Assembly: GCF_963853765.1 (NCBI RefSeq)
Contig: NC_088859.1
Coordinates: 1,054,001-1,118,000 of the forward strand
DNA length: 64,000 nt
Reading direction: 5' to 3'
Source: Magallana gigas
Taxonomy: Eukaryota
Shown here: piece by piece, positions 1-64,000 of the stretch
How positions within the stretch are numbered: the stretch's first letter is position 1
Layout of the letters: every line of letters begins with the position of its first letter
Position numbers and translations under genes: made by a program
The notes under the pieces: model-generated
The model's database searches: none
What the model saw: the letters and a program-made list of their open reading frames with translations, nothing else
What the model was told of the DNA's origin: nothing

Positions 1-1
1 A

Positions 2-270
2 AGGTATATCGACGACGTATTAGCAATTAACAATTGTTATTTCCATACTTAAGTCGACTCGATATATCCCAGTGAACATGAAATAAAAGATACCACAGAG
101 TCTGCGTTATCTGTTTCATATTTGGATATTTTAGTGGAAATGGACATTGATGGTAACTTAACAACAAAACTTTATGATAAACGCGATGACTTCATTTTTT
201 CTACAGTCAACTTTCCTTATGTAGCAATATACCTTCACCACCTGCATATGGTGTTTTTGTCTCTCAGCTA
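2..270 (+). pseudogene. Penelope-like retroelement reverse transcriptase fragment (degenerate)
   Basis: Frame 2 reads RYIDDVLAINNCYFHT*VDSIYPSEHEIKDTTESALSVSYLDILVEMDIDGNLTTKLYDKRDDFIFSTVNFPY, then after a frameshift SNIPSPPAYGVFVSQL. The YIDD catalytic motif and the YLD..LYDKRDDF..SNIP..PAYGV thumb match Penelope-like RTs. It has a stop and a frameshift. Confidence 0.85.
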
Positions 271-3226
271 GACGATTCAATATTACTGGAGGAAGGGGTC
301 AGGTGTTGTAAAAACATTTAAACGGGAAACAGCTTAAGCAAGATGCCAGTATAGACAAATCTAAGCTTCGTAAAATCATGCTACTATACAGACTTCTCAG
401 CTAGTAAAACTACTCGAAAACCTTCGAAACTCAGCCTCTGTATCCACAGCCAGACGCCTCAGCTTTGACGACCCATAGGACTACACAGACAACGAATTGC
501 TTAACCTGACAGGACTGAAAAAGCACCAGTTTGAGGAGCTAGTTGAAATGGTTACAACCCTAAAGAAGTCTAAGTTAAGGTCGCCCAGACTTGCTATTGG
601 AGTGCTGCTGGGGAAACTCAGAACAGGGCTCTCTCAGGGGTATACAATTATTATACAATTATATCCAAACAGAGGTGTTTTACATGCAAATAAACCAACT
701 TTTTAGTGTAAGACAACTTTACTCCCACCCCCACTCAACCCCACATACACACTTACCCATCATTATTACATATTTACTTTAAAATTTGCTGAAAAGTAAA
801 TATATAATCATCAATGTTTGCATCCAGGTTCTCTGAGCATAAACCAAATATAATACATAATGGGAACCTTTGTCATTCACATTGTAATAGCGACACAAAT
901 AGAAAGTTGGTTTACATCGGCTTTTTAATCTATTGTTCTATCATAAAACAAATTATGGTTATTTGTGCATTAGTAAAAATTAATGTAAATATGTGTGCAT
1001 GAGAGGGTAAATAAACATATTTTGTATGCATTAAAATTCTAAATTTTTTATTAATAAGCATTAAATAAAAAGTTTTGAAATGTTTAGGACAAACATTGAT
1101 ATCTTTTTTCCATTTTAGATTTATTGGAACACTCTTTGGTAAGAAGCAAAGACAGATTTCCCGATATATCAAACAAGCCAGAGAGGCCCTTTGTTCGGGA
1201 TTTGTCTCCTCGTATTTTGGTTCCTATTACATTTCCAGAAATACCATTATTGAAGAACATACAACATACAACGCAACTCAAATATTTGGCCACTTTTTGT
1301 CAGACTCTGTAATATCCATCATGCATGGAACGTACAAATACATTCAAAAAATCACAATTACGCATTTCAACGTCAATGTTTCGGTATGCACAAACACAGA
1401 TCCTTAGTAAAACCAATAGTAGTTACAGCAACTGACGGCTACATCATTATAGTATTCTGGGCCCATTTTTTGCCAATGGTCGAAACAACGACGCCTCAAT
1501 TCGGAAATATATGGTCAAATCAAATGATGAGAACTTGTTACAGTTGTTTAATTAAAAAAGATGATATTCTTATTCTCGACAGAGGTTTTCGTGACTCCAT
1601 AGAGTTTTTAAACGATATCGGGTTTTGTACGAAATTCCCTGCATTTCTTGGTCCTAAAGAAAAACAAATCAGTGCAAGGGAGGGGAATGAATCAAGACTC
1701 GTAACAAAGATTAGATGGGCTGTTGAGTCGGTCAATGCTAGGTTGAAGACATGAAAGTTCTTGGACAAAGTAGTATGTAACAAAGATATTCCCCATCTTA
1801 AGCTAGCAAGGGACAGTTTCGGATAAAGTACCCGGTCAATATTTTTGTAAAATTAAGAGTTGCTGTACTTGAAGGCTTATGAGTGTTTCTAAAATTCATG
1901 AAATGATTTTTAATGATTATCATTAGTTAGAGGGGTGTCGCTTGTTAAAATTGATATGCAATATGTAAGCCCCATATATTAGGTACTTGGTATCAGAAGT
2001 AAAATGCGAAACCTGCGGCTATGACTGTTGTGTTGACTTTACACAGAGAAATTGCAAGTTACAGACAAGAGGTAAAATAACACGAAAAGTAGGTGGATGG
2101 GACATTGTAAACTATACACCGGTAAGTTTCTGACATGTGATAGTGCAACATGCACGCGGTACGGAAGGTCAACCCTCTGCAGGGAATTAGCTGGGGGAGG
2201 TCTAAAAAGCTGAAAAATCATGAAAAATTAGCAAAATATGAAAGGGTCAAAATCTCATAAAACCAGTAAGTAGAGAATTTTACAGGTTTTGACTATATAG
2301 TCTGTCCCAAGTTATTGCTGTCATCAATTTTTAATGATTTTTAATAAAAATACACATACCTGTGAAAGAAATACCATTGAAATCGATGCATGAAAGGGAA
2401 TATATCCAAGATATCTTCATTGAACAATTATCCCTTTTCACTCATAAAATTTCAAAGGAACAAAAACAATTTTCTTACGGAGATTTATCATGGAAAATGT
2501 GTACATCTTTTCTCCATTCGGAATACATCGCTATTTATTAACGTTATCATCTGGACTTAATAATGGCTGATGCAATGCAAAATCCCCGTAGACTTTCAAT
2601 TTTGGGATGTGTATTGAAACCTGAAGCGGTAGACGGGGCGTTTCAAAACAGCTAATCTGGACATTTTTCATATTTGTGGATGAACGTAGTTTGAGCAAAA
2701 AGGTATTTATGATTATCGAAATATCAAGCAAAAAGTCGTGGAAGCAAAAACTCGGGACAGACTGAGAGTACATGTATAGTAATTTTCTTCAGAAATTGAT
2801 TGGCCTTATAAAGGGTGAATTAAAGGTATTTGTGCTGAATAGGACCTGAGGAAATTCTAGTTACAGAGTTCCGAAGACATGCATCCCTTGGCTACAATGA
2901 ATTGTATAAAAAACATGTTCCCTGCCACCTTAAAAAATACATTAATATAGTAGCAGCAATTTTTGCAATAGTTTTTGTGCCCCATTACAGCAATCCCGTG
3001 ACAACGATTGCGACATAGCCCGTAAGATGGTCGAACGCTCTAAAATGGCAAACCTTGTCCAACAGGAGGTCGAATCTCAGAGACATTTAAAGAAACATTT
3101 AAGTCATTGGCAGAGCATGGAATCCATTGATTTCACACTCCCACGGTTAGGTGACGACTACCTTAGATCCCTAACATTTGGGGTGTATCAACTGTAACAG
3201 GCACCGCATAATGCCGACCAACATTT
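271..3226 (+). pseudogene. ISL2EU / PIF-Harbinger-type DDE (DDE_Tnp_4-like) transposase relic, with one intron and one TE insertion
   Basis: Pieces in order: SFDDP*DYTDNELLNLTGLKKHQFEEL..KLRTGLSQG; intron 640-1118; FIGTLFG..SIMHGTYKYIQK; HKHRSLVKPIVVTATDGYII; LDRGFRD; RWAVESVNARLKT*KFLDKVVCNKDIPHL; insertion 1802-2929; KKYINIVAAI..LRSLTFGVYQL*QA. Several stops and frameshifts. Confidence 0.85.
1802..2929. mobile_element. Non-autonomous DNA transposon with TTAA target duplication (Kolobok/piggyBac-like), nested in the transposase
   Basis: TTAA at 1798-1801 and 2930-2933. Imperfect TIRs gctagcaagggaca / rc ggtggcagggaaca. Removing it rejoins the transposase as NKDIPHL|KKYINIV. Confidence 0.75.
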
Positions 3227-3555
3227 AAGGTAATGATCCATACGTCATAAAACAACGTCTGACGTAATTCACGCGTTATTACGTCTTTTCCGTGCCCGAT
3301 CTAATCGAGACCTAACGCTAAAAGGTGTACATGTGTTTCAAAACAAAAAAATCAAGCTGACCTAGAAATTAATTCAAAACAAATCTATTAAAAATCCTGA
3401 AAACTGCAATCAATTAGCCTATTACTCAGCGAAATGAGAAATTGACTGGGTTGTGTCGATTGAGTACTCGTTTTGAAAATACATACCTCATCTTTTTGTA
3501 CAATAAAAACACAACAACAAAGAATGAAGAGGATTTTGTGAATTCATTATATTCT

Positions 3556-6500
3556 CTAGTTGAAACACAAGTTAGAAACCTCATTCCTTGTGAGGATTAC
3601 TGTATCCGACAGATGTGAAAGTGACTGGTTCTAAAGATAAAACAATTCAAATAATTATTGATATTGTAGGTAATACATTAGGAAAATACAAATATAATAC
3701 AATATAAAATATTCCAACCTGTAGAATGTTCCTCACAAAAGAAAGGAGATAAACGCCACAGTCGTAGCTGTTTTTCTGTTGTGGGACCTACCATTGAAAA
3801 TAATAAAAAGGTGAGTATGTAAGAATGAGTTTTTTTATACAATGATGCTATTCCAAAGCTTTGGCAAGCTAATAGATAACACATACCATCACAGATCATG
3901 TGGGATTTTTTAAATCACTTGTTGAAGCAACTTTTTATGAGAATCTAAAAATCCATTTCATGAAGCTTTTTGAGACATCATATCCATGGAAATATGTACA
4001 AATAAATAATGACCTCACCGTTGTGTAATATCAAACATTAATTTGAATGGTAATATCCCCGACATATTGTTGCAAACAAAGAATAAATGCTAGTAAATCA
4101 TTGGGGTTTCTTTCTCACCCCCCCCCCCTTTCAAATTTAAATGTATTTCATAAGCAAGAAAGAGCTATCTCTTGGGATTAACAATGAACAAAACCTTTAT
4201 AACCAGTTCACCTCAGTGTGCTGAACAATAACAGTATTTGCAGCCCGTCCTGCCTTCTCCAATTCCTTTTCAAAGAACCTAAAAACATACCTATATATTT
4301 TTAAACATATACTTGGATATATATTTGTCAGACTCACTTTCTATATTGCACAAAAAAGGAATGAAAAGTTCACAAGTGTTAAACGTACACTCTCAATGAT
4401 GATTCCTCATCAACATAGCTCCCACTCATGGAACATATGATTGAGATCGAACCAAAATCTCCTGCCATTACAGACAAAGCACCAAGATACCAATGTAACC
4501 TGCCAATCAAGTGTGAAAAGGAAATTGTTTGTGTATCAACTTCTGATTAAAATTCTCTCTCCTCTTTTTATTACCATAAATAAAAACTGTTAACACAATA
4601 TGCAATAGATTCACTCCCTTACATGTTACTGATAGGAACAAGGATGATTGTTCCATCCTTCAGCTCAATGTTGGTCAAAGTGTCCTCTACTCCGACATAA
4701 TTGCACCCACTCATGTTTAGTGGTCTCCTGTTCCTGTTTGAAGAAGACACTTATTTGATGTAAGCATTCTTATCTGTATGTCATTTATTCATATTTACAT
4801 TTAGTGTATATTTCCCCTTATGTTTGCATTGGAAATCTGCAACGTTCAATTTTCTATGAATGCACTTTGCTAATTAATAAGCCGTGAGCACATCATAAAC
4901 GTTTACATGTGTTTTGAGTATATCTATTTTTGTATTGAGTATATTTATTTTTGTAAGATTAAATGAAACATTGTTCAAATTTACTTCACCAATTTGATAT
5001 GTACTTTTTAAAATAAATGTTAAATAATATTTACTCCTTAATGAACAATTTTTCTCTCCAAAGTTCCTGGCACTATATTTTTAGTCGAGGAAGTGAACTA
5101 AATATTGTATACAGGGAAATATTCACCCCCGTTTTATTTTCACTCATTTCGACCCTCGTTGTCAGCAAGCGAATTCAAGACTGGACGAATTACATACTCA
5201 TATTGTCAAAACCATATGCAAGTGATGAAGGGCAAAAATAACATGGGGTGAAAATAACCCTGTAAACAGTAACATGTTGATATGGCTGTTCCATGTATGT
5301 TTCATACCCTGACTGAAAGCTAATATAATGGCTTTATATCAACAATATTTATATATTCTTTACAAATATACATCAGTATAAAAATAAATATAAGCATTGA
5401 ATGCTTTATTTTGGATGTCGTCAGTGCTGTAACACACCAAGCTGTGCAGACAAATTATCATACGACGCTAACAGGCAGTATTTGGTTTGTCTGCACTGAT
5501 TGGTGTGTTACAGGACCGACATCAAAAAATAAGCATTCAATGCTGAAATGAGTGTGTTGTTCTATTTTGTACTGGTAATCATATGTTATAATTTTAAAAT
5601 GAATCAATACTTACAGCTTGCCTTTCACCAAAAGCTTTTGGGCAAATGCCGTGTTCAGAATAAACACATTCTCTGTGCCCAAGTCTTCTTTCATTCTTCT
5701 GTATCAAAGTGAATGAATTCTATTTTTAAAAGCAAAGGAACTCCACTTTTGGGGGAAAACAATAATATACATATATATACATGGTTTCCAGTAGGATATG
5801 AGAACATTTTCTCTTTATTTAAGATAAAAGAGCATTGGTACCTTGTCGCAACATCAATGATGGCATCTGTCAACCATCTCATTGGGTGGAGGGACACCAT
5901 GTCAACCTCATAAAGATCTATCCCCATTTCAATTCTATGACTACAGGTATAAGCAAAACATTTTAATGCTGGAACATCAAAACAAACCAGAAAAGAAAGG
6001 ATTTTCAAACCAATCAGCAAATCAATCCATATTTTTAAAGGAAATGGAGGTATGAGCATAAACAGTATGAGCCACGCTTTGTTGAAGGTGAATTAATTTA
6101 ATTCAACTTTTGTTAAATAGTATCCATGTTCATCACTTAAGGTCTAACAGCATACACACTAGTTGTACTCATATTAAAGAAGTTACAGAAATGAAGACAG
6201 TATAGCCAAGATAAACACAAATATCCCGCAAATTTAGCAAAAGATGGAATCCAAATCATAAAGAAAACATAGAAAAAGTTGAACTAGGAAACAATTCATT
6301 CAATTCATCAGATTAGAATAAAAAGAAAAAAACCAAAAAAAAAAAGTATATAAGTGGAAAGAGAACAAATAAGAACAGAATATTTATTTCTCACACATTA
6401 TCCATTCCAGGAAGTCTGAGCTTCTCAATAACTTGAGGTGTGGGGTTTGGAGTGTTGCACCCTTCATTAAGTGGAAGAAAATTGTCAAAAGTCAACCAAA

Positions 6501-9500
6501 ACATGGCATTTCATATGCAAAAGAATGCACTAAAGGATAGAGAAACATACATATGACGCCCTTTAGATAAAACAAATATCTGATGTGACATGAAGTACAA
6601 AAGAACCATTTCATTGCAAACATGTATTAAATCATGAACACAATTTGCTAATGAAATAGAACTTCTGTTAATAAAAAACCAATTAAAAATTCACCTGCTA
6701 GAAAAGAAACAGGAACCAATAGGTTATAACAGCCTTCACTCCTAACAATCTCCAATGTCTGCTTTGCAGAGGGAACACAAGGACACGGAGGGAAAGAAAT
6801 AACCTGCTTATTCTCATGTAGTTTGATATTGATTTCTAATGCCCCTGCCAGGAGAAGCAATCTGAACCGATCTAAATTCACCAAGCAAAAGCAAGTATAA
6901 TCATACCAGAAAGAAAAGAAACTATGGAATTACATGTACAACATATCAAAAACTTCAAAGCCATTTTGATTACCGGTACTTCTATTACCATTGGAGTTAG
7001 TCATGGCATCTTCAAAACATTTCAGCATGTCATCTCCTCCACTAATCCCAAGGAGATCACAGATAACCTGAGGCTTCACTCCTCCACTGACTACACGCTC
7101 ATACTATCAAAAAGGATTAAGTACAAACTGTGAACACCTTAAAATAATTCTTTCAAAATTTGAGAATATTCAAGGTATTTGGCAATCTGATTCAAACCTG
7201 CTGGGCATAGTGGCCCATATGAAGAATTCCTTGAACTCTCATAAGCAGATCTAGATGGGCTTGGCTGCAGGGGGCATACATGTTAAAGCATTCCCTGATA
7301 CTTTTACATTGTAAAAGCTTTGCAAAGCCTTCTCGATTCACACCACTTGAATACCGGTAATTGAGAAGAAATAATAATTTTTATATAAACTGACAATAAT
7401 TTTTCAAACCTTCGGAAAGTGTTTTGATTTAGAAAAACATACCCAGGTTGAACCAAGGCCACTGGAAACGTTTTATGAGCCATAAAGGCCTCTCGCAGGG
7501 TCTTAGTTGATGTGTGTGTTGCAACAACTGATGCAACAACCTCCGGAGAAGGCATTTTGTCCATAAGTTGCTGCACATCATTAAACTTGCACTGAATAAA
7601 ATATTAGCAAATACATTTTACAGAAACACACATCAATTTCTTGTAACATGACTGCATATCAACATTAATGTACATTAACAGGTATTTTCTTAGATGCAAG
7701 CTACATGCTTATGACGAAAAACCAGGGACACGCGATTTGTTCACAGTATGTAAGGAGTAAGCTAATGCTGAGAAAAATGTCACAGAAATTTAATGGAATC
7801 ACAAGGGTAAAACATGATAACCCCATCTCCTTTAGAGAAGGGTTATAAAAATAGGCAAATTTATTATTTAGAATGACTTGCTATATCCAACTTAAATTGA
7901 AGTTCAAAAATTACTGTAATATGAAATTGGTTGATACATGAACAAATCTTCTGAGAAGCCCTTTAAGCTTCAGAGAAAATAATCACATTTTAATACCAAA
8001 TTGATATATCATTTAACTTAATAACCTTGTGGTTTATTATTAAAGTGAATGTACCAGATACTACTAGCACTTTATTAGGGTCTTCCGTTTTCAACGGAAG
8101 ACCCTCTTGTTATTCTATTGTTTCTTTTTCATTATTATTATTTTTCTTTTTCTTTATTTTTCTGACTTTTTCAAAGCTTAATATCTCAAAAAGTTTTCAA
8201 CAGATTTACATGAAACTTTCAGGGATTATAAAGCATTATTGTGCCTCAAAGTTTTAAAATTTTCAATTACAACCTCACTTCCGTTTTTACGTTACGTCAA
8301 TTTTTTAATTTTAAAAAAGTAATTTTGTCCAGGGCGTTTTTCAAAAACGGTTCAAGATAAAGACTTGGAATTTTCTGTGTTGAAGCAATGATCGTTTTTA
8401 TTTGGACATAAGACTGGAAATTAGTTTCCGTCACTTCCGGTCTAAACCGGAAGTGTTTTAAAATTTTCGAATTTTCGAATTTTTCGTTTTAATTTCAAAT
8501 GATTACGAGGTTTGTAGAGTTGGTCATGCTGAATACGAAACTGAAATCCGTTTGAAAATCGGACGATGCATTACAGAGATATCGGGGTTTAAAAATTTGA
8601 TTTTTCCGGAAATTTTGTTTCCGCGTCCTTGGTTTAAAAAATAGCGTAATGTTAATGGTAAAATTAACTCGTACCAAAAATAATTGTTAAGTCGTACTTG
8701 AACAATTCGGATTTTTTTTGTTAAGTCGTTCTTGAAATCGGAAAGGTGTTTGTTAAGTCGTACTTAAAATCATTCGGATTTTGTTAAGTCGTACCAGGAA
8801 TAATTCGATTTTTTCATCTTTTTATTTTAGTTACTCTTGTTATTGGTTTAAGAGCTCTGCTTCTTACAGAAACTTCCAGCTTTACTTCCGATATTAACGG
8901 AAGACCCACTCGTTGCTTTGCAACGAGCTTTGCTCTAGTTTATCTTCTTATTACCTTGTTCATAAGGTTCTCTACCTTGTAGGATGAAATGCTTTCCTGC
9001 ATAAATAGGATGAAAGCATGAAATAAAAGATAACACATAAATAAAGTACACACATTTGTTGAAAAAGGGAAATAATTACTCGTAATAAATATGAAAGTAC
9101 CTTCTCAAGAAAAGCACTGCCATCGTTGACGTTACAGGCAGAAGGCTGCTCTGGGACATCCTTCGTTGGTACAAAGAAATTCCAAATGTGTGATTTGAAA
9201 TAATTATTCAATGATTCATAAATGAAAATAGTGGTATGTATTGTTGCATACGCATTGGTGATTGCCTCTATTACTTATCACCACTGATGGACATCTGTTG
9301 ATATTAATGTGGTGAAAAGTAAACAATGTTTTAAAAATATTTATAAAGGTTTACTTTTTAAAATTCCCAGCAAGATTCACACTCATAAATTTGAACTCAT
9401 GACTTAAAGATTGTAGTTGACCCTCTAACCCATTAAGCTATACTGTTATATGACAATTTGGGAAAGAAAACACTTATAAAATTGCACTCTACTTCATCAT

Positions 9501-10164
9501 TTATCATAATAAATAGTCCGTCACAATTTTGAGATGTCTCATACCGACTTAAAGAAAATTAACATAACTTACTATGCAGTGAAACACCTGGAAGCTGTTG
9601 AAAATCTTTCTTAAATCCTCTGCTCCCAACTTTCTATGATTGACTAAAAACAATCTTAATGGTTAGTTCTCTGATATGCTTCCTTATGCACATAGCTCAC
9701 CTTCAACATGTCTCAATTGAATAACAGTAATTGCATTGCCTGTGAAATTTTTCCCTCTAAAAAATTTGATTTTTGAACAAGTATAGGAAAATCTGAATTA
9801 ACTAACTTCAAAATGAATATATAAATGTGTGTGTGTTTATTACATCCGACAATTTCATTTCTTTAGCAGCGTTTCCCTAGAAACGATAAATATAATAATT
9901 ACGGTATATAATTTTGTCAACTCATGCAAGATGGAAATAAGCAGCTTATTACATTTAGCAGTTCTGTCTCTTTTAGATGTGAATTGTTAATGCTTAAAAT
10001 CGTCATCAAATGTATAACTCTCTACCATTGTTCTTTTGTTTAATATGAATGCTCTGTTTGTGTCATCCTTACTTGTTCTATTAGGATCCTGAAAAGGAAT
10101 GCTCGCTGGCCATCCCTCTGGTCTTGGACCTTTCCAAATGTTCTTTCCTTTTTGACACAAATTA
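3556..10164 (-). CDS. C-terminal 17 exons of a protein with an Nrf1/Ewg-like motif, possible OTU-like domain and Ulp1/SENP (peptidase C48) domain
   Basis: Phase-consistent GT-AG exons: 10164-10073, 9739-9701, 9643-9573, 9160-9101, 8996-8976, 7570-7443, 7294-7198, 7103-6974, 6871-6695, 6461-6395, 5940-5842, 5698-5615, 4733-4623, 4499-4391, 4277-4212, 3787-3719, 3630-3556 (1495 nt, no internal stop). Ulp1 motifs: DMVSLHPMRWLTDAIID, NVFILNTAFAQKL, IILVPISNMLHWYL, VPQQKNSYDCGVY. The 4391 donor (gtgtac) is weak. Confidence 0.8.
5105..5272. mobile_element. MITE with TACAGGG..CCCTGTA-type inverted ends; same family as 32250-32458
   Basis: Inverted termini tacagggaaatattcacccc / ggggtgaaaataaccctgta. 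A clearly related copy lies in a Raptor intron. Confidence 0.65.
5393..5544. mobile_element. Palindromic MITE, AGCATTGAAT-ended family
   Basis: Starts agcattgaatgc and ends gcattcaatgct, with an internal imperfect palindrome. Same termini as 44526-44682. Confidence 0.6.
8071..8940 (+). mobile_element. Helentron-associated non-autonomous element (HINE) in an intron
   Basis: 5' T-run plus hairpin gggtcttccgttttcaacggaagaccc, internal ttaagtcgtac repeats, and 3' ggaagaccc followed by the palindrome ctcgttgctttgcaacgag and a T-rich end. Confidence 0.8.
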
Positions 10165-10249
10165 CTGTTGTTAATATCATAATAAGAGATACTTGAAATA
10201 TATTCTAAATCTTCAAACAATTGCCATTGAGCAATACACCTTGTACAAT

Positions 10250-13200
10250 CCCTTTGAGAATCAATGGCAGGATTTTTCTCAGAATGGCTTCCGGGGTCTC
10301 TACTGCATTTAATGAAAGAAGATTCTTCCATTCCTCCTCAGCCGTAGGAACTTTGTATTCTAGTTGTATCAATGAAATGTGATCAACAAACATCGCAAAT
10401 CTAGCATGGGTGTATGCGCTGAGACTGATGGACTGATGCATTGAGTGACAGCTCTATTGGGTGTAATAGGTTAACAATCTAAATTGTGAGTTGCAGTTTA
10501 TGAAACAAGCATTTTCAGTGGCCGTTTAAGTACCCGCCCACTTTTACCTGCTTGCATGGTATTGATAATTTATGAATCAACTGCCAGCTGTGTCAATTAA
10601 CTCTGTATCAAGACTACAAAAACTAAATGACTGCAATACTTGACGAAGAGTTTTCACAATAATCGCTTCTTGTTTTATATGGTGTAAACAATTGTCAAGA
10701 ACAATGTTTAAATGGGTTCCCCATTTCATTTTTCAGCAAAATGCTTCATTGATCAATTCAAAATCTATGACAGAAATGTGCTCAATTTTGGACTAAACTG
10801 TGATTAATCTGATTTTGTAACTCAGTCTGTAAAAGTATTAATTTTACTACATGTAGCTCTATATTCATCAGTCTGAGACAATATTTTTTTTCACCACTGA
10901 TGCTGATGCTTTACTTGCCATGGACTTTCTCTCAAACATGCTAATCGACCTTGGATTGTAAAATTCATGTGCAGATCAAGTGTCCAATTTACATGCATAT
11001 AAACAAACCACACTTCTTCATTTTACAAAGCAGGTGATATGTTTCAAAGATTTATTGTAAGCATATGAGTAAAGACATATGCTATAAAATGTCTAATGAA
11101 TTTCAAGGTGTGTCAACCTGAATTTTTCCGTGGATCTACATTTTGCAGCAAGCTTTTTGTGAGGAAAGACAGTCAGTTCAACTCATGCTATACACCACAT
11201 ATAGTACATAAATAATGTTATTGGATAAGAGAAGAACAATCTGTGACTTTAATCTATATGCGCCCATCCCTGCTTTTAGAGAACTTTTTCTTTATTTTCA
11301 CGAGCATTATTTACACATGAATGTAAACATTGCCCCGTTTGTTCTAAAGTAACTCTGTATGTAATTTACATGTATAGCTTGCAAGTACAAATTTATCATA
11401 AGTTTTCTTTCTCCGGCATTTGTTTCCACGTGTTAGCATCATGTTCTCAACATGCACTTGATAAATGGATGAGTCTATATAAATGCGCCAATCAGAATCT
11501 CTGTTGCAAATCACAATTGAAATACACACTCATTAGAAAGTAGTCAACACTCAACACAATGCTACGTACATCAGCCTTAGCGTGTACTTTCATGCTAGAT
11601 TTGTGATAAAAGGGCATGGTCATGACTTTGATCAATGTTATTTTTCAGTTTTTGTTGTTTGTAATGTTTTAGAAATACAATTCTGATGATTAACTAAAAT
11701 TTGTGTGTCAGTCGTAGAGTTATAAGCAAGATACAGAGCTCACAGTTCTTTGTTTTGTAAATATGGCTCGTGCTGTTTTTGTTTAAATTAGTTCAATTTA
11801 CAGGTAAAAGTTATATTTTAAGCTTATTTTTTTCTATTCTAATAAATCATAATGATAAATAAATAGTACCTAGCAATTATCACATTCATTTTGGGTCTTA
11901 AACTGGAATTTTTGATTCAACATTCAGAATGTTAACAAAAAACACAACATATACTTCATTTACATGACAAAGAACTGTACCATCTTTTCAATCAATTATT
12001 TATTTTTTTTACCTTTAGCTGATAATAACATGTCAGCATGATGTGCCATACTGGCTGATGCCATCTGGGTTGAGAAATCTCCACAGATGTCTCGCAACCA
12101 TGGAGAAACTAAATGAATATTTTATAAAACATTTTGTGACTGCATATTGAGAGGTATACACTAATACTGTAACTGTGCATTCAAATCTGCAGCAGGAGTA
12201 ATATTTTCCAAAACTCTGTGTCAGTTTGAAGCACATATGGGTTGTTGCTTTCACATTGCACACACGATTTCACAACAGATGGTCATGGATTTTCCATACA
12301 TGTACATGTATCTTGCAAAACCTGATGATTTCATTGATGTCATTTTATATAATTATGACTTTTTGAACCAGGCAATTAAGTTAAATGTATATCTTTACAT
12401 AACATTGACTTATAAAATTGAAATTTGCAAAATGCTTTTTGTAGGTAAAATCTTATTCCAAAAACACTTACCGTATATCTATAAAAATATTCATATTAGG
12501 TTTTAATTCATTACAATGCTATAGCTGTGTGCTAAAGATGTGTGCAAAGTTAAACGATCCCAAGATCTATGGTTTTTAATCAATCTTGCCCACAACCATT
12601 TAAAACCAATATAATATAGGCTAGCACAGAAACACTAACACACCTACAACATAGTAAGAGATGTTCTTCCTGTTTGTGAGAGGAGTAATACTGCTATGTA
12701 TGTGTCAAACACAAATACTAAACCTTGACCACAAAATTATCACAAACCATTACCATGTCCCTCTGTTTTTCCATTGAGTGTGTGCAAAAACACTACTGGA
12801 ACATCAGGTTCCTCTTCCATGAATTCTCTGATCTACAATTGTGGATTTGTTTTAGTTTACATTAATAATTCCTTTTTAAAAACAAAAACACAAAGAATTG
12901 TTGAGCAAAACTAACACATTAAATGATGACAAAACAAACTACCGGTAGAACTGTCCTAATGGGACTAATACCCCCGCAAGGCTAATTTCAAATGGGACAA
13001 ATAATTGAATTGAATAATAAAGGTTTGGAACACATACAAATAAAAAAAAATTTGTAGAATTGTTAAAAGAAAAATTAGTTAACAAAGAAATATTTAAAAT
13101 CAAAGTCAGAATAACCCCTCCCTTTGCAGTAAATGGAAATACAGGTAGCCAAGCAATGCTCTTCTGTTGATAAAACTTTGAATATCTTTCGAATAAGAGT

Positions 13201-14723
13201 CTTGACAGATGCAGTTAGCTGTTTCAAATTTTCCAAACTTTCTCCTATAGTACAATGGAACTCCATATCAGAAAATTGATCCTATAAGACTATGATTTTC
13301 TTTGATGAGCTTGTTAAATTAAAAATACTCTTAAAACATTACCAAAATTACCACACTATGTATAAATATGTAAAAAAGAAAATTTAATATTACCGGGTAC
13401 AAACAATTTTAAAATTCCAAAACACTACAATCATATCAGTAATTTTGAATTTCATTTAAATTAATGCCCTATAGGGTCACTTCAATTTACTTGACTAATA
13501 AATTTAAACAACTTCTGAAAATAGTTAACTAACAGGGGACAAAAAAAATCTATGAAACAATTTTGCATCAGATAGGAGTTTTTTTTTGGAATCCTTGATA
13601 AAGGAGATCATGCTCTGTATCTGAAGATGTGACCTGTTCGAAAAAACAAAATTCATCTAGCATTTAAAACCTTTGACTCAGATTCAAAATTCAAGCCTGT
13701 CAGTAATTAAAGTAAGGACCAGTAATATTAAGATATAATCATTGAAGGGCACCAGCTCCAAAAACTTTAACCAGCTCTTTAAACCTTAACCTCCTCCAGC
13801 ATCCGTAACCTATGGCTCAGATTCAGCATTCAAGCACATCAGTATCATCAGACGCACCATCCTTGCAAGTTTGGTGAAGTTAGGACCAGTAATAACTAAG
13901 GTATAATCATTAGAGTGCACCTGCTCGATAAACTTTAACCAGCTTTTAAAACTTTAACCTCATCCAGCATCCAAACCTTTGGATCAGATTAAGCATTCAA
14001 ACATGTCAGGTGCATCAGCATCATAAGACACACCATCCATGCAAGTCTGGTGAGCTTAGAACGCATAATAACTTACAAATGGCTATCAAAGGGCACCTGC
14101 ACCAAAAACTTTAACCTGCTCCAAAAATCTTAACCTCCTCCAGCATCTGAAATTCATGGCTCAGGTCTTTCAAGTTCATTTGTAGGTCCAGATGCATCAT
14201 CCATGCAAATTTGGTGAAGATAGGACGAGTAACAACTTAGATACAGCACCTACAACAAAAACCTTAACCATGCAGGTCCGAACGGTGACGCTGGTGGTTA
14301 AGCATAAGCTGCCCCCGACTTTGTCTTGGTGAGCTAAAAACTGCTTCAAAATTTTGGCACAGATAAACAGGAAGTTGACATCAAATTTGTTTTGAAATGA
14401 ATCCCTCTATTTGGCATGCCAAAACATAGTGTCCTAAATTTCAACTATCTGTGAAGTGAAAAATGCAAAGAAAATATGTTAAGGACAGACAGAGACACAC
14501 CAAAGGGTAAAACAGTGTACTACCGTAGTACTTCTCCTTAGGGGCGAGGGTTTAATTCGAGATTTTAATTACAGCTTGCATATACTATTTGAACTACCAG
14601 TACTACAGATATTTAAAAATTGTGTATAAATATCATGCATTTAGACTGCTTGGTTACCTTATTTGACAGTCTTTTTAGTTTTTCTCTCCGTCGTCTTTTG
14701 ATCTTCTCTTCCTCTTTTCTAAC
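10250..14723 (-). CDS. Probable 5' exons of the same gene; not fully joinable, possibly decaying
   Basis: Exon-like AG..GT blocks: 14723-14658 (VRKEEEKIKRRRREKLKRLSNK, NLS-like), 13281-13116 (DQFSDMEFHC..CKGR), ~12830-12755 (IREFMEEEPDVPVVFLHTLNGKTEGH), ~12330-12180 (SCVQCESNN), ~10430-10250 (TPEAILRKILPLILKG). Phases do not all match and some blocks contain stops. Confidence 0.45.
13600..14340 (-). mobile_element. HINE carrying about 3-4 satellite-like units of about 170-180 bp
   Basis: The end reads ttttagctcaccaagacaaagtcggggg on the minus strand. The block aaactttaacc..cttaacctcctccagcatc recurs near 13760, 13930 and 14105. Confidence 0.65.
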
Positions 14724-17069
14724 CTAAGAGACAAACAATATTTAAACTAAAATTTCTTAAGTCTTAGTGTAGTCTGTTTGTGAAATATATTTTTTTGTGT
14801 CATAAAAAAAATAAAAAACGTATATATAGTATAATAGCACTATTATACTATATATACTATTATTTTTTTTTTTTTGCACAGATTGTCTCAAAACCCTGTG
14901 GATATTCAGGAGATCTTTGTGCATGTGTTTATATGCAATTATTGTCAAAATAATAATGCACATAATTATGTATTTAAAAAAGCAACAAATGACACAAATG
15001 CTTAAGTAGCTAAACACAGGTTCACTTAAAATCCAGGGGGTTTTTCTCTTGGAAAAAGCATGATGGGTATGGATTTTCTTGCTATTTCATGCGGTATACA
15101 TGAAAATTATTTTTTTTTAATTTCTCAATTGCATGATATAGGGGTTTATCTTTCTAATACATGAAAAAAGTATGTAGAAAATATTTAAAAAATTAATTTT
15201 GTGAGACTCTAAAATAAAGGGAGGTAACTCCAAAAACATCCGGATTTTACGCGTGCAGAATTTCATGATTTTTTTAGAGGGGAATATAGCTCTTTTAAAA
15301 GCTGACAAATGTATCCTAAAAAAACTTTAAAACGATGCCTAAGGACTTGCTCTTGAATATGCATGAAAATTAAAATTGCTGATGTATTTGCATTCTGCTG
15401 TTAGGGGGAGCCTAAAATGCATGGGTGTACTGCATTTAGAGGCATTCTTTTGTCTATTTCTGTATAGCTGTTGTATTCACGCATTATTTCACACAGTTAA
15501 ATGCGTGAATCTCATACATATATTTCATTGAATTAATGAATCATTTTGCATATTGTTGCCTGTAATATGAACCTGTACATTCTGGGCTATTATTTCATTC
15601 ATTATTTGTTATAATCATGATATTATTTTTGTCCCCCGCCGCAACGCAGAGCGGGGACATAGAAATGCCGGGCGTCCAGAATTCTATTCTTGTTTTAAAT
15701 GTATATGCCCCCAGAGGGCCCTTGATTGGTGAATATATAAAGATATTGTTTTGAGTGGCAAATAAGTTCTAGCTTTAAGTAACGTGCATTATTTTTAAAT
15801 ATTTACAAAATTCACAATTTTATCTTTCTATTCATATCAGAGACATTAATAACAGAGATTGGCAGCTGATCGAAATCTTGCGAAATCCCCCGGTCCCTAT
15901 TGTAAAGTGTTCCCAGTTTAAATCATTATATCTTTCTAATATAAAACAATTATATCGAAATAAAAACAACTAAAACCTATTACCAAAACATTTAAAATAT
16001 TTTATTTTCATGAGTTTATGTCATATAAACAATATTAAAGGAAAAGTTTTAGGAGGCAGTTGGCTTCCTGTCGTCCGAGATTTCGCCGATGTTTTATAGC
16101 TGGCCAATATATTTTCTATATATTAAGGTAGTCCTATACTCGGCACTAAATGGGCTCAATCATTAAAAGCTTAGCTTTAAATGATAAACATACATTCTAG
16201 TTATACATATACAAAAGAAAATATGCATGTTTACAAGCTAGTTTGTTTGTTATCACCTCTCAGACGGGTGTACCCCCTTGCGAAAATTATTGACAATTAT
16301 GAAATTTGCCAGACGTCCGTTTTTCCTAAATATAATTACCGTACCAATTTTGGGAAAATTAGAACTGCACATTCATAATAGAGTTTAAAAAATTTATTTA
16401 AGCCATATTTCATCAATAATTTTGCGCAAATTTTTGTAAGTAAGTACGCTTTATGGACCTGATGTTATTGTATCAAAATAGAATACAAAAAATGCAATGC
16501 TAGTATCGCGTTTGGTAATTTTTTTTTTACTATTTTATGGACTCAAACTTAAATTTATGGTGTTTATTCAGATTGACATCTTAGAAAAAAGATCTGTCAA
16601 CAATGTTAGATATCATTTAAACATTAATTAATTGACGATTTATTAAATTCGTAATAGCTTCTGCCTCTAAATTTAAACCGATTTTAGTAAAAGAAAAAGA
16701 AAAATTCGGCAAGGGGGGGGGGGGGGGGGCATCAAAACAAACAAGATATAAGCATACCTGAGATCCTGGTTAATCAGAAACTTCGTTTTTCATTTTACTT
16801 TAACAGAATCGAGTTTCTTAACATTAATTATTTCTATCTCTCATAGAATACATATATTACCGTTCTAATTGCTTATTATTGCCATTGTTTACAACAGCGA
16901 TGTAGAGAAAAATCAATACTGGGTATCTAAAACGCTTTGTAAAAGTCGAACCAATATTGTAAAATCTGTATTATGACGTAATGTGATACTCGGACTACTT
17001 TAATTTGATTTTACAATTTTTTCTTTCAAAAATGTCTAAAACCTATGCACACTTTTCATTAAAACAATA

Positions 17070-17215
17070 CTGGCGTGCAACCAGTTCTCGCCGAGTACCA
17101 TTTCTCGCCAGTACATTGTGACCTCATTTTTCGTCTATAATTTGATGTGTTTATAAAATGACGTCACAATGTACTGGCAAGAAATAGTAATCGGCGAGAA
17201 CTGGTCGCACGCCAG
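17070..17215. mobile_element. Palindromic MITE with TA flanks
   Basis: TA|ctggcgtgcaaccagttctcgccga ... tcggcgagaactggtcgcacgccag|TA; nearly the whole element folds back. Confidence 0.7.
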
Positions 17216-17648
17216 TATAGTTTTAGTTAAAGATCATTATCTCAGTTCACTAAAATGTAGTTCACAAAGTAAGGTTGGTCCCGTACCATTTTTCAACAAC
17301 AAAACATGCTAATGGCGGAGTTGCCAATCTCTGTTGATATATAGATATGTATGTAACATGTTTTTACAATTTAAATTCAAACGGGTCAGTTTTGCTTGTC
17401 CCTCATCTAAAAACATCCTTATAACGTTACATATAAAACTGTGTTTTGCACCCTAATTGTATTTTGTTGCATCTTAAAATATTTATTAAAACTATTAATT
17501 ATGATTTTCCTAGGTAACTGGATACGTTCTTTCTTGGAGAAAACATACCATAGGAATTGGGTACGTTTTCTCTTAAGTAGGTGTTCTCTAGCAATCTTTT
17601 AATCTTGCTTATGGGGAGGAAACACTGCGACTGATTTGATGTCTCCAC

Positions 17649-17704
17649 TGAAGGTCATAGTGATTATGTCGGTCATTAGACCGACATAATCACAATGACC
17701 TTCA
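17649..17704. repeat. 56-bp near-perfect hairpin
   Basis: tgaaggtcat-agtgattatgtcggtc-atta-gaccgacataatcac-aatgaccttca. Confidence 0.75.
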
Positions 17705-18199
17705 ATCAGAACAATTATTAATCAATCATTATGTATATGGTTGAAATATGTTCATACCTACGATATAGATTAAAATGATTGCAAACATACTTTCTGACAC
17801 AAGTATAGGACTAAAAAATAATTACGGGGTCAATTATGGATACAAGATTTCCAAATTAACTCGAATTTCCTATTCCTATTAACTCAATAAACTTGACAAA
17901 AAAGTGTATACCACTTCAGAATAATAACTAAATAAAAAATATCATAATATATATGAAGTAGGAGTATAATATGGATCCTAAAACTTTAAACTATACAATC
18001 CAAAATCATGAAAAACGTACAAATTTGAATTTAGGGTCACCGTCTTGCTTATCCTCCATATTGTTTTCTTTTTTTATTAACTGCAGTACTAATTGGCGCA
18101 TGCGTATTGGGAACCTTTGGCCCGGTTACAGGGATATTTTGAGTTCGGTTAAATCCCAATAACCGGGACTATAAATACCTCAACATATGCTTGAGATAT

Positions 18200-18600
18200 T
18201 TTTGGGAGTTGATTTTTAATCAACTCTCCTATGCAGTCACGCGGACAAACCGAAAGTGAAACAGTGTTTGGACCTCAGCACAAATCATTGCTCCTGACAA
18301 GACTTAGTTCTTGAAAATAATTGATGAATTTGATGTAATGTATGCTAAAGCATAATGATTGTTTTTCAAGGAAACATATTTACAAATACCTTAAATATAG
18401 TCAGATTTTTTAAAAAAAATGGTACGAACAATTTAAATATTTTTTGTAGTCGTATGTATTCCTACGCCAGAGTTCAATATAGTCTCGTTCAACTCGACGC
18501 TCGGCTGTCTCCGTAAACCCTTGTCGGAGATTTCAGTGTCAGCCGAGCGTTTGGTTGAACGAGACTAGAGTTCAATATTGCTTGGATCCATACAATTTTC
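18200..18600. mobile_element. Dispersed repeat containing an 88-bp hairpin MITE (18480-18567) with a 10-bp direct duplication
   Basis: gagttcaata at 18470-18479 and 18568-18577 flanks tagtctcgttcaac..gttgaacgagacta. An inverted homologue lies at about 62445-62860. Confidence 0.75.
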
Positions 18601-19990
18601 GAGAAATATTTCTACCACTGATACATAGTTTGATTGAATTAATTTTATCTTTTAAATATTATTTAACATGATTCATATGGAGGTTTCTCGACATTTTAGT
18701 CGAAAAAGTTAAAAAATTCATATTATAAAAATATGCGTAATTCAAATTAGAAACTACGTATACATACATGTACTTATCATGCAAAATAACATAGCATTGA
18801 TTTTAAAATAAATAAACCTCGACAAAATCAACTCCCGCCAGTTCTTCAGTACTTTGATTTTTAATTCGTGGCCACGAAATAAAAGTCGTTCCCACGAAAT
18901 AAAAGTCAATTGTAATTTCATTTGAATATATATAATTCGTGGGAACAAAATTGACCTATAAGTTTCCGTAAGAAATAATGGGAATAATACTTGGTAGATG
19001 TAAATAAGAATGAAACCCGGCTACAATACACGCTGATATAACAAGCCAAGATGTATTGCAATATCAAACGCAAACCCCAACTGTTGCGTATATTACCCTT
19101 TGTGGACTTAGTTATAATTAAAAATTTCAAGGATGCGTAAATTTATGACTAATGATCCTATCAATATACGTGTACAATTTGTTTTCAGATATTGTACGTC
19201 AAGGAACAATAATTTCGTGGATCAACTTAACAAGGTTCATATAGTAAATGTCGAATGTCTTGATGACAGAATGAGGGTGCTTTGTTATATGCCTTCTATC
19301 TTATAAATTATAATAACATACATGTATATATATACTCTCTCTCTCCTATCCCCTCATTAGACTGTCTCTTTCACTTACTTCAATTCCTTATATCCCAATT
19401 TTTTGAAACATTTAGATTTCACGAAAAATACCACTTTTTTTTAAAAGAATTTTGTTTTATGTTTTGTTTTAGAGCGAAAGCGATTACATTAAAGCGATAT
19501 ACATGAACATTTATTTGTAAAACCATTTTCGCCAGTATCAAAAATTAAGGCGCTCCTCTTTTTTTCGTATGGGCTATATCATATATATAATATGCCACTT
19601 TCTTTGGTGTTTCATGCAGGTATGATGGTAACTAGCATTGCAGATAAAATGCATATTAGAAACCATTTGTTATAATCCATGCAATCGCTGTTTTAATTAT
19701 ATCATAAATACCTACATGCATGTTTTCTATATCGATATATTAATTGAAAATTGGCTTGATTGGTACGCAACATGTTATTTACAATGCGTTTGTGAGAAGC
19801 AGTGCGGATCAGAAAACCTTGGCTAGAGTAGATGCAGATTGTTTAGACTTCTAAATTCATAAGATTTTACATCAACCACGATAAAACAAGAGTGAAAAAT
19901 GTAATAGTTCAGTACCACCACACATGTGTTTGACAATTTGACAGTTCATATTTTCGCGGAATTTTTCCCCGGCGTTTTCTATGAATCGAG

Positions 19991-21430
19991 GGTAGACGGA
20001 CATCTCGGCCCAACGACACCTCGGCCAAGGGCGTTTGACACCTCGGCCCAGACGGATCGGCCCAAATTTATTGACACGTCGGCCCATGTAAAAGACACCT
20101 CGGCCCAATGAATTTTTAGGTTCTACTAAATAAAAAAAAATAGGGGCAGATAATTACTTTATCTATTCATTGATTTCTTCTTTCTATCTCTTTTTTTAAG
20201 ATAATGTCCAACGACATGAAATATTGAATTGCTGCTAAATGTGATAAAATTGTCAGATGATATTTAGCATCAAAATGTTCGTACAAGACGCGCACAAGAC
20301 CATTATATTTAAAATTAGTATGATCATATTTATTTAATCAACACTGAATCGAATGGTTAGTATATCGTTATTACACAACATTAATGAAAAAAGTTCATTT
20401 AAAGTCTATAAAAAATATTTTTTTATGTGGAAGGTTAGATAGAAACAAACCTAAATCAACTTTTAGTGAAAAGGTCATGTCTATCGTTTTTAAATTTACA
20501 ACGATATGTACAATAAGCGCGCATAACTTCGGACATCGGGTCACACTTGCATACATGTATGACTAAACCTGTCAATCAAACCTTTGTATTTGTTTCATTG
20601 GATGGTCACGCGTCTCATTTTTTTTTTTTTTTTTTTGTCAACAGCCAATAGAAATTTTATGACTTTAAGGTTGTCGAAATCTTATTACTTAACTTTTTTC
20701 ACTACAATAATAATAGAAAATGTGAATTTTGTAGATCGGAAATTTCAGGAATTGAAGACACACTTGAAATATATATATTAGTGTTAAATCTAGGATTTAA
20801 AGATTGCAATATTTAGATATTTTCATAAATTTATTAAATCTACAAAGATTGACCAGAAAGTGGACACAATAAAAATATTTTGCGTAATAATGAAATGAAA
20901 TGTCATGATGTGTTGTTTCTCTGACGATTTTGTAAATCTGATATGGGGTTGTAATCATTGAAAGGATATATATGGACTTTGGTGATTATCGTCTTATAAT
21001 TAACTGTTCGTAATTAAATCTTCATTGTCACCCGTGACACGCGTTTGCGACTCCAAAGGAAAGTGCTGCATCCTCTTGTTTGTTTAACTATTATAGTGTC
21101 ATTGTCGTTGTCGAAATTGTCGTCATTTTCTTAATTTTACTTTCTTTTTTTTTGTTTGCTTAACAATTAGAACTTAATGGTCTCATTTTTTTATTAATTC
21201 AATTTCTTTTACACGTCTTTGATATGTAATATTTTGATAAAATATATATGTACCGGGGTAAATAAAATAAAAACATTTAAATCAAATATTTTTGTTTGAA
21301 TTTTGCTTGAACCGAGATGTCTTTTACGTGAGCCGAGGTGTCTCAAATTTTGGGCCGACCCGTCTGGGCCGAGGTGTCCTGGGGCCGAAGTGTCGTTGGG
21401 CCGAGGTGTCGTTGGGCCGACATGTCTGAC
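19991..21430. mobile_element. Foldback-type element: about 120-bp inverted arms built from gacacctcggcccaac units around an AT-rich core
   Basis: The left arm (19991-20110) and right arm (about 21310-21430) are reverse complements made of about 16-17-bp subrepeats. Confidence 0.75.
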
Positions 21431-22254
21431 ATTCGAATCGAGAGTTCCGAAAGGAAGCCGCCATCTTGTTTGTTTACACTCATCTCGAGGGAATATTTAT
21501 ACGAACTTTATTTTATTTTAACGATTTAAGACAGGATTTTAACCATTTAAAGGTAAGACTCATTAGAATTATACTTAATCTTTACATTCGGATCATCGTC
21601 AAGTGCATCATTATTCTCGGTTCCCTACCAAAATCTCTTAAAGTTAGTACCCCCCTCCCGGGAAAAATCTAGTTTTGACGAAATAATAAAGGCAATTTTT
21701 CTTTAAATGATTGAGTCTATCGAGAATATTTAAATTAGATATTAACATATGAATCAAAAAATCAATGGCACTTTGCACAAACATTATAAAAAATATATAG
21801 AAGTGTGTTTTTTTATACTCAGTTGGGGTATAGAAGAAAGAGAATCAGAGGAAATTCGGACATCATAACAGCATAATTGTCATATTCATTTCTAATTAAA
21901 CTGCTCTTATAAAACTGCATCTGATATGTAATATCAATATCCTTGTATGTGAGCTCTTATAATGATTATAACTAAAAACGAACAAGTTTCTCCAAATGTA
22001 CTACTTTTAATAACATAGTATATGTATACATGTAGGATGGTAGATTTGTGTTAGTACCTTAACAAGTGACTTACACCACACATCACTTACAATACCGCAT
22101 ACTAGCATCAATATGTCTGATGCTTTGCTTATATTTATTATCTTACTTGGACTACATTAGATCTATAATGTGTTTATTCTGTAGATACTAGTATTGGTGT
22201 CTATGAAGTAAAATGTAATCAAAATTAATACATATTGTAAACATTTTCATTTAA

Positions 22255-22800
22255 GGTAGCTCCATACTCGTAAAATTCTCTGAGGAAAGTTGAAAAACCG
22301 AACTGATTTCGACTTAATAGACTTAAATGTCATCAATTGTTAGAAAAAATATACATGTCATCACACTTTTTGAGATGCCAGATAAACATAAACTAAAGCA
22401 TATTTTAGCATTAGAAAAATGTATTTTTTTCTGTTAAAAGTAAAATCTTGAAGGCAGAAATTTGTTTTTCTTGTTTAATTTTAATGTCAACTTTATCAGA
22501 AAACTAAAATTACAAAAATATTTAAAAATTAATCGTTGGAATAAGAAAAACTATAGCATTTAGACATACAACTGAGAGAAAAGTCAGAAATAGAGTTATT
22601 TCCCCTTTGCATAGATAAAATATATAAAAATTTGGAAATTTAGTATAAAATTAAGTGCGAAAATATCTTTAACATACCAATAATTCTAATTACATCCATG
22701 TGATTATATTCACATAAAATAAATAAAACTATCTTGCACAATTTTTAAAGAATTCAAAGTTTTACAAAAAGGTGTGACGTCACAGAACACTGGATCTACT
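22255..22800. mobile_element. TTAA-flanked non-autonomous element
   Basis: TTAA|ggtagctcca ... tggatctact|TTAA. Confidence 0.55.
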
Positions 22801-23453
22801 TTAATTTAGATATTAAAGTAAATTTCATCTATTTTGACTTGGAGATTTATTCACTGTACATTAAATCTAGGCCTCACTAATATTATTTCTTGTTCGTCGT
22901 ACCCCGTGTGCTCGAATTTAAATTAAACTATACAAATAATGTAATTATTAATTTGCCACATCCAGAAAATTCTGTGCTGTTTTCTGTTTTTATTTCGCTC
23001 TAGTTTTCACATTTTAGATAGTTTTGATTTATTAATCAGAAACAAGTAGAAAAAATATAATTGTCCACACAAATTTATTTATGGACCGCCCAAAAATTTT
23101 GACTACAAAAATTAATACTTTGTTATTTAATCGCTCACCCGGTCATACCTTTTTTCACTGGATGTCCGACAAACAAGAAATTAAATTGGTTCGGCCCTAT
23201 GAAACTATAATACCCATGAATATATATATAAATATAATTATATAAAGTTTGATATTAAAAAAATATGAAAAGCTAAAATCAGATTCAGTCTGGTAAAATT
23301 TTAATGTTATTTTCTGAAAGTATATCTCCTCAGTACTTGGTATTGAGAGTATACCATGAATGGCATTATCATTTTTACAATATATGTTCTCTGATGCTAA
23401 CACTACCTAGTTATGATATACTTAGACCATGTTAACCAATGTTTGTGTTACAG

Positions 23454-26400
23454 ATGACCTCTGATGTGAGTCACCTAACTTCAGTATTCCCCCTACTGGT
23501 GGACTCCATCTTCATGTCCTCCTCCCTGGCCGTGATTCTGATCGACTGGAACCACAGCTTTCTGGAGAGGTCACTGCTCAGGCTGATACTGAGTTATCTC
23601 CCTCGATGGAGATATCGCAACATCAGGCAGGATGTGTACCTGTGTCTGTTTGCCTTCGCTCTTGGCGTGATATACATGAAAAAGTTGTCTTTTGACATGG
23701 AAGTTTGTAGGATTATTTTCATTGCTGTTGCTGTACTGCTGTCATTCTGGCTCCAGAGTAAAACAAAAGAAGAAAATGTGTCGGACAAATGTATTGGAAC
23801 CTCAAAGATAAAGGTATCCAACAAGTCAGTGGGAGAGTCCTTGGTTACCAGGGACCAGGAAGTCAGTGTCTCCACCTGCTGTGAGGCAGGGATACCTCAA
23901 TCCCTGCTGTCTCTGCTCCCCTCCTCTTCAGAACCTCAGTCTGAGGTTGACATTGAGGAGGAGATGAGGCAGAGTTATGTTAAAAACTTTCGGGAAAAGT
24001 TTGATGAAGCGATTGTTCCTGAGGAGAAACTGGTGACAGCCATCAAGTACCTGAACACAATCAAGGGAGGTAAGTCAAATCCAATCTTATTGACTGAACA
24101 TTGGTTAGATTAACAGGGGTGTTCATATTAAAAGGAAATCATTTAAGCATGCAACTGGGTAACTTATAAGTTGGGTTTACTAAAACTGTCTTTAAAGAAA
24201 AAGAAATGTACTACTACATGTATGTATGTATTGTAAGTTGTTTCTGACCGTGTGAGAGACAGCGATTACCAATATACATATGTACCTGGTACATTACCCT
24301 CAGATCTTCGTCTATTTTACCCACAAATACATGTTCATTAGAATCGTTTTGAATTTAAGTTATTGAGATGTAAAAATATAGCTAAACATTACATTTTGAA
24401 TAAGTGTATTTATTATTTTTTCTGTTAATTAAACTTTTTGCTTTGCACCCAGTAATGGTTCTTGAGTGTTCATATATCTTAGGGTTTTTAGTAAAGCAGA
24501 CATTTGTATCTACATTGCACTTTTCTAAAACTGTAAACCAACTTTATTCGCTATAACTTTATTTTGGAGTTTTCCGAAGATAAATTGGTTAATGCCAACT
24601 AATTTTCTCAATCAAGATTTATATTATCTGGAGAAAAAAATTAAAAGAGACATTTGAGAACTGGTTCACGGCGAGAAATTATCATGACGACAAGGTTCTA
24701 AATTTCTCACATGTGAATAAAAGTTGGTTTACAATATTTATTGAAGGTATGCACTACAACCTAAATTAATTTAAAGAGATTCTATTATTCAGCTTGAAGT
24801 GAAACCGATGGCTATTTTTAATGAAAACTTTGCTTGTTTTGAATAACATTTAGATCCATGAATCACAAAAACCAAAGTGTCTACTCTATGACTGTACACT
24901 TTGATATCTTCTTTAAAACTATAATGTGATACATGTAGTACATTTAGCTGTAGCCATTATTTATTGCTGTACTGAAATTCTTTTAATCAGTCAAATGTTA
25001 AGGATATACCTGAGATTTAGCATCTTGTTGAGGAACCTGATTCCTTATTTTCTTTAAAAAATATTGCTTGTTTATCAGGTATGGCTGCTCACAGAGATTT
25101 TGACAAGCTGATGCATGCAGTGGACCACATTGATAAGTTCACATTGAGTTCACGCCTGGATGACTCAGGATTCCCTCAGGATTATTCCTACGATGAGCTG
25201 AGCCACATCATGGTAAAGGAGAAGATGTATAGACCCCAGGAGTTCTGGAGAGTGCTGGAGATATGTCTGGAAACCAGTGGTAAGTGACGACAAATCAAAG
25301 TTAGGAAATAGAAATGGATTCTACAGCAAATGAATTCATACAATAAACTTGGTTGGGTGATTTACATTTTATAAGCTGTGAAATGGTTTATAAAAAAAGA
25401 AAACTTTACTTTCAATCAAGTTCATATGAGAATTAATTATACTTATTTTAATTATATTTCTTACAATTCAATTCACTGACATACATATGCCGAAACTTAA
25501 AGAAATTTTCCTCATAAATAATCTGTGATCTGAGTGAAAAGTTTACATAAGCAAAAACTTTTTCATTTATTATGAATGAAATAGCGTGTTACAAACAGAA
25601 GTTGTGTATTTCATAAATAAATTAAAAGTTTTTACGGTGACATACGGTATTATATATTGAATGTTTTTGTGCAACTGTTGGACACAATTACATAATGAAT
25701 CCCATAAATCCTTCAAAAGTCTGAAGATTTTTATAATTGAACTGTTTTCAAAATAATGCAAAACTGCATGAAATATATTTTGAAAACTAATCAGAGTTGT
25801 TGGAATTATAAGTCTAAGAGATGTTGATGATAAATAATTATCTCCCTGTACAATGAAAATGATTATGATGGAAAAATAGTATTCAGCAGAGAATGTCTGA
25901 GAAACATCTACATAAGATAAATAGGGGAACAACAAAAAACATTATGTTAACTTTTTTTCATTTGATGTCACTGATTTCTTTCAATTAATTTGATTGTACA
26001 TATACAAGTCTTTTATTCATTTTTTCCCAGGTTTCCTGCCATCTCCTGAGGAGTTTGAGGAAATCCGCAATGAAACGAAAGGTATAGGTAATAACAGTTT
26101 GATTTTATTTGGCCATATGTAAAGAACTTTTATTTGATCTTAAAAATTGGACATGATTATTTTAAGCAATACCCAGTGATTAATTGTGTTAATTGATTTT
26201 ATCTTTACGTATCAAGATAATGTTATTTGTTTTAAAATAGATATTATAAAGACATATATAAATTTGAAATGTTTACTGTTTTATATGATAGTCTGAGAGA
26301 TTACAGATTTATTGTATAAATGTATATCAGAAGATTTACTTTGTATATAATAAAAAATACTGGATATATTAATAGAATATTATTTTTTAAAAATCAATTG

Positions 26401-27079
26401 TATGTAGTACAATATATTTAATTTATCTATAGTGAATAATTAATCAGTGTGTCACAACCATGTGATTGTAGTTGAACTGGAGGAAGAAGTGGAGGAGGCT
26501 AGACAGGAAGTGGAGGAGACCCATCAGGCCCTGGAGAGGAGCATTAGGGTGGTAGAGGAAACCACACAGGAAGTGGTGGAGTCCCGCCAAAAATACAGGT
26601 CTCTCAAACAGAGGCTGCAGCAGAGGGATCAGGCCTTACAGCAGAAGGATCAAGCCTTACAGCAGAAAGATCAAGCTTTACAGCAACACCAGCAAGCCTT
26701 ACAGCAACACCAGCAAGCCTTACAGCAGAAGGATCAGGCCTTACAGCAGAAGGATCAGGCCTTACAGCAGAAGGACAGAATGCTGGAGCAGAAGGACAGA
26801 ATAATTCAACAAGAGAGACAGAGGGTGAGAGAGCTGGAGCAGAACCCTGAGGGCGAGTTCCAGAGACGTCTACGAGAGATGGAGGAAGAGATCCGTCGAC
26901 TGTCTGCCAAGTCGAATCGGGCTGTGTGTAAAATCTGTAGGGTGGAGGAGGTTCAGGTGTCATTCTCACCTTGTAATCACCTGGTCTCTTGTGAGGGGTG
27001 TGTGCCTAGTCTCCCTCAGAACAAGTGCCCCATGTGTAGGAAAACAATTCAGGGTACAGTCAAGATGATTTTAGCTTGA
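23454..27079 (+). CDS. Transmembrane / coiled-coil / C3HC4 (IAP-type) RING protein, putative E3 ubiquitin ligase, about 491 aa
   Basis: Exons 23454-24069, 25079-25279, 26031-26081, 26472-27079, all phase-1 GT-AG junctions, 1476 nt open. Hydrophobic N-terminal segments, QQKDQAL heptads, and a terminal CKICRVEEVQVSFSPCNHLVSCEGC..CPMCRKTI RING. An upstream exon is possible because AG immediately precedes the ATG. Confidence 0.88.
26618..26812 (+). repeat. Coding 21-nt tandem repeat (QQKDQAL/QQHQQAL heptads, about 9 copies)
   Basis: cagcagaaggatcaggcctta-type units in frame in the last exon. Confidence 0.9.
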
Positions 27080-30000
27080 TTAAGTATCAACTCATTGTTA
27101 ATACCATTACATATGTCAGAGAGTGTTGGCAGCATAGTACTGTATTTTAAAGACTATGATTTTACTTTTATCTCTGAACGGAGGCAATTTAAAAAAAAAA
27201 CATTGATTTTTATCAAGTCCTAGGCTATGGATAAAATTGACTCCATAATTACAATTTGTTTTTCACCTGTAGATGAGCTTTATGGGAAAACATTTTCTTA
27301 ATAGATTTTTATTCTTACAACATCCGGTATGGTTGACATATGTAGCAAACTGTTTGTGTTTGTTACGTAAGAGTTTATTAGGAGATTTAATCATTATGAA
27401 ATATTCATTCTTGTTTATGATTGTTTGTTGAAAACCTAGAAGAACATCAAAAATTAACACTTCAAACACTGACTATGTACACTAATTTGTTAACGAATCT
27501 CCAAATGTATTTTCAGGAATTTTTATATATTAACTAAGATTTAACAAAAAAAGATGTTTTGTTCAGTGTCTTAAATTTCTAGATTCAATACTTACGGGCA
27601 GCATGTGCAATAGAATATTGAGTGATTGTTTTATGTACAATGTTTTTACATGTATAAAGAGAATGAAAGTGCTGGATTTATGTTTAGATCTAATAAGTTG
27701 AAATAATTTCTTAATCATGTGTAAATCATTTGTTCTTATCATATACATTTTTTAAATCTATATTTATAAATTTGTGCAAGTACATAATAGTCTGGTAAAA
27801 TTTTACCATAGTTCTAATGTTTTTAATGAAGTGCATTAGCTTCATGGAGTTGAATTTCTGTTTTGTATTTGTAGCGGCTCAAAAATACCAGGAATTAAGT
27901 TTTACCGGTACTTGCATGCTGTTGCATAACATGTACCTTTTAGTTATGACATTTAAGATCATGATGTATAAAGATTGTGCTAGTGTTTGTGTGTGTACAT
28001 CCAAGTATAAGGCTGTGATAATGTAAGAATTACATGTGGTTGTGTGAATGATTCAATGAAAGTTTGTGTCTTTGTGTCTCATGTTCAAACATACAGGTAT
28101 AAAATGTACAGCTATTATATACTCTCAATTTGGCAGCAATTGTACTATAACATCTTGATTCTCAGTCAGAGACTTGCATAATTATATGCAATTTTTTTGA
28201 AACCCCAAAAAAATGTTCAAGTGTTTTTGAATTATTTTTGAAAGTATAACATATACGTAATAAGAATCAGGATAATTGTTAGATTTTTTGATAAAACAAA
28301 AGGGTATCGAGTGCTTATCATGTATATTTGTCAGTTACAATACTGTAATGTATTAAAGACAGATGTATTGTAAAAGGAGTAGCATTTAAAGGAAATGTAA
28401 AATGCTGAATATAAATAATTCATTTTAGAAGAACAAAATGCTATTTTGTTTATATTATACATGTACCATACATACTAATAATACTGCCCTCGAACTTCAG
28501 CAGTATTTAAGCAAAGCCATCGATGAGCAGAGACATCTATACATGAGCTCAGGGCCTCTGTCATTGATATCAGCAATAATGTGTTCACAGAATAAAAATG
28601 AAATCCCATGTCACAAACTACATGTACTGCATTGATTGACATTAATTAAGTTACTTTATATGTAGATACCCATGTTTCTGGTATGAATGTGTGACTGTGA
28701 CAACTAAATGGCTAGCTAGTTTAAGTAAGAATGGCAGAGTTGTAAATGTACATGTACATATGTTTATTAGGAGTGCTATTGAATTTGCTGCAACTAATAA
28801 TTGTAAACAAAGCTTTATTAGATCCTGGGTCACAGTATGTTCATGCAGTGAACTCAGGTAATACAGGTAGTATATATAGTAGCTGCATAGTGCTATCTTT
28901 AGGTTTAATTTTGTGGAAGATTTTGTGTTAAGATGAATTGAAATCAATTGTTTATTGTATTGGTGCATTGAACTAAAATGACATGCAAGGTATATGTAGA
29001 TACCAGTGAATTTCATCTAAAATTTGGCAGCAAACAAGATGAAATATATTCTATTAATGTACTGTACATAAAAGTTCATCTTAGCTTTAGAGACCTGTTA
29101 ATAAATGTACACAATAACAGAGTATGAACATTCATAGATATCAGTTTGTACCTGTATAAAGATCTGTTTTCCTTCTGTCTTTTACTCACTCTATTCTTCT
29201 ATCGCTCATAAGAATTGACTGTATCATAAACCATACACATGTAATCTGTAGAGTGATTATATTAAAATGTAAGCATATAAAATGAGTGTGTGTTGTTTCT
29301 CTTTTATCGATAATGGAAAGTTGAAAAGTTTGTCAACATTCAAATACATGTACCTGTTGACAGTGACACAGAATTGGATTCAAATTGAGTACACGTATCA
29401 CAGAACATACTAGTACTCAGTTTTTATTGGTTAGGAGCCGTGTTTTGTAATTAATATGCACCAGTGTTTTTTTGTCTTGGTACAAAATATAAATCTTGAA
29501 AAAAAATCAAAATCAAAATGCTCCTAAATAATATTTAGCCTGCCAGTTATTATTTTTGCTATTTAGAACAAAAGAAAACACTAAGTATACATTTGTTCAT
29601 ATAATTTTTATTGCATAGGTCCAACACAAGAGTAGGAACAAAGGAAATAGATGCTGTTGGATTATAAGATAGCTGTTCATTTGACCATTTCAAGACAGGT
29701 AGCTCAAACATCTTCTGTAATTGTCTCTTTGGTAATGCAATAATAAATCACAAGGTCTTTTAAAAGGGTATACATGTTTTGCATTGCTTACTTGTTGATA
29801 TAAAGTATTGTAATAACACTTCTACATGTGTTGCATGTATTATCAATATTAAACAATATACCAAATTAGTAAAGACATCAAATGGACCTCTTTTACTAAG
29901 TTTCCACACATGATAATTCCTTATTGATATCTACTATGTTCACATTTAATATTGGTAAATACACACGAACAATTCTGTATAAAACTCATCACACTCGCTT

Positions 30001-31059
30001 CTAACATACTGGTACAGCATAACAAAATTTCGTTTTTTCAATCTTTCTTTTCAACAATAATTCATATCTACATTCAAATTGGTAATTTAGATTAAAAATT
30101 ATCTTCAGTACATTAAATACATGTATCGCATGCATTTCCATGGAAACAGTCTAGAAACTTTGAACACCCTACTAATAAGCAAAAGCTAAACTTTTGTGGT
30201 CTACCTTTAGATACAGATGTATCTCAATTCATTTTCACTACAATTCATTTTTATAACAATTCATATTCAGTAATTTAAAAAAAATTATTGAGGACCTTGA
30301 TGTACAATATACAATTGAATAATAAGCGAAATTCAAACTCATATAATTATGCATTATCATTTTGCACTATAAATCACAAAAACCAACACATTTATATCAT
30401 TAAATTCACGTAAATCAAATGTACATTTTAATAAGCTTTATACATTTTATTTACATGTACAAAACAATTACTGTTATATAGATATATATTAAATCTACAT
30501 GACATGCATTTTCCATGCATTCAAAGAAACGAAATGTTGTTTTCACCTGTGTATGTAGATGCCAATTCAAATTCTCTTAATCATGATACATGGACAATTC
30601 ATTCAACTTTCTGCACATAAAACAATGACACCTATTTGCAAATAAAATACTCACTGGAAGCAAACCAATAAACACACACAATGACCAGGTGATGACTATA
30701 ATACAATCACTAACACAGATCATCAGCAGAAGCCTTATATATTTATATACTTGTATATCTATCTTTATACACATGATCTAGGAGTATACCAATATTAGAG
30801 CCCACAATGGCTAGCTAAAAGTACAATATATATGTACACACACCTACATGTAAGACCTAGTTTACATTATATGCTAATCTAACATACATGATTATGAATA
30901 TATACATGTACATTGTATATGTACAATAATAAGCACATTTTAATTTACAATCTTCATCATTGAATTGTCCTTCGAAACAATATACATATTCAATAAAACA
31001 ATTGATTTTAAAATGATTAAAATGAAAGACAAAGTAAACATAAAACGCCTGGGCCGTCA

Positions 31060-34000
31060 TCAGCTGCGCTTCACTGGTGTAGAGTAGACGGAAATAAAAC
31101 TGTCCGTACTTCCCGCGGCAAGCTTCACCTGTAAAACAATATTTGTTAAATGTGCTTTTTTATTTAGAGCGCTTGTTTACATATGGATTGAATCTTGCAT
31201 CATGCTGACATTTATCTTCAGTATACTTGTGTGGATGTTATTGATTTGCTGAATCTATGTCATCAAAATAAATTAAATACATATAACATATACATCTTTA
31301 GAAAGTTTCATGAATCAACTAAATTCAATAACTCTGGAAAAATAATTAAACAGTTCCTCATAGAAAAAAAACACTGTCAAACAAAAAATTATCAAAAGAC
31401 CATAAAAACAACACCAGGAAATACATTAGATGAGAGGAGTTATGTACCTTGTATGGATGAAATGCCAGACAGCTGGCAGCGCCGATCCTCTGTCCCAGGA
31501 ATCCCTCGTGGTACTTGATGGTACTCAGGTTGTCTCCCGACGTGTTGTACACACCGATGAACTGGTTAGGGGAACCACTGCAACAACAGACAACACCCTT
31601 CTGAACAACTTCATTAAAAATAGATACCATGAGTATTTCTTTTTAAATTCATTTTCAATGATTCTACATGTATTTTAGAATAAAGAATGGACAATATCTA
31701 TTGGATAATAATAACAATGTTCTGAGATTTATCAGGCTGAGAATCTGATAACTTTGAACAGGAATGTGACATGAGTTTACAAACAACACAGCTGCCTGTA
31801 AATCATCTAAAGTTTAACTATTACGCTTTCTTTTGCCTGAGAGAATAACATTAAATGGAATGATGTCTGTGAGTTTTGACACTCACCAAGCTAACACATC
31901 AGCGTGTTTGTGAATCTCCAAGGCTGTGATTCCCTGGGTAAGGTTCAGTGTTCTCACCGACTCTGTGAACCTCGGGTCCCAAAACCTCACATCTCCAGCG
32001 TTACTGAAAATAGCAAAGATTGTCAGTGGTAAAGGAACAGTTTGATCAAATAGTACCGGTAATGAATCATGCATGGCTGCTTTATAAGCTGTGAGGTTTC
32101 AATCTTGGACTTACCTTGCACTAACAATTTTGCCCTCGGACCCCTTCTGGAGGTGAACTTTGACAACCCATCTATTATGCTCCCTGAGAGTCATAACTCG
32201 ACTGAAAAGGAGAACAATGGCCTCAGTGCTACATGTAATACATAATGTGTACTGTATACAGGGAAATACTTGCCCCCTTTTATTTTTGCCCCTTTGCCCT
32301 CATTGTCAATGGGCTAATATAAGACTGGGCAAATTTAAATTTCTCAAATTATCTCTCTTATAACACAACTGTGTCTGGGCAAATTCAAGATCAGGTGAAA
32401 CTGTTTGCAGGTGTAAAGGCCAAAAATTACATGGGGTGAAAATACCCCATATACAGTAATACATTTCTTTTTTAAAATAAGTTTTCTTAAACTAGATTTA
32501 TCCCAACTGTTGCTATTGTCTATTTATTAAAATAAAACATAAGAATGAGAACTTTGCTGACCATTCTGATGGAGCTAGTCGTCTGTCGAACAGCCGTACA
32601 GATCCATCGCCACAACCTGCGATCAGCAGAGACCGGCCGAACGAGTCTGAGGCCAGACTGGTCACACAGCTCTCTGCTCCAGTCGGTATGTCCTACAGGT
32701 AAACATAAAGTAAACTACAGGTACACAAACTGTAAACCACAGGTACACATACAGTAAACCACAGGTACACATACAGTAAACCACAGGTACACATACAGTA
32801 AACCACAGGTACACATACAGTAAACCACAGGTACACATACAGTAAACCACAGGTACACATACAGTAAACCACAGGTACACACACAGTAAACTACAGGTAC
32901 ACATATAGTAAATTACAGGTTAACATATAGTAAACTACATGTATAAGTACACAGTAAATGATTGGTAACAAATCACAGAAAACTCGAAGTAAACAGCACA
33001 TACATGTACATTGTACACCACAAAAATGTTTTCAAACAACCGAAAAGGTTTAAACATACTGCCAAACTTTATAAAGATTGAAAAAATTGTTGATTTCTTT
33101 TCCTTCATCCTCACTCTCCTTTGTGGAGACTTTATTCAAACCTCTTGTTTTAACATCTACAACTAGATTCTCACCTAATTCCCTCTATTACCATCAGGTT
33201 CCTTATGAACTTACCTGGACTTTGGTTTCCCTTTGAGAATCCCAGATCCGTATGATTCGGACATCCCCTGAGGCCAGTAACATTCCAGATTCCTGCTCCC
33301 AATCCAGCACAAGTCCAGCTCCTACAAAATACACGCAGCATTGTTAAGGCGTCCCGATGCTAAAATACGGCTGGAAAACGATATTATTTGAATCATGGCA
33401 AAAATAATTTTACCGGGAGTATTTCTTTAAATCTATGTTACATTTATTGACATCGATGTTAAACATTATATTTGATGCATTTTTGTGACGTCATATGTAC
33501 TTCGTAATCACGTGACAGGCGAATCCTAATATTGCAAATGATCTAGTTAAAACGCATCGGCGCAGGTGATTAATGACATTAAATCATACATATTTTTAAG
33601 AAAAATCCTTTGTTAAGTCATAAACTTTGAAGTTCTTGCTTGGGAAAGAAATAGATATTTCGTTTATAGAAGATATTGTTGAAACATTCCACAAAATCAT
33701 CAAAATAATGCACATTTTTACTAATCAAAAGCGATTTACAAAAAAATGGGGTAAATCCGTAGGTTTCCGCAGCACGATTCACATTGGTACTTATATTCTC
33801 TACCAATTTTACGTAAAACATTCTAAAATTGTGTTGATCTTTCACCTGCGCCAAGCTGGTTTTACATGCATTAAAATTTCTTCATTCAGTTGTTTACACG
33901 TAGCAGGGAGAGTCTCCAAACCACTAGTTTATAAATAGTCTTTACCTTAAAACGAAGCTTTAAAACTGCCGATTATTTGATACTGGTTTTTAATATGAAT

Positions 34001-37000
34001 GAATTCTGTACGTCTAGAATTAACTGCAACATCTATATAAAGGAAACATGCGGTATTATACTGGTTTGATATAATTCACTTTTAACGTTAAGATACATTC
34101 CCTGAGAACTATCGACAGGAATGCAGGTCGTGACGTCAAAGTTAATTATGACGTCATATCGTATGAAGTACAGACAAGTGACTTTCTACATATCGCATCG
34201 GTAAGCCTTAACATGCCCGCGCAGAGTTCCATTCATTGTCTGTTAATGTACATGTGTAAATACGGATCAAATACGTCATGGGACAATTTTTAGTTATAAA
34301 CAGTTTTAATACCACTGGGATTTTTTATCAATGTTCTATTACATGTATTATATTTGCTTTAACACCTGTGATTGGGTCAACTACCCTAACCATATGCAGT
34401 CATTTACCCCATACAGAAACTTACGTCTGACAGTAGGAATGAGGTCAGATATGGCTTGAAATGCTGTCACCAGTTCCTTCCCATCATACCCCTCTGATAG
34501 GTAGTTCCTCCATATCCGGACCGAACCATCATCTGTCAAACAATGATACATCTGTTAATGTCAAACACATATATATATATATTCAGATACATGTAAAATA
34601 AAATATAGGGCTGGGTCAAAATACCAGTGGTCAAAACATGTAAAGCTCAAAACAGGAAAGCATTCTACAGAATGAATAACAGAGTACTGGAAGTACATGA
34701 TGTATATCTCAAACGATAACATACCAGTTTTATGAGGTAAATTTGCGAATCATTTTGAGGATTAGTGAATTTGTTGATCCTAATGTCACACAACAACAGG
34801 GACTCATTGTGAGGGTTGATGAAGTCCATTGCTGATGTCTCTATACATGTACTCACCTGTTCCACACAACAACAGGGACTCATCGTGAGGGTTGATGAAG
34901 TCCATGGCTGATGTCTCTATACATGTACTCACCTGTTCCACACAACAACAGGGACTCATTGTGAGGATTGATGAAGTCCATGGCTGATGTCTCTATACAT
35001 GTACTAACCTGTTTCACACAACAACAGGGACTCATTGTGAGGGTTGATGAAGTCCATGGCTGATGTCTCTATACATGTACTCACCTGTTCCACACAACAA
35101 CAGGGACTCATCGTGAGGGTTGATGAAGTCCATGGCTGATGTCTCTATACATGTACTCACCTGTTCCACACAACAACAGGGACTCATTGTGAGGGTTGAT
35201 GGAGTCCATGGCTGATGTCTCTATACATGTACTCACCTGTTCCACACAATAACAGGGACTCATCGTGAGGGTTGATGGAGTCCATGGCTGATGTCTCTAT
35301 ACATGTACTCACCTGTTCCACACAACAACAGGGACTCATCGTGAGGGTTGATGAAGTCCATGACTGATGTCTCTATACATGTACTCACCTGTTCCACACA
35401 ACAACAGGGACTCATTGTGAGGGTTGATGAAGTCCATGGCTGATGTCTCTATACATGTACTCACCTGTTCCACACAATAACAGGGACTCATTGTGAGGGT
35501 TGATGAAGTCCATGGCTGATGTCTCTATACATGTACTCACCTGTTCCACACAACAACAGGGACTCATTGTGAGGGTTGATGAAGTCCATGGCTGATGTCT
35601 CTATACATGTACTCACCTGTTCCACACAACAGGGACTCATTGTGAGGGTTGATGGAGTCCATGGCTGATGTCTCTATACATGTACTCACCTGTTCCACAC
35701 AACAACAGGGACTCATTGTGAGGGTTGATGAAGTCCATGGCTGATGTCTCTATACATGTACTCACCTGTTCCACACAACAACAGGGACTCATCGTGAGGG
35801 TTGATGAAGTCCATGGCTGATGTCTCTATACATGTACTCACCTGTTCCACACAACAACAGGGACTCATCGTGAGGATTGATGAAGTCCATGGCTGATGTC
35901 TCTATACATGTACTCACCTGTTCCACACAACAACAGGGACTCATCGTGAGGGTTGATGAAGTCCATGGCTGATGTCTCTATACATGTACTCACCTGTTCC
36001 ACACAATAACAGGGACTCATCGTGAGGGTTGATGAAGTCCATGGCTGATGTCTCTATACATGTACTCACCTGTTCCACACAACAACAGGGACTCATCGTG
36101 AGGGTTGATGGAGTCCATGGCTGATGTCTCTATACATGTACTCACCTGTTCCACACAACAACAGGGACTCATCGTGAGGGTTGATGGAGTCCATGGCTGA
36201 TGTCTCTATACATGTACTCACCTGTTCCACACAACAACAGGGACTCATTGTGAGGGTTGATGAAGTCCATGGCTGATGTCTCTATACATGTACTCACCTG
36301 TTCCACACAACAACAGGGACTCATTGTGAGGGTTGATGAAGTCCATGGCTGATGTCTCTATACATGTACTCACCTGTTCCACACAACAACAGGGACTCAT
36401 CGTGAGGGTTGATGAAGTCCATGGCTGATGTCTCTATACATGTACTCACCTGTTCCACACAACAACAGGGACTCATTGTGAGGGTTGATGAAGTCCATGG
36501 CTGATGTCTCTATACATGTACTCACCTGTTCCACACAACAACAGGGACTCATCGTGAGGGTTGATGAAGTCCATGGCTGATGTCTCTATACATGTACTCA
36601 CCTGTTCCACACAACAACAGGGACTCATCGTGAGGGTTGATGAAGTCCATGGCTGATATCTTGGTGTTCTTCAGGTTCTCATTGTAAATGTAGTTAATCT
36701 TTGTCCCCTGTTCCCAATCCCAAAAACTAAAAACAAACACAATAAACCTTTTGATATTTCATTAAATAGAGAAATATAGGGTTAGCAAGTCCAAATTAAA
36801 AATTTACATGTACAATAGAAGAGCCTTGCGAGACTGACCATATTCCATCCTTGTCTGCGACGGCTACGTGGCCCTCGTACGGATGGAACTTGATGACCGA
36901 GGGGATTCCCTGGTTTTTGTTGACAAACACCTCCACATCTAGCCTGTTAAAGCCTGAAACATTCAAATGAACATCCATGGTACAGACTATCCACTTAAAT

Positions 37001-40000
37001 AATATTACAAACTACAGAGATATTATCAAGTACCGGTACCAGTGTTTGAAAATTTGTTGGTTTGTTAATCTGTTAAGGAGGCTTTTCTGTAAAGTTTTCC
37101 TTTGTTACACAATGACTCTAATTTGTTTTTGGAATACAAATAATTCTTTATTGGCTCTTTTAATCAATATTAGAAAATTCTCCGTATCTTTTAAATATTT
37201 TCCTTCTGTCCATCACATGAAAACTTGGTGGTGTTTAAGTGCATGTGTTTCTTTACTACACAATGCCTCTCGTTTGATTGGGGTGTACACTGCACAGGTA
37301 TATACAGTGTATGTTAGTTTCAAGCAGAGAATCCTCACACTCTTAGAGTATATGACCTGACACATACCTGCCCTGACTTGTTCCTCTCTGGCCTCCTGTC
37401 TGACGTTGTTGTTCCGGAGGAACCGGAACTCTCGTCTGTGGTGGGAGGAGCTCTCCGGATCCTGCTCTTCGGACAATCGCATCAGTGGCTGGGCAAAATG
37501 GCGGCAGCTCCAATCAAAGAACTCGGTCGTCACAGAGGTAGACTTGAGACTTTTGGGTTCTTCCTCCTTCTCTTCGTGAATCTGAGAAATTGTTTATTTT
37601 GAACATATTTCACATTGTATACTGGTATTATAATATAAATTATAATACAAATTATAATACACAAAGGGTCAATATTGCATACTATAAGAAATGATACATA
37701 CATGTATAAAGTTTTGAACACACATTCATCACAATTTCTATGGTGCTTATCCTAAATTGTTTGATAATATCTTTGAAATTCAAAAACACAGGAAAATCTA
37801 ATTACAAAAAGTTACAATAATAATCATACCAATGATGAAGAATTCCTCTCGGAGAGCAGTTTCTTGCCCCTGCCATGAGGACTAGTGTAGGAGTTGACTT
37901 TTCCCGACAGATGGGGGGAGGAATAGTCTCGCCTCATTTGACTACCTGGAGTAGAATGGTCTTCTGGGAAGTGATTTTGTGGAGGAGTTCTAAAATAAAT
38001 AGAATATTCTAATAATATTAACAAAACAACTTTAAATATGAATATGCAATATAGATAAGCAAAACCAAAAAATCTAAGGTTTCATTTATAATGGCTCAAC
38101 TTACCCATGTATAGGGGCGGTATTGGAAGGGCTAGAGGGGGCGGAGTAGCAGGTCTTGGGGTTCTGTATCACATGGGTGGGGCGAGCACTCAGTGAGGCC
38201 TGTAAAAGAAGTCACATGTGTTTATACAAACACCTACTGTGGTACTCCATATCACATCATGTAAATGTATTAAACATAAGTTGTATTTATGTACCTTTAT
38301 GTGAGTATGGATGAGAATAAATGAATTAAATACATGTAACTCTAAACATATACATGTAGATTTTTTATTGTTTGCCATGTGTGCATGTGACTGTTTGTTA
38401 TATGTCACATGGGTGATATCTCCCACACAATGAGGAAAGTATAATAAAATTCATGATAAGAAAAGAGAAATGAGCAAATATACAATGAAAATATAATTGT
38501 TGTCTCCTAAGACTCTAGCCAGGAGCTTTACCAACTATATCCACAGTCCCCATAAAACAACTGACATAGACTACCTTGAGTTTGAGAGCATTGACTTAGG
38601 CTACCTTGAGTTTGAGAGTATTGACTTGGCTACCTTGAGTTTGAGAGCATTGACTTAGGCTACTTTGAGTTTGAGAGCATTGACTTAGGCTACTTTGAGT
38701 TTGAGAGCATTGACTTAGGGTACTTTGAGTTTGAGAGCATTGACTTAGGCTACCTTGAGTCTGAGAGTATTGACTTAGGCTACCTTGAGTCTGAGAGTAT
38801 TGACTTGGCTACCTTGAGTTTGAGAATATTGACTTGGCTACCTTGAGTTTGAGAGTACATGTATTGACTTAGACTACCTTGAGTTTGAGAGTATTGACGA
38901 TCTGTTTGGCCATGTCCGCCACCTCTCTGTGTGGCCCCATTGCCAGCTGGACTAGGACCTTCCACACAGTCATATACACGCTGCTGAAGGTGGTGCCTGC
39001 CAGGGTGGAGCTGGAGTAGGTCCGCCGCACCGTGGTGCTCTCTCCGGAGTAGCTGTCACTGGAGCTGAAAGACGCGCCCATGTTGGCGATGGAGTTAGAG
39101 GACTGGAGGGCTGAAAGAAAAAAGATTGTAGACCATCATGAAGGCATTATTTATCACCTATTGAAAGCAATATACAGTAACTTCTGATGAAAGTAATATA
39201 TCATCTTATGAAAGCATTATATCATCAAATGAAATCTGAAGATTGAATTTTAGAGCAATAATGAAATATCTACAATATATACATGAAATACAAATTAACA
39301 TTAAAATTCATACAAATTTACTGAATTAGGTGTGTTAGAATTCTGATTATCAAAAAGTGTGCAGAAAGAAATCAGTGTAATTTAATCTGTAGAGTGATTG
39401 AAGGAAAATGTATACAATGGATGTGTTATGATATCCCTACACCACATGACAAGAAAGCTTGAAGACAATGTATCACACGACTAACTGGGTCTGTAGCTAG
39501 CCACACATATATATGAAGATATACTTGTGTACAATTTATACTTAGTAACACCTTTACATGTGCTACTAAAGAGAAGGCACCAAAGAAAGTTGTAACATAA
39601 ATAAAGTCTAAAGGCTTATATACAATGTATGCTGAGTACTTGGATAAAACACAAACAAAAACAAAATACAAACAAGAAAAACGGCTAAGAAAAGCATATC
39701 CTCATGATAGGAAACAGGTATCGTATGTGTCGTAATCCAAGTCAAGTCAAGTCATTTGTTTATTGTGTTCTATTGTTAACTCTTGAATAAAACTTGAATT
39801 GAATTTACACAAAAATATCAGAAATCTCAAGAGAAAAATTCAAGAATAACTTTGGAATGATTAAGATTTGACTAAAAATTTGCAAAGATTGTTTAGGCCA
39901 AGGTTTTAGGCATTGCTGCCTCGACTGAAAAATGCTGCTGCATGGATTTTTTTTTCGCCAATAATAAACGGGAAACAAATAAGTTTTTCAAATTTTTGTA

Positions 40001-40898
40001 TAAAATGTATATATCGAGTTATTCCCCTTTGCTATATTTTTACAAAAGAAAAATAAAATGCTTGCCTCTTGCATATTTGGCTTGAGAATGAATAGATTAA
40101 TTTTTGGGGGCCCTACAGTTCTTAAGTAGGAATTAAGGGTTTCTTTCAATTTTGCAAACAAGTTTACACAGTAACACACCCAATACACATAATCTGTGAT
40201 ATTATATTATGTCAAGAGGGGAAAATTATCTACAGGTATCATTCACCATGAACAAAAAATGTAACTGATAGTTTTTGCTCTAGATAACATGATTTATGTT
40301 AGAATACTTAGATCTCCCTTCCACCGACAAAATAAATGAAATGTCTTCAATTAAAACAATTTTTCTAGTTAGTAAGAAAAGGGCTTCTTCTGAAAACATA
40401 TAGACTTTGAACTTCCTATAAAATAATTTTTCAATCTGATTTCCTCCAAAATATAATACTAGTAGTCTTTGGTTAATGATATAAAAATTCATAAAAAAAA
40501 AATAAATAGATCCTGACGATAAAGGCCAAGAAAAATTATTGTATATTTCCTCAAGCATTACTATATAATCATTGAAGGATAAAAACATTAATTTTCTTAA
40601 TGAATTTTGAGAAAACTTGAGTTGACAGAAATGAGATATTAACTCTTGAAAACTTAAATAAAATCAAAGAAAATTGCAATATATTTCAAAATCATAAGCT
40701 TACAAACAAAACATTAATTTTTAATGGCCAAATAAATTGTTGTAATCAGTTTTCCGAAGAAACCCTCTCCCATACAAAAAGAGACAACAGACAGAAGGCA
40801 CAGAGGACAGGACGTGGTTACCAGTGGTGCCAGATACAAGATTCCACCCACCAGGGACCTCCCCGGTCACAGTGGCGCTCTTCTCCTTCTGTTTCTCC

Positions 40899-40933
<35 letters not shown>

Positions 40934-43900
40934 CGACTCAAACTGCTGGACCAGGGAAGATAGCGCCACCACTACTTCCTGTAATACATATGTAAAACTA
41001 TCGCAACAAGGTTAGTTAATGGTGACTCAAACTGATGAAGCAAGGAAGATAGCGCCACAACCTTCCTGTAATGGAAATATCACAAGAAGGTTAATGAACT
41101 GCAACTCAAACTGCTGAACCAGGGAATAAAGCGCTACTACTTCCTGTAATAGAAATATTGTAGGTTAGTGAACGTGGACTGATCAAAGATTAGTGAACAT
41201 AGACTAAAACTGTTGGAGCAAGGAAAATAATGCCACCACCACTTCCTGAAATGTCACCACCTCATTATAGAATGAGGACTCAAGTTGCTGGACCAGGGAA
41301 GACACATCCTTCTGCAATTTGACAGCCCTGGTGTTACTGTGTGTATGGGTTAAACAAAAAGATTTGTCAGAAGAACCCTGCTGAGAAGTATACCTACTTT
41401 TCTGACCAATGGACTGCCATCATTCCCCACAGAGGCCAGCATCATCCCCACCCCCAGGTCGATGTTGTTGGCCTGGTCACTTCGGTCCGTCACACTGATG
41501 AACGTCCCCAGGGCAAACACCACACTCGCCCTCACCTGTTATAATAAAGCAGGTAAATATTGGTAACAGATACAAACCTTTTATTGTGTTTTAACACTGA
41601 GGAATCAGTTATTTCATAGAACAATTATTTAGGTTTCCTGTTTTTCATTAATTAACGGGTATGTTATTAGTTGTCAGAGTTTACTAGCATTTTCAACTTT
41701 TAAATCTTAGTTTTATGATTTAGAAAATAATGCCGAATAAATTTAATGGTTCCACAGTATTTGACAAATATTGATGTTTGTAGTAGCAGACAGCAGTATC
41801 CAATCAGACTTACCTCTGGGGATGGGTCATTAAGTAATACTGACAATTTCTCATGAGCCCTGTCCCTCACTCCACACCAGCGGGCATTGTCAAAGTTTGA
41901 CCAAACCTATAAATATCATCAAATCTGAATAAAGAGATTTCTCAACATTTCAGAAGGCCCGAAGACACCATTTCTATAATATGAACACATATCAACAAAA
42001 CTCAAAATGCTTCACATGTAAAGATAAGAATGAAAATAATTTAAATGACCAGTTTTTAGTTGCCAATAAGCATTCTGAACAATAATATCCCGACATATAA
42101 TAAAGTATAGAATTGAAACTGTAATGATTAATAAATCTTCTCCTTAAAACTAATAACTGTACAGTATATATATAAATGTGTAGACCTTTCCGAGACAGAG
42201 GGCCAGCCACTGCCTGAGGGAGGGACTGGGGTCGGACAACTGCTCCAGACAGGTGGCAATCACATTGCCCTGTAACGCTGCATCCTGTAATCATATGAAT
42301 CCAATGTAATTAATTACTAATGTGTTAATAAAATGCAATGCCAATATATAAAACTGATAACTATTTAATCAGATAATAACATGGTCTTTTTAAGTACAAT
42401 TTTTGGGAAACAAATCTAATTTTTTAAGGTTGTCAATACAGGGTTTTTTTCTGAGTGAGTTGATGACTTACCTGCCCGTTTTTGTAGTCGTTGACAATCA
42501 TGGCCAGAACAAAGGCTGCCATGGTTCTGTGCTCTGCCTGTGCAATCCACAAACAAAAATATGATTACTCAGTACCCTCACAAAATAAGAGGATTAATAA
42601 GTACAGTTTACATGTACATCAATGAAAACTTACATATACATTGTACTTGCATATTTCTGTCATATGTTTGATTTTAAGAAAATAAAATAATAAGAAATAC
42701 ATTTACAGGCATGTAAGGATCAGCTAACACGGAGAGGAAGTATTTGTGTCCATTGTCTTTCACTAAGTCTGTCTGACAGGACTGAAAAGAAATACACAAA
42801 TAAATAGACACAACTTATACATGTTCTGGTATAGTGCTTGAAAATAGTTTGTGTCACAGAATATAGATTCAAAACCAAAATTAAAGATAAATTTGAAGTC
42901 AAATTATCATGACTTGCTTAACTTAAAACTCACACTGTCAACAGACAAAATCTTGGCCCAGATAAACACAAGTAAGGGACGCAACTCTCTTGCTGAACTC
43001 TGGAGAAGTTTCAGGACGTAAGGAAAAATTCCAACGGATAAAGCCTGCAGATGTCGAATTGGAAAACACATATGTTAACAAACATAGAAGTCAGTATCTT
43101 CAATACATGCGTGACTTAATGAAATCTTCATGTCCATTTCGATAGAAAATATCAGAATCTTATATGTTAAATATATAATTTTTACCATAATTAGATGTAC
43201 ATGATATTTGACTTACAAGGCTAACTGCCCAGGGACCCAAATCCAAAAATCTGCCCAGAAGATCTAAAGCTCTCAGCCTGTGTACCTGACTAAGTAACAC
43301 CTGAAACAAAGAAGAAGGTAAACTATGTAATTATACACTGCTAGTCCTAAAATGCTATAACAGACGACAAAACTGTTAGAGTATCCTGCTAGTTGTCATA
43401 AAGCCTTACCTGTAGGACTATAGGTAGCTGTTCGGGCGGGTTTCGTTTCTCTGACCCATAGGACAGCCACACCTGGAAGGCGGTCAGCTGTTCGGTGAAG
43501 AAGGGGCTGTGGTGGAACTGAGCGTTTTCGTCCTCCAGCAGGGTAGGTAACTGTCGCAGGCAAATATCCAAGGCCAAGTCCCATGCCTGCCTGTCAAACG
43601 TATTGTCAAGAGTTCATAAGCAATGCTAGGTAAATCTACCGGTAAAGTGGATTGATTGTGCAATAGAATATTTTTGCAAATGTCAAATTTCTAAAGATTC
43701 AAATAAATTATCACCACACATATGTCAAAATTTCTAAAAAAAATCACAAAAATTATCACCACACAAATGTCAAAATTTCTAAAAAATTCACAAAAATTAA
43801 CACCACACATATGTCCAATTTCTAAAGATTCTAAAAAATTATCACCACACATAAGATACGTCATAAAACTGAATTAGGTTAATCTTGAAAATTGAACGGT

Positions 43901-44721
43901 TATCCTCTGTATGAACTGATGAAAAGTTATGAAAATATTCTAATAATGAAGTAGAGACTTACCACATGGGGTGCTGGTACGTGGGAGGGAGGCGGGGACT
44001 TGACATTGGTGTACAGTTATACGACCTCATTATTCTCTCAGCCAATAGAAAGTTACGAAACAGACTGGCAACTAACAAGTCCTGTCTAAATAACTTCTGA
44101 AACAGCTCTATAAAGGGGAATTTTAAGAAGTTTAAGTGCATGTAAATTTATGTTTTTAAAAACTCTAATTGATGTGCAAATGCTAAATATAAATGCAAAA
44201 AATAAAAGCTCATTTAACAAAGGTCTCAGACTAATCTATATGACTAAATATTTACATTCTACTGTGTTTTTCCATTACATTCCGTGATGTTTAAATGCAT
44301 CTAAATGCAACAAGTAGTCAAAGGTCAAATTGACGAGTTTTATTATGACGTCACAAACGTTGAACGCTGTAAACTGCAACGTCACAAGCGAAAATCAAAG
44401 TTCACGCTTGTGGCTGTTACTGTGGCTCTTCCATTAATATTACTTACCCTTAGGATAAGATAGGATTTTTAAGGTATGAATCACATTTGCAGACAAGGCA
44501 AGAAGTTAAAAAAAATGTAAATATAAGCATTAAATCATGATTTTTTGAAGTATACACTCTCATAACTGCAGCGCTGTGTGCATACAAATTTTCATAACGC
44601 GCTAACGCGCGTTACTCAATTTGTATGCACACACCGCTGCAGTTATGAGAGTGTATACTTCAAAAAATCATGATTCAATGCTATAGTACCATCCTTACCT
44701 CTTGGCAGGGTGTTCCATGCT

Positions 44722-44753
<32 letters not shown>

Positions 44754-44754
44754 C

Positions 44755-44785
<31 letters not shown>

Positions 44786-46444
44786 ACTGACCCGGAACCC
44801 TGCAAAATTAGGTTTCTTTTTCATTAAACACAACCTAGGTTTAATTTTCATATATTGATAATATGGTTGAATTACATGTACCGGGTATATAAAAAAATAA
44901 TTTCAGCTGATATGTGACATAGACATCTCTATGATTGACCTAAATACTTACTTATCAACCAGATCCAAGGTAATATTTGGTACTAATCGCCCAGTATTTT
45001 GGAGAACATACCTACAATAAAATAATTCAACATTTAAATGAAGTCTATAGATCTTGTATAAACAGGATCAAGTTTATTCCAGGCTGTGTTAACCAGCCTG
45101 GGCTTTCAACTATTGAACACTTTGTTTAAACAGTACATGAAAAATGCATAATTCCAATAACTGAGCAGTATTGTAAAGGCTGATTTGAGAAACCATTTTT
45201 AAGGTGCCTCACTACACCTTGAAATAGTTTCTCAAATCAGCAGAAAATTACTTGATTATGAGAGAAAGCATGATGGATAAGAAGTATCTATATCAAATAG
45301 GCGAAAAAATGTGCAATTTTAGATAAAAATTGGATTTTCAAAAATTTGATTCAGTAAACATAAACAAAAGCCCCAGGTGGATTCAAACTCATGACCTGCG
45401 GTTCACAAGCCTGATACTTTAACCACTGGGCTATGACAATATACATCTGAATCTATTGATACAAACAGTTTAACAAAACATTTAAAATGCCATCTTCTGA
45501 CGTAGTGTCTTAAAAAGTACAAGTCTAGGTGTAGTGAGGTACCTTAAGGTTTATGTTAATGAGACATCACATATCCGGGTTTTCACTTTTCAATTATTGA
45601 ATACATTGTACATGTATAAACAGTATATAGTAAGTTCTATCACTGAGCACTGTCAAGAAGGCTTGTTTACGAACTTTACGAACCATTTTAGAGCTATTCT
45701 GATTGGTGTAGTGAGGCAGGAAGTGAAGAGATCGGCAGGCAGCTCTGGATTCATGGGAAGTAACTCCGATACTCCACATGCGGCGAGCTGGATACAATTT
45801 CTGACGGAGGAGACAGCTGGGGTGGGGCTACCGAACCTTGGGGTGGATCCATTCAGCCCAGACTAAAGATACAGAGATATGCATATACATGAATTTCCTG
45901 TACCTGTCAAATACTGATAATATAGCTTTCCCTCTAACATATTTCACATTTCAAGTACAAAATCAAAAGAATACAGCATTTCTTTAATTTCTATTCCATG
46001 GAGAAGAATATAAGGATATATATACATGTATATTCATCATGAATCATCTACACCTTTTAATATGTCATCATCAAAAGCTGTTCGTGCTTGTTTTTCCTTT
46101 TTCTTGTTTACCTCAAGTTCTGACTCCCTTTGTTGCGAGAACTGTCTGAAGAGCTCTATGATAATCCCGGCATTGGAGCAGTCATACACATAGATGGACG
46201 GGCTGCCCATCCAAGTCTGCAGGTCGTACACAGACAGCGGGATGTACTGGGTGTAGCTCTGATAAATATAACCAGAGAATCTATTGAAACAACTCATTCA
46301 GAAGATTTTTCAGTTGACAAAGAGATAGTTTTGTCCTTTAATCTCGTAAGAATTTTTTTCACCAGATTTTGAAATTAAAAGACAAAGTTTTCTTAATGTT
46401 CCTTTTTATGCCATACCTTATTGAACACCCATATTTCTCCATTT

Positions 46445-46485
<41 letters not shown>

Positions 46486-47287
46486 AACTCTTTCCTCCTG
46501 GGATAAAAAACAACTCGGTATGATCAAAAACAACAGAATATTTCCCATTTATCAATTTTTTACTGATAACTATTCCAAGATTCAAAACTGAAAATTAAAT
46601 TTGAACTAATTTCTTCAAAATTGAAACAACATTTACTTTGGCATTCCGTCTGAGTGATGAGCATAATTTTTTCACTTCATCCACAGTTGGGTCCAGGCTT
46701 TGCTTGTACCTAGCTCTGGGCTGCCATCTTTCATACTGTTTTTGTAGATTAGCCCCAATGGCCTCCAGAGCTTTCTGGGAGCTGAGGGGATCGATCCAAC
46801 ATTCCAACCGTGCACATGGGGAGGTCTTTACAACATCAGGAGGGTCAACTCCAACATTTAAACATAACACCAGGGCCACACTCACTGTTTTCATCTGTAT
46901 CAAATTCAAAATACATTCTATAAACATTGAAACAGATTTCTTTACTTGTCTACATGCCCAGTTTCAGTTTCAGATAAGAGGTACATCAGCATGATTAGCA
47001 TGACACCAACTGATAAATTAATTGCAAATTACAGGTTATAATTTTTAAGATGAGGCATACATGAGGGAGGATAACAGAGCTAAATAAACTCAATAATCTC
47101 ATAAAAACATGTGCTTTATACTGCATACCCTCTCTTTCATTCTCCATGTTTGAGCCACTTTCTTTGACCCCTGTATTTTCTCACGGTGTCTCAATTCATT
47201 AAAAGCAATCAACAAGTCCCAATCGCTTGCCTCCTCCTCTTCCTCTTGAATCTCGTTGATAAATGGCACTTCTAATTCACTCGACAT
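31060..47287 (-). CDS. RPTOR: Regulatory-associated protein of mTOR (Raptor), 30 coding exons, about 1274 aa
   Basis: Exons: 47287-47129, 46894-46637, 46497-46417, 46258-46112, 45862-45684, 45011-44952, 44799-44699, 44107-43963, 43590-43410, 43300-43217, 43044-42934, 42781-42707, 42537-42472, 42284-42186, 41906-41814, 41535-41398, 40978-40822, 39110-38878, 38199-38105, 37989-37830, 37581-37368, 36953-36839, 36726-36602, 34532-34425, 33321-33215, 32692-32562, 32201-32115, 32003-31887, 31577-31448, 31128-31060 (3825 nt, all phases agree). RNC domain ([21 protein letters not shown]; HYNGHGVP), HEAT repeats, SAPSSP phospho-linker and C-terminal WD40s. Confidence 0.98.
32250..32458. mobile_element. 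Intronic MITE, same family as 5105-5272
   Basis: tactgtatacagggaaatac ... ggggtgaaaataccccatatacagta. Confidence 0.65.
32693..32935. repeat. 22-bp minisatellite (about 11 copies) derived from the acceptor of Raptor exon 26
   Basis: Unit cacaggtacacatacagtaaac abuts the exon. Most copies lack the AG on the minus strand. Confidence 0.92.
34780..36657. repeat. 76-bp minisatellite (24 donor-bearing copies) made of the 3' end of Raptor exon 23 plus its 5' splice site
   Basis: Unit catgtactcacctgttccacacaacaacagggactcattgtgagggttgatgaagtccatggctgatgtctctata. On the minus strand it encodes [18 protein letters not shown]|gtgagt. Confidence 0.97.
38570..38898. repeat. 29-30-bp minisatellite (11 copies) made of the end of Raptor exon 18 plus its donor
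   Basis: Unit ctaccttgagtttgagagcattgacttagg = rc of GTCAATGCTCTCAAACTCAAG|gtag. Confidence 0.94.
40985..41320. repeat. About 4 degenerate copies of the Raptor exon 17 acceptor and exon start
   Basis: Blocks resembling actcaaactgctggaccagggaagatagcgccaccactacttcctgta recur near 41025, 41105, 41210 and 41280. Confidence 0.75.
43700..43852. repeat. About 45-bp intronic tandem repeat (about 4 copies)
   Basis: aattatcaccacacatatgtcaaaatttctaaa units. Confidence 0.75.
44526..44682. mobile_element. Near-perfect palindromic MITE just downstream of a Raptor donor
   Basis: agcattaaatcatgattttttgaagtatacactctcataactgcagcg ... cgctgcagttatgagagtgtatacttcaaaaaatcatgattcaatgct. A half copy lies at about 51360-51436. 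Confidence 0.8.
45203..45543. mobile_element. TTAA-flanked MITE containing a tRNA-like segment
   Basis: TTAA|ggtgcctcactacacct ... aggtgtagtgaggtacc|TTAA. The minus strand at 45435-45370 has an A-box (tagcccagtgg) and a B-box-like sequence (gtttgaatcc). Confidence 0.8.
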
Positions 47288-48448
47288 TTTAAGCAATAAA
47301 AGTTTTACACGTTTTTCTGTCCAGGGACACAATAATTTATTTGTTTACAGTTGTACCTCGACATATTCTGCTTTTTTACAAAAAACAGAGACATCATTTT
47401 GTGTCAAATAGAAACACCGAGAAGAAGTAAAATTTGTATCTTCAATAAAATCTCTGCAACTTCGTTTTTGGTGACACAAAACGCAATTAAACCCAGTTAA
47501 GTCATACCATCATAACCATGTGAGATAACTTGTAATACAAGATCTCACTAATGAACGAAATTGTGTAAAAGAACGCGATGTGCAAATATAGAACAAAAAA
47601 TGAATTGCATGAAATCCACCTGAAGTATTACAACATTTCCTTGATTAAATGACCAAAATTCAGCGATAAATGATTGAGGTTCGTAAACTGTAAAGTAAAA
47701 TGATTATCTAATTAGATCGGGTTCGGGCGTGATATTTCAATTGATTTACCCAAAAGGACCCAAATGAAACCATTTATCGGAAATTGGGTGATAATTTTAT
47801 GAAAGCATCTACATCATTTTCATTTTTAGCGATACAATCATAATTTTGTTTATAATTAAGGTTGAATATTAATTTAGTTTATAATGAGAATATTAATGTA
47901 CTTACGTGTTGGTTAAAATGTCCATAAATTAATAAAAAAAAAAAGGAACTTTAACCAGGGACGTAATATACTAACTATGTTATATATGTCTCTGCTTTAA
48001 CATAAAAGTTAGAATTGTCTTTCTTTGATGGTGGTACATTTGTTGCTGGGGAGGGGAAAACAATTTCAAGAAATAGATGTTCAAATAACAATTAAAAAAA
48101 TTCATATATCCCTAATCAGACTTGTTTTCTTCTAAGCTGAGCAGGCTTGTGATAATAAAAAAGACCTTTACCGTTCGCCACTTTCATCTAAAACTTGTCG
48201 TATTTTCATCATTTCTCCAAAAATTGGTTAAAGGAGAGACATAAAATAAAGTGTTATTTATGTCTCTGGTTAAAGAGTTTTCGAATTTGCCAGGGTTATA
48301 TAGGACCATGTCCATTCAGGTTGATAAATAGTAAAAAATGAAAATAGTGAGGATTGTTTTAAAAAATGTTATTATCGAAAACCAATTTATGAAAAAAGTC
48401 CACACATATATAGTAACATCAAATCGTTTGCATTAGACTCGATCTCTT

Positions 48449-48601
48449 NNNNNNNNNNNNNNNNNNNNNNNNNNNNNNNNNNNNNNNNNNNNNNNNNNNN
48501 NNNNNNNNNNNNNNNNNNNNNNNNNNNNNNNNNNNNNNNNNNNNNNNNNNNNNNNNNNNNNNNNNNNNNNNNNNNNNNNNNNNNNNNNNNNNNNNNNNNN
48601 N
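48449..48601. other. Assembly gap (153 N)
   Basis: Run of N. Confidence 1.
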
Positions 48602-49898
48602 TATCTTGAAGAAAATGGACGCTTTAATGCGTTAATGCCCCCCCCCCCCCCATTGTATCACAATTGAAAGAGGAGGAGCCTAATTTTCAACACAAAAATG
48701 AACTCAGTAACAATTCTCGATTATAATATATAACAGTAATAAACCTGAATAAGCAATTTATTACTAACATACTTCGTAACCCGCTGTATGACACCTGATG
48801 GATTCGTTAGATCACCCCTTGGATTCACATCCTGTCTATTCCCCCCGCGCTACAATGGTTTTTTGAATTTAGGTTTCGTCTTGCAATATTAATCAAATGT
48901 AAGTTTTTTTCTGATGAATTGACGCCGAATACCACATCAGTGATTGTATTCCAGTCAGCAAAAATGTTTTCGAACAAGATAAAAAAAATTGTTTTACAGC
49001 AGCGCTCAGAGAGATAAATTAATGGATGGTCCCTTTTTCTAACATTTCATTGCGTTTGAGTGTATATTTCCTTAATACAGACATAGAATAACTTCAAATT
49101 TCAATTATTTTCTCAGTGCGTCAATCTCACTGTTATTTTTGTCTTTTGAATATGTGTCTGACACATTCACTAGTCGTGGACTTGCTTCCAAGTGGAATAA
49201 AATATTAAACGGAAAAAAAAAATAAATATTCAAGCATCTTTATTGAAAAAGAATTCAGCAGCTGTTTGTTTGGTATTTATTTTTTTTTTTGGAGTTTGAT
49301 AATTTTTTTCCGTTTATTTACATGTTTTCTACCAAGCTCTTTGTTACCTCTACCATTAAAAATAAATGGACAGCAATTTTGCAAACGCAAAGGAGAAATC
49401 ATTATAAAGGGAGTGTAAATAACACTTCAATTGTGTATACAACTTTTATTTGGCTCAGTGAATTCTGCTATTTATCGAAACCTATAAATATTATTAAATA
49501 AAAGCGGCATTTAAAAACAAAAGTTTCTGTTAATAACTATTTAAATGGAATAAATATCTGCTATCTTCAGTGCAGTTTTAAAACATATTTTTTAACAAAT
49601 AAAATAATTTCGAAGATAGATTCTAATATTAGATTGTCTTTGCTAACCTATTTCAGTGACCTATTACAACTTGTTATACGTCCATGAAATATTGAAAAAT
49701 ATGTCAAATTTGCAAAATGACACAGTTTTGCAATGGATCAACATTTCAACAGAATAAAAGGCAGTGAATTTTCCAAAGATCAAATCCAAGTAAAACCAGC
49801 CGCCAACAATATACTAGTATTAGGATAGACTGGTCAACAATCTAGCTACAGTGTACACTCATGCAGTGAAATTTACAAGTGCGCGTTTTGTTGTTTAA

Positions 49899-50387
49899 AG
49901 GAGCATGGTCACGATTTTGGTCAAAAATTATTTTTCCGATTTTAATATTTACAATGCTTTAGAAAGGCATTTTGAATAGGCATACGAAATTTGAATGTCA
50001 TTTGTTGAATTATAGGCGAGTTACAGAGCTTGAAATTCTTCGCTATGTAAACAAAGTGTTTGTTTACATTTTAAACATTGAAGTAAAATTTTTAGTTTAA
50101 AACCTAAAACGAATGTGTTTAACGTAAGAAACTGTTTATCTATGCTTAAAATAAATACAAAAATAGACAAATAAGCTGAATTGTTTTTACTGGTATATTG
50201 AACCTATGTAAACAAAAACAGGGCACGAACCTTGATTACATGACAAAGAATTGTGAGCCATGTATCTTGCTTATTACTCTACGAATGACTCGCAAATTTT
50301 ATTTGATCACCAGAGTTGCATTTCTAAAGCATTGTAAATAATAAAAACATACAAATAGAATTTGACCAAAATCGTGACCATGCCCCT
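49899..50387. mobile_element. TTAA-type MITE; degenerate relative at about 11610-11990
   Basis: TTAA|aggagcatggtcacgattttggtcaaa ... tttgaccaaaatcgtgaccatgcccct|TTAG. Confidence 0.8.
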
Positions 50388-51774
50388 TTAGCAATCAATA
50401 GGTCTTTTGGATGTTGCATCTTATCGTTTGATTTCATACCTTTAATTATCATTTTTTTTAAAATTCAATATTTTCTCCATTCATTTATACATGTGGGGGA
50501 GGATAGCGTAGTATACATATAACTCCAATGTCACTTAATTTCCTTATTTTCATTTCAGTTTTTTACATAGTCCCCCAAGAAAGTGAGGAGGGGGACTGGC
50601 TTCCTGATACTTCAATTTTTTATATGTAAATTTAAGAAAAATGATGTTTGTTGCGAGAAAATGTGGAGGGAGGGGGGCTGACCACCTCCCTGATGCTACG
50701 TGGCTGATAGTTACATGTATGTCTAACTTTGCAAAAACAAAATGGGGGCTTAGCCTCACCTAGCTCCACAGGTTCCGACACCCATGCTTCATGTAAATTA
50801 AGGGGAGGGTCCAAGAGTCTGAGGAGTCTCACATTATCTACACCCCAGCAAAATTTGTTAACTTTTGGTAAAAAAAGACCTGCAGACCTTTAATGGCCAA
50901 TCTTTTATAAAACTCAGTTTCATTTATAATTCACGCGACATGCATACAAATTATTTCAATAATCATATAATGCACAGAAAACTAAAGTAGAAACTATGCC
51001 GCCATATTTGTCACCCTCCTTTTATATAAAAAATTTCTTGAATTCTGTCCCATTGACAGTGAATTTCACAATTTATGAACAAAATAACAACAATGCAATT
51101 AGTTTATCTCTCACGACTGTGATAGTGCAGAAGAATATACTATTACATATAATAGTACATACATGTAATTAATACATTTTCACGATGTCACCATATTTGA
51201 CCCCTGACCCAGGGGCCATTGATTTCGCAATTTAGATAGGGGACTCCATGGACATCAGAATCAAATCATGCATTTAGTTTTTCTCAATTATATATACGAG
51301 TAAGTAAAGAAGAATTTATATGATTAAATACATTTTCACTCTATGGCTATATAGTTAGGGTGCGTTATTCAATTTGTATGGACACACCGTTGCAGTTATG
51401 AAACCTTATCTTTCAAAAAATAACGATTCAATGCTTAAGTGTCCAGTGTTAGGATAGGCTCCAGAAACAAGTGCGTTATGATTAAATTCACACGTGAAAC
51501 AACAGGGGGAACCTAAGTGTGTGTCTTGGGGGGAGGGGGGGGGGGGTGCTAACTCCCATTTATTTTTAAAATATCTTACCATTTAGTTTTCCCATACAGT
51601 ATAAAAACATTACATTTAGATGGTACGCTAATAGTAATGGATCTTAATGTGTAATTTGAGGATAAGAGACAAACGCTCTCCCATGACTTAGAATTTTGAC
51701 GATGGTGAAGTTCAAGGGTTTTTTTCTTTTTTAATTTGAAGGGAGGGGGAGAGGGCTGTTAAAACCTTTGGATA

Positions 51775-52861
51775 GGGTTGTCCCCTTTTTAAAACGATGC
51801 TCAGCGGATGGGTATGTCTTTTAATTACCAAGCTTTAAAATAATTGTGGGGGTAAAACGATTGAAATCGTGTGTTAAAGTATAAAGATTAAAATAATCCA
51901 GTCGAATTTTCGCACCCTTGCAGTGCGAAACTGTAATACTGAATCTTGAACAAGGTGCCATGAATTTCACATGTTTGGTAGAGTGCCCAGTGGTCATTAT
52001 GACACGCATTTAGTATTTTATATATATGTAGAGACTTAGAGAACTTTCTTTTTTGTTAAAATTTAGCCAATTTTGTATATTTAGCCCCGTCCAGGAGGCC
52101 CCAAGGATGATAGGGCCATAAGTTTCACAATCAAGATTCTTCTTTTTTTAGAGATGCTTCAGACCAAAAAACGATATAATTCAAGAAGTTAAAAATGTAA
52201 AATTAGAGAGGTTTAGCAGTCCAAGGGGTACGCATATTTGTACGTGTAGGTTACAAGTTAGAGTCATTGCATGTTTTGGAGGAAGAGATATGTGTATTAA
52301 AACTCCAATAACATATTAAATTTTAATGAAAATTTATGTTTGGTAATATCAGTATTCGCATTAAATATTCAGGCTTAAGAAAAATAAACATATTTGTTAA
52401 AATAACAAGTTTTCTTACGGATACTTTGCAATTTACACGTATATTCGTTCGGGTACATGTATACGTGTAGAAATTCGTCATTACACAAACTGATGCCGTA
52501 ATGCACATATATATTTTCCTTTCTACACGTACACGTACGCGTAAACTTTGGTTTGCTAAACCTCTCTATTGTTAACGAATGACGTACGTCGCACAATACA
52601 CGACCAATTGCAACAGGTCATCAGAGTGACTCAGGTGACCTAAAATACTATAGATTCTAGTTATACAAAAGTAGAGCTTTGTAAAAACCCAGAACCAATA
52701 CAATCTTCGCACTGCAAGGGTGCGAAAATTCGACTGGATTATTTTAATCTATGATACTTTCACACACGATTTCAATCCTTTCACCTTCACAATTATTCAA
52801 AAGCTTGGTAACTAGATGACATACCCATCCGCTTAGCATCGTTTAAAAATGGGGACAACCC
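51775..52861. mobile_element. Non-autonomous DNA transposon with about 165-bp TIRs and TA duplication
   Basis: TA|gggttgtcccc..cgcacccttgcagtgcgaa at left; its reverse complement at about 52706-52861|TA. Confidence 0.8.
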
Positions 52862-53984
52862 TATAATTCTGTGTTAAGTGTAAATATTTACATTCAATAT
52901 TTATTTCCCCTATGTTTGCATTTGAAATCTGCGACGTTAAATGTCCTATTTAATTTGATGATTTTTCTTATTGTTCAAAGTCTAGTAAAAGAAAGGCGTG
53001 AATTTAACCATTGTTCCCATGCTTTGCTAAAAGCACGCAAACGTCACTTTACTACCAGTAGCGTCGGAAGCAAAGTGGGGGGCTTGATTTTATAAGAAAT
53101 TCTTGACAAGCAAAACAAAAAAAGATGTTGGGAGGGGGGGGGGGGTCGTTATATGGTTATGTAAATTTGCACAAAAAGTGTGTGTGTGTGGGGGGGGGGG
53201 GGGGCGCTATGTCCGTAGAGTATTTATGGATGATTTACAATTGGATCTTTTTTCACACTTCTATTTTTTTTCCCTCTTTGTACTAAATTTATGTTACAAT
53301 ATCTGTTTTAGTTTCTTAAACATTGCTTGGTTTTATCTATAAACTTGACGATTTATTGACCCCCTCCCCGGGTCAACATCAGGGCTGCAAGAAGTCTTCA
53401 TGGATCACTTTCTTAATTCCTAAGGGGCCCGAGGTGAAACTTTCTCCAAAATTTTCATCAAACAAATAACCATTCTTGATGTGTATTGAGTAGAGTTTAG
53501 AACAACTGACGTACCTTGATATACGTTAATTTTAAGAAAGTGTTTTTATATCATTGCTACCTTCTACCTGATGCAACTTTTTTAGATGAACGCGATCCCC
53601 TGCACAGACCAGATTTTTTGATGTTGTCCTTAGTTCTTCTCCCACAGAGTATGTATGGTGATATATGTATCTGTTCGAGTTAATCTAAATTCTCCTCTAG
53701 TCAACCATACTTCCGCTATTACAAAGACCAAGGACACATTCCGATATACAGTTGCTAAGTTGTAATATGTAATGACCTTTTGATGAAGTTGAAATATAAG
53801 ATTTTGAAAAGACTAACAGAAGTTTGATGTCGTTGTACAATCTGATTATGATCAACTCTACTCTCGAGAGCGGGAGCGTGTGAAGCAGTAGATTTATATC
53901 AAATATGACGTCATTAGGCACAATTACTTCATCCATCGAAGATAAAAATGACTAATTATTTAAAAATGCATCTCTTAATGAAAT

Positions 53985-54575
53985 AATTCTTCAAATTTTA
54001 GTAGCTGCAGTACTGTAGCTCCACGGGAAATTCGGGTTGACGAACCGTGGAGTCGACAGTTCCATCCATATAAAAAACTGTATATTTAAGGCGCACAAAA
54101 TGTTTCGCATGGTTTCGGACTTATTAAACTAGTACAGGAATATATTCTGTAAATATTTTCATATGAAAGAAATTCTAAGAGATCTTACTGTCTAGTGATT
54201 CACTACTCTATACTTGCCTCAAACATTTTCTTTAACCTCATTAAGGTGGGTAAAATTCACGTCGGGTCCAAGAGACTGAAGAGTCGCTACTTTTACATGT
54301 AGACAAACCGCACCGCTTTTATTGTCGGGACTGGTGAGGATGTTTAAACTATATTCAAAGGAGGATAGAGTACTGACATTTCAAATAAAATGTTTCAGGA
54401 ATTTAAATTATTTAGTAATATGATTTTCACAGAATATATTCCTAAACAATTTATTAAGTCCAAAACCGTGCGCAACTTTTTTTGCGCAATAAATAAGCAT
54501 TGAAACTGTGGCTCCTGGATCCGTCAACCCGAATTTCCCAAAGATGTATATTTCTGCAGCTATAACGTTTTAAAG
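53985..54575. mobile_element. Long-TIR / foldback element
   Basis: gtagctgcag..gggaaattcgggttgacg..ttcggacttattaaa is mirrored by tttattaagtccaaaacc..cgtcaacccgaatttccc..ctgcagctat. Ends are approximate. Confidence 0.65.
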
Positions 54576-55258
54576 TTTTTTATTAAAAAAGATAATGGCA
54601 ACCAACTCTCAATGACGACGACTTTATTTCGCGATCTACTAAAGGTTCACTGGTTTGCACTGTATTTTTGCGATGGACAAAAATCTCATTCAGTTGCAGA
54701 GGACAATCCAGGACTATATCTGATAATTGCTAAAAAATATACATTCGCGACGACAAATTGTTATTGAACATCGCGTATTTTTCTCGCTTGTGAATACAAG
54801 TTAGTTTGAAGCATTTGCATCAAGCTATATTTAACTGGAATTGGGAAAATTTCTTGATTCAGTTCCGAAAACATAGTGTAAGGACCCCAAATTTCTGTTT
54901 TTGTTGGTTGTAGCTATCCTTCAAATGCCACAGCCTGTCAGTATGTTATTTACACAGAGTTTATTTATTTGATACCGTTTTATTTCTACACGCATTTCTA
55001 CAACTGATTATTTCCACAGAACTGATTTACAATTGTCAAAAATCGTTTCATTCGATTTTTAACTACCTGAAATACTGTTATACACGTATATAACATGCAT
55101 TATAATGTTAAAATTGAATCACCTAATATAAGTACTTGTTGTAATATATAATATTCTAAAGAACAGTCCACGCACTAAATATTATTAGTACGATCGATAC
55201 GATCCAATTCATCACATACATTGTATATTTCATCTTTCCAGTACGCATGCGCACATCA

Positions 55259-58200
55259 CTAACAAACGTTTCCGGTTTTTGATGGTCCCTGCACTACGAC
55301 ATGGGGGACATTGATCTGACTGACCCCCATCGTCTCCGTTTTTTGTCCATATTCTGAAACCGAGACTGCAGGCCCTTGCTTGGTAGTAGTCTGACGTAAT
55401 GGCGTGAGTCTGTTCGATTTATGACGTAGTTCCTGTGGCTCCTGTGGTGGCGAGGATTCCGTCTCCCTGTGTTTCAGCTCGTCCCGCTGGAGAAGCTTCT
55501 CGCCGAGAGACTTACAGGGCATAGTCTTATAGAAAGCGATTCGGAACTGCCGATTGGTCCAGAGGTAGATGAGAGGATCCCAAATACACGAAGACTTGGC
55601 CACTACGGCGGGGATGGTGATGATATAGACTGGGATATCCCGGGATTCCCCAATAATGGCCCACACGCTGACGACTGTGTATGGTGTCCAGGACCACAGA
55701 TAGGAAGCTAAAAATACATCATCATCATCATCATCATCGTTTAAATCATCATCATCCTCATCATTATAATTATCATCATTAAAATTGTCATTGGTCATCA
55801 TCATCATTGCTGTCATCATTAGAATCCTCATCAACGTCAAAATAGAAAAATAAGAATCCTGAATGATGGACCTAATTCAAATTTTCGCTAAAACAGAGCA
55901 TGATAATCACACTTACCTAGCATGTAAGCTATTGTTTTAAACATTTTCTTCTCCATCTTGAGGTTTTTTCTAGCAATTCTGCTACTTGTGTCCCAAATGC
56001 CACTTCTAGCAACATGGCGGATCTAGAAAATTTAATTGTAAACATAGTCAACATGTTAATAATATAATGTATATACAATCTAATGATATATTATTTTAAT
56101 GATGTAAATAATACAAAAAATATTAATACAAGATATTCTTTATTTCTTCTATCAGCGGCACTATTCCCCACTTTTTAAAAATTCTACAAATCCTCGTCAA
56201 ACCATATAATTGACAAGACATAAGTAACAACTGAGATTGTCATGGATATACTTTAATATGACTGAGATTGTCAACTATATATGTAAACTTTAGTATTACT
56301 GCGCTAATACAACTGACAATCCTTGCAATCATTCTGAAGTGATTGGGGTATTCTTGTCCAATATTGGGATATTGAGAAACCGGGTACGTAATGGCGACAT
56401 TAAGATATGACTGATTGTGTCTGGGTGAGGTCATCTTCACCATCCCTCATTGACCAGAAAACTTTACAACTGTAACCCAAGAAGACCCGAGCCAATATAC
56501 AGAACACACCGTGTCTTTTGTTCAATGAGCAGAAATAAACGACCATCTAGTGGTATGCTATCTTTTATATCAAACTCGCTTTCCTCCTGTTCTTTTTAAC
56601 AATCCCTGTTCTTTTACTAATATTAATGCTTCCTTTGTTTTTGAATTGTACTTAAGAGAACGTTTGTTACAAAAAAAACACAACCGATTTAGTGTTATAA
56701 TCGGCTCTACGACTTGCTATTAACAGCGCTGGCTTAGTCACTACCTCCACTCCACTTGTTGTCCCCTATTAGTATATGTGATTTCACCTTTTGTGGACTT
56801 AAATGATCATGTTGTACAACACACTTCCCTTTGCTTATGCTGGTAATGGTTGAAATGTAAACGCCATTCCTCAATAGCGCTTACTTCAGCTTCGTTTCCG
56901 CTTAGGTTATATAGCACTTTGCCATTTATATTCAAAAATTCCAAATATTTTAGCATACGAAAGCCGAATATCCTCTTTATTCCGGCCATTGGCTCTGTCA
57001 CCTAATGGAATCGCAATATGGTGTAACATCCTAACGACGATATCCACTCTCTGTAACCTCGAGCCGGGGACCACTTTCTGTAACCACATGACCACTCTTT
57101 GTAACCGGTTTATCTGGAGGTGAACGTGAATTTAGCATAAAATCTTGCGCCGGTTCTGATGAAATGACGCAAAATATCACGATTCGGATTCTTATTTTGT
57201 CATTATTTTGGCTTGCGACATTAATTTCTATAGAATGAAGAGCACGAAAATGTCAGAGGATATAAGGCTTGTCTACTGATAATAAAACGTCAATGAACGC
57301 GCGAATGGGTGATGGTTCAATTAACAAACAATGGTGTATAGTTCCACAGAGTTGTGACGAAATTAAGAAGTTGAATATGAATTTGAAATAGACTGTACAA
57401 TCGTTATTGCAATAGGTGTTATCATGGAATCGACTAGAGGGTCAGCGCTGTATAAATAGTGAACTTATAATAACCATTGAACGTAACTCTTTTTTTTTTT
57501 ATAATAACCAAAATAAAAGTTTAAAGAAAATATCAAATATCTAAATAATACGAAAAACCGTTTTTATATATACCCATCATTTTAAACCGTCTCATGCCAA
57601 AAAATTTTTTTTTATCGTCAAAGTTAAAATTCATTTACATTTTACTGTACATGTCGTGTCTCTACGATTGTATTATATACGTTTATAAATGTACGTAAGT
57701 GTATATATATCGGTTTGATGTACATAACATACCATCAATTTTAAATGTCGTAAGAATGAATAAACAATTTAAGTAGAACTATTTTGAATAAAAATTAGCA
57801 GGATTGGTAGGTGCTAATTGAAATTTTGTTATTCACAAAATCACTGAACATTTCTCAAAGAAATTGACCATAATACTAAATCTCGCTGTAAAGTGTATTT
57901 ATCAATGCCAGAATGTTTTGATTTGTTCCACTGAAAGTCCATTTCACGCAAATGTTAATTAAATTTTCTGTTATGGTCTCATTAATACAAATAAAGGATT
58001 GTCACGGATCCTGCTATAGAAGGAAGTTTTGGCATCATCTCTGACGAGAATTGCCGAGCTATTTCCGTGAGCCTCTATTTGATAGCGCCTCTACATGACA
58101 CGGCACGGACTATTATCATTAAACTCAATTACTGCGGTATTCTTTCGTGTCATACCATTCGGCGGATAAACGAAGGTTTTAATTGAAACAACGAAAGATT

Positions 58201-60720
58201 TTAATCAAATCAACCCACTAATTAACGCTTCCAACAGAAAGGAAACACATGCACTTAAAGCTGAAATAAATTGTTTCAGAATACAATATAAAATCTTCAT
58301 GTATACAAATGGAAAATTTCTTCCAACCACTTTTTTGTTCAGATAATATGAATATGAAATAGAGCCTTCCAGACCTCCGTAAGAGAGTGAAGATATAAGG
58401 CCTTCGACATTATATAAATAGTGCCTGTTTGGTAGGGTAACAGTTGAAATTGACACCCCGAGAAAACCATTGTTAACCAGGTTGACAATGGTTTACGAGG
58501 GGGTGTCAAATTCAACTGCTACCCTCCTAAACAGGCACTATTTGTTTCATTAAACTGAATCTCTTAAATTTTAAAGAACATTTTACTGCTTTTATATCAT
58601 CTTCGCTAGCCAAGGGTTTTCGGTCCATGGGGAGCAAAGTGGACCGAAAACCCTTGGCTGGCGAAGATGCTTTTATATACAAATGACTTGAATTCTACGG
58701 CGAACCGTACACGCATAATTTACGCGCATATAACAATTCGTTTTGCTACCCGTTGCCAAGTGTGTTGCTGACGCTAAGGGTAATAGTATATAAATAGTGC
58801 CTGTTTGGGAGGGTAACAGTTGAAATTGACACCCCGAGAAAACCATTGTCAACCGACGCGAAGCGGAGATTGACAATGGTTTTCTCGGGGTGTCAATTTC
58901 AACTGTTACCCTCCCAAACAGGCACTATTTATTTTGTTATACTGAATGTCTTTTTTAAAATTTTTAAGAAAATTTTACTGCTTTTATATAGGAATAACGT
59001 GAATTCTACAGCGAACCGTACGCGCATAATTTTCGCGCATGTAACATTTTTTAATGTTACCCGTTGCCAAGTGCGTTGCTAACGCTGAGGGTAATAGTAA
59101 ATATTATTAACTGCGTCTTAACCAATCAGATTTCAGTATTTAACATGAAAGTATAACAAAACGGATTATCAACTGCGTCTAAACCAAACAGATTTTAGTA
59201 TTTAACATGAAAGTATAAAAATAGCGTTTAAAAATTACTTGGAATCAGTACATAACAACGTGTCATTTGACCGTTGGTCTGAGCATTTGGTATTGGCTAT
59301 TTGATTTGTCAGTCATTTGTTTCTGCTGAAGAAGAATCGAAATATATACTTTGTTCAAAAACAAAATACGAAGACGACATAAACAAATAGACATATTCCA
59401 GTTCTGGGTTTTCATACATCCTGTTTACTAGTATCGAATGTCTTTTTTTCTTTTTTTTCAAAATAGGGTAAAACATTTTTGTTCAACAAATTTTTGAAAA
59501 AAATATTTGGTTTTAGTTTCGTTCTCATTCCTATTGTGTTTATTTCAAAAAATGGATTAAGACAGATTTCAGAAATGCTATAATAAAAACAACCGTTTAT
59601 AGATTTAAAGCAAATGTATGGCATGGAATCACGCATTTATACACGCTCTTGCCTTAGTTCAGTATACATTTATTATTCTATTTTTTTTTTACTCCAAAAT
59701 AACAATCCTTCAAATAAGCTCATATATGTGAACACAATTCTACAGTTAATCAATATACAGACAACGAAAAATTAAATTGGACTTGTAATAAGACATATAT
59801 GTATGACATTCGGACAGAACTTTTAGCGGTAAATGTCTTATTTTCCGATTTCAAAAGCCTTACATGTAATAACACCAATTTAAGCATGATCATGACTGGA
59901 ATGACATTCACCGAATCCTAAAACAAAACCAATTGTAAATGCACAAAGAACGAAAAGCGGATTCCATTTTGAATAAAAGTACAGTAATTGAAAAACTCGG
60001 AAAAACAAAACGGCTTCATTTATTTTAACAAACGAGGCAATTAAAAGTTTTATGTTCAAGTAATAATGCAGGAGTGTAACTTACCGTCATGAAGACTCGA
60101 TAGTAAGAGAAAACAATCAGACCCAGTGGAATACACAGGCTCCATATCGTAATGGCAACGTTGTAGCTGGCGGACCCGATCTCCTTCGAGTCCCATTCCA
60201 CGGCACAAGAGGTGCGGGCGGGCTCATACGTGTATTTCCCCCACCCAAAGTGTGGGAAGGAGGCCCAGAGCAGTCCCTGTATCCACACGACCAGAACCGC
60301 GACCACCGCCACACGTTTGGTGACCCTATGGGCGCTGAGAGGCTTAGCAATGACGATATACCTGTCCACAGCAATCACTGCGTGGGTGTACAGATTCGTG
60401 AGTCCCATCAAGTACAGCCAGAACCCCTCGAACACGCAAACCCTGTCCCCCCAGAAGTAGTAGCGATTGAAGTGGGCCACCATCGAAATGAGTGCGACAC
60501 AGCTCATGCCAACATCCCCCAATAAAAGAGAGATCACAAAAATGTTAGTAGGCGATCGCAAATGTTTGTTTTGGGCAAAGACAGCTAGACTTGTGATGTT
60601 CATGAAAGGTCCTAGCGTAACTACTATGAGTAGACCCGACCCTATCACATAATACAGAGGAATCGGGATCGGGTATTTCGAAACTTCAACCTCATTCATC
60701 GTAATATTTAGTAAATCCAT
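55259..60720 (-). CDS. Opsin, probably xenopsin (ciliary-type, Gi/o-coupled), 396 aa, 3 exons
   Basis: Exons 60720-60085, 56022-55917, 55707-55259 (1191 nt, phases 0 and 1 agree). Seven hydrophobic helices, LRSPTN, DRY, disulfide Cys pair, retinal-binding Lys in AKSSCIWDPLIY (codon 55597-55595) and an NRQFR helix-8 motif. The subfamily call is inference. Confidence 0.93.
55717..55840. repeat. Imperfect (CAT/GAT)n microsatellite next to the last opsin acceptor
   Basis: catcatcatcatcatcatcatc.. runs ending about 9 nt before the AG on the minus strand. Confidence 0.9.
58411..59220. mobile_element. Tandem dimer of a hairpin-headed (Helitron/HINE-like) repeat in opsin intron 1
   Basis: Long hairpins aaatagtgcctgtttgg..aaacaggcactattt at 58416-58543 and 58792-58930, each followed by the same gaattctac..gaaccgtac..ttacccgttgccaagtg block. 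Confidence 0.8.
58598..58669. mobile_element. 72-bp hairpin MITE with 9-bp target duplication (Mutator-like)
   Basis: cttttatat|catcttcgctagccaagggttttcggtcca..tggaccgaaaacccttggctggcgaagatg|cttttatat. The second unit of the dimer has the empty site at about 58981. Confidence 0.85.
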
Positions 60721-62444
60721 CGTGCCGTTGTTTCCTGGTGTAGTGTTGTTAAAACAAAAAGCAGCGGTGTTTATTTGAAGTACTTCAGCTGCAATTCCCA
60801 GTGGGTCTCTGGAGCTTACGAACTTGTATTAACAGAAAGCGATAATTAACTTTACTAAGACACCAATATCTAATTGTCCAGGTAAAAGCAATTGTCAATC
60901 TCCTCATTCTCCTTAAGGTTTAAGGGGTGGGCCTAGTGAATCCATCCATTAATTTAGATACACATATACCTAAACTCTAACAAGATTGATGCCGATTGCC
61001 TGGCAAGGTTAGAAGAGCGATGTGTTGCATCAAACTAAGACAAATGCTCTCAATCCGTGAGAATATCGCTTATATATACCACGAATTCATCAGATGCGTA
61101 GGTGAACCATGCAATCTTGTCTCACTCTTGATGGAGAATTTTTTTTTAGTCCAACACAGCAGAGAAATTAGCACCACAGAAGATATGGCATCCAAGAGGT
61201 TTGTGGCTTATGATTCTCTAATGAGACTTCAGACATGTCCGTTCTAATTGCTTATTGTGTGGAACACTGGTTAGCTTCTATCGATAAATTGCTGCCACAA
61301 CTCTCTTACTGTAAGTATCACTGACCGCTAGAATCTGATAAAACTTGAAGACTGTTCATCTTAAAACAGATAATGATAAACGTAGAATAGTTTAACATCG
61401 TAAGATGGCAACTGAATTTCACAGAATAATGAGAAACTACATACGGGTCATCCACGGATACTCATTTTCTCCGGTTTATCCAGGTGAGTGTCAATGTTAA
61501 AACACACTAAACGCGGATTTCACTTAACACTAAACAGTATGAACGGTATTATAACCTCTCTGCAACCCCAGTTGCAATTTATTGACATATATAGAAGTCC
61601 ATAAGCAGCGTAACGACGGCACAGTCCTCATCGATGGGCCTTGGTGACACTCTGCTTATCTTTAAGCAGTGAATGCCACAACAAGATTATCGCAACATTT
61701 GAGAAGAAAATAATAAACATTAAACAATCCAATCAATACATATTCCTGCTATTAGAAACCGTGATGAAATGATTTTATAAAGCTGCCTATCTATATCCTC
61801 TGTGACGTTACCAGAAATTACACGTAGCATTCAAACTCAGTTGAAATGTTAAAGAGTAGTTCTTATGCACTGAAAAAAGTTAATTTTGTTCCCGTTGTGC
61901 ACACAAAGTATCAAAAGTATAAAGAATGTTCTTAACACCGTGTTCGGAGTTAGTCCTACATGCGGATGACCTCGTTCTGCTAATGGAGTAGGCCATAAAT
62001 TTTTTTTATTGCGAATGGAGAATAAATTGTTTTGATAATAATGTGCAGGATACTTATGATACTAGACTGGACTTTTGTAGAATTATAATTCAAGCGTTTG
62101 AATGGGACTTTTTTGTTTACATATGGCCTCTAAATAATATTGGTTTAGAAAAGTATCCTGATTGTATAGCCACTATTGTACATGTATAGTAAGTGTATAG
62201 CCTGTATAGTATAATCAGTGTAATGAAGTACTGACGGGAGTTGATTTTATCGATTATCATTTATTTTAAAATCAACTTATCTTGCATGGCAATAAGTTTC
62301 TAGTCTGTATTTGAATTACGCTTTTTTTATTTATATGAATTTTTAGACTTTTCCGACAAGATTTTCGAGAAACCCCATATGAATCAGGTTGTGTAATATT
62401 TAAAGATAGATTTCAAACTATGTATTAGTAATCGAAACAATTCT

Positions 62445-62860
62445 AAGAATCGTATGGATCCAGGCACTATTGATATAGAACTCTAGTCTTGTTCAACCAG
62501 ACGCTCGGCTGTCTCCGTTTATATCCGACAAGCAAGAGAGCCTCTCTGCTTGTCGGAGATTTACGGAGACAACCGAGCGTCTGGTTGAACGAGACTTTAT
62601 TAAACTCTGGCGTAGGAACACATAAGACTACAAAAATATCTAAATTGTTCGTATCAGATAAAATCTGACTATTTTCAAAGTGTTTATAGATAAATTTCCT
62701 TGAAAAACAATGCTTCAGCATACATTACATCGAATTTTTCTATTATGTTCCAAAACTAAGTCTTGTCAGCGGTGAAGATTTGTGCTTAGGTCCAAACACT
62801 GTTTCACTTCGGTTTGCTAGAGTAACTGTATAGGAGAGTTGATTAAAACCAACTCCCAAT
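62445..62860. mobile_element. Inverted homologue of the 18200-18600 repeat, with a longer (114-bp) version of the hairpin at 62484-62597
   Basis: Flanks tatagaactc / tattaaactc match rc of gagttcaata. The host sequence (ctggcgtaggaa..aagtcttgtcag..ggtccaaacactgtttcact..ggagagttgatt) is the reverse complement of the first copy. Confidence 0.8.
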
Positions 62861-63221
62861 AATACACTGAACTAAAGTTCTAAGTGTTCATTATTACCGG
62901 CTTCATTATAAAGGGTTGAAATAAGTTACAGTCTCCGGGTTGTGCACTTCCTCTCTTTTGTGATTGGTAGAAAAGACCTGATAAGTAAATTTACATTTTT
63001 TTATTGGTTGAAATACTGTTCGACACAAGGGAAATAATTTTGTAATAAGTTTTTTACGTAAGACTTAGCAAATCGCAGATTTCTTATCTAAAGAAGGGAG
63101 AAAACAGAAAAAAACCCAATAAAAATGGCTATGAATGAAACTAAAGCTTTATTTTTTTCAAGTACAACTAGTTAAAGTTGTAATTGCTTTTTTCTTCTTG
63201 TTTTGTTTGTGCTAATACAAA

Positions 63222-64000
63222 CAAAAGCCCATGGGCCACATCGCTCACCTGAGCAACGATAGACATGTTAAATCAGCTTAATAGAGTCATATTAAAAAAT
63301 ATGTGAACAATGTGGTATATTACATGTAGATTCTGTATAAATAAATGTCCATTTCCCCCTTCCCCCTCCTCCCGGATATTATTGTGTTTATGATCCAGTC
63401 CCAGATGATTTTATAGCCATATCACATGTTGAGCATTGCAGTTCTCAAAAAGATCCTAAACAATTGTTTATAAACGGGATATAAACCCACATCACACTCT
63501 GAACCTCTTGTGAGGCCCAAGAATCGTCCAGGGGCTAAAGTCTTAACAATTTTAAAGAATCGGCAATATGTCAAAATGCTTGCATATAAGGAAAATTATA
63601 CATGATAACATTTCAGTTTTTGTGAATAATTTAAATGTTTTCCTTTGTACAACTAGATCCCCAACGTGGCCCCACCCTACTCCTCAAAATTTTGATTTTA
63701 ACGAATTTGAATCCACACTGTTGCTTTTACCTAAGTTACAGTTTTTCTAGGCAAATGGTTTTTTAGGAGATTTTAAGATTTTTCTTTATATATTCCAACG
63801 TAAAAATTTGCCTCCCTCTTGTTGTGACCCCATCCTACCCCCGGGAATCATGATTTGAACAAACTTGAATCTACACAACCTGACGATGCTTCCACACAAG
63901 TATCAGCTTTCTTGGTTGATTAGTTTCTGAGAAGAAGCTTTTAACAAACTGTTCACTATATATCCTATATAAAAATTCGACCCCCAATTGTGGCCCAACC
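63222..64000. mobile_element. HINE with Cg170-like satellite units, running off the window end
   Basis: Terminal aacaaaagcccatgggccacatcgctcacctgag and units with tggccccaccctac / gggaatcatgatttgaacaaacttgaatcta, recognised from memory as the oyster ~166-bp satellite. Degenerate units also occur at about 51000-51350. Confidence 0.7.

What the first reader, a model, noticed from the sequence alone, without database searches (positions are those of the whole stretch)
3556..14723. Unrecognised multi-exon gene joining an Nrf1/Ewg-like DNA-binding motif to a Ulp1/SENP protease
Seen: 17 small exons, most invisible in the ORF track, splice into one stop-free ORF of about 498 codons ending in a full C48 protease fold (WLTD..ID, ILVPI..HW, PQQKNSYDCG). 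Upstream, EAILRKILPLILK..KGKNIWKGPRPEGWPASIPFQDPN resembles the Nrf1/erect-wing motif QAQLRAFIPEMLK..WG...KPIWWPEDIPW, and there is a basic NLS-like exon. Established: true SENPs lack such a domain, whereas Ulp1 domains are carried as cargo by Zisupton/KDZ, Mutator and CACTA-type transposons. Inference: a chromatin-targeted deSUMOylase, either the accessory gene of a large intron-rich transposon or a domesticated derivative. No transposase or matching TIR pair was found around it.
Basis: partly seen in the sequence, partly recalled or inferred. Interest (0 to 1): 0.78.

Follow-up and report, generated by a model that had tools for sequence, protein, structure and literature searches.

The report
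Mobile oyster NRF1-like Ulp1-protease gene
This is a real oyster gene of 21 small exons that joins a DNA-binding domain shaped like that of the transcription factor NRF1 to a SUMO-type (Ulp1) protease; it is conserved between oyster genera, yet in the Pacific oyster the whole gene has recently been copied to several chromosomes like a mobile element.

Summary
The exons and motifs are real, on the minus strand.

RefSeq does not miss it. It splits it into two adjacent "uncharacterized" genes: 189 or 258 aa, then a 299 or 399 aa Peptidase_C48 protein.

Comparison with Ostrea edulis and a third lineage favours one ORF. All exons are colinear, splice sites and phases match, and a stop-free path runs through a conserved 14-codon mini-exon. 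The C48 half has no conserved start codon. All three thirds are under purifying selection (pN about 0.24, pS about 0.75).

Pfam and HMMER do not detect NRF1. However, an AlphaFold model of exons 5-7 has the NRF1 DNA-binding domain as its best match in two fold searches (Z 6.5, 81 of 105 residues).

Window 18181-3497 is 99.7-99.9% identical to copies on two other chromosomes. Four different flanks join at one sharp 5' end, which is conserved in O. edulis. No transposase, TIR or TSD was found, and no RNA reads covered the decisive junction.

Elsewhere in this genome the scan noted NRF1-like accessory genes on KDZ/Zisupton transposons. I could not link those to this one.

The parts
3497..18181 (-). 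Repeat unit shared at 99.5-99.9% identity with two other M. gigas chromosomes (L001 on OY970752.1, L006 on OY970747.1). It holds the whole gene, from 80 nt upstream of the first ATG to 59 nt after the stop codon.
   Evidence: blastn. Three-way MAFFT: 16 to 41 substitutions per 13.8 kb.
18168..18181 (-). Sharp 5' end of the unit, GAGGTATTTATAGT (TATA-like). Four unrelated M. gigas flanks join here. The 17 nt GAGGTATTTATAGTCCC are identical in O. edulis.
18121..18167 (-). Subterminal inverted repeat CCCGGTTATTGGGAT / ATCCCTGTAACCGGG. It is kept in O. edulis with one compensatory change.
   Evidence: I11; DNA fold -11.3 kcal/mol, z -2.2
18096..18103 (-). GCATGCGC, the core of the NRF1 consensus GCGCATGCGC. 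It overlaps the first ATG and is the only copy in each of L001, L006 and O. edulis L009.
   Evidence: 2 in 64 kb, 0.28 expected. Consensus taken from PMC10810270.
18021..18101 (-). Exon 1 (ATG at 18101 as in XP_065934448.1, or at 18059 as in XP_065924572.1).
   Evidence: The exon 1-2 splice is seen in RNA-type contig L007.
14658..14723 (-). Exon 2: a basic helix (…KIKRRRREKLKR…), the most conserved exon (95% aa identity to O. edulis, pN 0.02).
12754..12832 (-). Exon 3
12013..12108 (-). Exon 4
10240..10359 (-).
10073..10147 (-). Exon 6 (KNIWKGPRPEGWPASIPFQDPNRT): the loop part of the NRF1-like domain.
9573..9643 (-). Exon 7 (…LGAEDLRKIF…HCI): end of the NRF1-like domain. Its donor ATA|GTAAGT lies at the same place in O. 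edulis and L008.
9101..9160 (-). Exon 8 (DVPEQ…AFLEK). The RefSeq 258-aa model reads through its donor to a stop.
8955..8996 (-). Mini-exon 8b (ESISSYKVENLMNK), in phase 0 on both sides. It links the two RefSeq genes and is conserved in O. edulis and L008. The RefSeq 399-aa model starts at its internal ATG, which is Leu in the other two lineages.
7443..7591 (-). Exon 9 (CKFND…)
7198..7264 (-). Exon 9b (…AHLDLL…)
6989..7103 (-). Exon 10. The RefSeq 299-aa model starts at the internal ATG at 7028.
6695..6871 (-). Exon 11
6395..6461 (-). Exon 11b (…RLPGM…)
5842..5940 (-). Exon 12: start of the C48 domain (WLTD motif).
5615..5698 (-). Exon 13 (C48)
4623..4733 (-). Exon 14 (C48, ILVPI)
4389..4499 (-). 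Exon 15 (C48): catalytic His in LHWYLG. The canonical Asp position holds Ser; an acidic residue lies 12 residues after the His.
4212..4278 (-). Exon 16 (C48)
3719..3787 (-). Exon 17 (C48): oxyanion Gln and catalytic Cys in PQQKNSYDCG.
   Evidence: (Pfam E 2e-5 on this exon alone)
3556..3630 (-). Exon 18 (the 21st exon), with stop codon TAG at 3558-3556.

Best explanation
Window 18181-3497 (minus strand) is one copy of a recently multiplied, gene-sized repeat unit of the Pacific oyster. Its cargo is a single conserved 21-exon gene of about 612-626 aa.

The protein has four parts in order:
1. A strongly conserved basic helix (exon 2).
2. A roughly 90-residue domain with the fold of the NRF1 DNA-binding domain (exons 5-7).
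3. A conserved linker of about 200 residues with no known family (exons 8-11b).
4. A complete Ulp1/SENP-type C48 cysteine-protease domain (exons 12-18).

Shown here: the exon structure, the C48 membership, conservation and purifying selection of all three parts between Magallana and Ostrea, an intact ORF in all three M. gigas copies, and multi-locus copies with one sharp, inter-genus conserved 5' end.

Inferred: the protein is made as one chain. The NRF1-like domain and basic helix bring the protease to specific DNA sites. One candidate site is the GCATGCGC motif 80 nt inside its own 5' end. There the protease would remove SUMO or a related modifier from chromatin proteins, which could keep the unit's promoter active or help it spread.

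How the unit is copied is not known.
For: Gene structure:
- RefSeq proteins P0004 and P0014 and the MetaClust protein P0039 map to the window with unique GT-AG junctions.

One ORF rather than two:
- Exon 8, mini-exon 8b and exon 9 join in phase 0 without a stop in M. gigas, O. edulis and the L008 lineage.
- The ATG that RefSeq uses to start the C48 protein is Leu in the other two lineages.
- In O. edulis, 17 exons have AG and GT at exactly the homologous positions, and a stop-free 21-exon ORF of about 617 aa can be assembled.
- O. edulis exons 9-11b are conserved but belong to no NCBI model.
- The UniRef model P0040 already joins …AFLEK to CKFND….

Selection over 549 aligned codons: 61% aa identity, pN 0.24, pS 0.75. 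By part, pN/pS values are N-terminal 0.20/0.79, linker 0.30/0.75, C48 0.23/0.72.

C48: Pfam PF02902 at E 3.3e-15 covering profile positions 1-200 of 217. Solved relatives are Ulp1, SENP7, SENP5, SENP1 and SENP2.

NRF1 fold:
- AlphaFold model residues 100-185 have pLDDT 73-84.
- The top 3 Foldseek hits among 350,542 chains are NRF1.
- VIA-align gives Z 6.5, rmsd 3.5 Å, 81 of 105 residues and 21% identity against 8k3d_A. NRF1 ranks 1 and 2 of 48,161 chains.

Mobility:
- Identical 5' boundary with four different flanks.
- Copies on OY970752.1 and OY970747.1 differ from the window by 0.1-0.3%.
- The 5' end, its inverted repeat and GCATGCGC are conserved in O. edulis, while introns are unalignable.

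Transcription: exon 1 is spliced to exon 2 in Logan contig L007.
Against: - No RNA read or contig shows the exon 8/8b/9 junctions. Two polyA runs, sampled at about 1 read in 100, had zero reads on any exon between 4550 and 10500. RNA-library contigs lay unspliced at low depth, which looks like genomic DNA.
- NCBI splits the locus into two genes in both species.
- No fused protein is among 1.84 billion representatives.
- No sequence method links the N-terminal part to NRF1: Pfam found none, and phmmer and hmmsearch against PDB did not reach NRF1 even at E 10.
- The fold match is middling. The next unrelated hit has Z 5.2, and the model comes from a shallow alignment with whole-model pLDDT of 59.
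- The canonical Asp of the C48 triad aligns to Ser.
- No transposase, TIR, TSD or 3' end was found.
- L001 and L006 stay alike for at least 5.4 kb beyond the point where the window copy ends. The true unit may therefore be larger and this copy truncated.
Confidence: 0.6

Rival explanations
1. There are two separate, tightly linked genes, as RefSeq annotates. One is a small NRF1-like protein (189-258 aa) that ends in exon 8 or 8b. The other is an independent Ulp1-type protease that starts downstream. They travel together but are not one polypeptide, or the fused form is only a minor isoform.
For: NCBI models are split in M. gigas (189+299 aa and 258+399 aa) and in O. edulis (236+199 aa). The region around the distal donor of exon 8b is conserved at DNA level. 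The representative library holds no fused protein. No spliced reads were found.
Against: The three NCBI splits end and start at different places, which looks like thin evidence rather than a real boundary. The start codon of the 399-aa model is not conserved (Leu in O. edulis and L008). Exons 9-11b are conserved under purifying selection from their acceptor sites onward, yet in O. edulis they belong to no model. The phase-0, stop-free path is conserved in three lineages.
Confidence: 0.17
2. This is an ordinary host gene family, not a mobile element. The copies arose by segmental or ectopic duplication, and the conserved 5' block is simply the core promoter (TATA box plus a regulatory palindrome).
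For: No transposase, TIR or TSD was found. The conserved 5' block begins with a TATA-like motif about 80 nt before the ATG. O. edulis has one annotated copy. The gene is under purifying selection.
Against: Four independent junctions fall at exactly the same nucleotide with unrelated flanks. The copies lie on different chromosomes at 99.7-99.9% identity, with exons and introns equally diverged. One copy sits inside another gene's range. The O. edulis locus has different neighbours.
Confidence: 0.15
3. The NRF1 resemblance is coincidental. Exons 5-7 encode a lineage-specific small helical domain with some other role, such as protein binding, and the protease is not DNA-targeted.
For: All profile and sequence tests for NRF1 failed. 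Z 6.5 lies within the range the tool itself calls common for helical models. The alignment used for modelling is shallow.
Against: NRF1 was named before the search, and it then came first among 350,542 and among 48,161 chains by two different methods. The match covers 81 of 105 residues at 21-24% identity, against 8-10% for the next hits.
Confidence: 0.3
4. The protease domain is catalytically dead or repurposed (a pseudo-protease that only binds SUMO or another ubiquitin-like protein).
For: In HMMER's alignment to Ulp1, the catalytic Asp531 position is Ser. In that stretch a CSM motif is conserved between M. gigas and O. edulis where SENPs have DS(L/M).
Against: His (HW), the oxyanion Gln and Cys (PQQxNSxDCG) are kept in both genera under purifying selection. 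An acidic residue (Asp in M. gigas, Glu in O. edulis) lies 12 and 9 residues after the His respectively and could complete the triad.
Confidence: 0.25

Closest known systems
NRF1 / Erect wing / P3A2 transcription factors (Pfam PF10491; structures 8K3D, 8K4L; PMC10810270)
   Same: The predicted fold of exons 5-7 superposes on the NRF1 DBD, residues 182-283 (Z 6.5, 81 residues). A basic helix precedes it, where NRF1 has its NLS and dimerisation region. A GCATGCGC motif, the core of the NRF1 site, lies in the unit's own 5' end.
   Different: There is no Pfam or HMMER similarity. Similarity to the NRF1 dimerisation domain was not shown. It was not established whether the three base-reading residues (R206, N242, R244) are kept. 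No NRF1 family member is known to carry a protease.
Ulp1/SENP SUMO proteases (MEROPS C48, Pfam PF02902)
   Same: The full-length C48 domain has His, the oxyanion Gln and Cys in place. Its best solved relatives are yeast Ulp1 and human SENP7, SENP5 and SENP1.
   Different: It is only distantly related (E 6e-6 to 1e-3), so it is not an orthologue of any SENP or of NEDP1. The canonical Asp position is not Asp. The N-terminal targeting region is a DNA-binding-type domain rather than the usual SIM or localisation regions.
   Same: A C48 protease travels with a multi-copy, recently active unit.
   Different: No transposase of any of these superfamilies, and no TIR or TSD, was found in the 14.7 kb unit or in the 5.4 kb beyond it in the longer copies. 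Here the protease gene is nearly the whole unit.
NRF1-like accessory genes on KDZ/Zisupton transposons noted elsewhere in this genome by this scan (s1-388572, s1-388608)
   Same: Same genome. Both involve an NRF1-like protein gene at the end of a mobile unit, and an NRF1-type motif in the unit's terminus.
   Different: No sequence similarity to those records could be shown (the look-up by sequence was blank). No SWIM/KDZ gene and no inverted terminal repeats are present here.

Membership tests
Peptidase C48 (Ulp1/SENP) | Pfam PF02902 match above the curated cut-off over most of the domain | tested here: met
   P0039 residues 235-414 match profile positions 1-200 of 217 at 56.9 bits (cut-off 20.7), E 3.3e-15. 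Every residue of P0039 from ESISSYK onward is encoded by the window.
Peptidase C48 (Ulp1/SENP) | Catalytic His and Cys, and the oxyanion-hole Gln | tested here: met
   LHWYLG aligns to Ulp1 SHWALG, and PQQKNSYDCG aligns to PQQPNGYDCG. Both are kept in O. edulis.
Peptidase C48 (Ulp1/SENP) | Catalytic Asp about 17 residues after the His | tested here: inconclusive
   HMMER aligns Ulp1 Asp531 to Ser. Asp (M. gigas) or Glu (O. edulis) lies 12 or 9 residues after the His.
Peptidase C48 (Ulp1/SENP) | Isopeptidase or processing activity on SUMO or another ubiquitin-like protein | not testable with these tools
   Needs an enzyme assay.
Orthologue of a canonical SENP1-3/5-8 | High sequence similarity to one SENP class | tested here: not met
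   The best PDB E-values are only 6e-6 (Ulp1), 7e-5 (SENP7), 4e-4 (SENP1) and 0.05 (SENP8).
NRF1/Ewg/P3A2 family | Pfam Nrf1_DNA-bind (PF10491) or any significant sequence match to NRF1 | tested here: not met
   No Pfam family on P0004, P0014 or P0034. phmmer against 1.84 billion proteins gave only oyster fragments. phmmer and two profiles against PDB sequences did not reach NRF1 at E 10.
NRF1/Ewg/P3A2 family | Fold of the DNA-binding domain (three helices plus the long linker2 loop, NRF1 residues 201-284) | tested here: met
   Model residues 101-187 against 8k3d_A residues 182-283: Z 6.5, rmsd 3.5 Å, 81 residues aligned, 21% identity. NRF1 ranks first in Foldseek and in the exhaustive VIA-align search. 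This is a predicted model with pLDDT 73-84 in this part.
NRF1/Ewg/P3A2 family | Base-reading residues R206, N242 and R244 (PMC10810270) | tested here: inconclusive
   No tool gave a residue-level alignment. From my memory of the NRF1 sequence (unverified), the Arg of the conserved LRK motif would match R206, and DPNRT would lie where N242-V-R244 is.
NRF1/Ewg/P3A2 family | N-terminal dimerisation domain (residues 54-172, MADS-like sheet) | tested here: inconclusive
   The model is low-confidence before residue 100. The 8k4l_B alignment over 113 residues has rmsd 12.7 Å.
Cut-and-paste DNA transposon (KDZ/Zisupton or other) | Transposase gene, terminal inverted repeats, target-site duplication | tested here: not met
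   No transposase-like ORF lies in the unit or in the 5.4 kb tail. No inverted copy of the 5' end was found in the window, L001, L006, L007 or L009. The window flanks show no duplication. The 3' end of the longer copies was out of reach.
Mobile or repeated element in general | Several near-identical copies at unrelated loci sharing a precise end | tested here: met
   Window, L001, L006 and L007 have four different flanks and one boundary. Copies differ by 0.1-0.3%.
Helitron | 5' TC, 3' CTRR with a nearby hairpin, insertion at A|T, Rep/Hel gene | tested here: not met
   On the opposite strand the sharp end reads …ATACCTC, and the host bases next to it vary. A hairpin-capable inverted repeat lies 14 nt from the end, but no Rep/Hel was seen.

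The most novel reading that the evidence does not exclude
This would be a self-contained mobile gene unit of oysters with no recognisable transposase. Its single product is a sequence-specific NRF1-type DNA binder fused to a Ulp1 protease. The protein would recognise the GCATGCGC and inverted-repeat block at the unit's own end and strip SUMO from chromatin there. That would make it an element-encoded, self-targeted anti-silencing enzyme, or even part of a new mobilisation mechanism.
Probability: 0.12. Interest if true: 0.85.

Novelty: new variant of a known kind. Interest (0 to 1): 0.62.

Why it matters
Ulp1-type proteases travel with several transposon superfamilies, but what they do there is an open question. 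In this gene the protease is joined to what looks like a sequence-specific DNA-binding domain, and a matching DNA motif sits in the unit's own conserved end. That makes one hypothesis directly testable: local removal of SUMO at the element's chromatin.

It would also be the first NRF1-type domain seen outside transcription factors proper.

On the practical side, RefSeq splits the gene in two in both oyster genera. In O. edulis six conserved exons (exons 9 to 11b) are left unannotated.

Tried and rejected
- Single-exon Pfam and PDB searches found only the Cys exon.
- Splice-score chaining with a fixed protein length gave many equally good models, so I dropped it in favour of database proteins.
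- RNA evidence: the one read-laying run (5951 letters) showed depth only on two intronic repeats, no GT-AG joints, and RNA-library contigs lying unspliced.
- The representative search with P0004 found no distant relatives.
- The first AlphaFold model, from close fragments only, was too poor to search with (pLDDT 55).
A tighter alignment gave L008.
- To reach the C48 protein despite the length window of the word search, I used a two-row alignment of P0014 with one exon piece. This worked.
- The joined 626-aa protein has no reference, so it was never sent to Pfam, structure prediction or the protein searches. P0014 and P0039 stood in for its two halves.
- The search for the unit's other end gave nothing: inverted copy of the 5' end, TSD, and ORFs across the 3' break.
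- Papers on Zisupton plus Ulp1, Nrf1_DNA-bind plus transposon, and Ulp1 plus transposon plus Crassostrea: none found.
The N run at 48449-48601 was left alone.

Full report
**What is there**

The window comes from an oyster: the runs that hold it are labelled oyster, and the database proteins are from Magallana gigas. Taken alone, only the exon carrying PQQKNSYDCG reaches significance in Pfam (Peptidase_C48, E 2e-5).

Chaining small open stretches through GT-AG pairs is easy in this 33% G+C DNA. My own chaining produced many different "ORFs" of any required length. A stop-free chain alone therefore proves little.

**Existing annotation**

A word search with the open stretch around exon 6 found XP_065924572.1 (P0004, 189 aa). 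Its 90% cluster holds XP_065934448.1 (P0014, 258 aa), which lies on another chromosome. P0004 maps to window exons at 18059, 14723, 12832, 12108, 10359, 10147 and 9643.

At both RefSeq loci a second gene follows on the same strand and carries Peptidase_C48. It is 299 aa at L001 and 399 aa at L006, and at L006 it starts only 9 nt after the stop codon of the first gene. The locus is therefore annotated, but as two genes.

**The full model**

A further search returned three useful proteins:
- P0039 (418 aa), which covers the whole downstream half.
- P0040, a UniRef model that already joins …AFLEK to CKFND….
- P0034, the Ostrea edulis homologue (LOC130054736, 62% identity).

Combining P0014 up to …AFLEK with P0039 from ESISSYK… gives 626 residues. 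The window encodes every one of them without a mismatch, in 21 exons. Each of the 20 introns has exactly one GT-AG solution.

The key piece is mini-exon 8b at 8996-8955, which is 14 codons long and in phase 0 on both sides. The RefSeq 258-aa model reads through the exon 8 donor to a stop. The 399-aa model starts at the ATG inside exon 8b.

**One gene or two**

Two more lineages settle most of this.

*L008.* This 5.9 kb contig, about 40-80% identical at protein level, carries exons 5, 6, 7, 8, 8b, 9, 10, 11, 11b and 12 in order. Similarity stops at the splice sites.

*O. edulis (L009).* It carries all 21 exons over 9 kb. Seventeen of them have AG and GT at exactly the homologous positions and phases, and a stop-free ORF of about 617 aa can be assembled.

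In both lineages exon 8 ends …LEK|GT, exon 8b follows in phase 0, and exon 9 starts in phase 0. The Met that RefSeq uses as the start in M. gigas is Leu in both. In O. edulis NCBI again splits the locus (236 aa plus 199 aa), at different points, and leaves exons 9-11b in no model.

Over 549 aligned codons the two genera share 61% of residues, with pN 0.24 and pS 0.75 (saturated). The ratio is similar in the N-terminal part (0.20/0.79), the linker (0.30/0.75) and the protease (0.23/0.72). I read this as one ORF, at about 0.8 on that point.

The missing piece is RNA. Two polyA runs, each sampled at about 13 million reads (roughly 1 in 100), gave no read on any exon between 4550 and 10500. RNA-library contigs lay unspliced at low depth. 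The only splice seen in public data is exon 1 to exon 2, in Logan contig L007.

**The protease**

P0039 matches Peptidase_C48 over profile positions 1-200 of 217 (E 3.3e-15). Its best solved relatives are yeast Ulp1 (E 6e-6) and SENP7, SENP5, SENP1 and SENP2. This is too distant for an ordinary SENP or NEDP1 orthologue.

His (LHWYLG), Gln and Cys (PQQKNSYDCG) are in place and are kept in O. edulis. The Asp of the canonical triad aligns to Ser. An Asp (M. gigas) or Glu (O. edulis) lies 12 or 9 residues after the His and may take its place. This is unresolved.

**The NRF1 question**

Sequence methods fail throughout:
- Pfam finds no family on P0004, P0014 or P0034.
- phmmer against 1.84 billion representatives finds only oyster fragments.
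- One phmmer search and two profile searches against PDB sequences do not reach NRF1 even at E 10.

A second AlphaFold model used an alignment that included O. edulis, L003 and L008. It has pLDDT 73-84 for residues 100-185, which correspond to exons 5-7.
- Foldseek's three best hits among 350,542 chains are NRF1 structures: 8k4l_A, 8k4l_B and 8k3d_A. For 8k3d_A the probability is 0.91, over 79 columns at 24% identity.
- VIA-align gives Z 6.5, rmsd 3.5 Å and 81 of 105 residues against 8k3d_A, aligned to NRF1 residues 182-283.
- In an exhaustive comparison with 48,161 chains, NRF1 ranks first and second. The next hit scores Z 5.2 at 8% identity.

The aligned range is the DBD defined in PMC10810270, residues 201-284. 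The scores are middling. However, NRF1 was the hypothesis named before the search. I put a true NRF1-type DBD at about 0.65-0.7.

**Mobility**

Window 18181-3497 aligns at 99.5-99.8% to L001 (OY970752.1) and L006 (OY970747.1), whose flanks are unrelated to the window and to each other. Counting substitutions only, the copies differ by 0.1-0.3%, equally in exons and introns, and all three keep the ORF.

Together with L007 there are four different flanks, all joining at GAGGTATTTATAGT. In O. edulis, DNA similarity to M. gigas begins at this same point, with 17 of 17 bases identical, although introns cannot be aligned.

Three features follow the end:
- An inverted repeat, kept in O. edulis with one compensatory change.
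- Then GCATGCGC, the core of the NRF1 site. It occurs twice in 64 kb (0.28 expected) and exactly once, at this position, in each of L001, L006 and L009.
- That motif overlaps the first ATG, so coding constraint may explain part of its conservation.

The window copy stops 59 nt after the stop codon. L001 and L006 run on together for at least 5.4 kb of repeats and a reverse-transcriptase remnant. I found no transposase, TIR, TSD or Rep/Hel, and I could not fetch more of the chromosomes. The unit is therefore mobile or recently copied, but its class and mechanism are unknown.

**Relation to earlier notes of this scan**

Notes s1-388572 and s1-388608 describe NRF1-like accessory genes on KDZ/Zisupton transposons in this genome, with NRF1-type motifs in their ends. 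That prompted the motif check above. Look-ups by sequence were blank, so no direct link is shown.

**Verdict**

Its interpretation is partly supported. This is a conserved DNA-binder-plus-Ulp1 gene that forms a recently multiplied unit. It is a new domain architecture within the known theme of transposon-associated Ulp1 proteases. The function remains inferred.

Noticed in passing
window 8076-8939: An 864-bp insertion private to this copy (absent from L001 and L006), lying 15 nt downstream of the exon 8b donor. PolyA RNA depth reaches about 1000x, and head-to-tail joints run 8940->8072, so it is an abundant, expressed repeat that might disturb splicing of this copy.
   Followed up: partly
window 4749-5544: A second repeat with RNA depth, inside the intron between exons 13 and 14 of the C48 part. 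It is present in all three copies and contains short inverted repeats (5388-5549).
   Followed up: no
window 1075-1754 (+): Two overlapping ORFs that look like a decayed PIF/Harbinger transposase (DDE_Tnp_4, E 3.8e-4, below Pfam's cut-off). They lie in the DNA that replaces the unit's continuation left of 3497.
   Followed up: partly
window 26447-27079 (+) and 23439-24113 (+): A 210-aa ORF with a Gln-rich coiled coil and a C-terminal RING of the IAP type, and a 224-aa ORF without any Pfam family.
   Followed up: no
L009 14965-16351 (O. edulis OX387708.1): Six conserved coding exons (9, 9b, 10, 11 and 11b, plus the start of 12 just beyond the interval) lie between the two NCBI gene models and belong to neither. 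This is an annotation gap in O. edulis.
   Followed up: yes
L007 389-2131 (Logan contig of SRR16709593): After the exon 1-exon 2 splice, the contig continues into sequence absent from the window, L001 and L006. That sequence has antisense ORFs, including a Cys/His-rich stretch, with no Pfam hit. It may be a chimeric transcript from a fourth copy.
   Followed up: partly
L001 13038-15318 and 19590-19772: The OY970752.1 copy carries a 2.28 kb insertion in intron 1 and a 180 bp insertion in intron 4, plus two amino-acid changes (Pro to His in exon 8, Ala to Val in exon 9b).
   Followed up: partly
L006 24450-25220: Satellite-like tandem units of about 240 bp in the tail shared by L001 and L006, followed by a reverse-transcriptase remnant at 26485-26934.
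   Followed up: no
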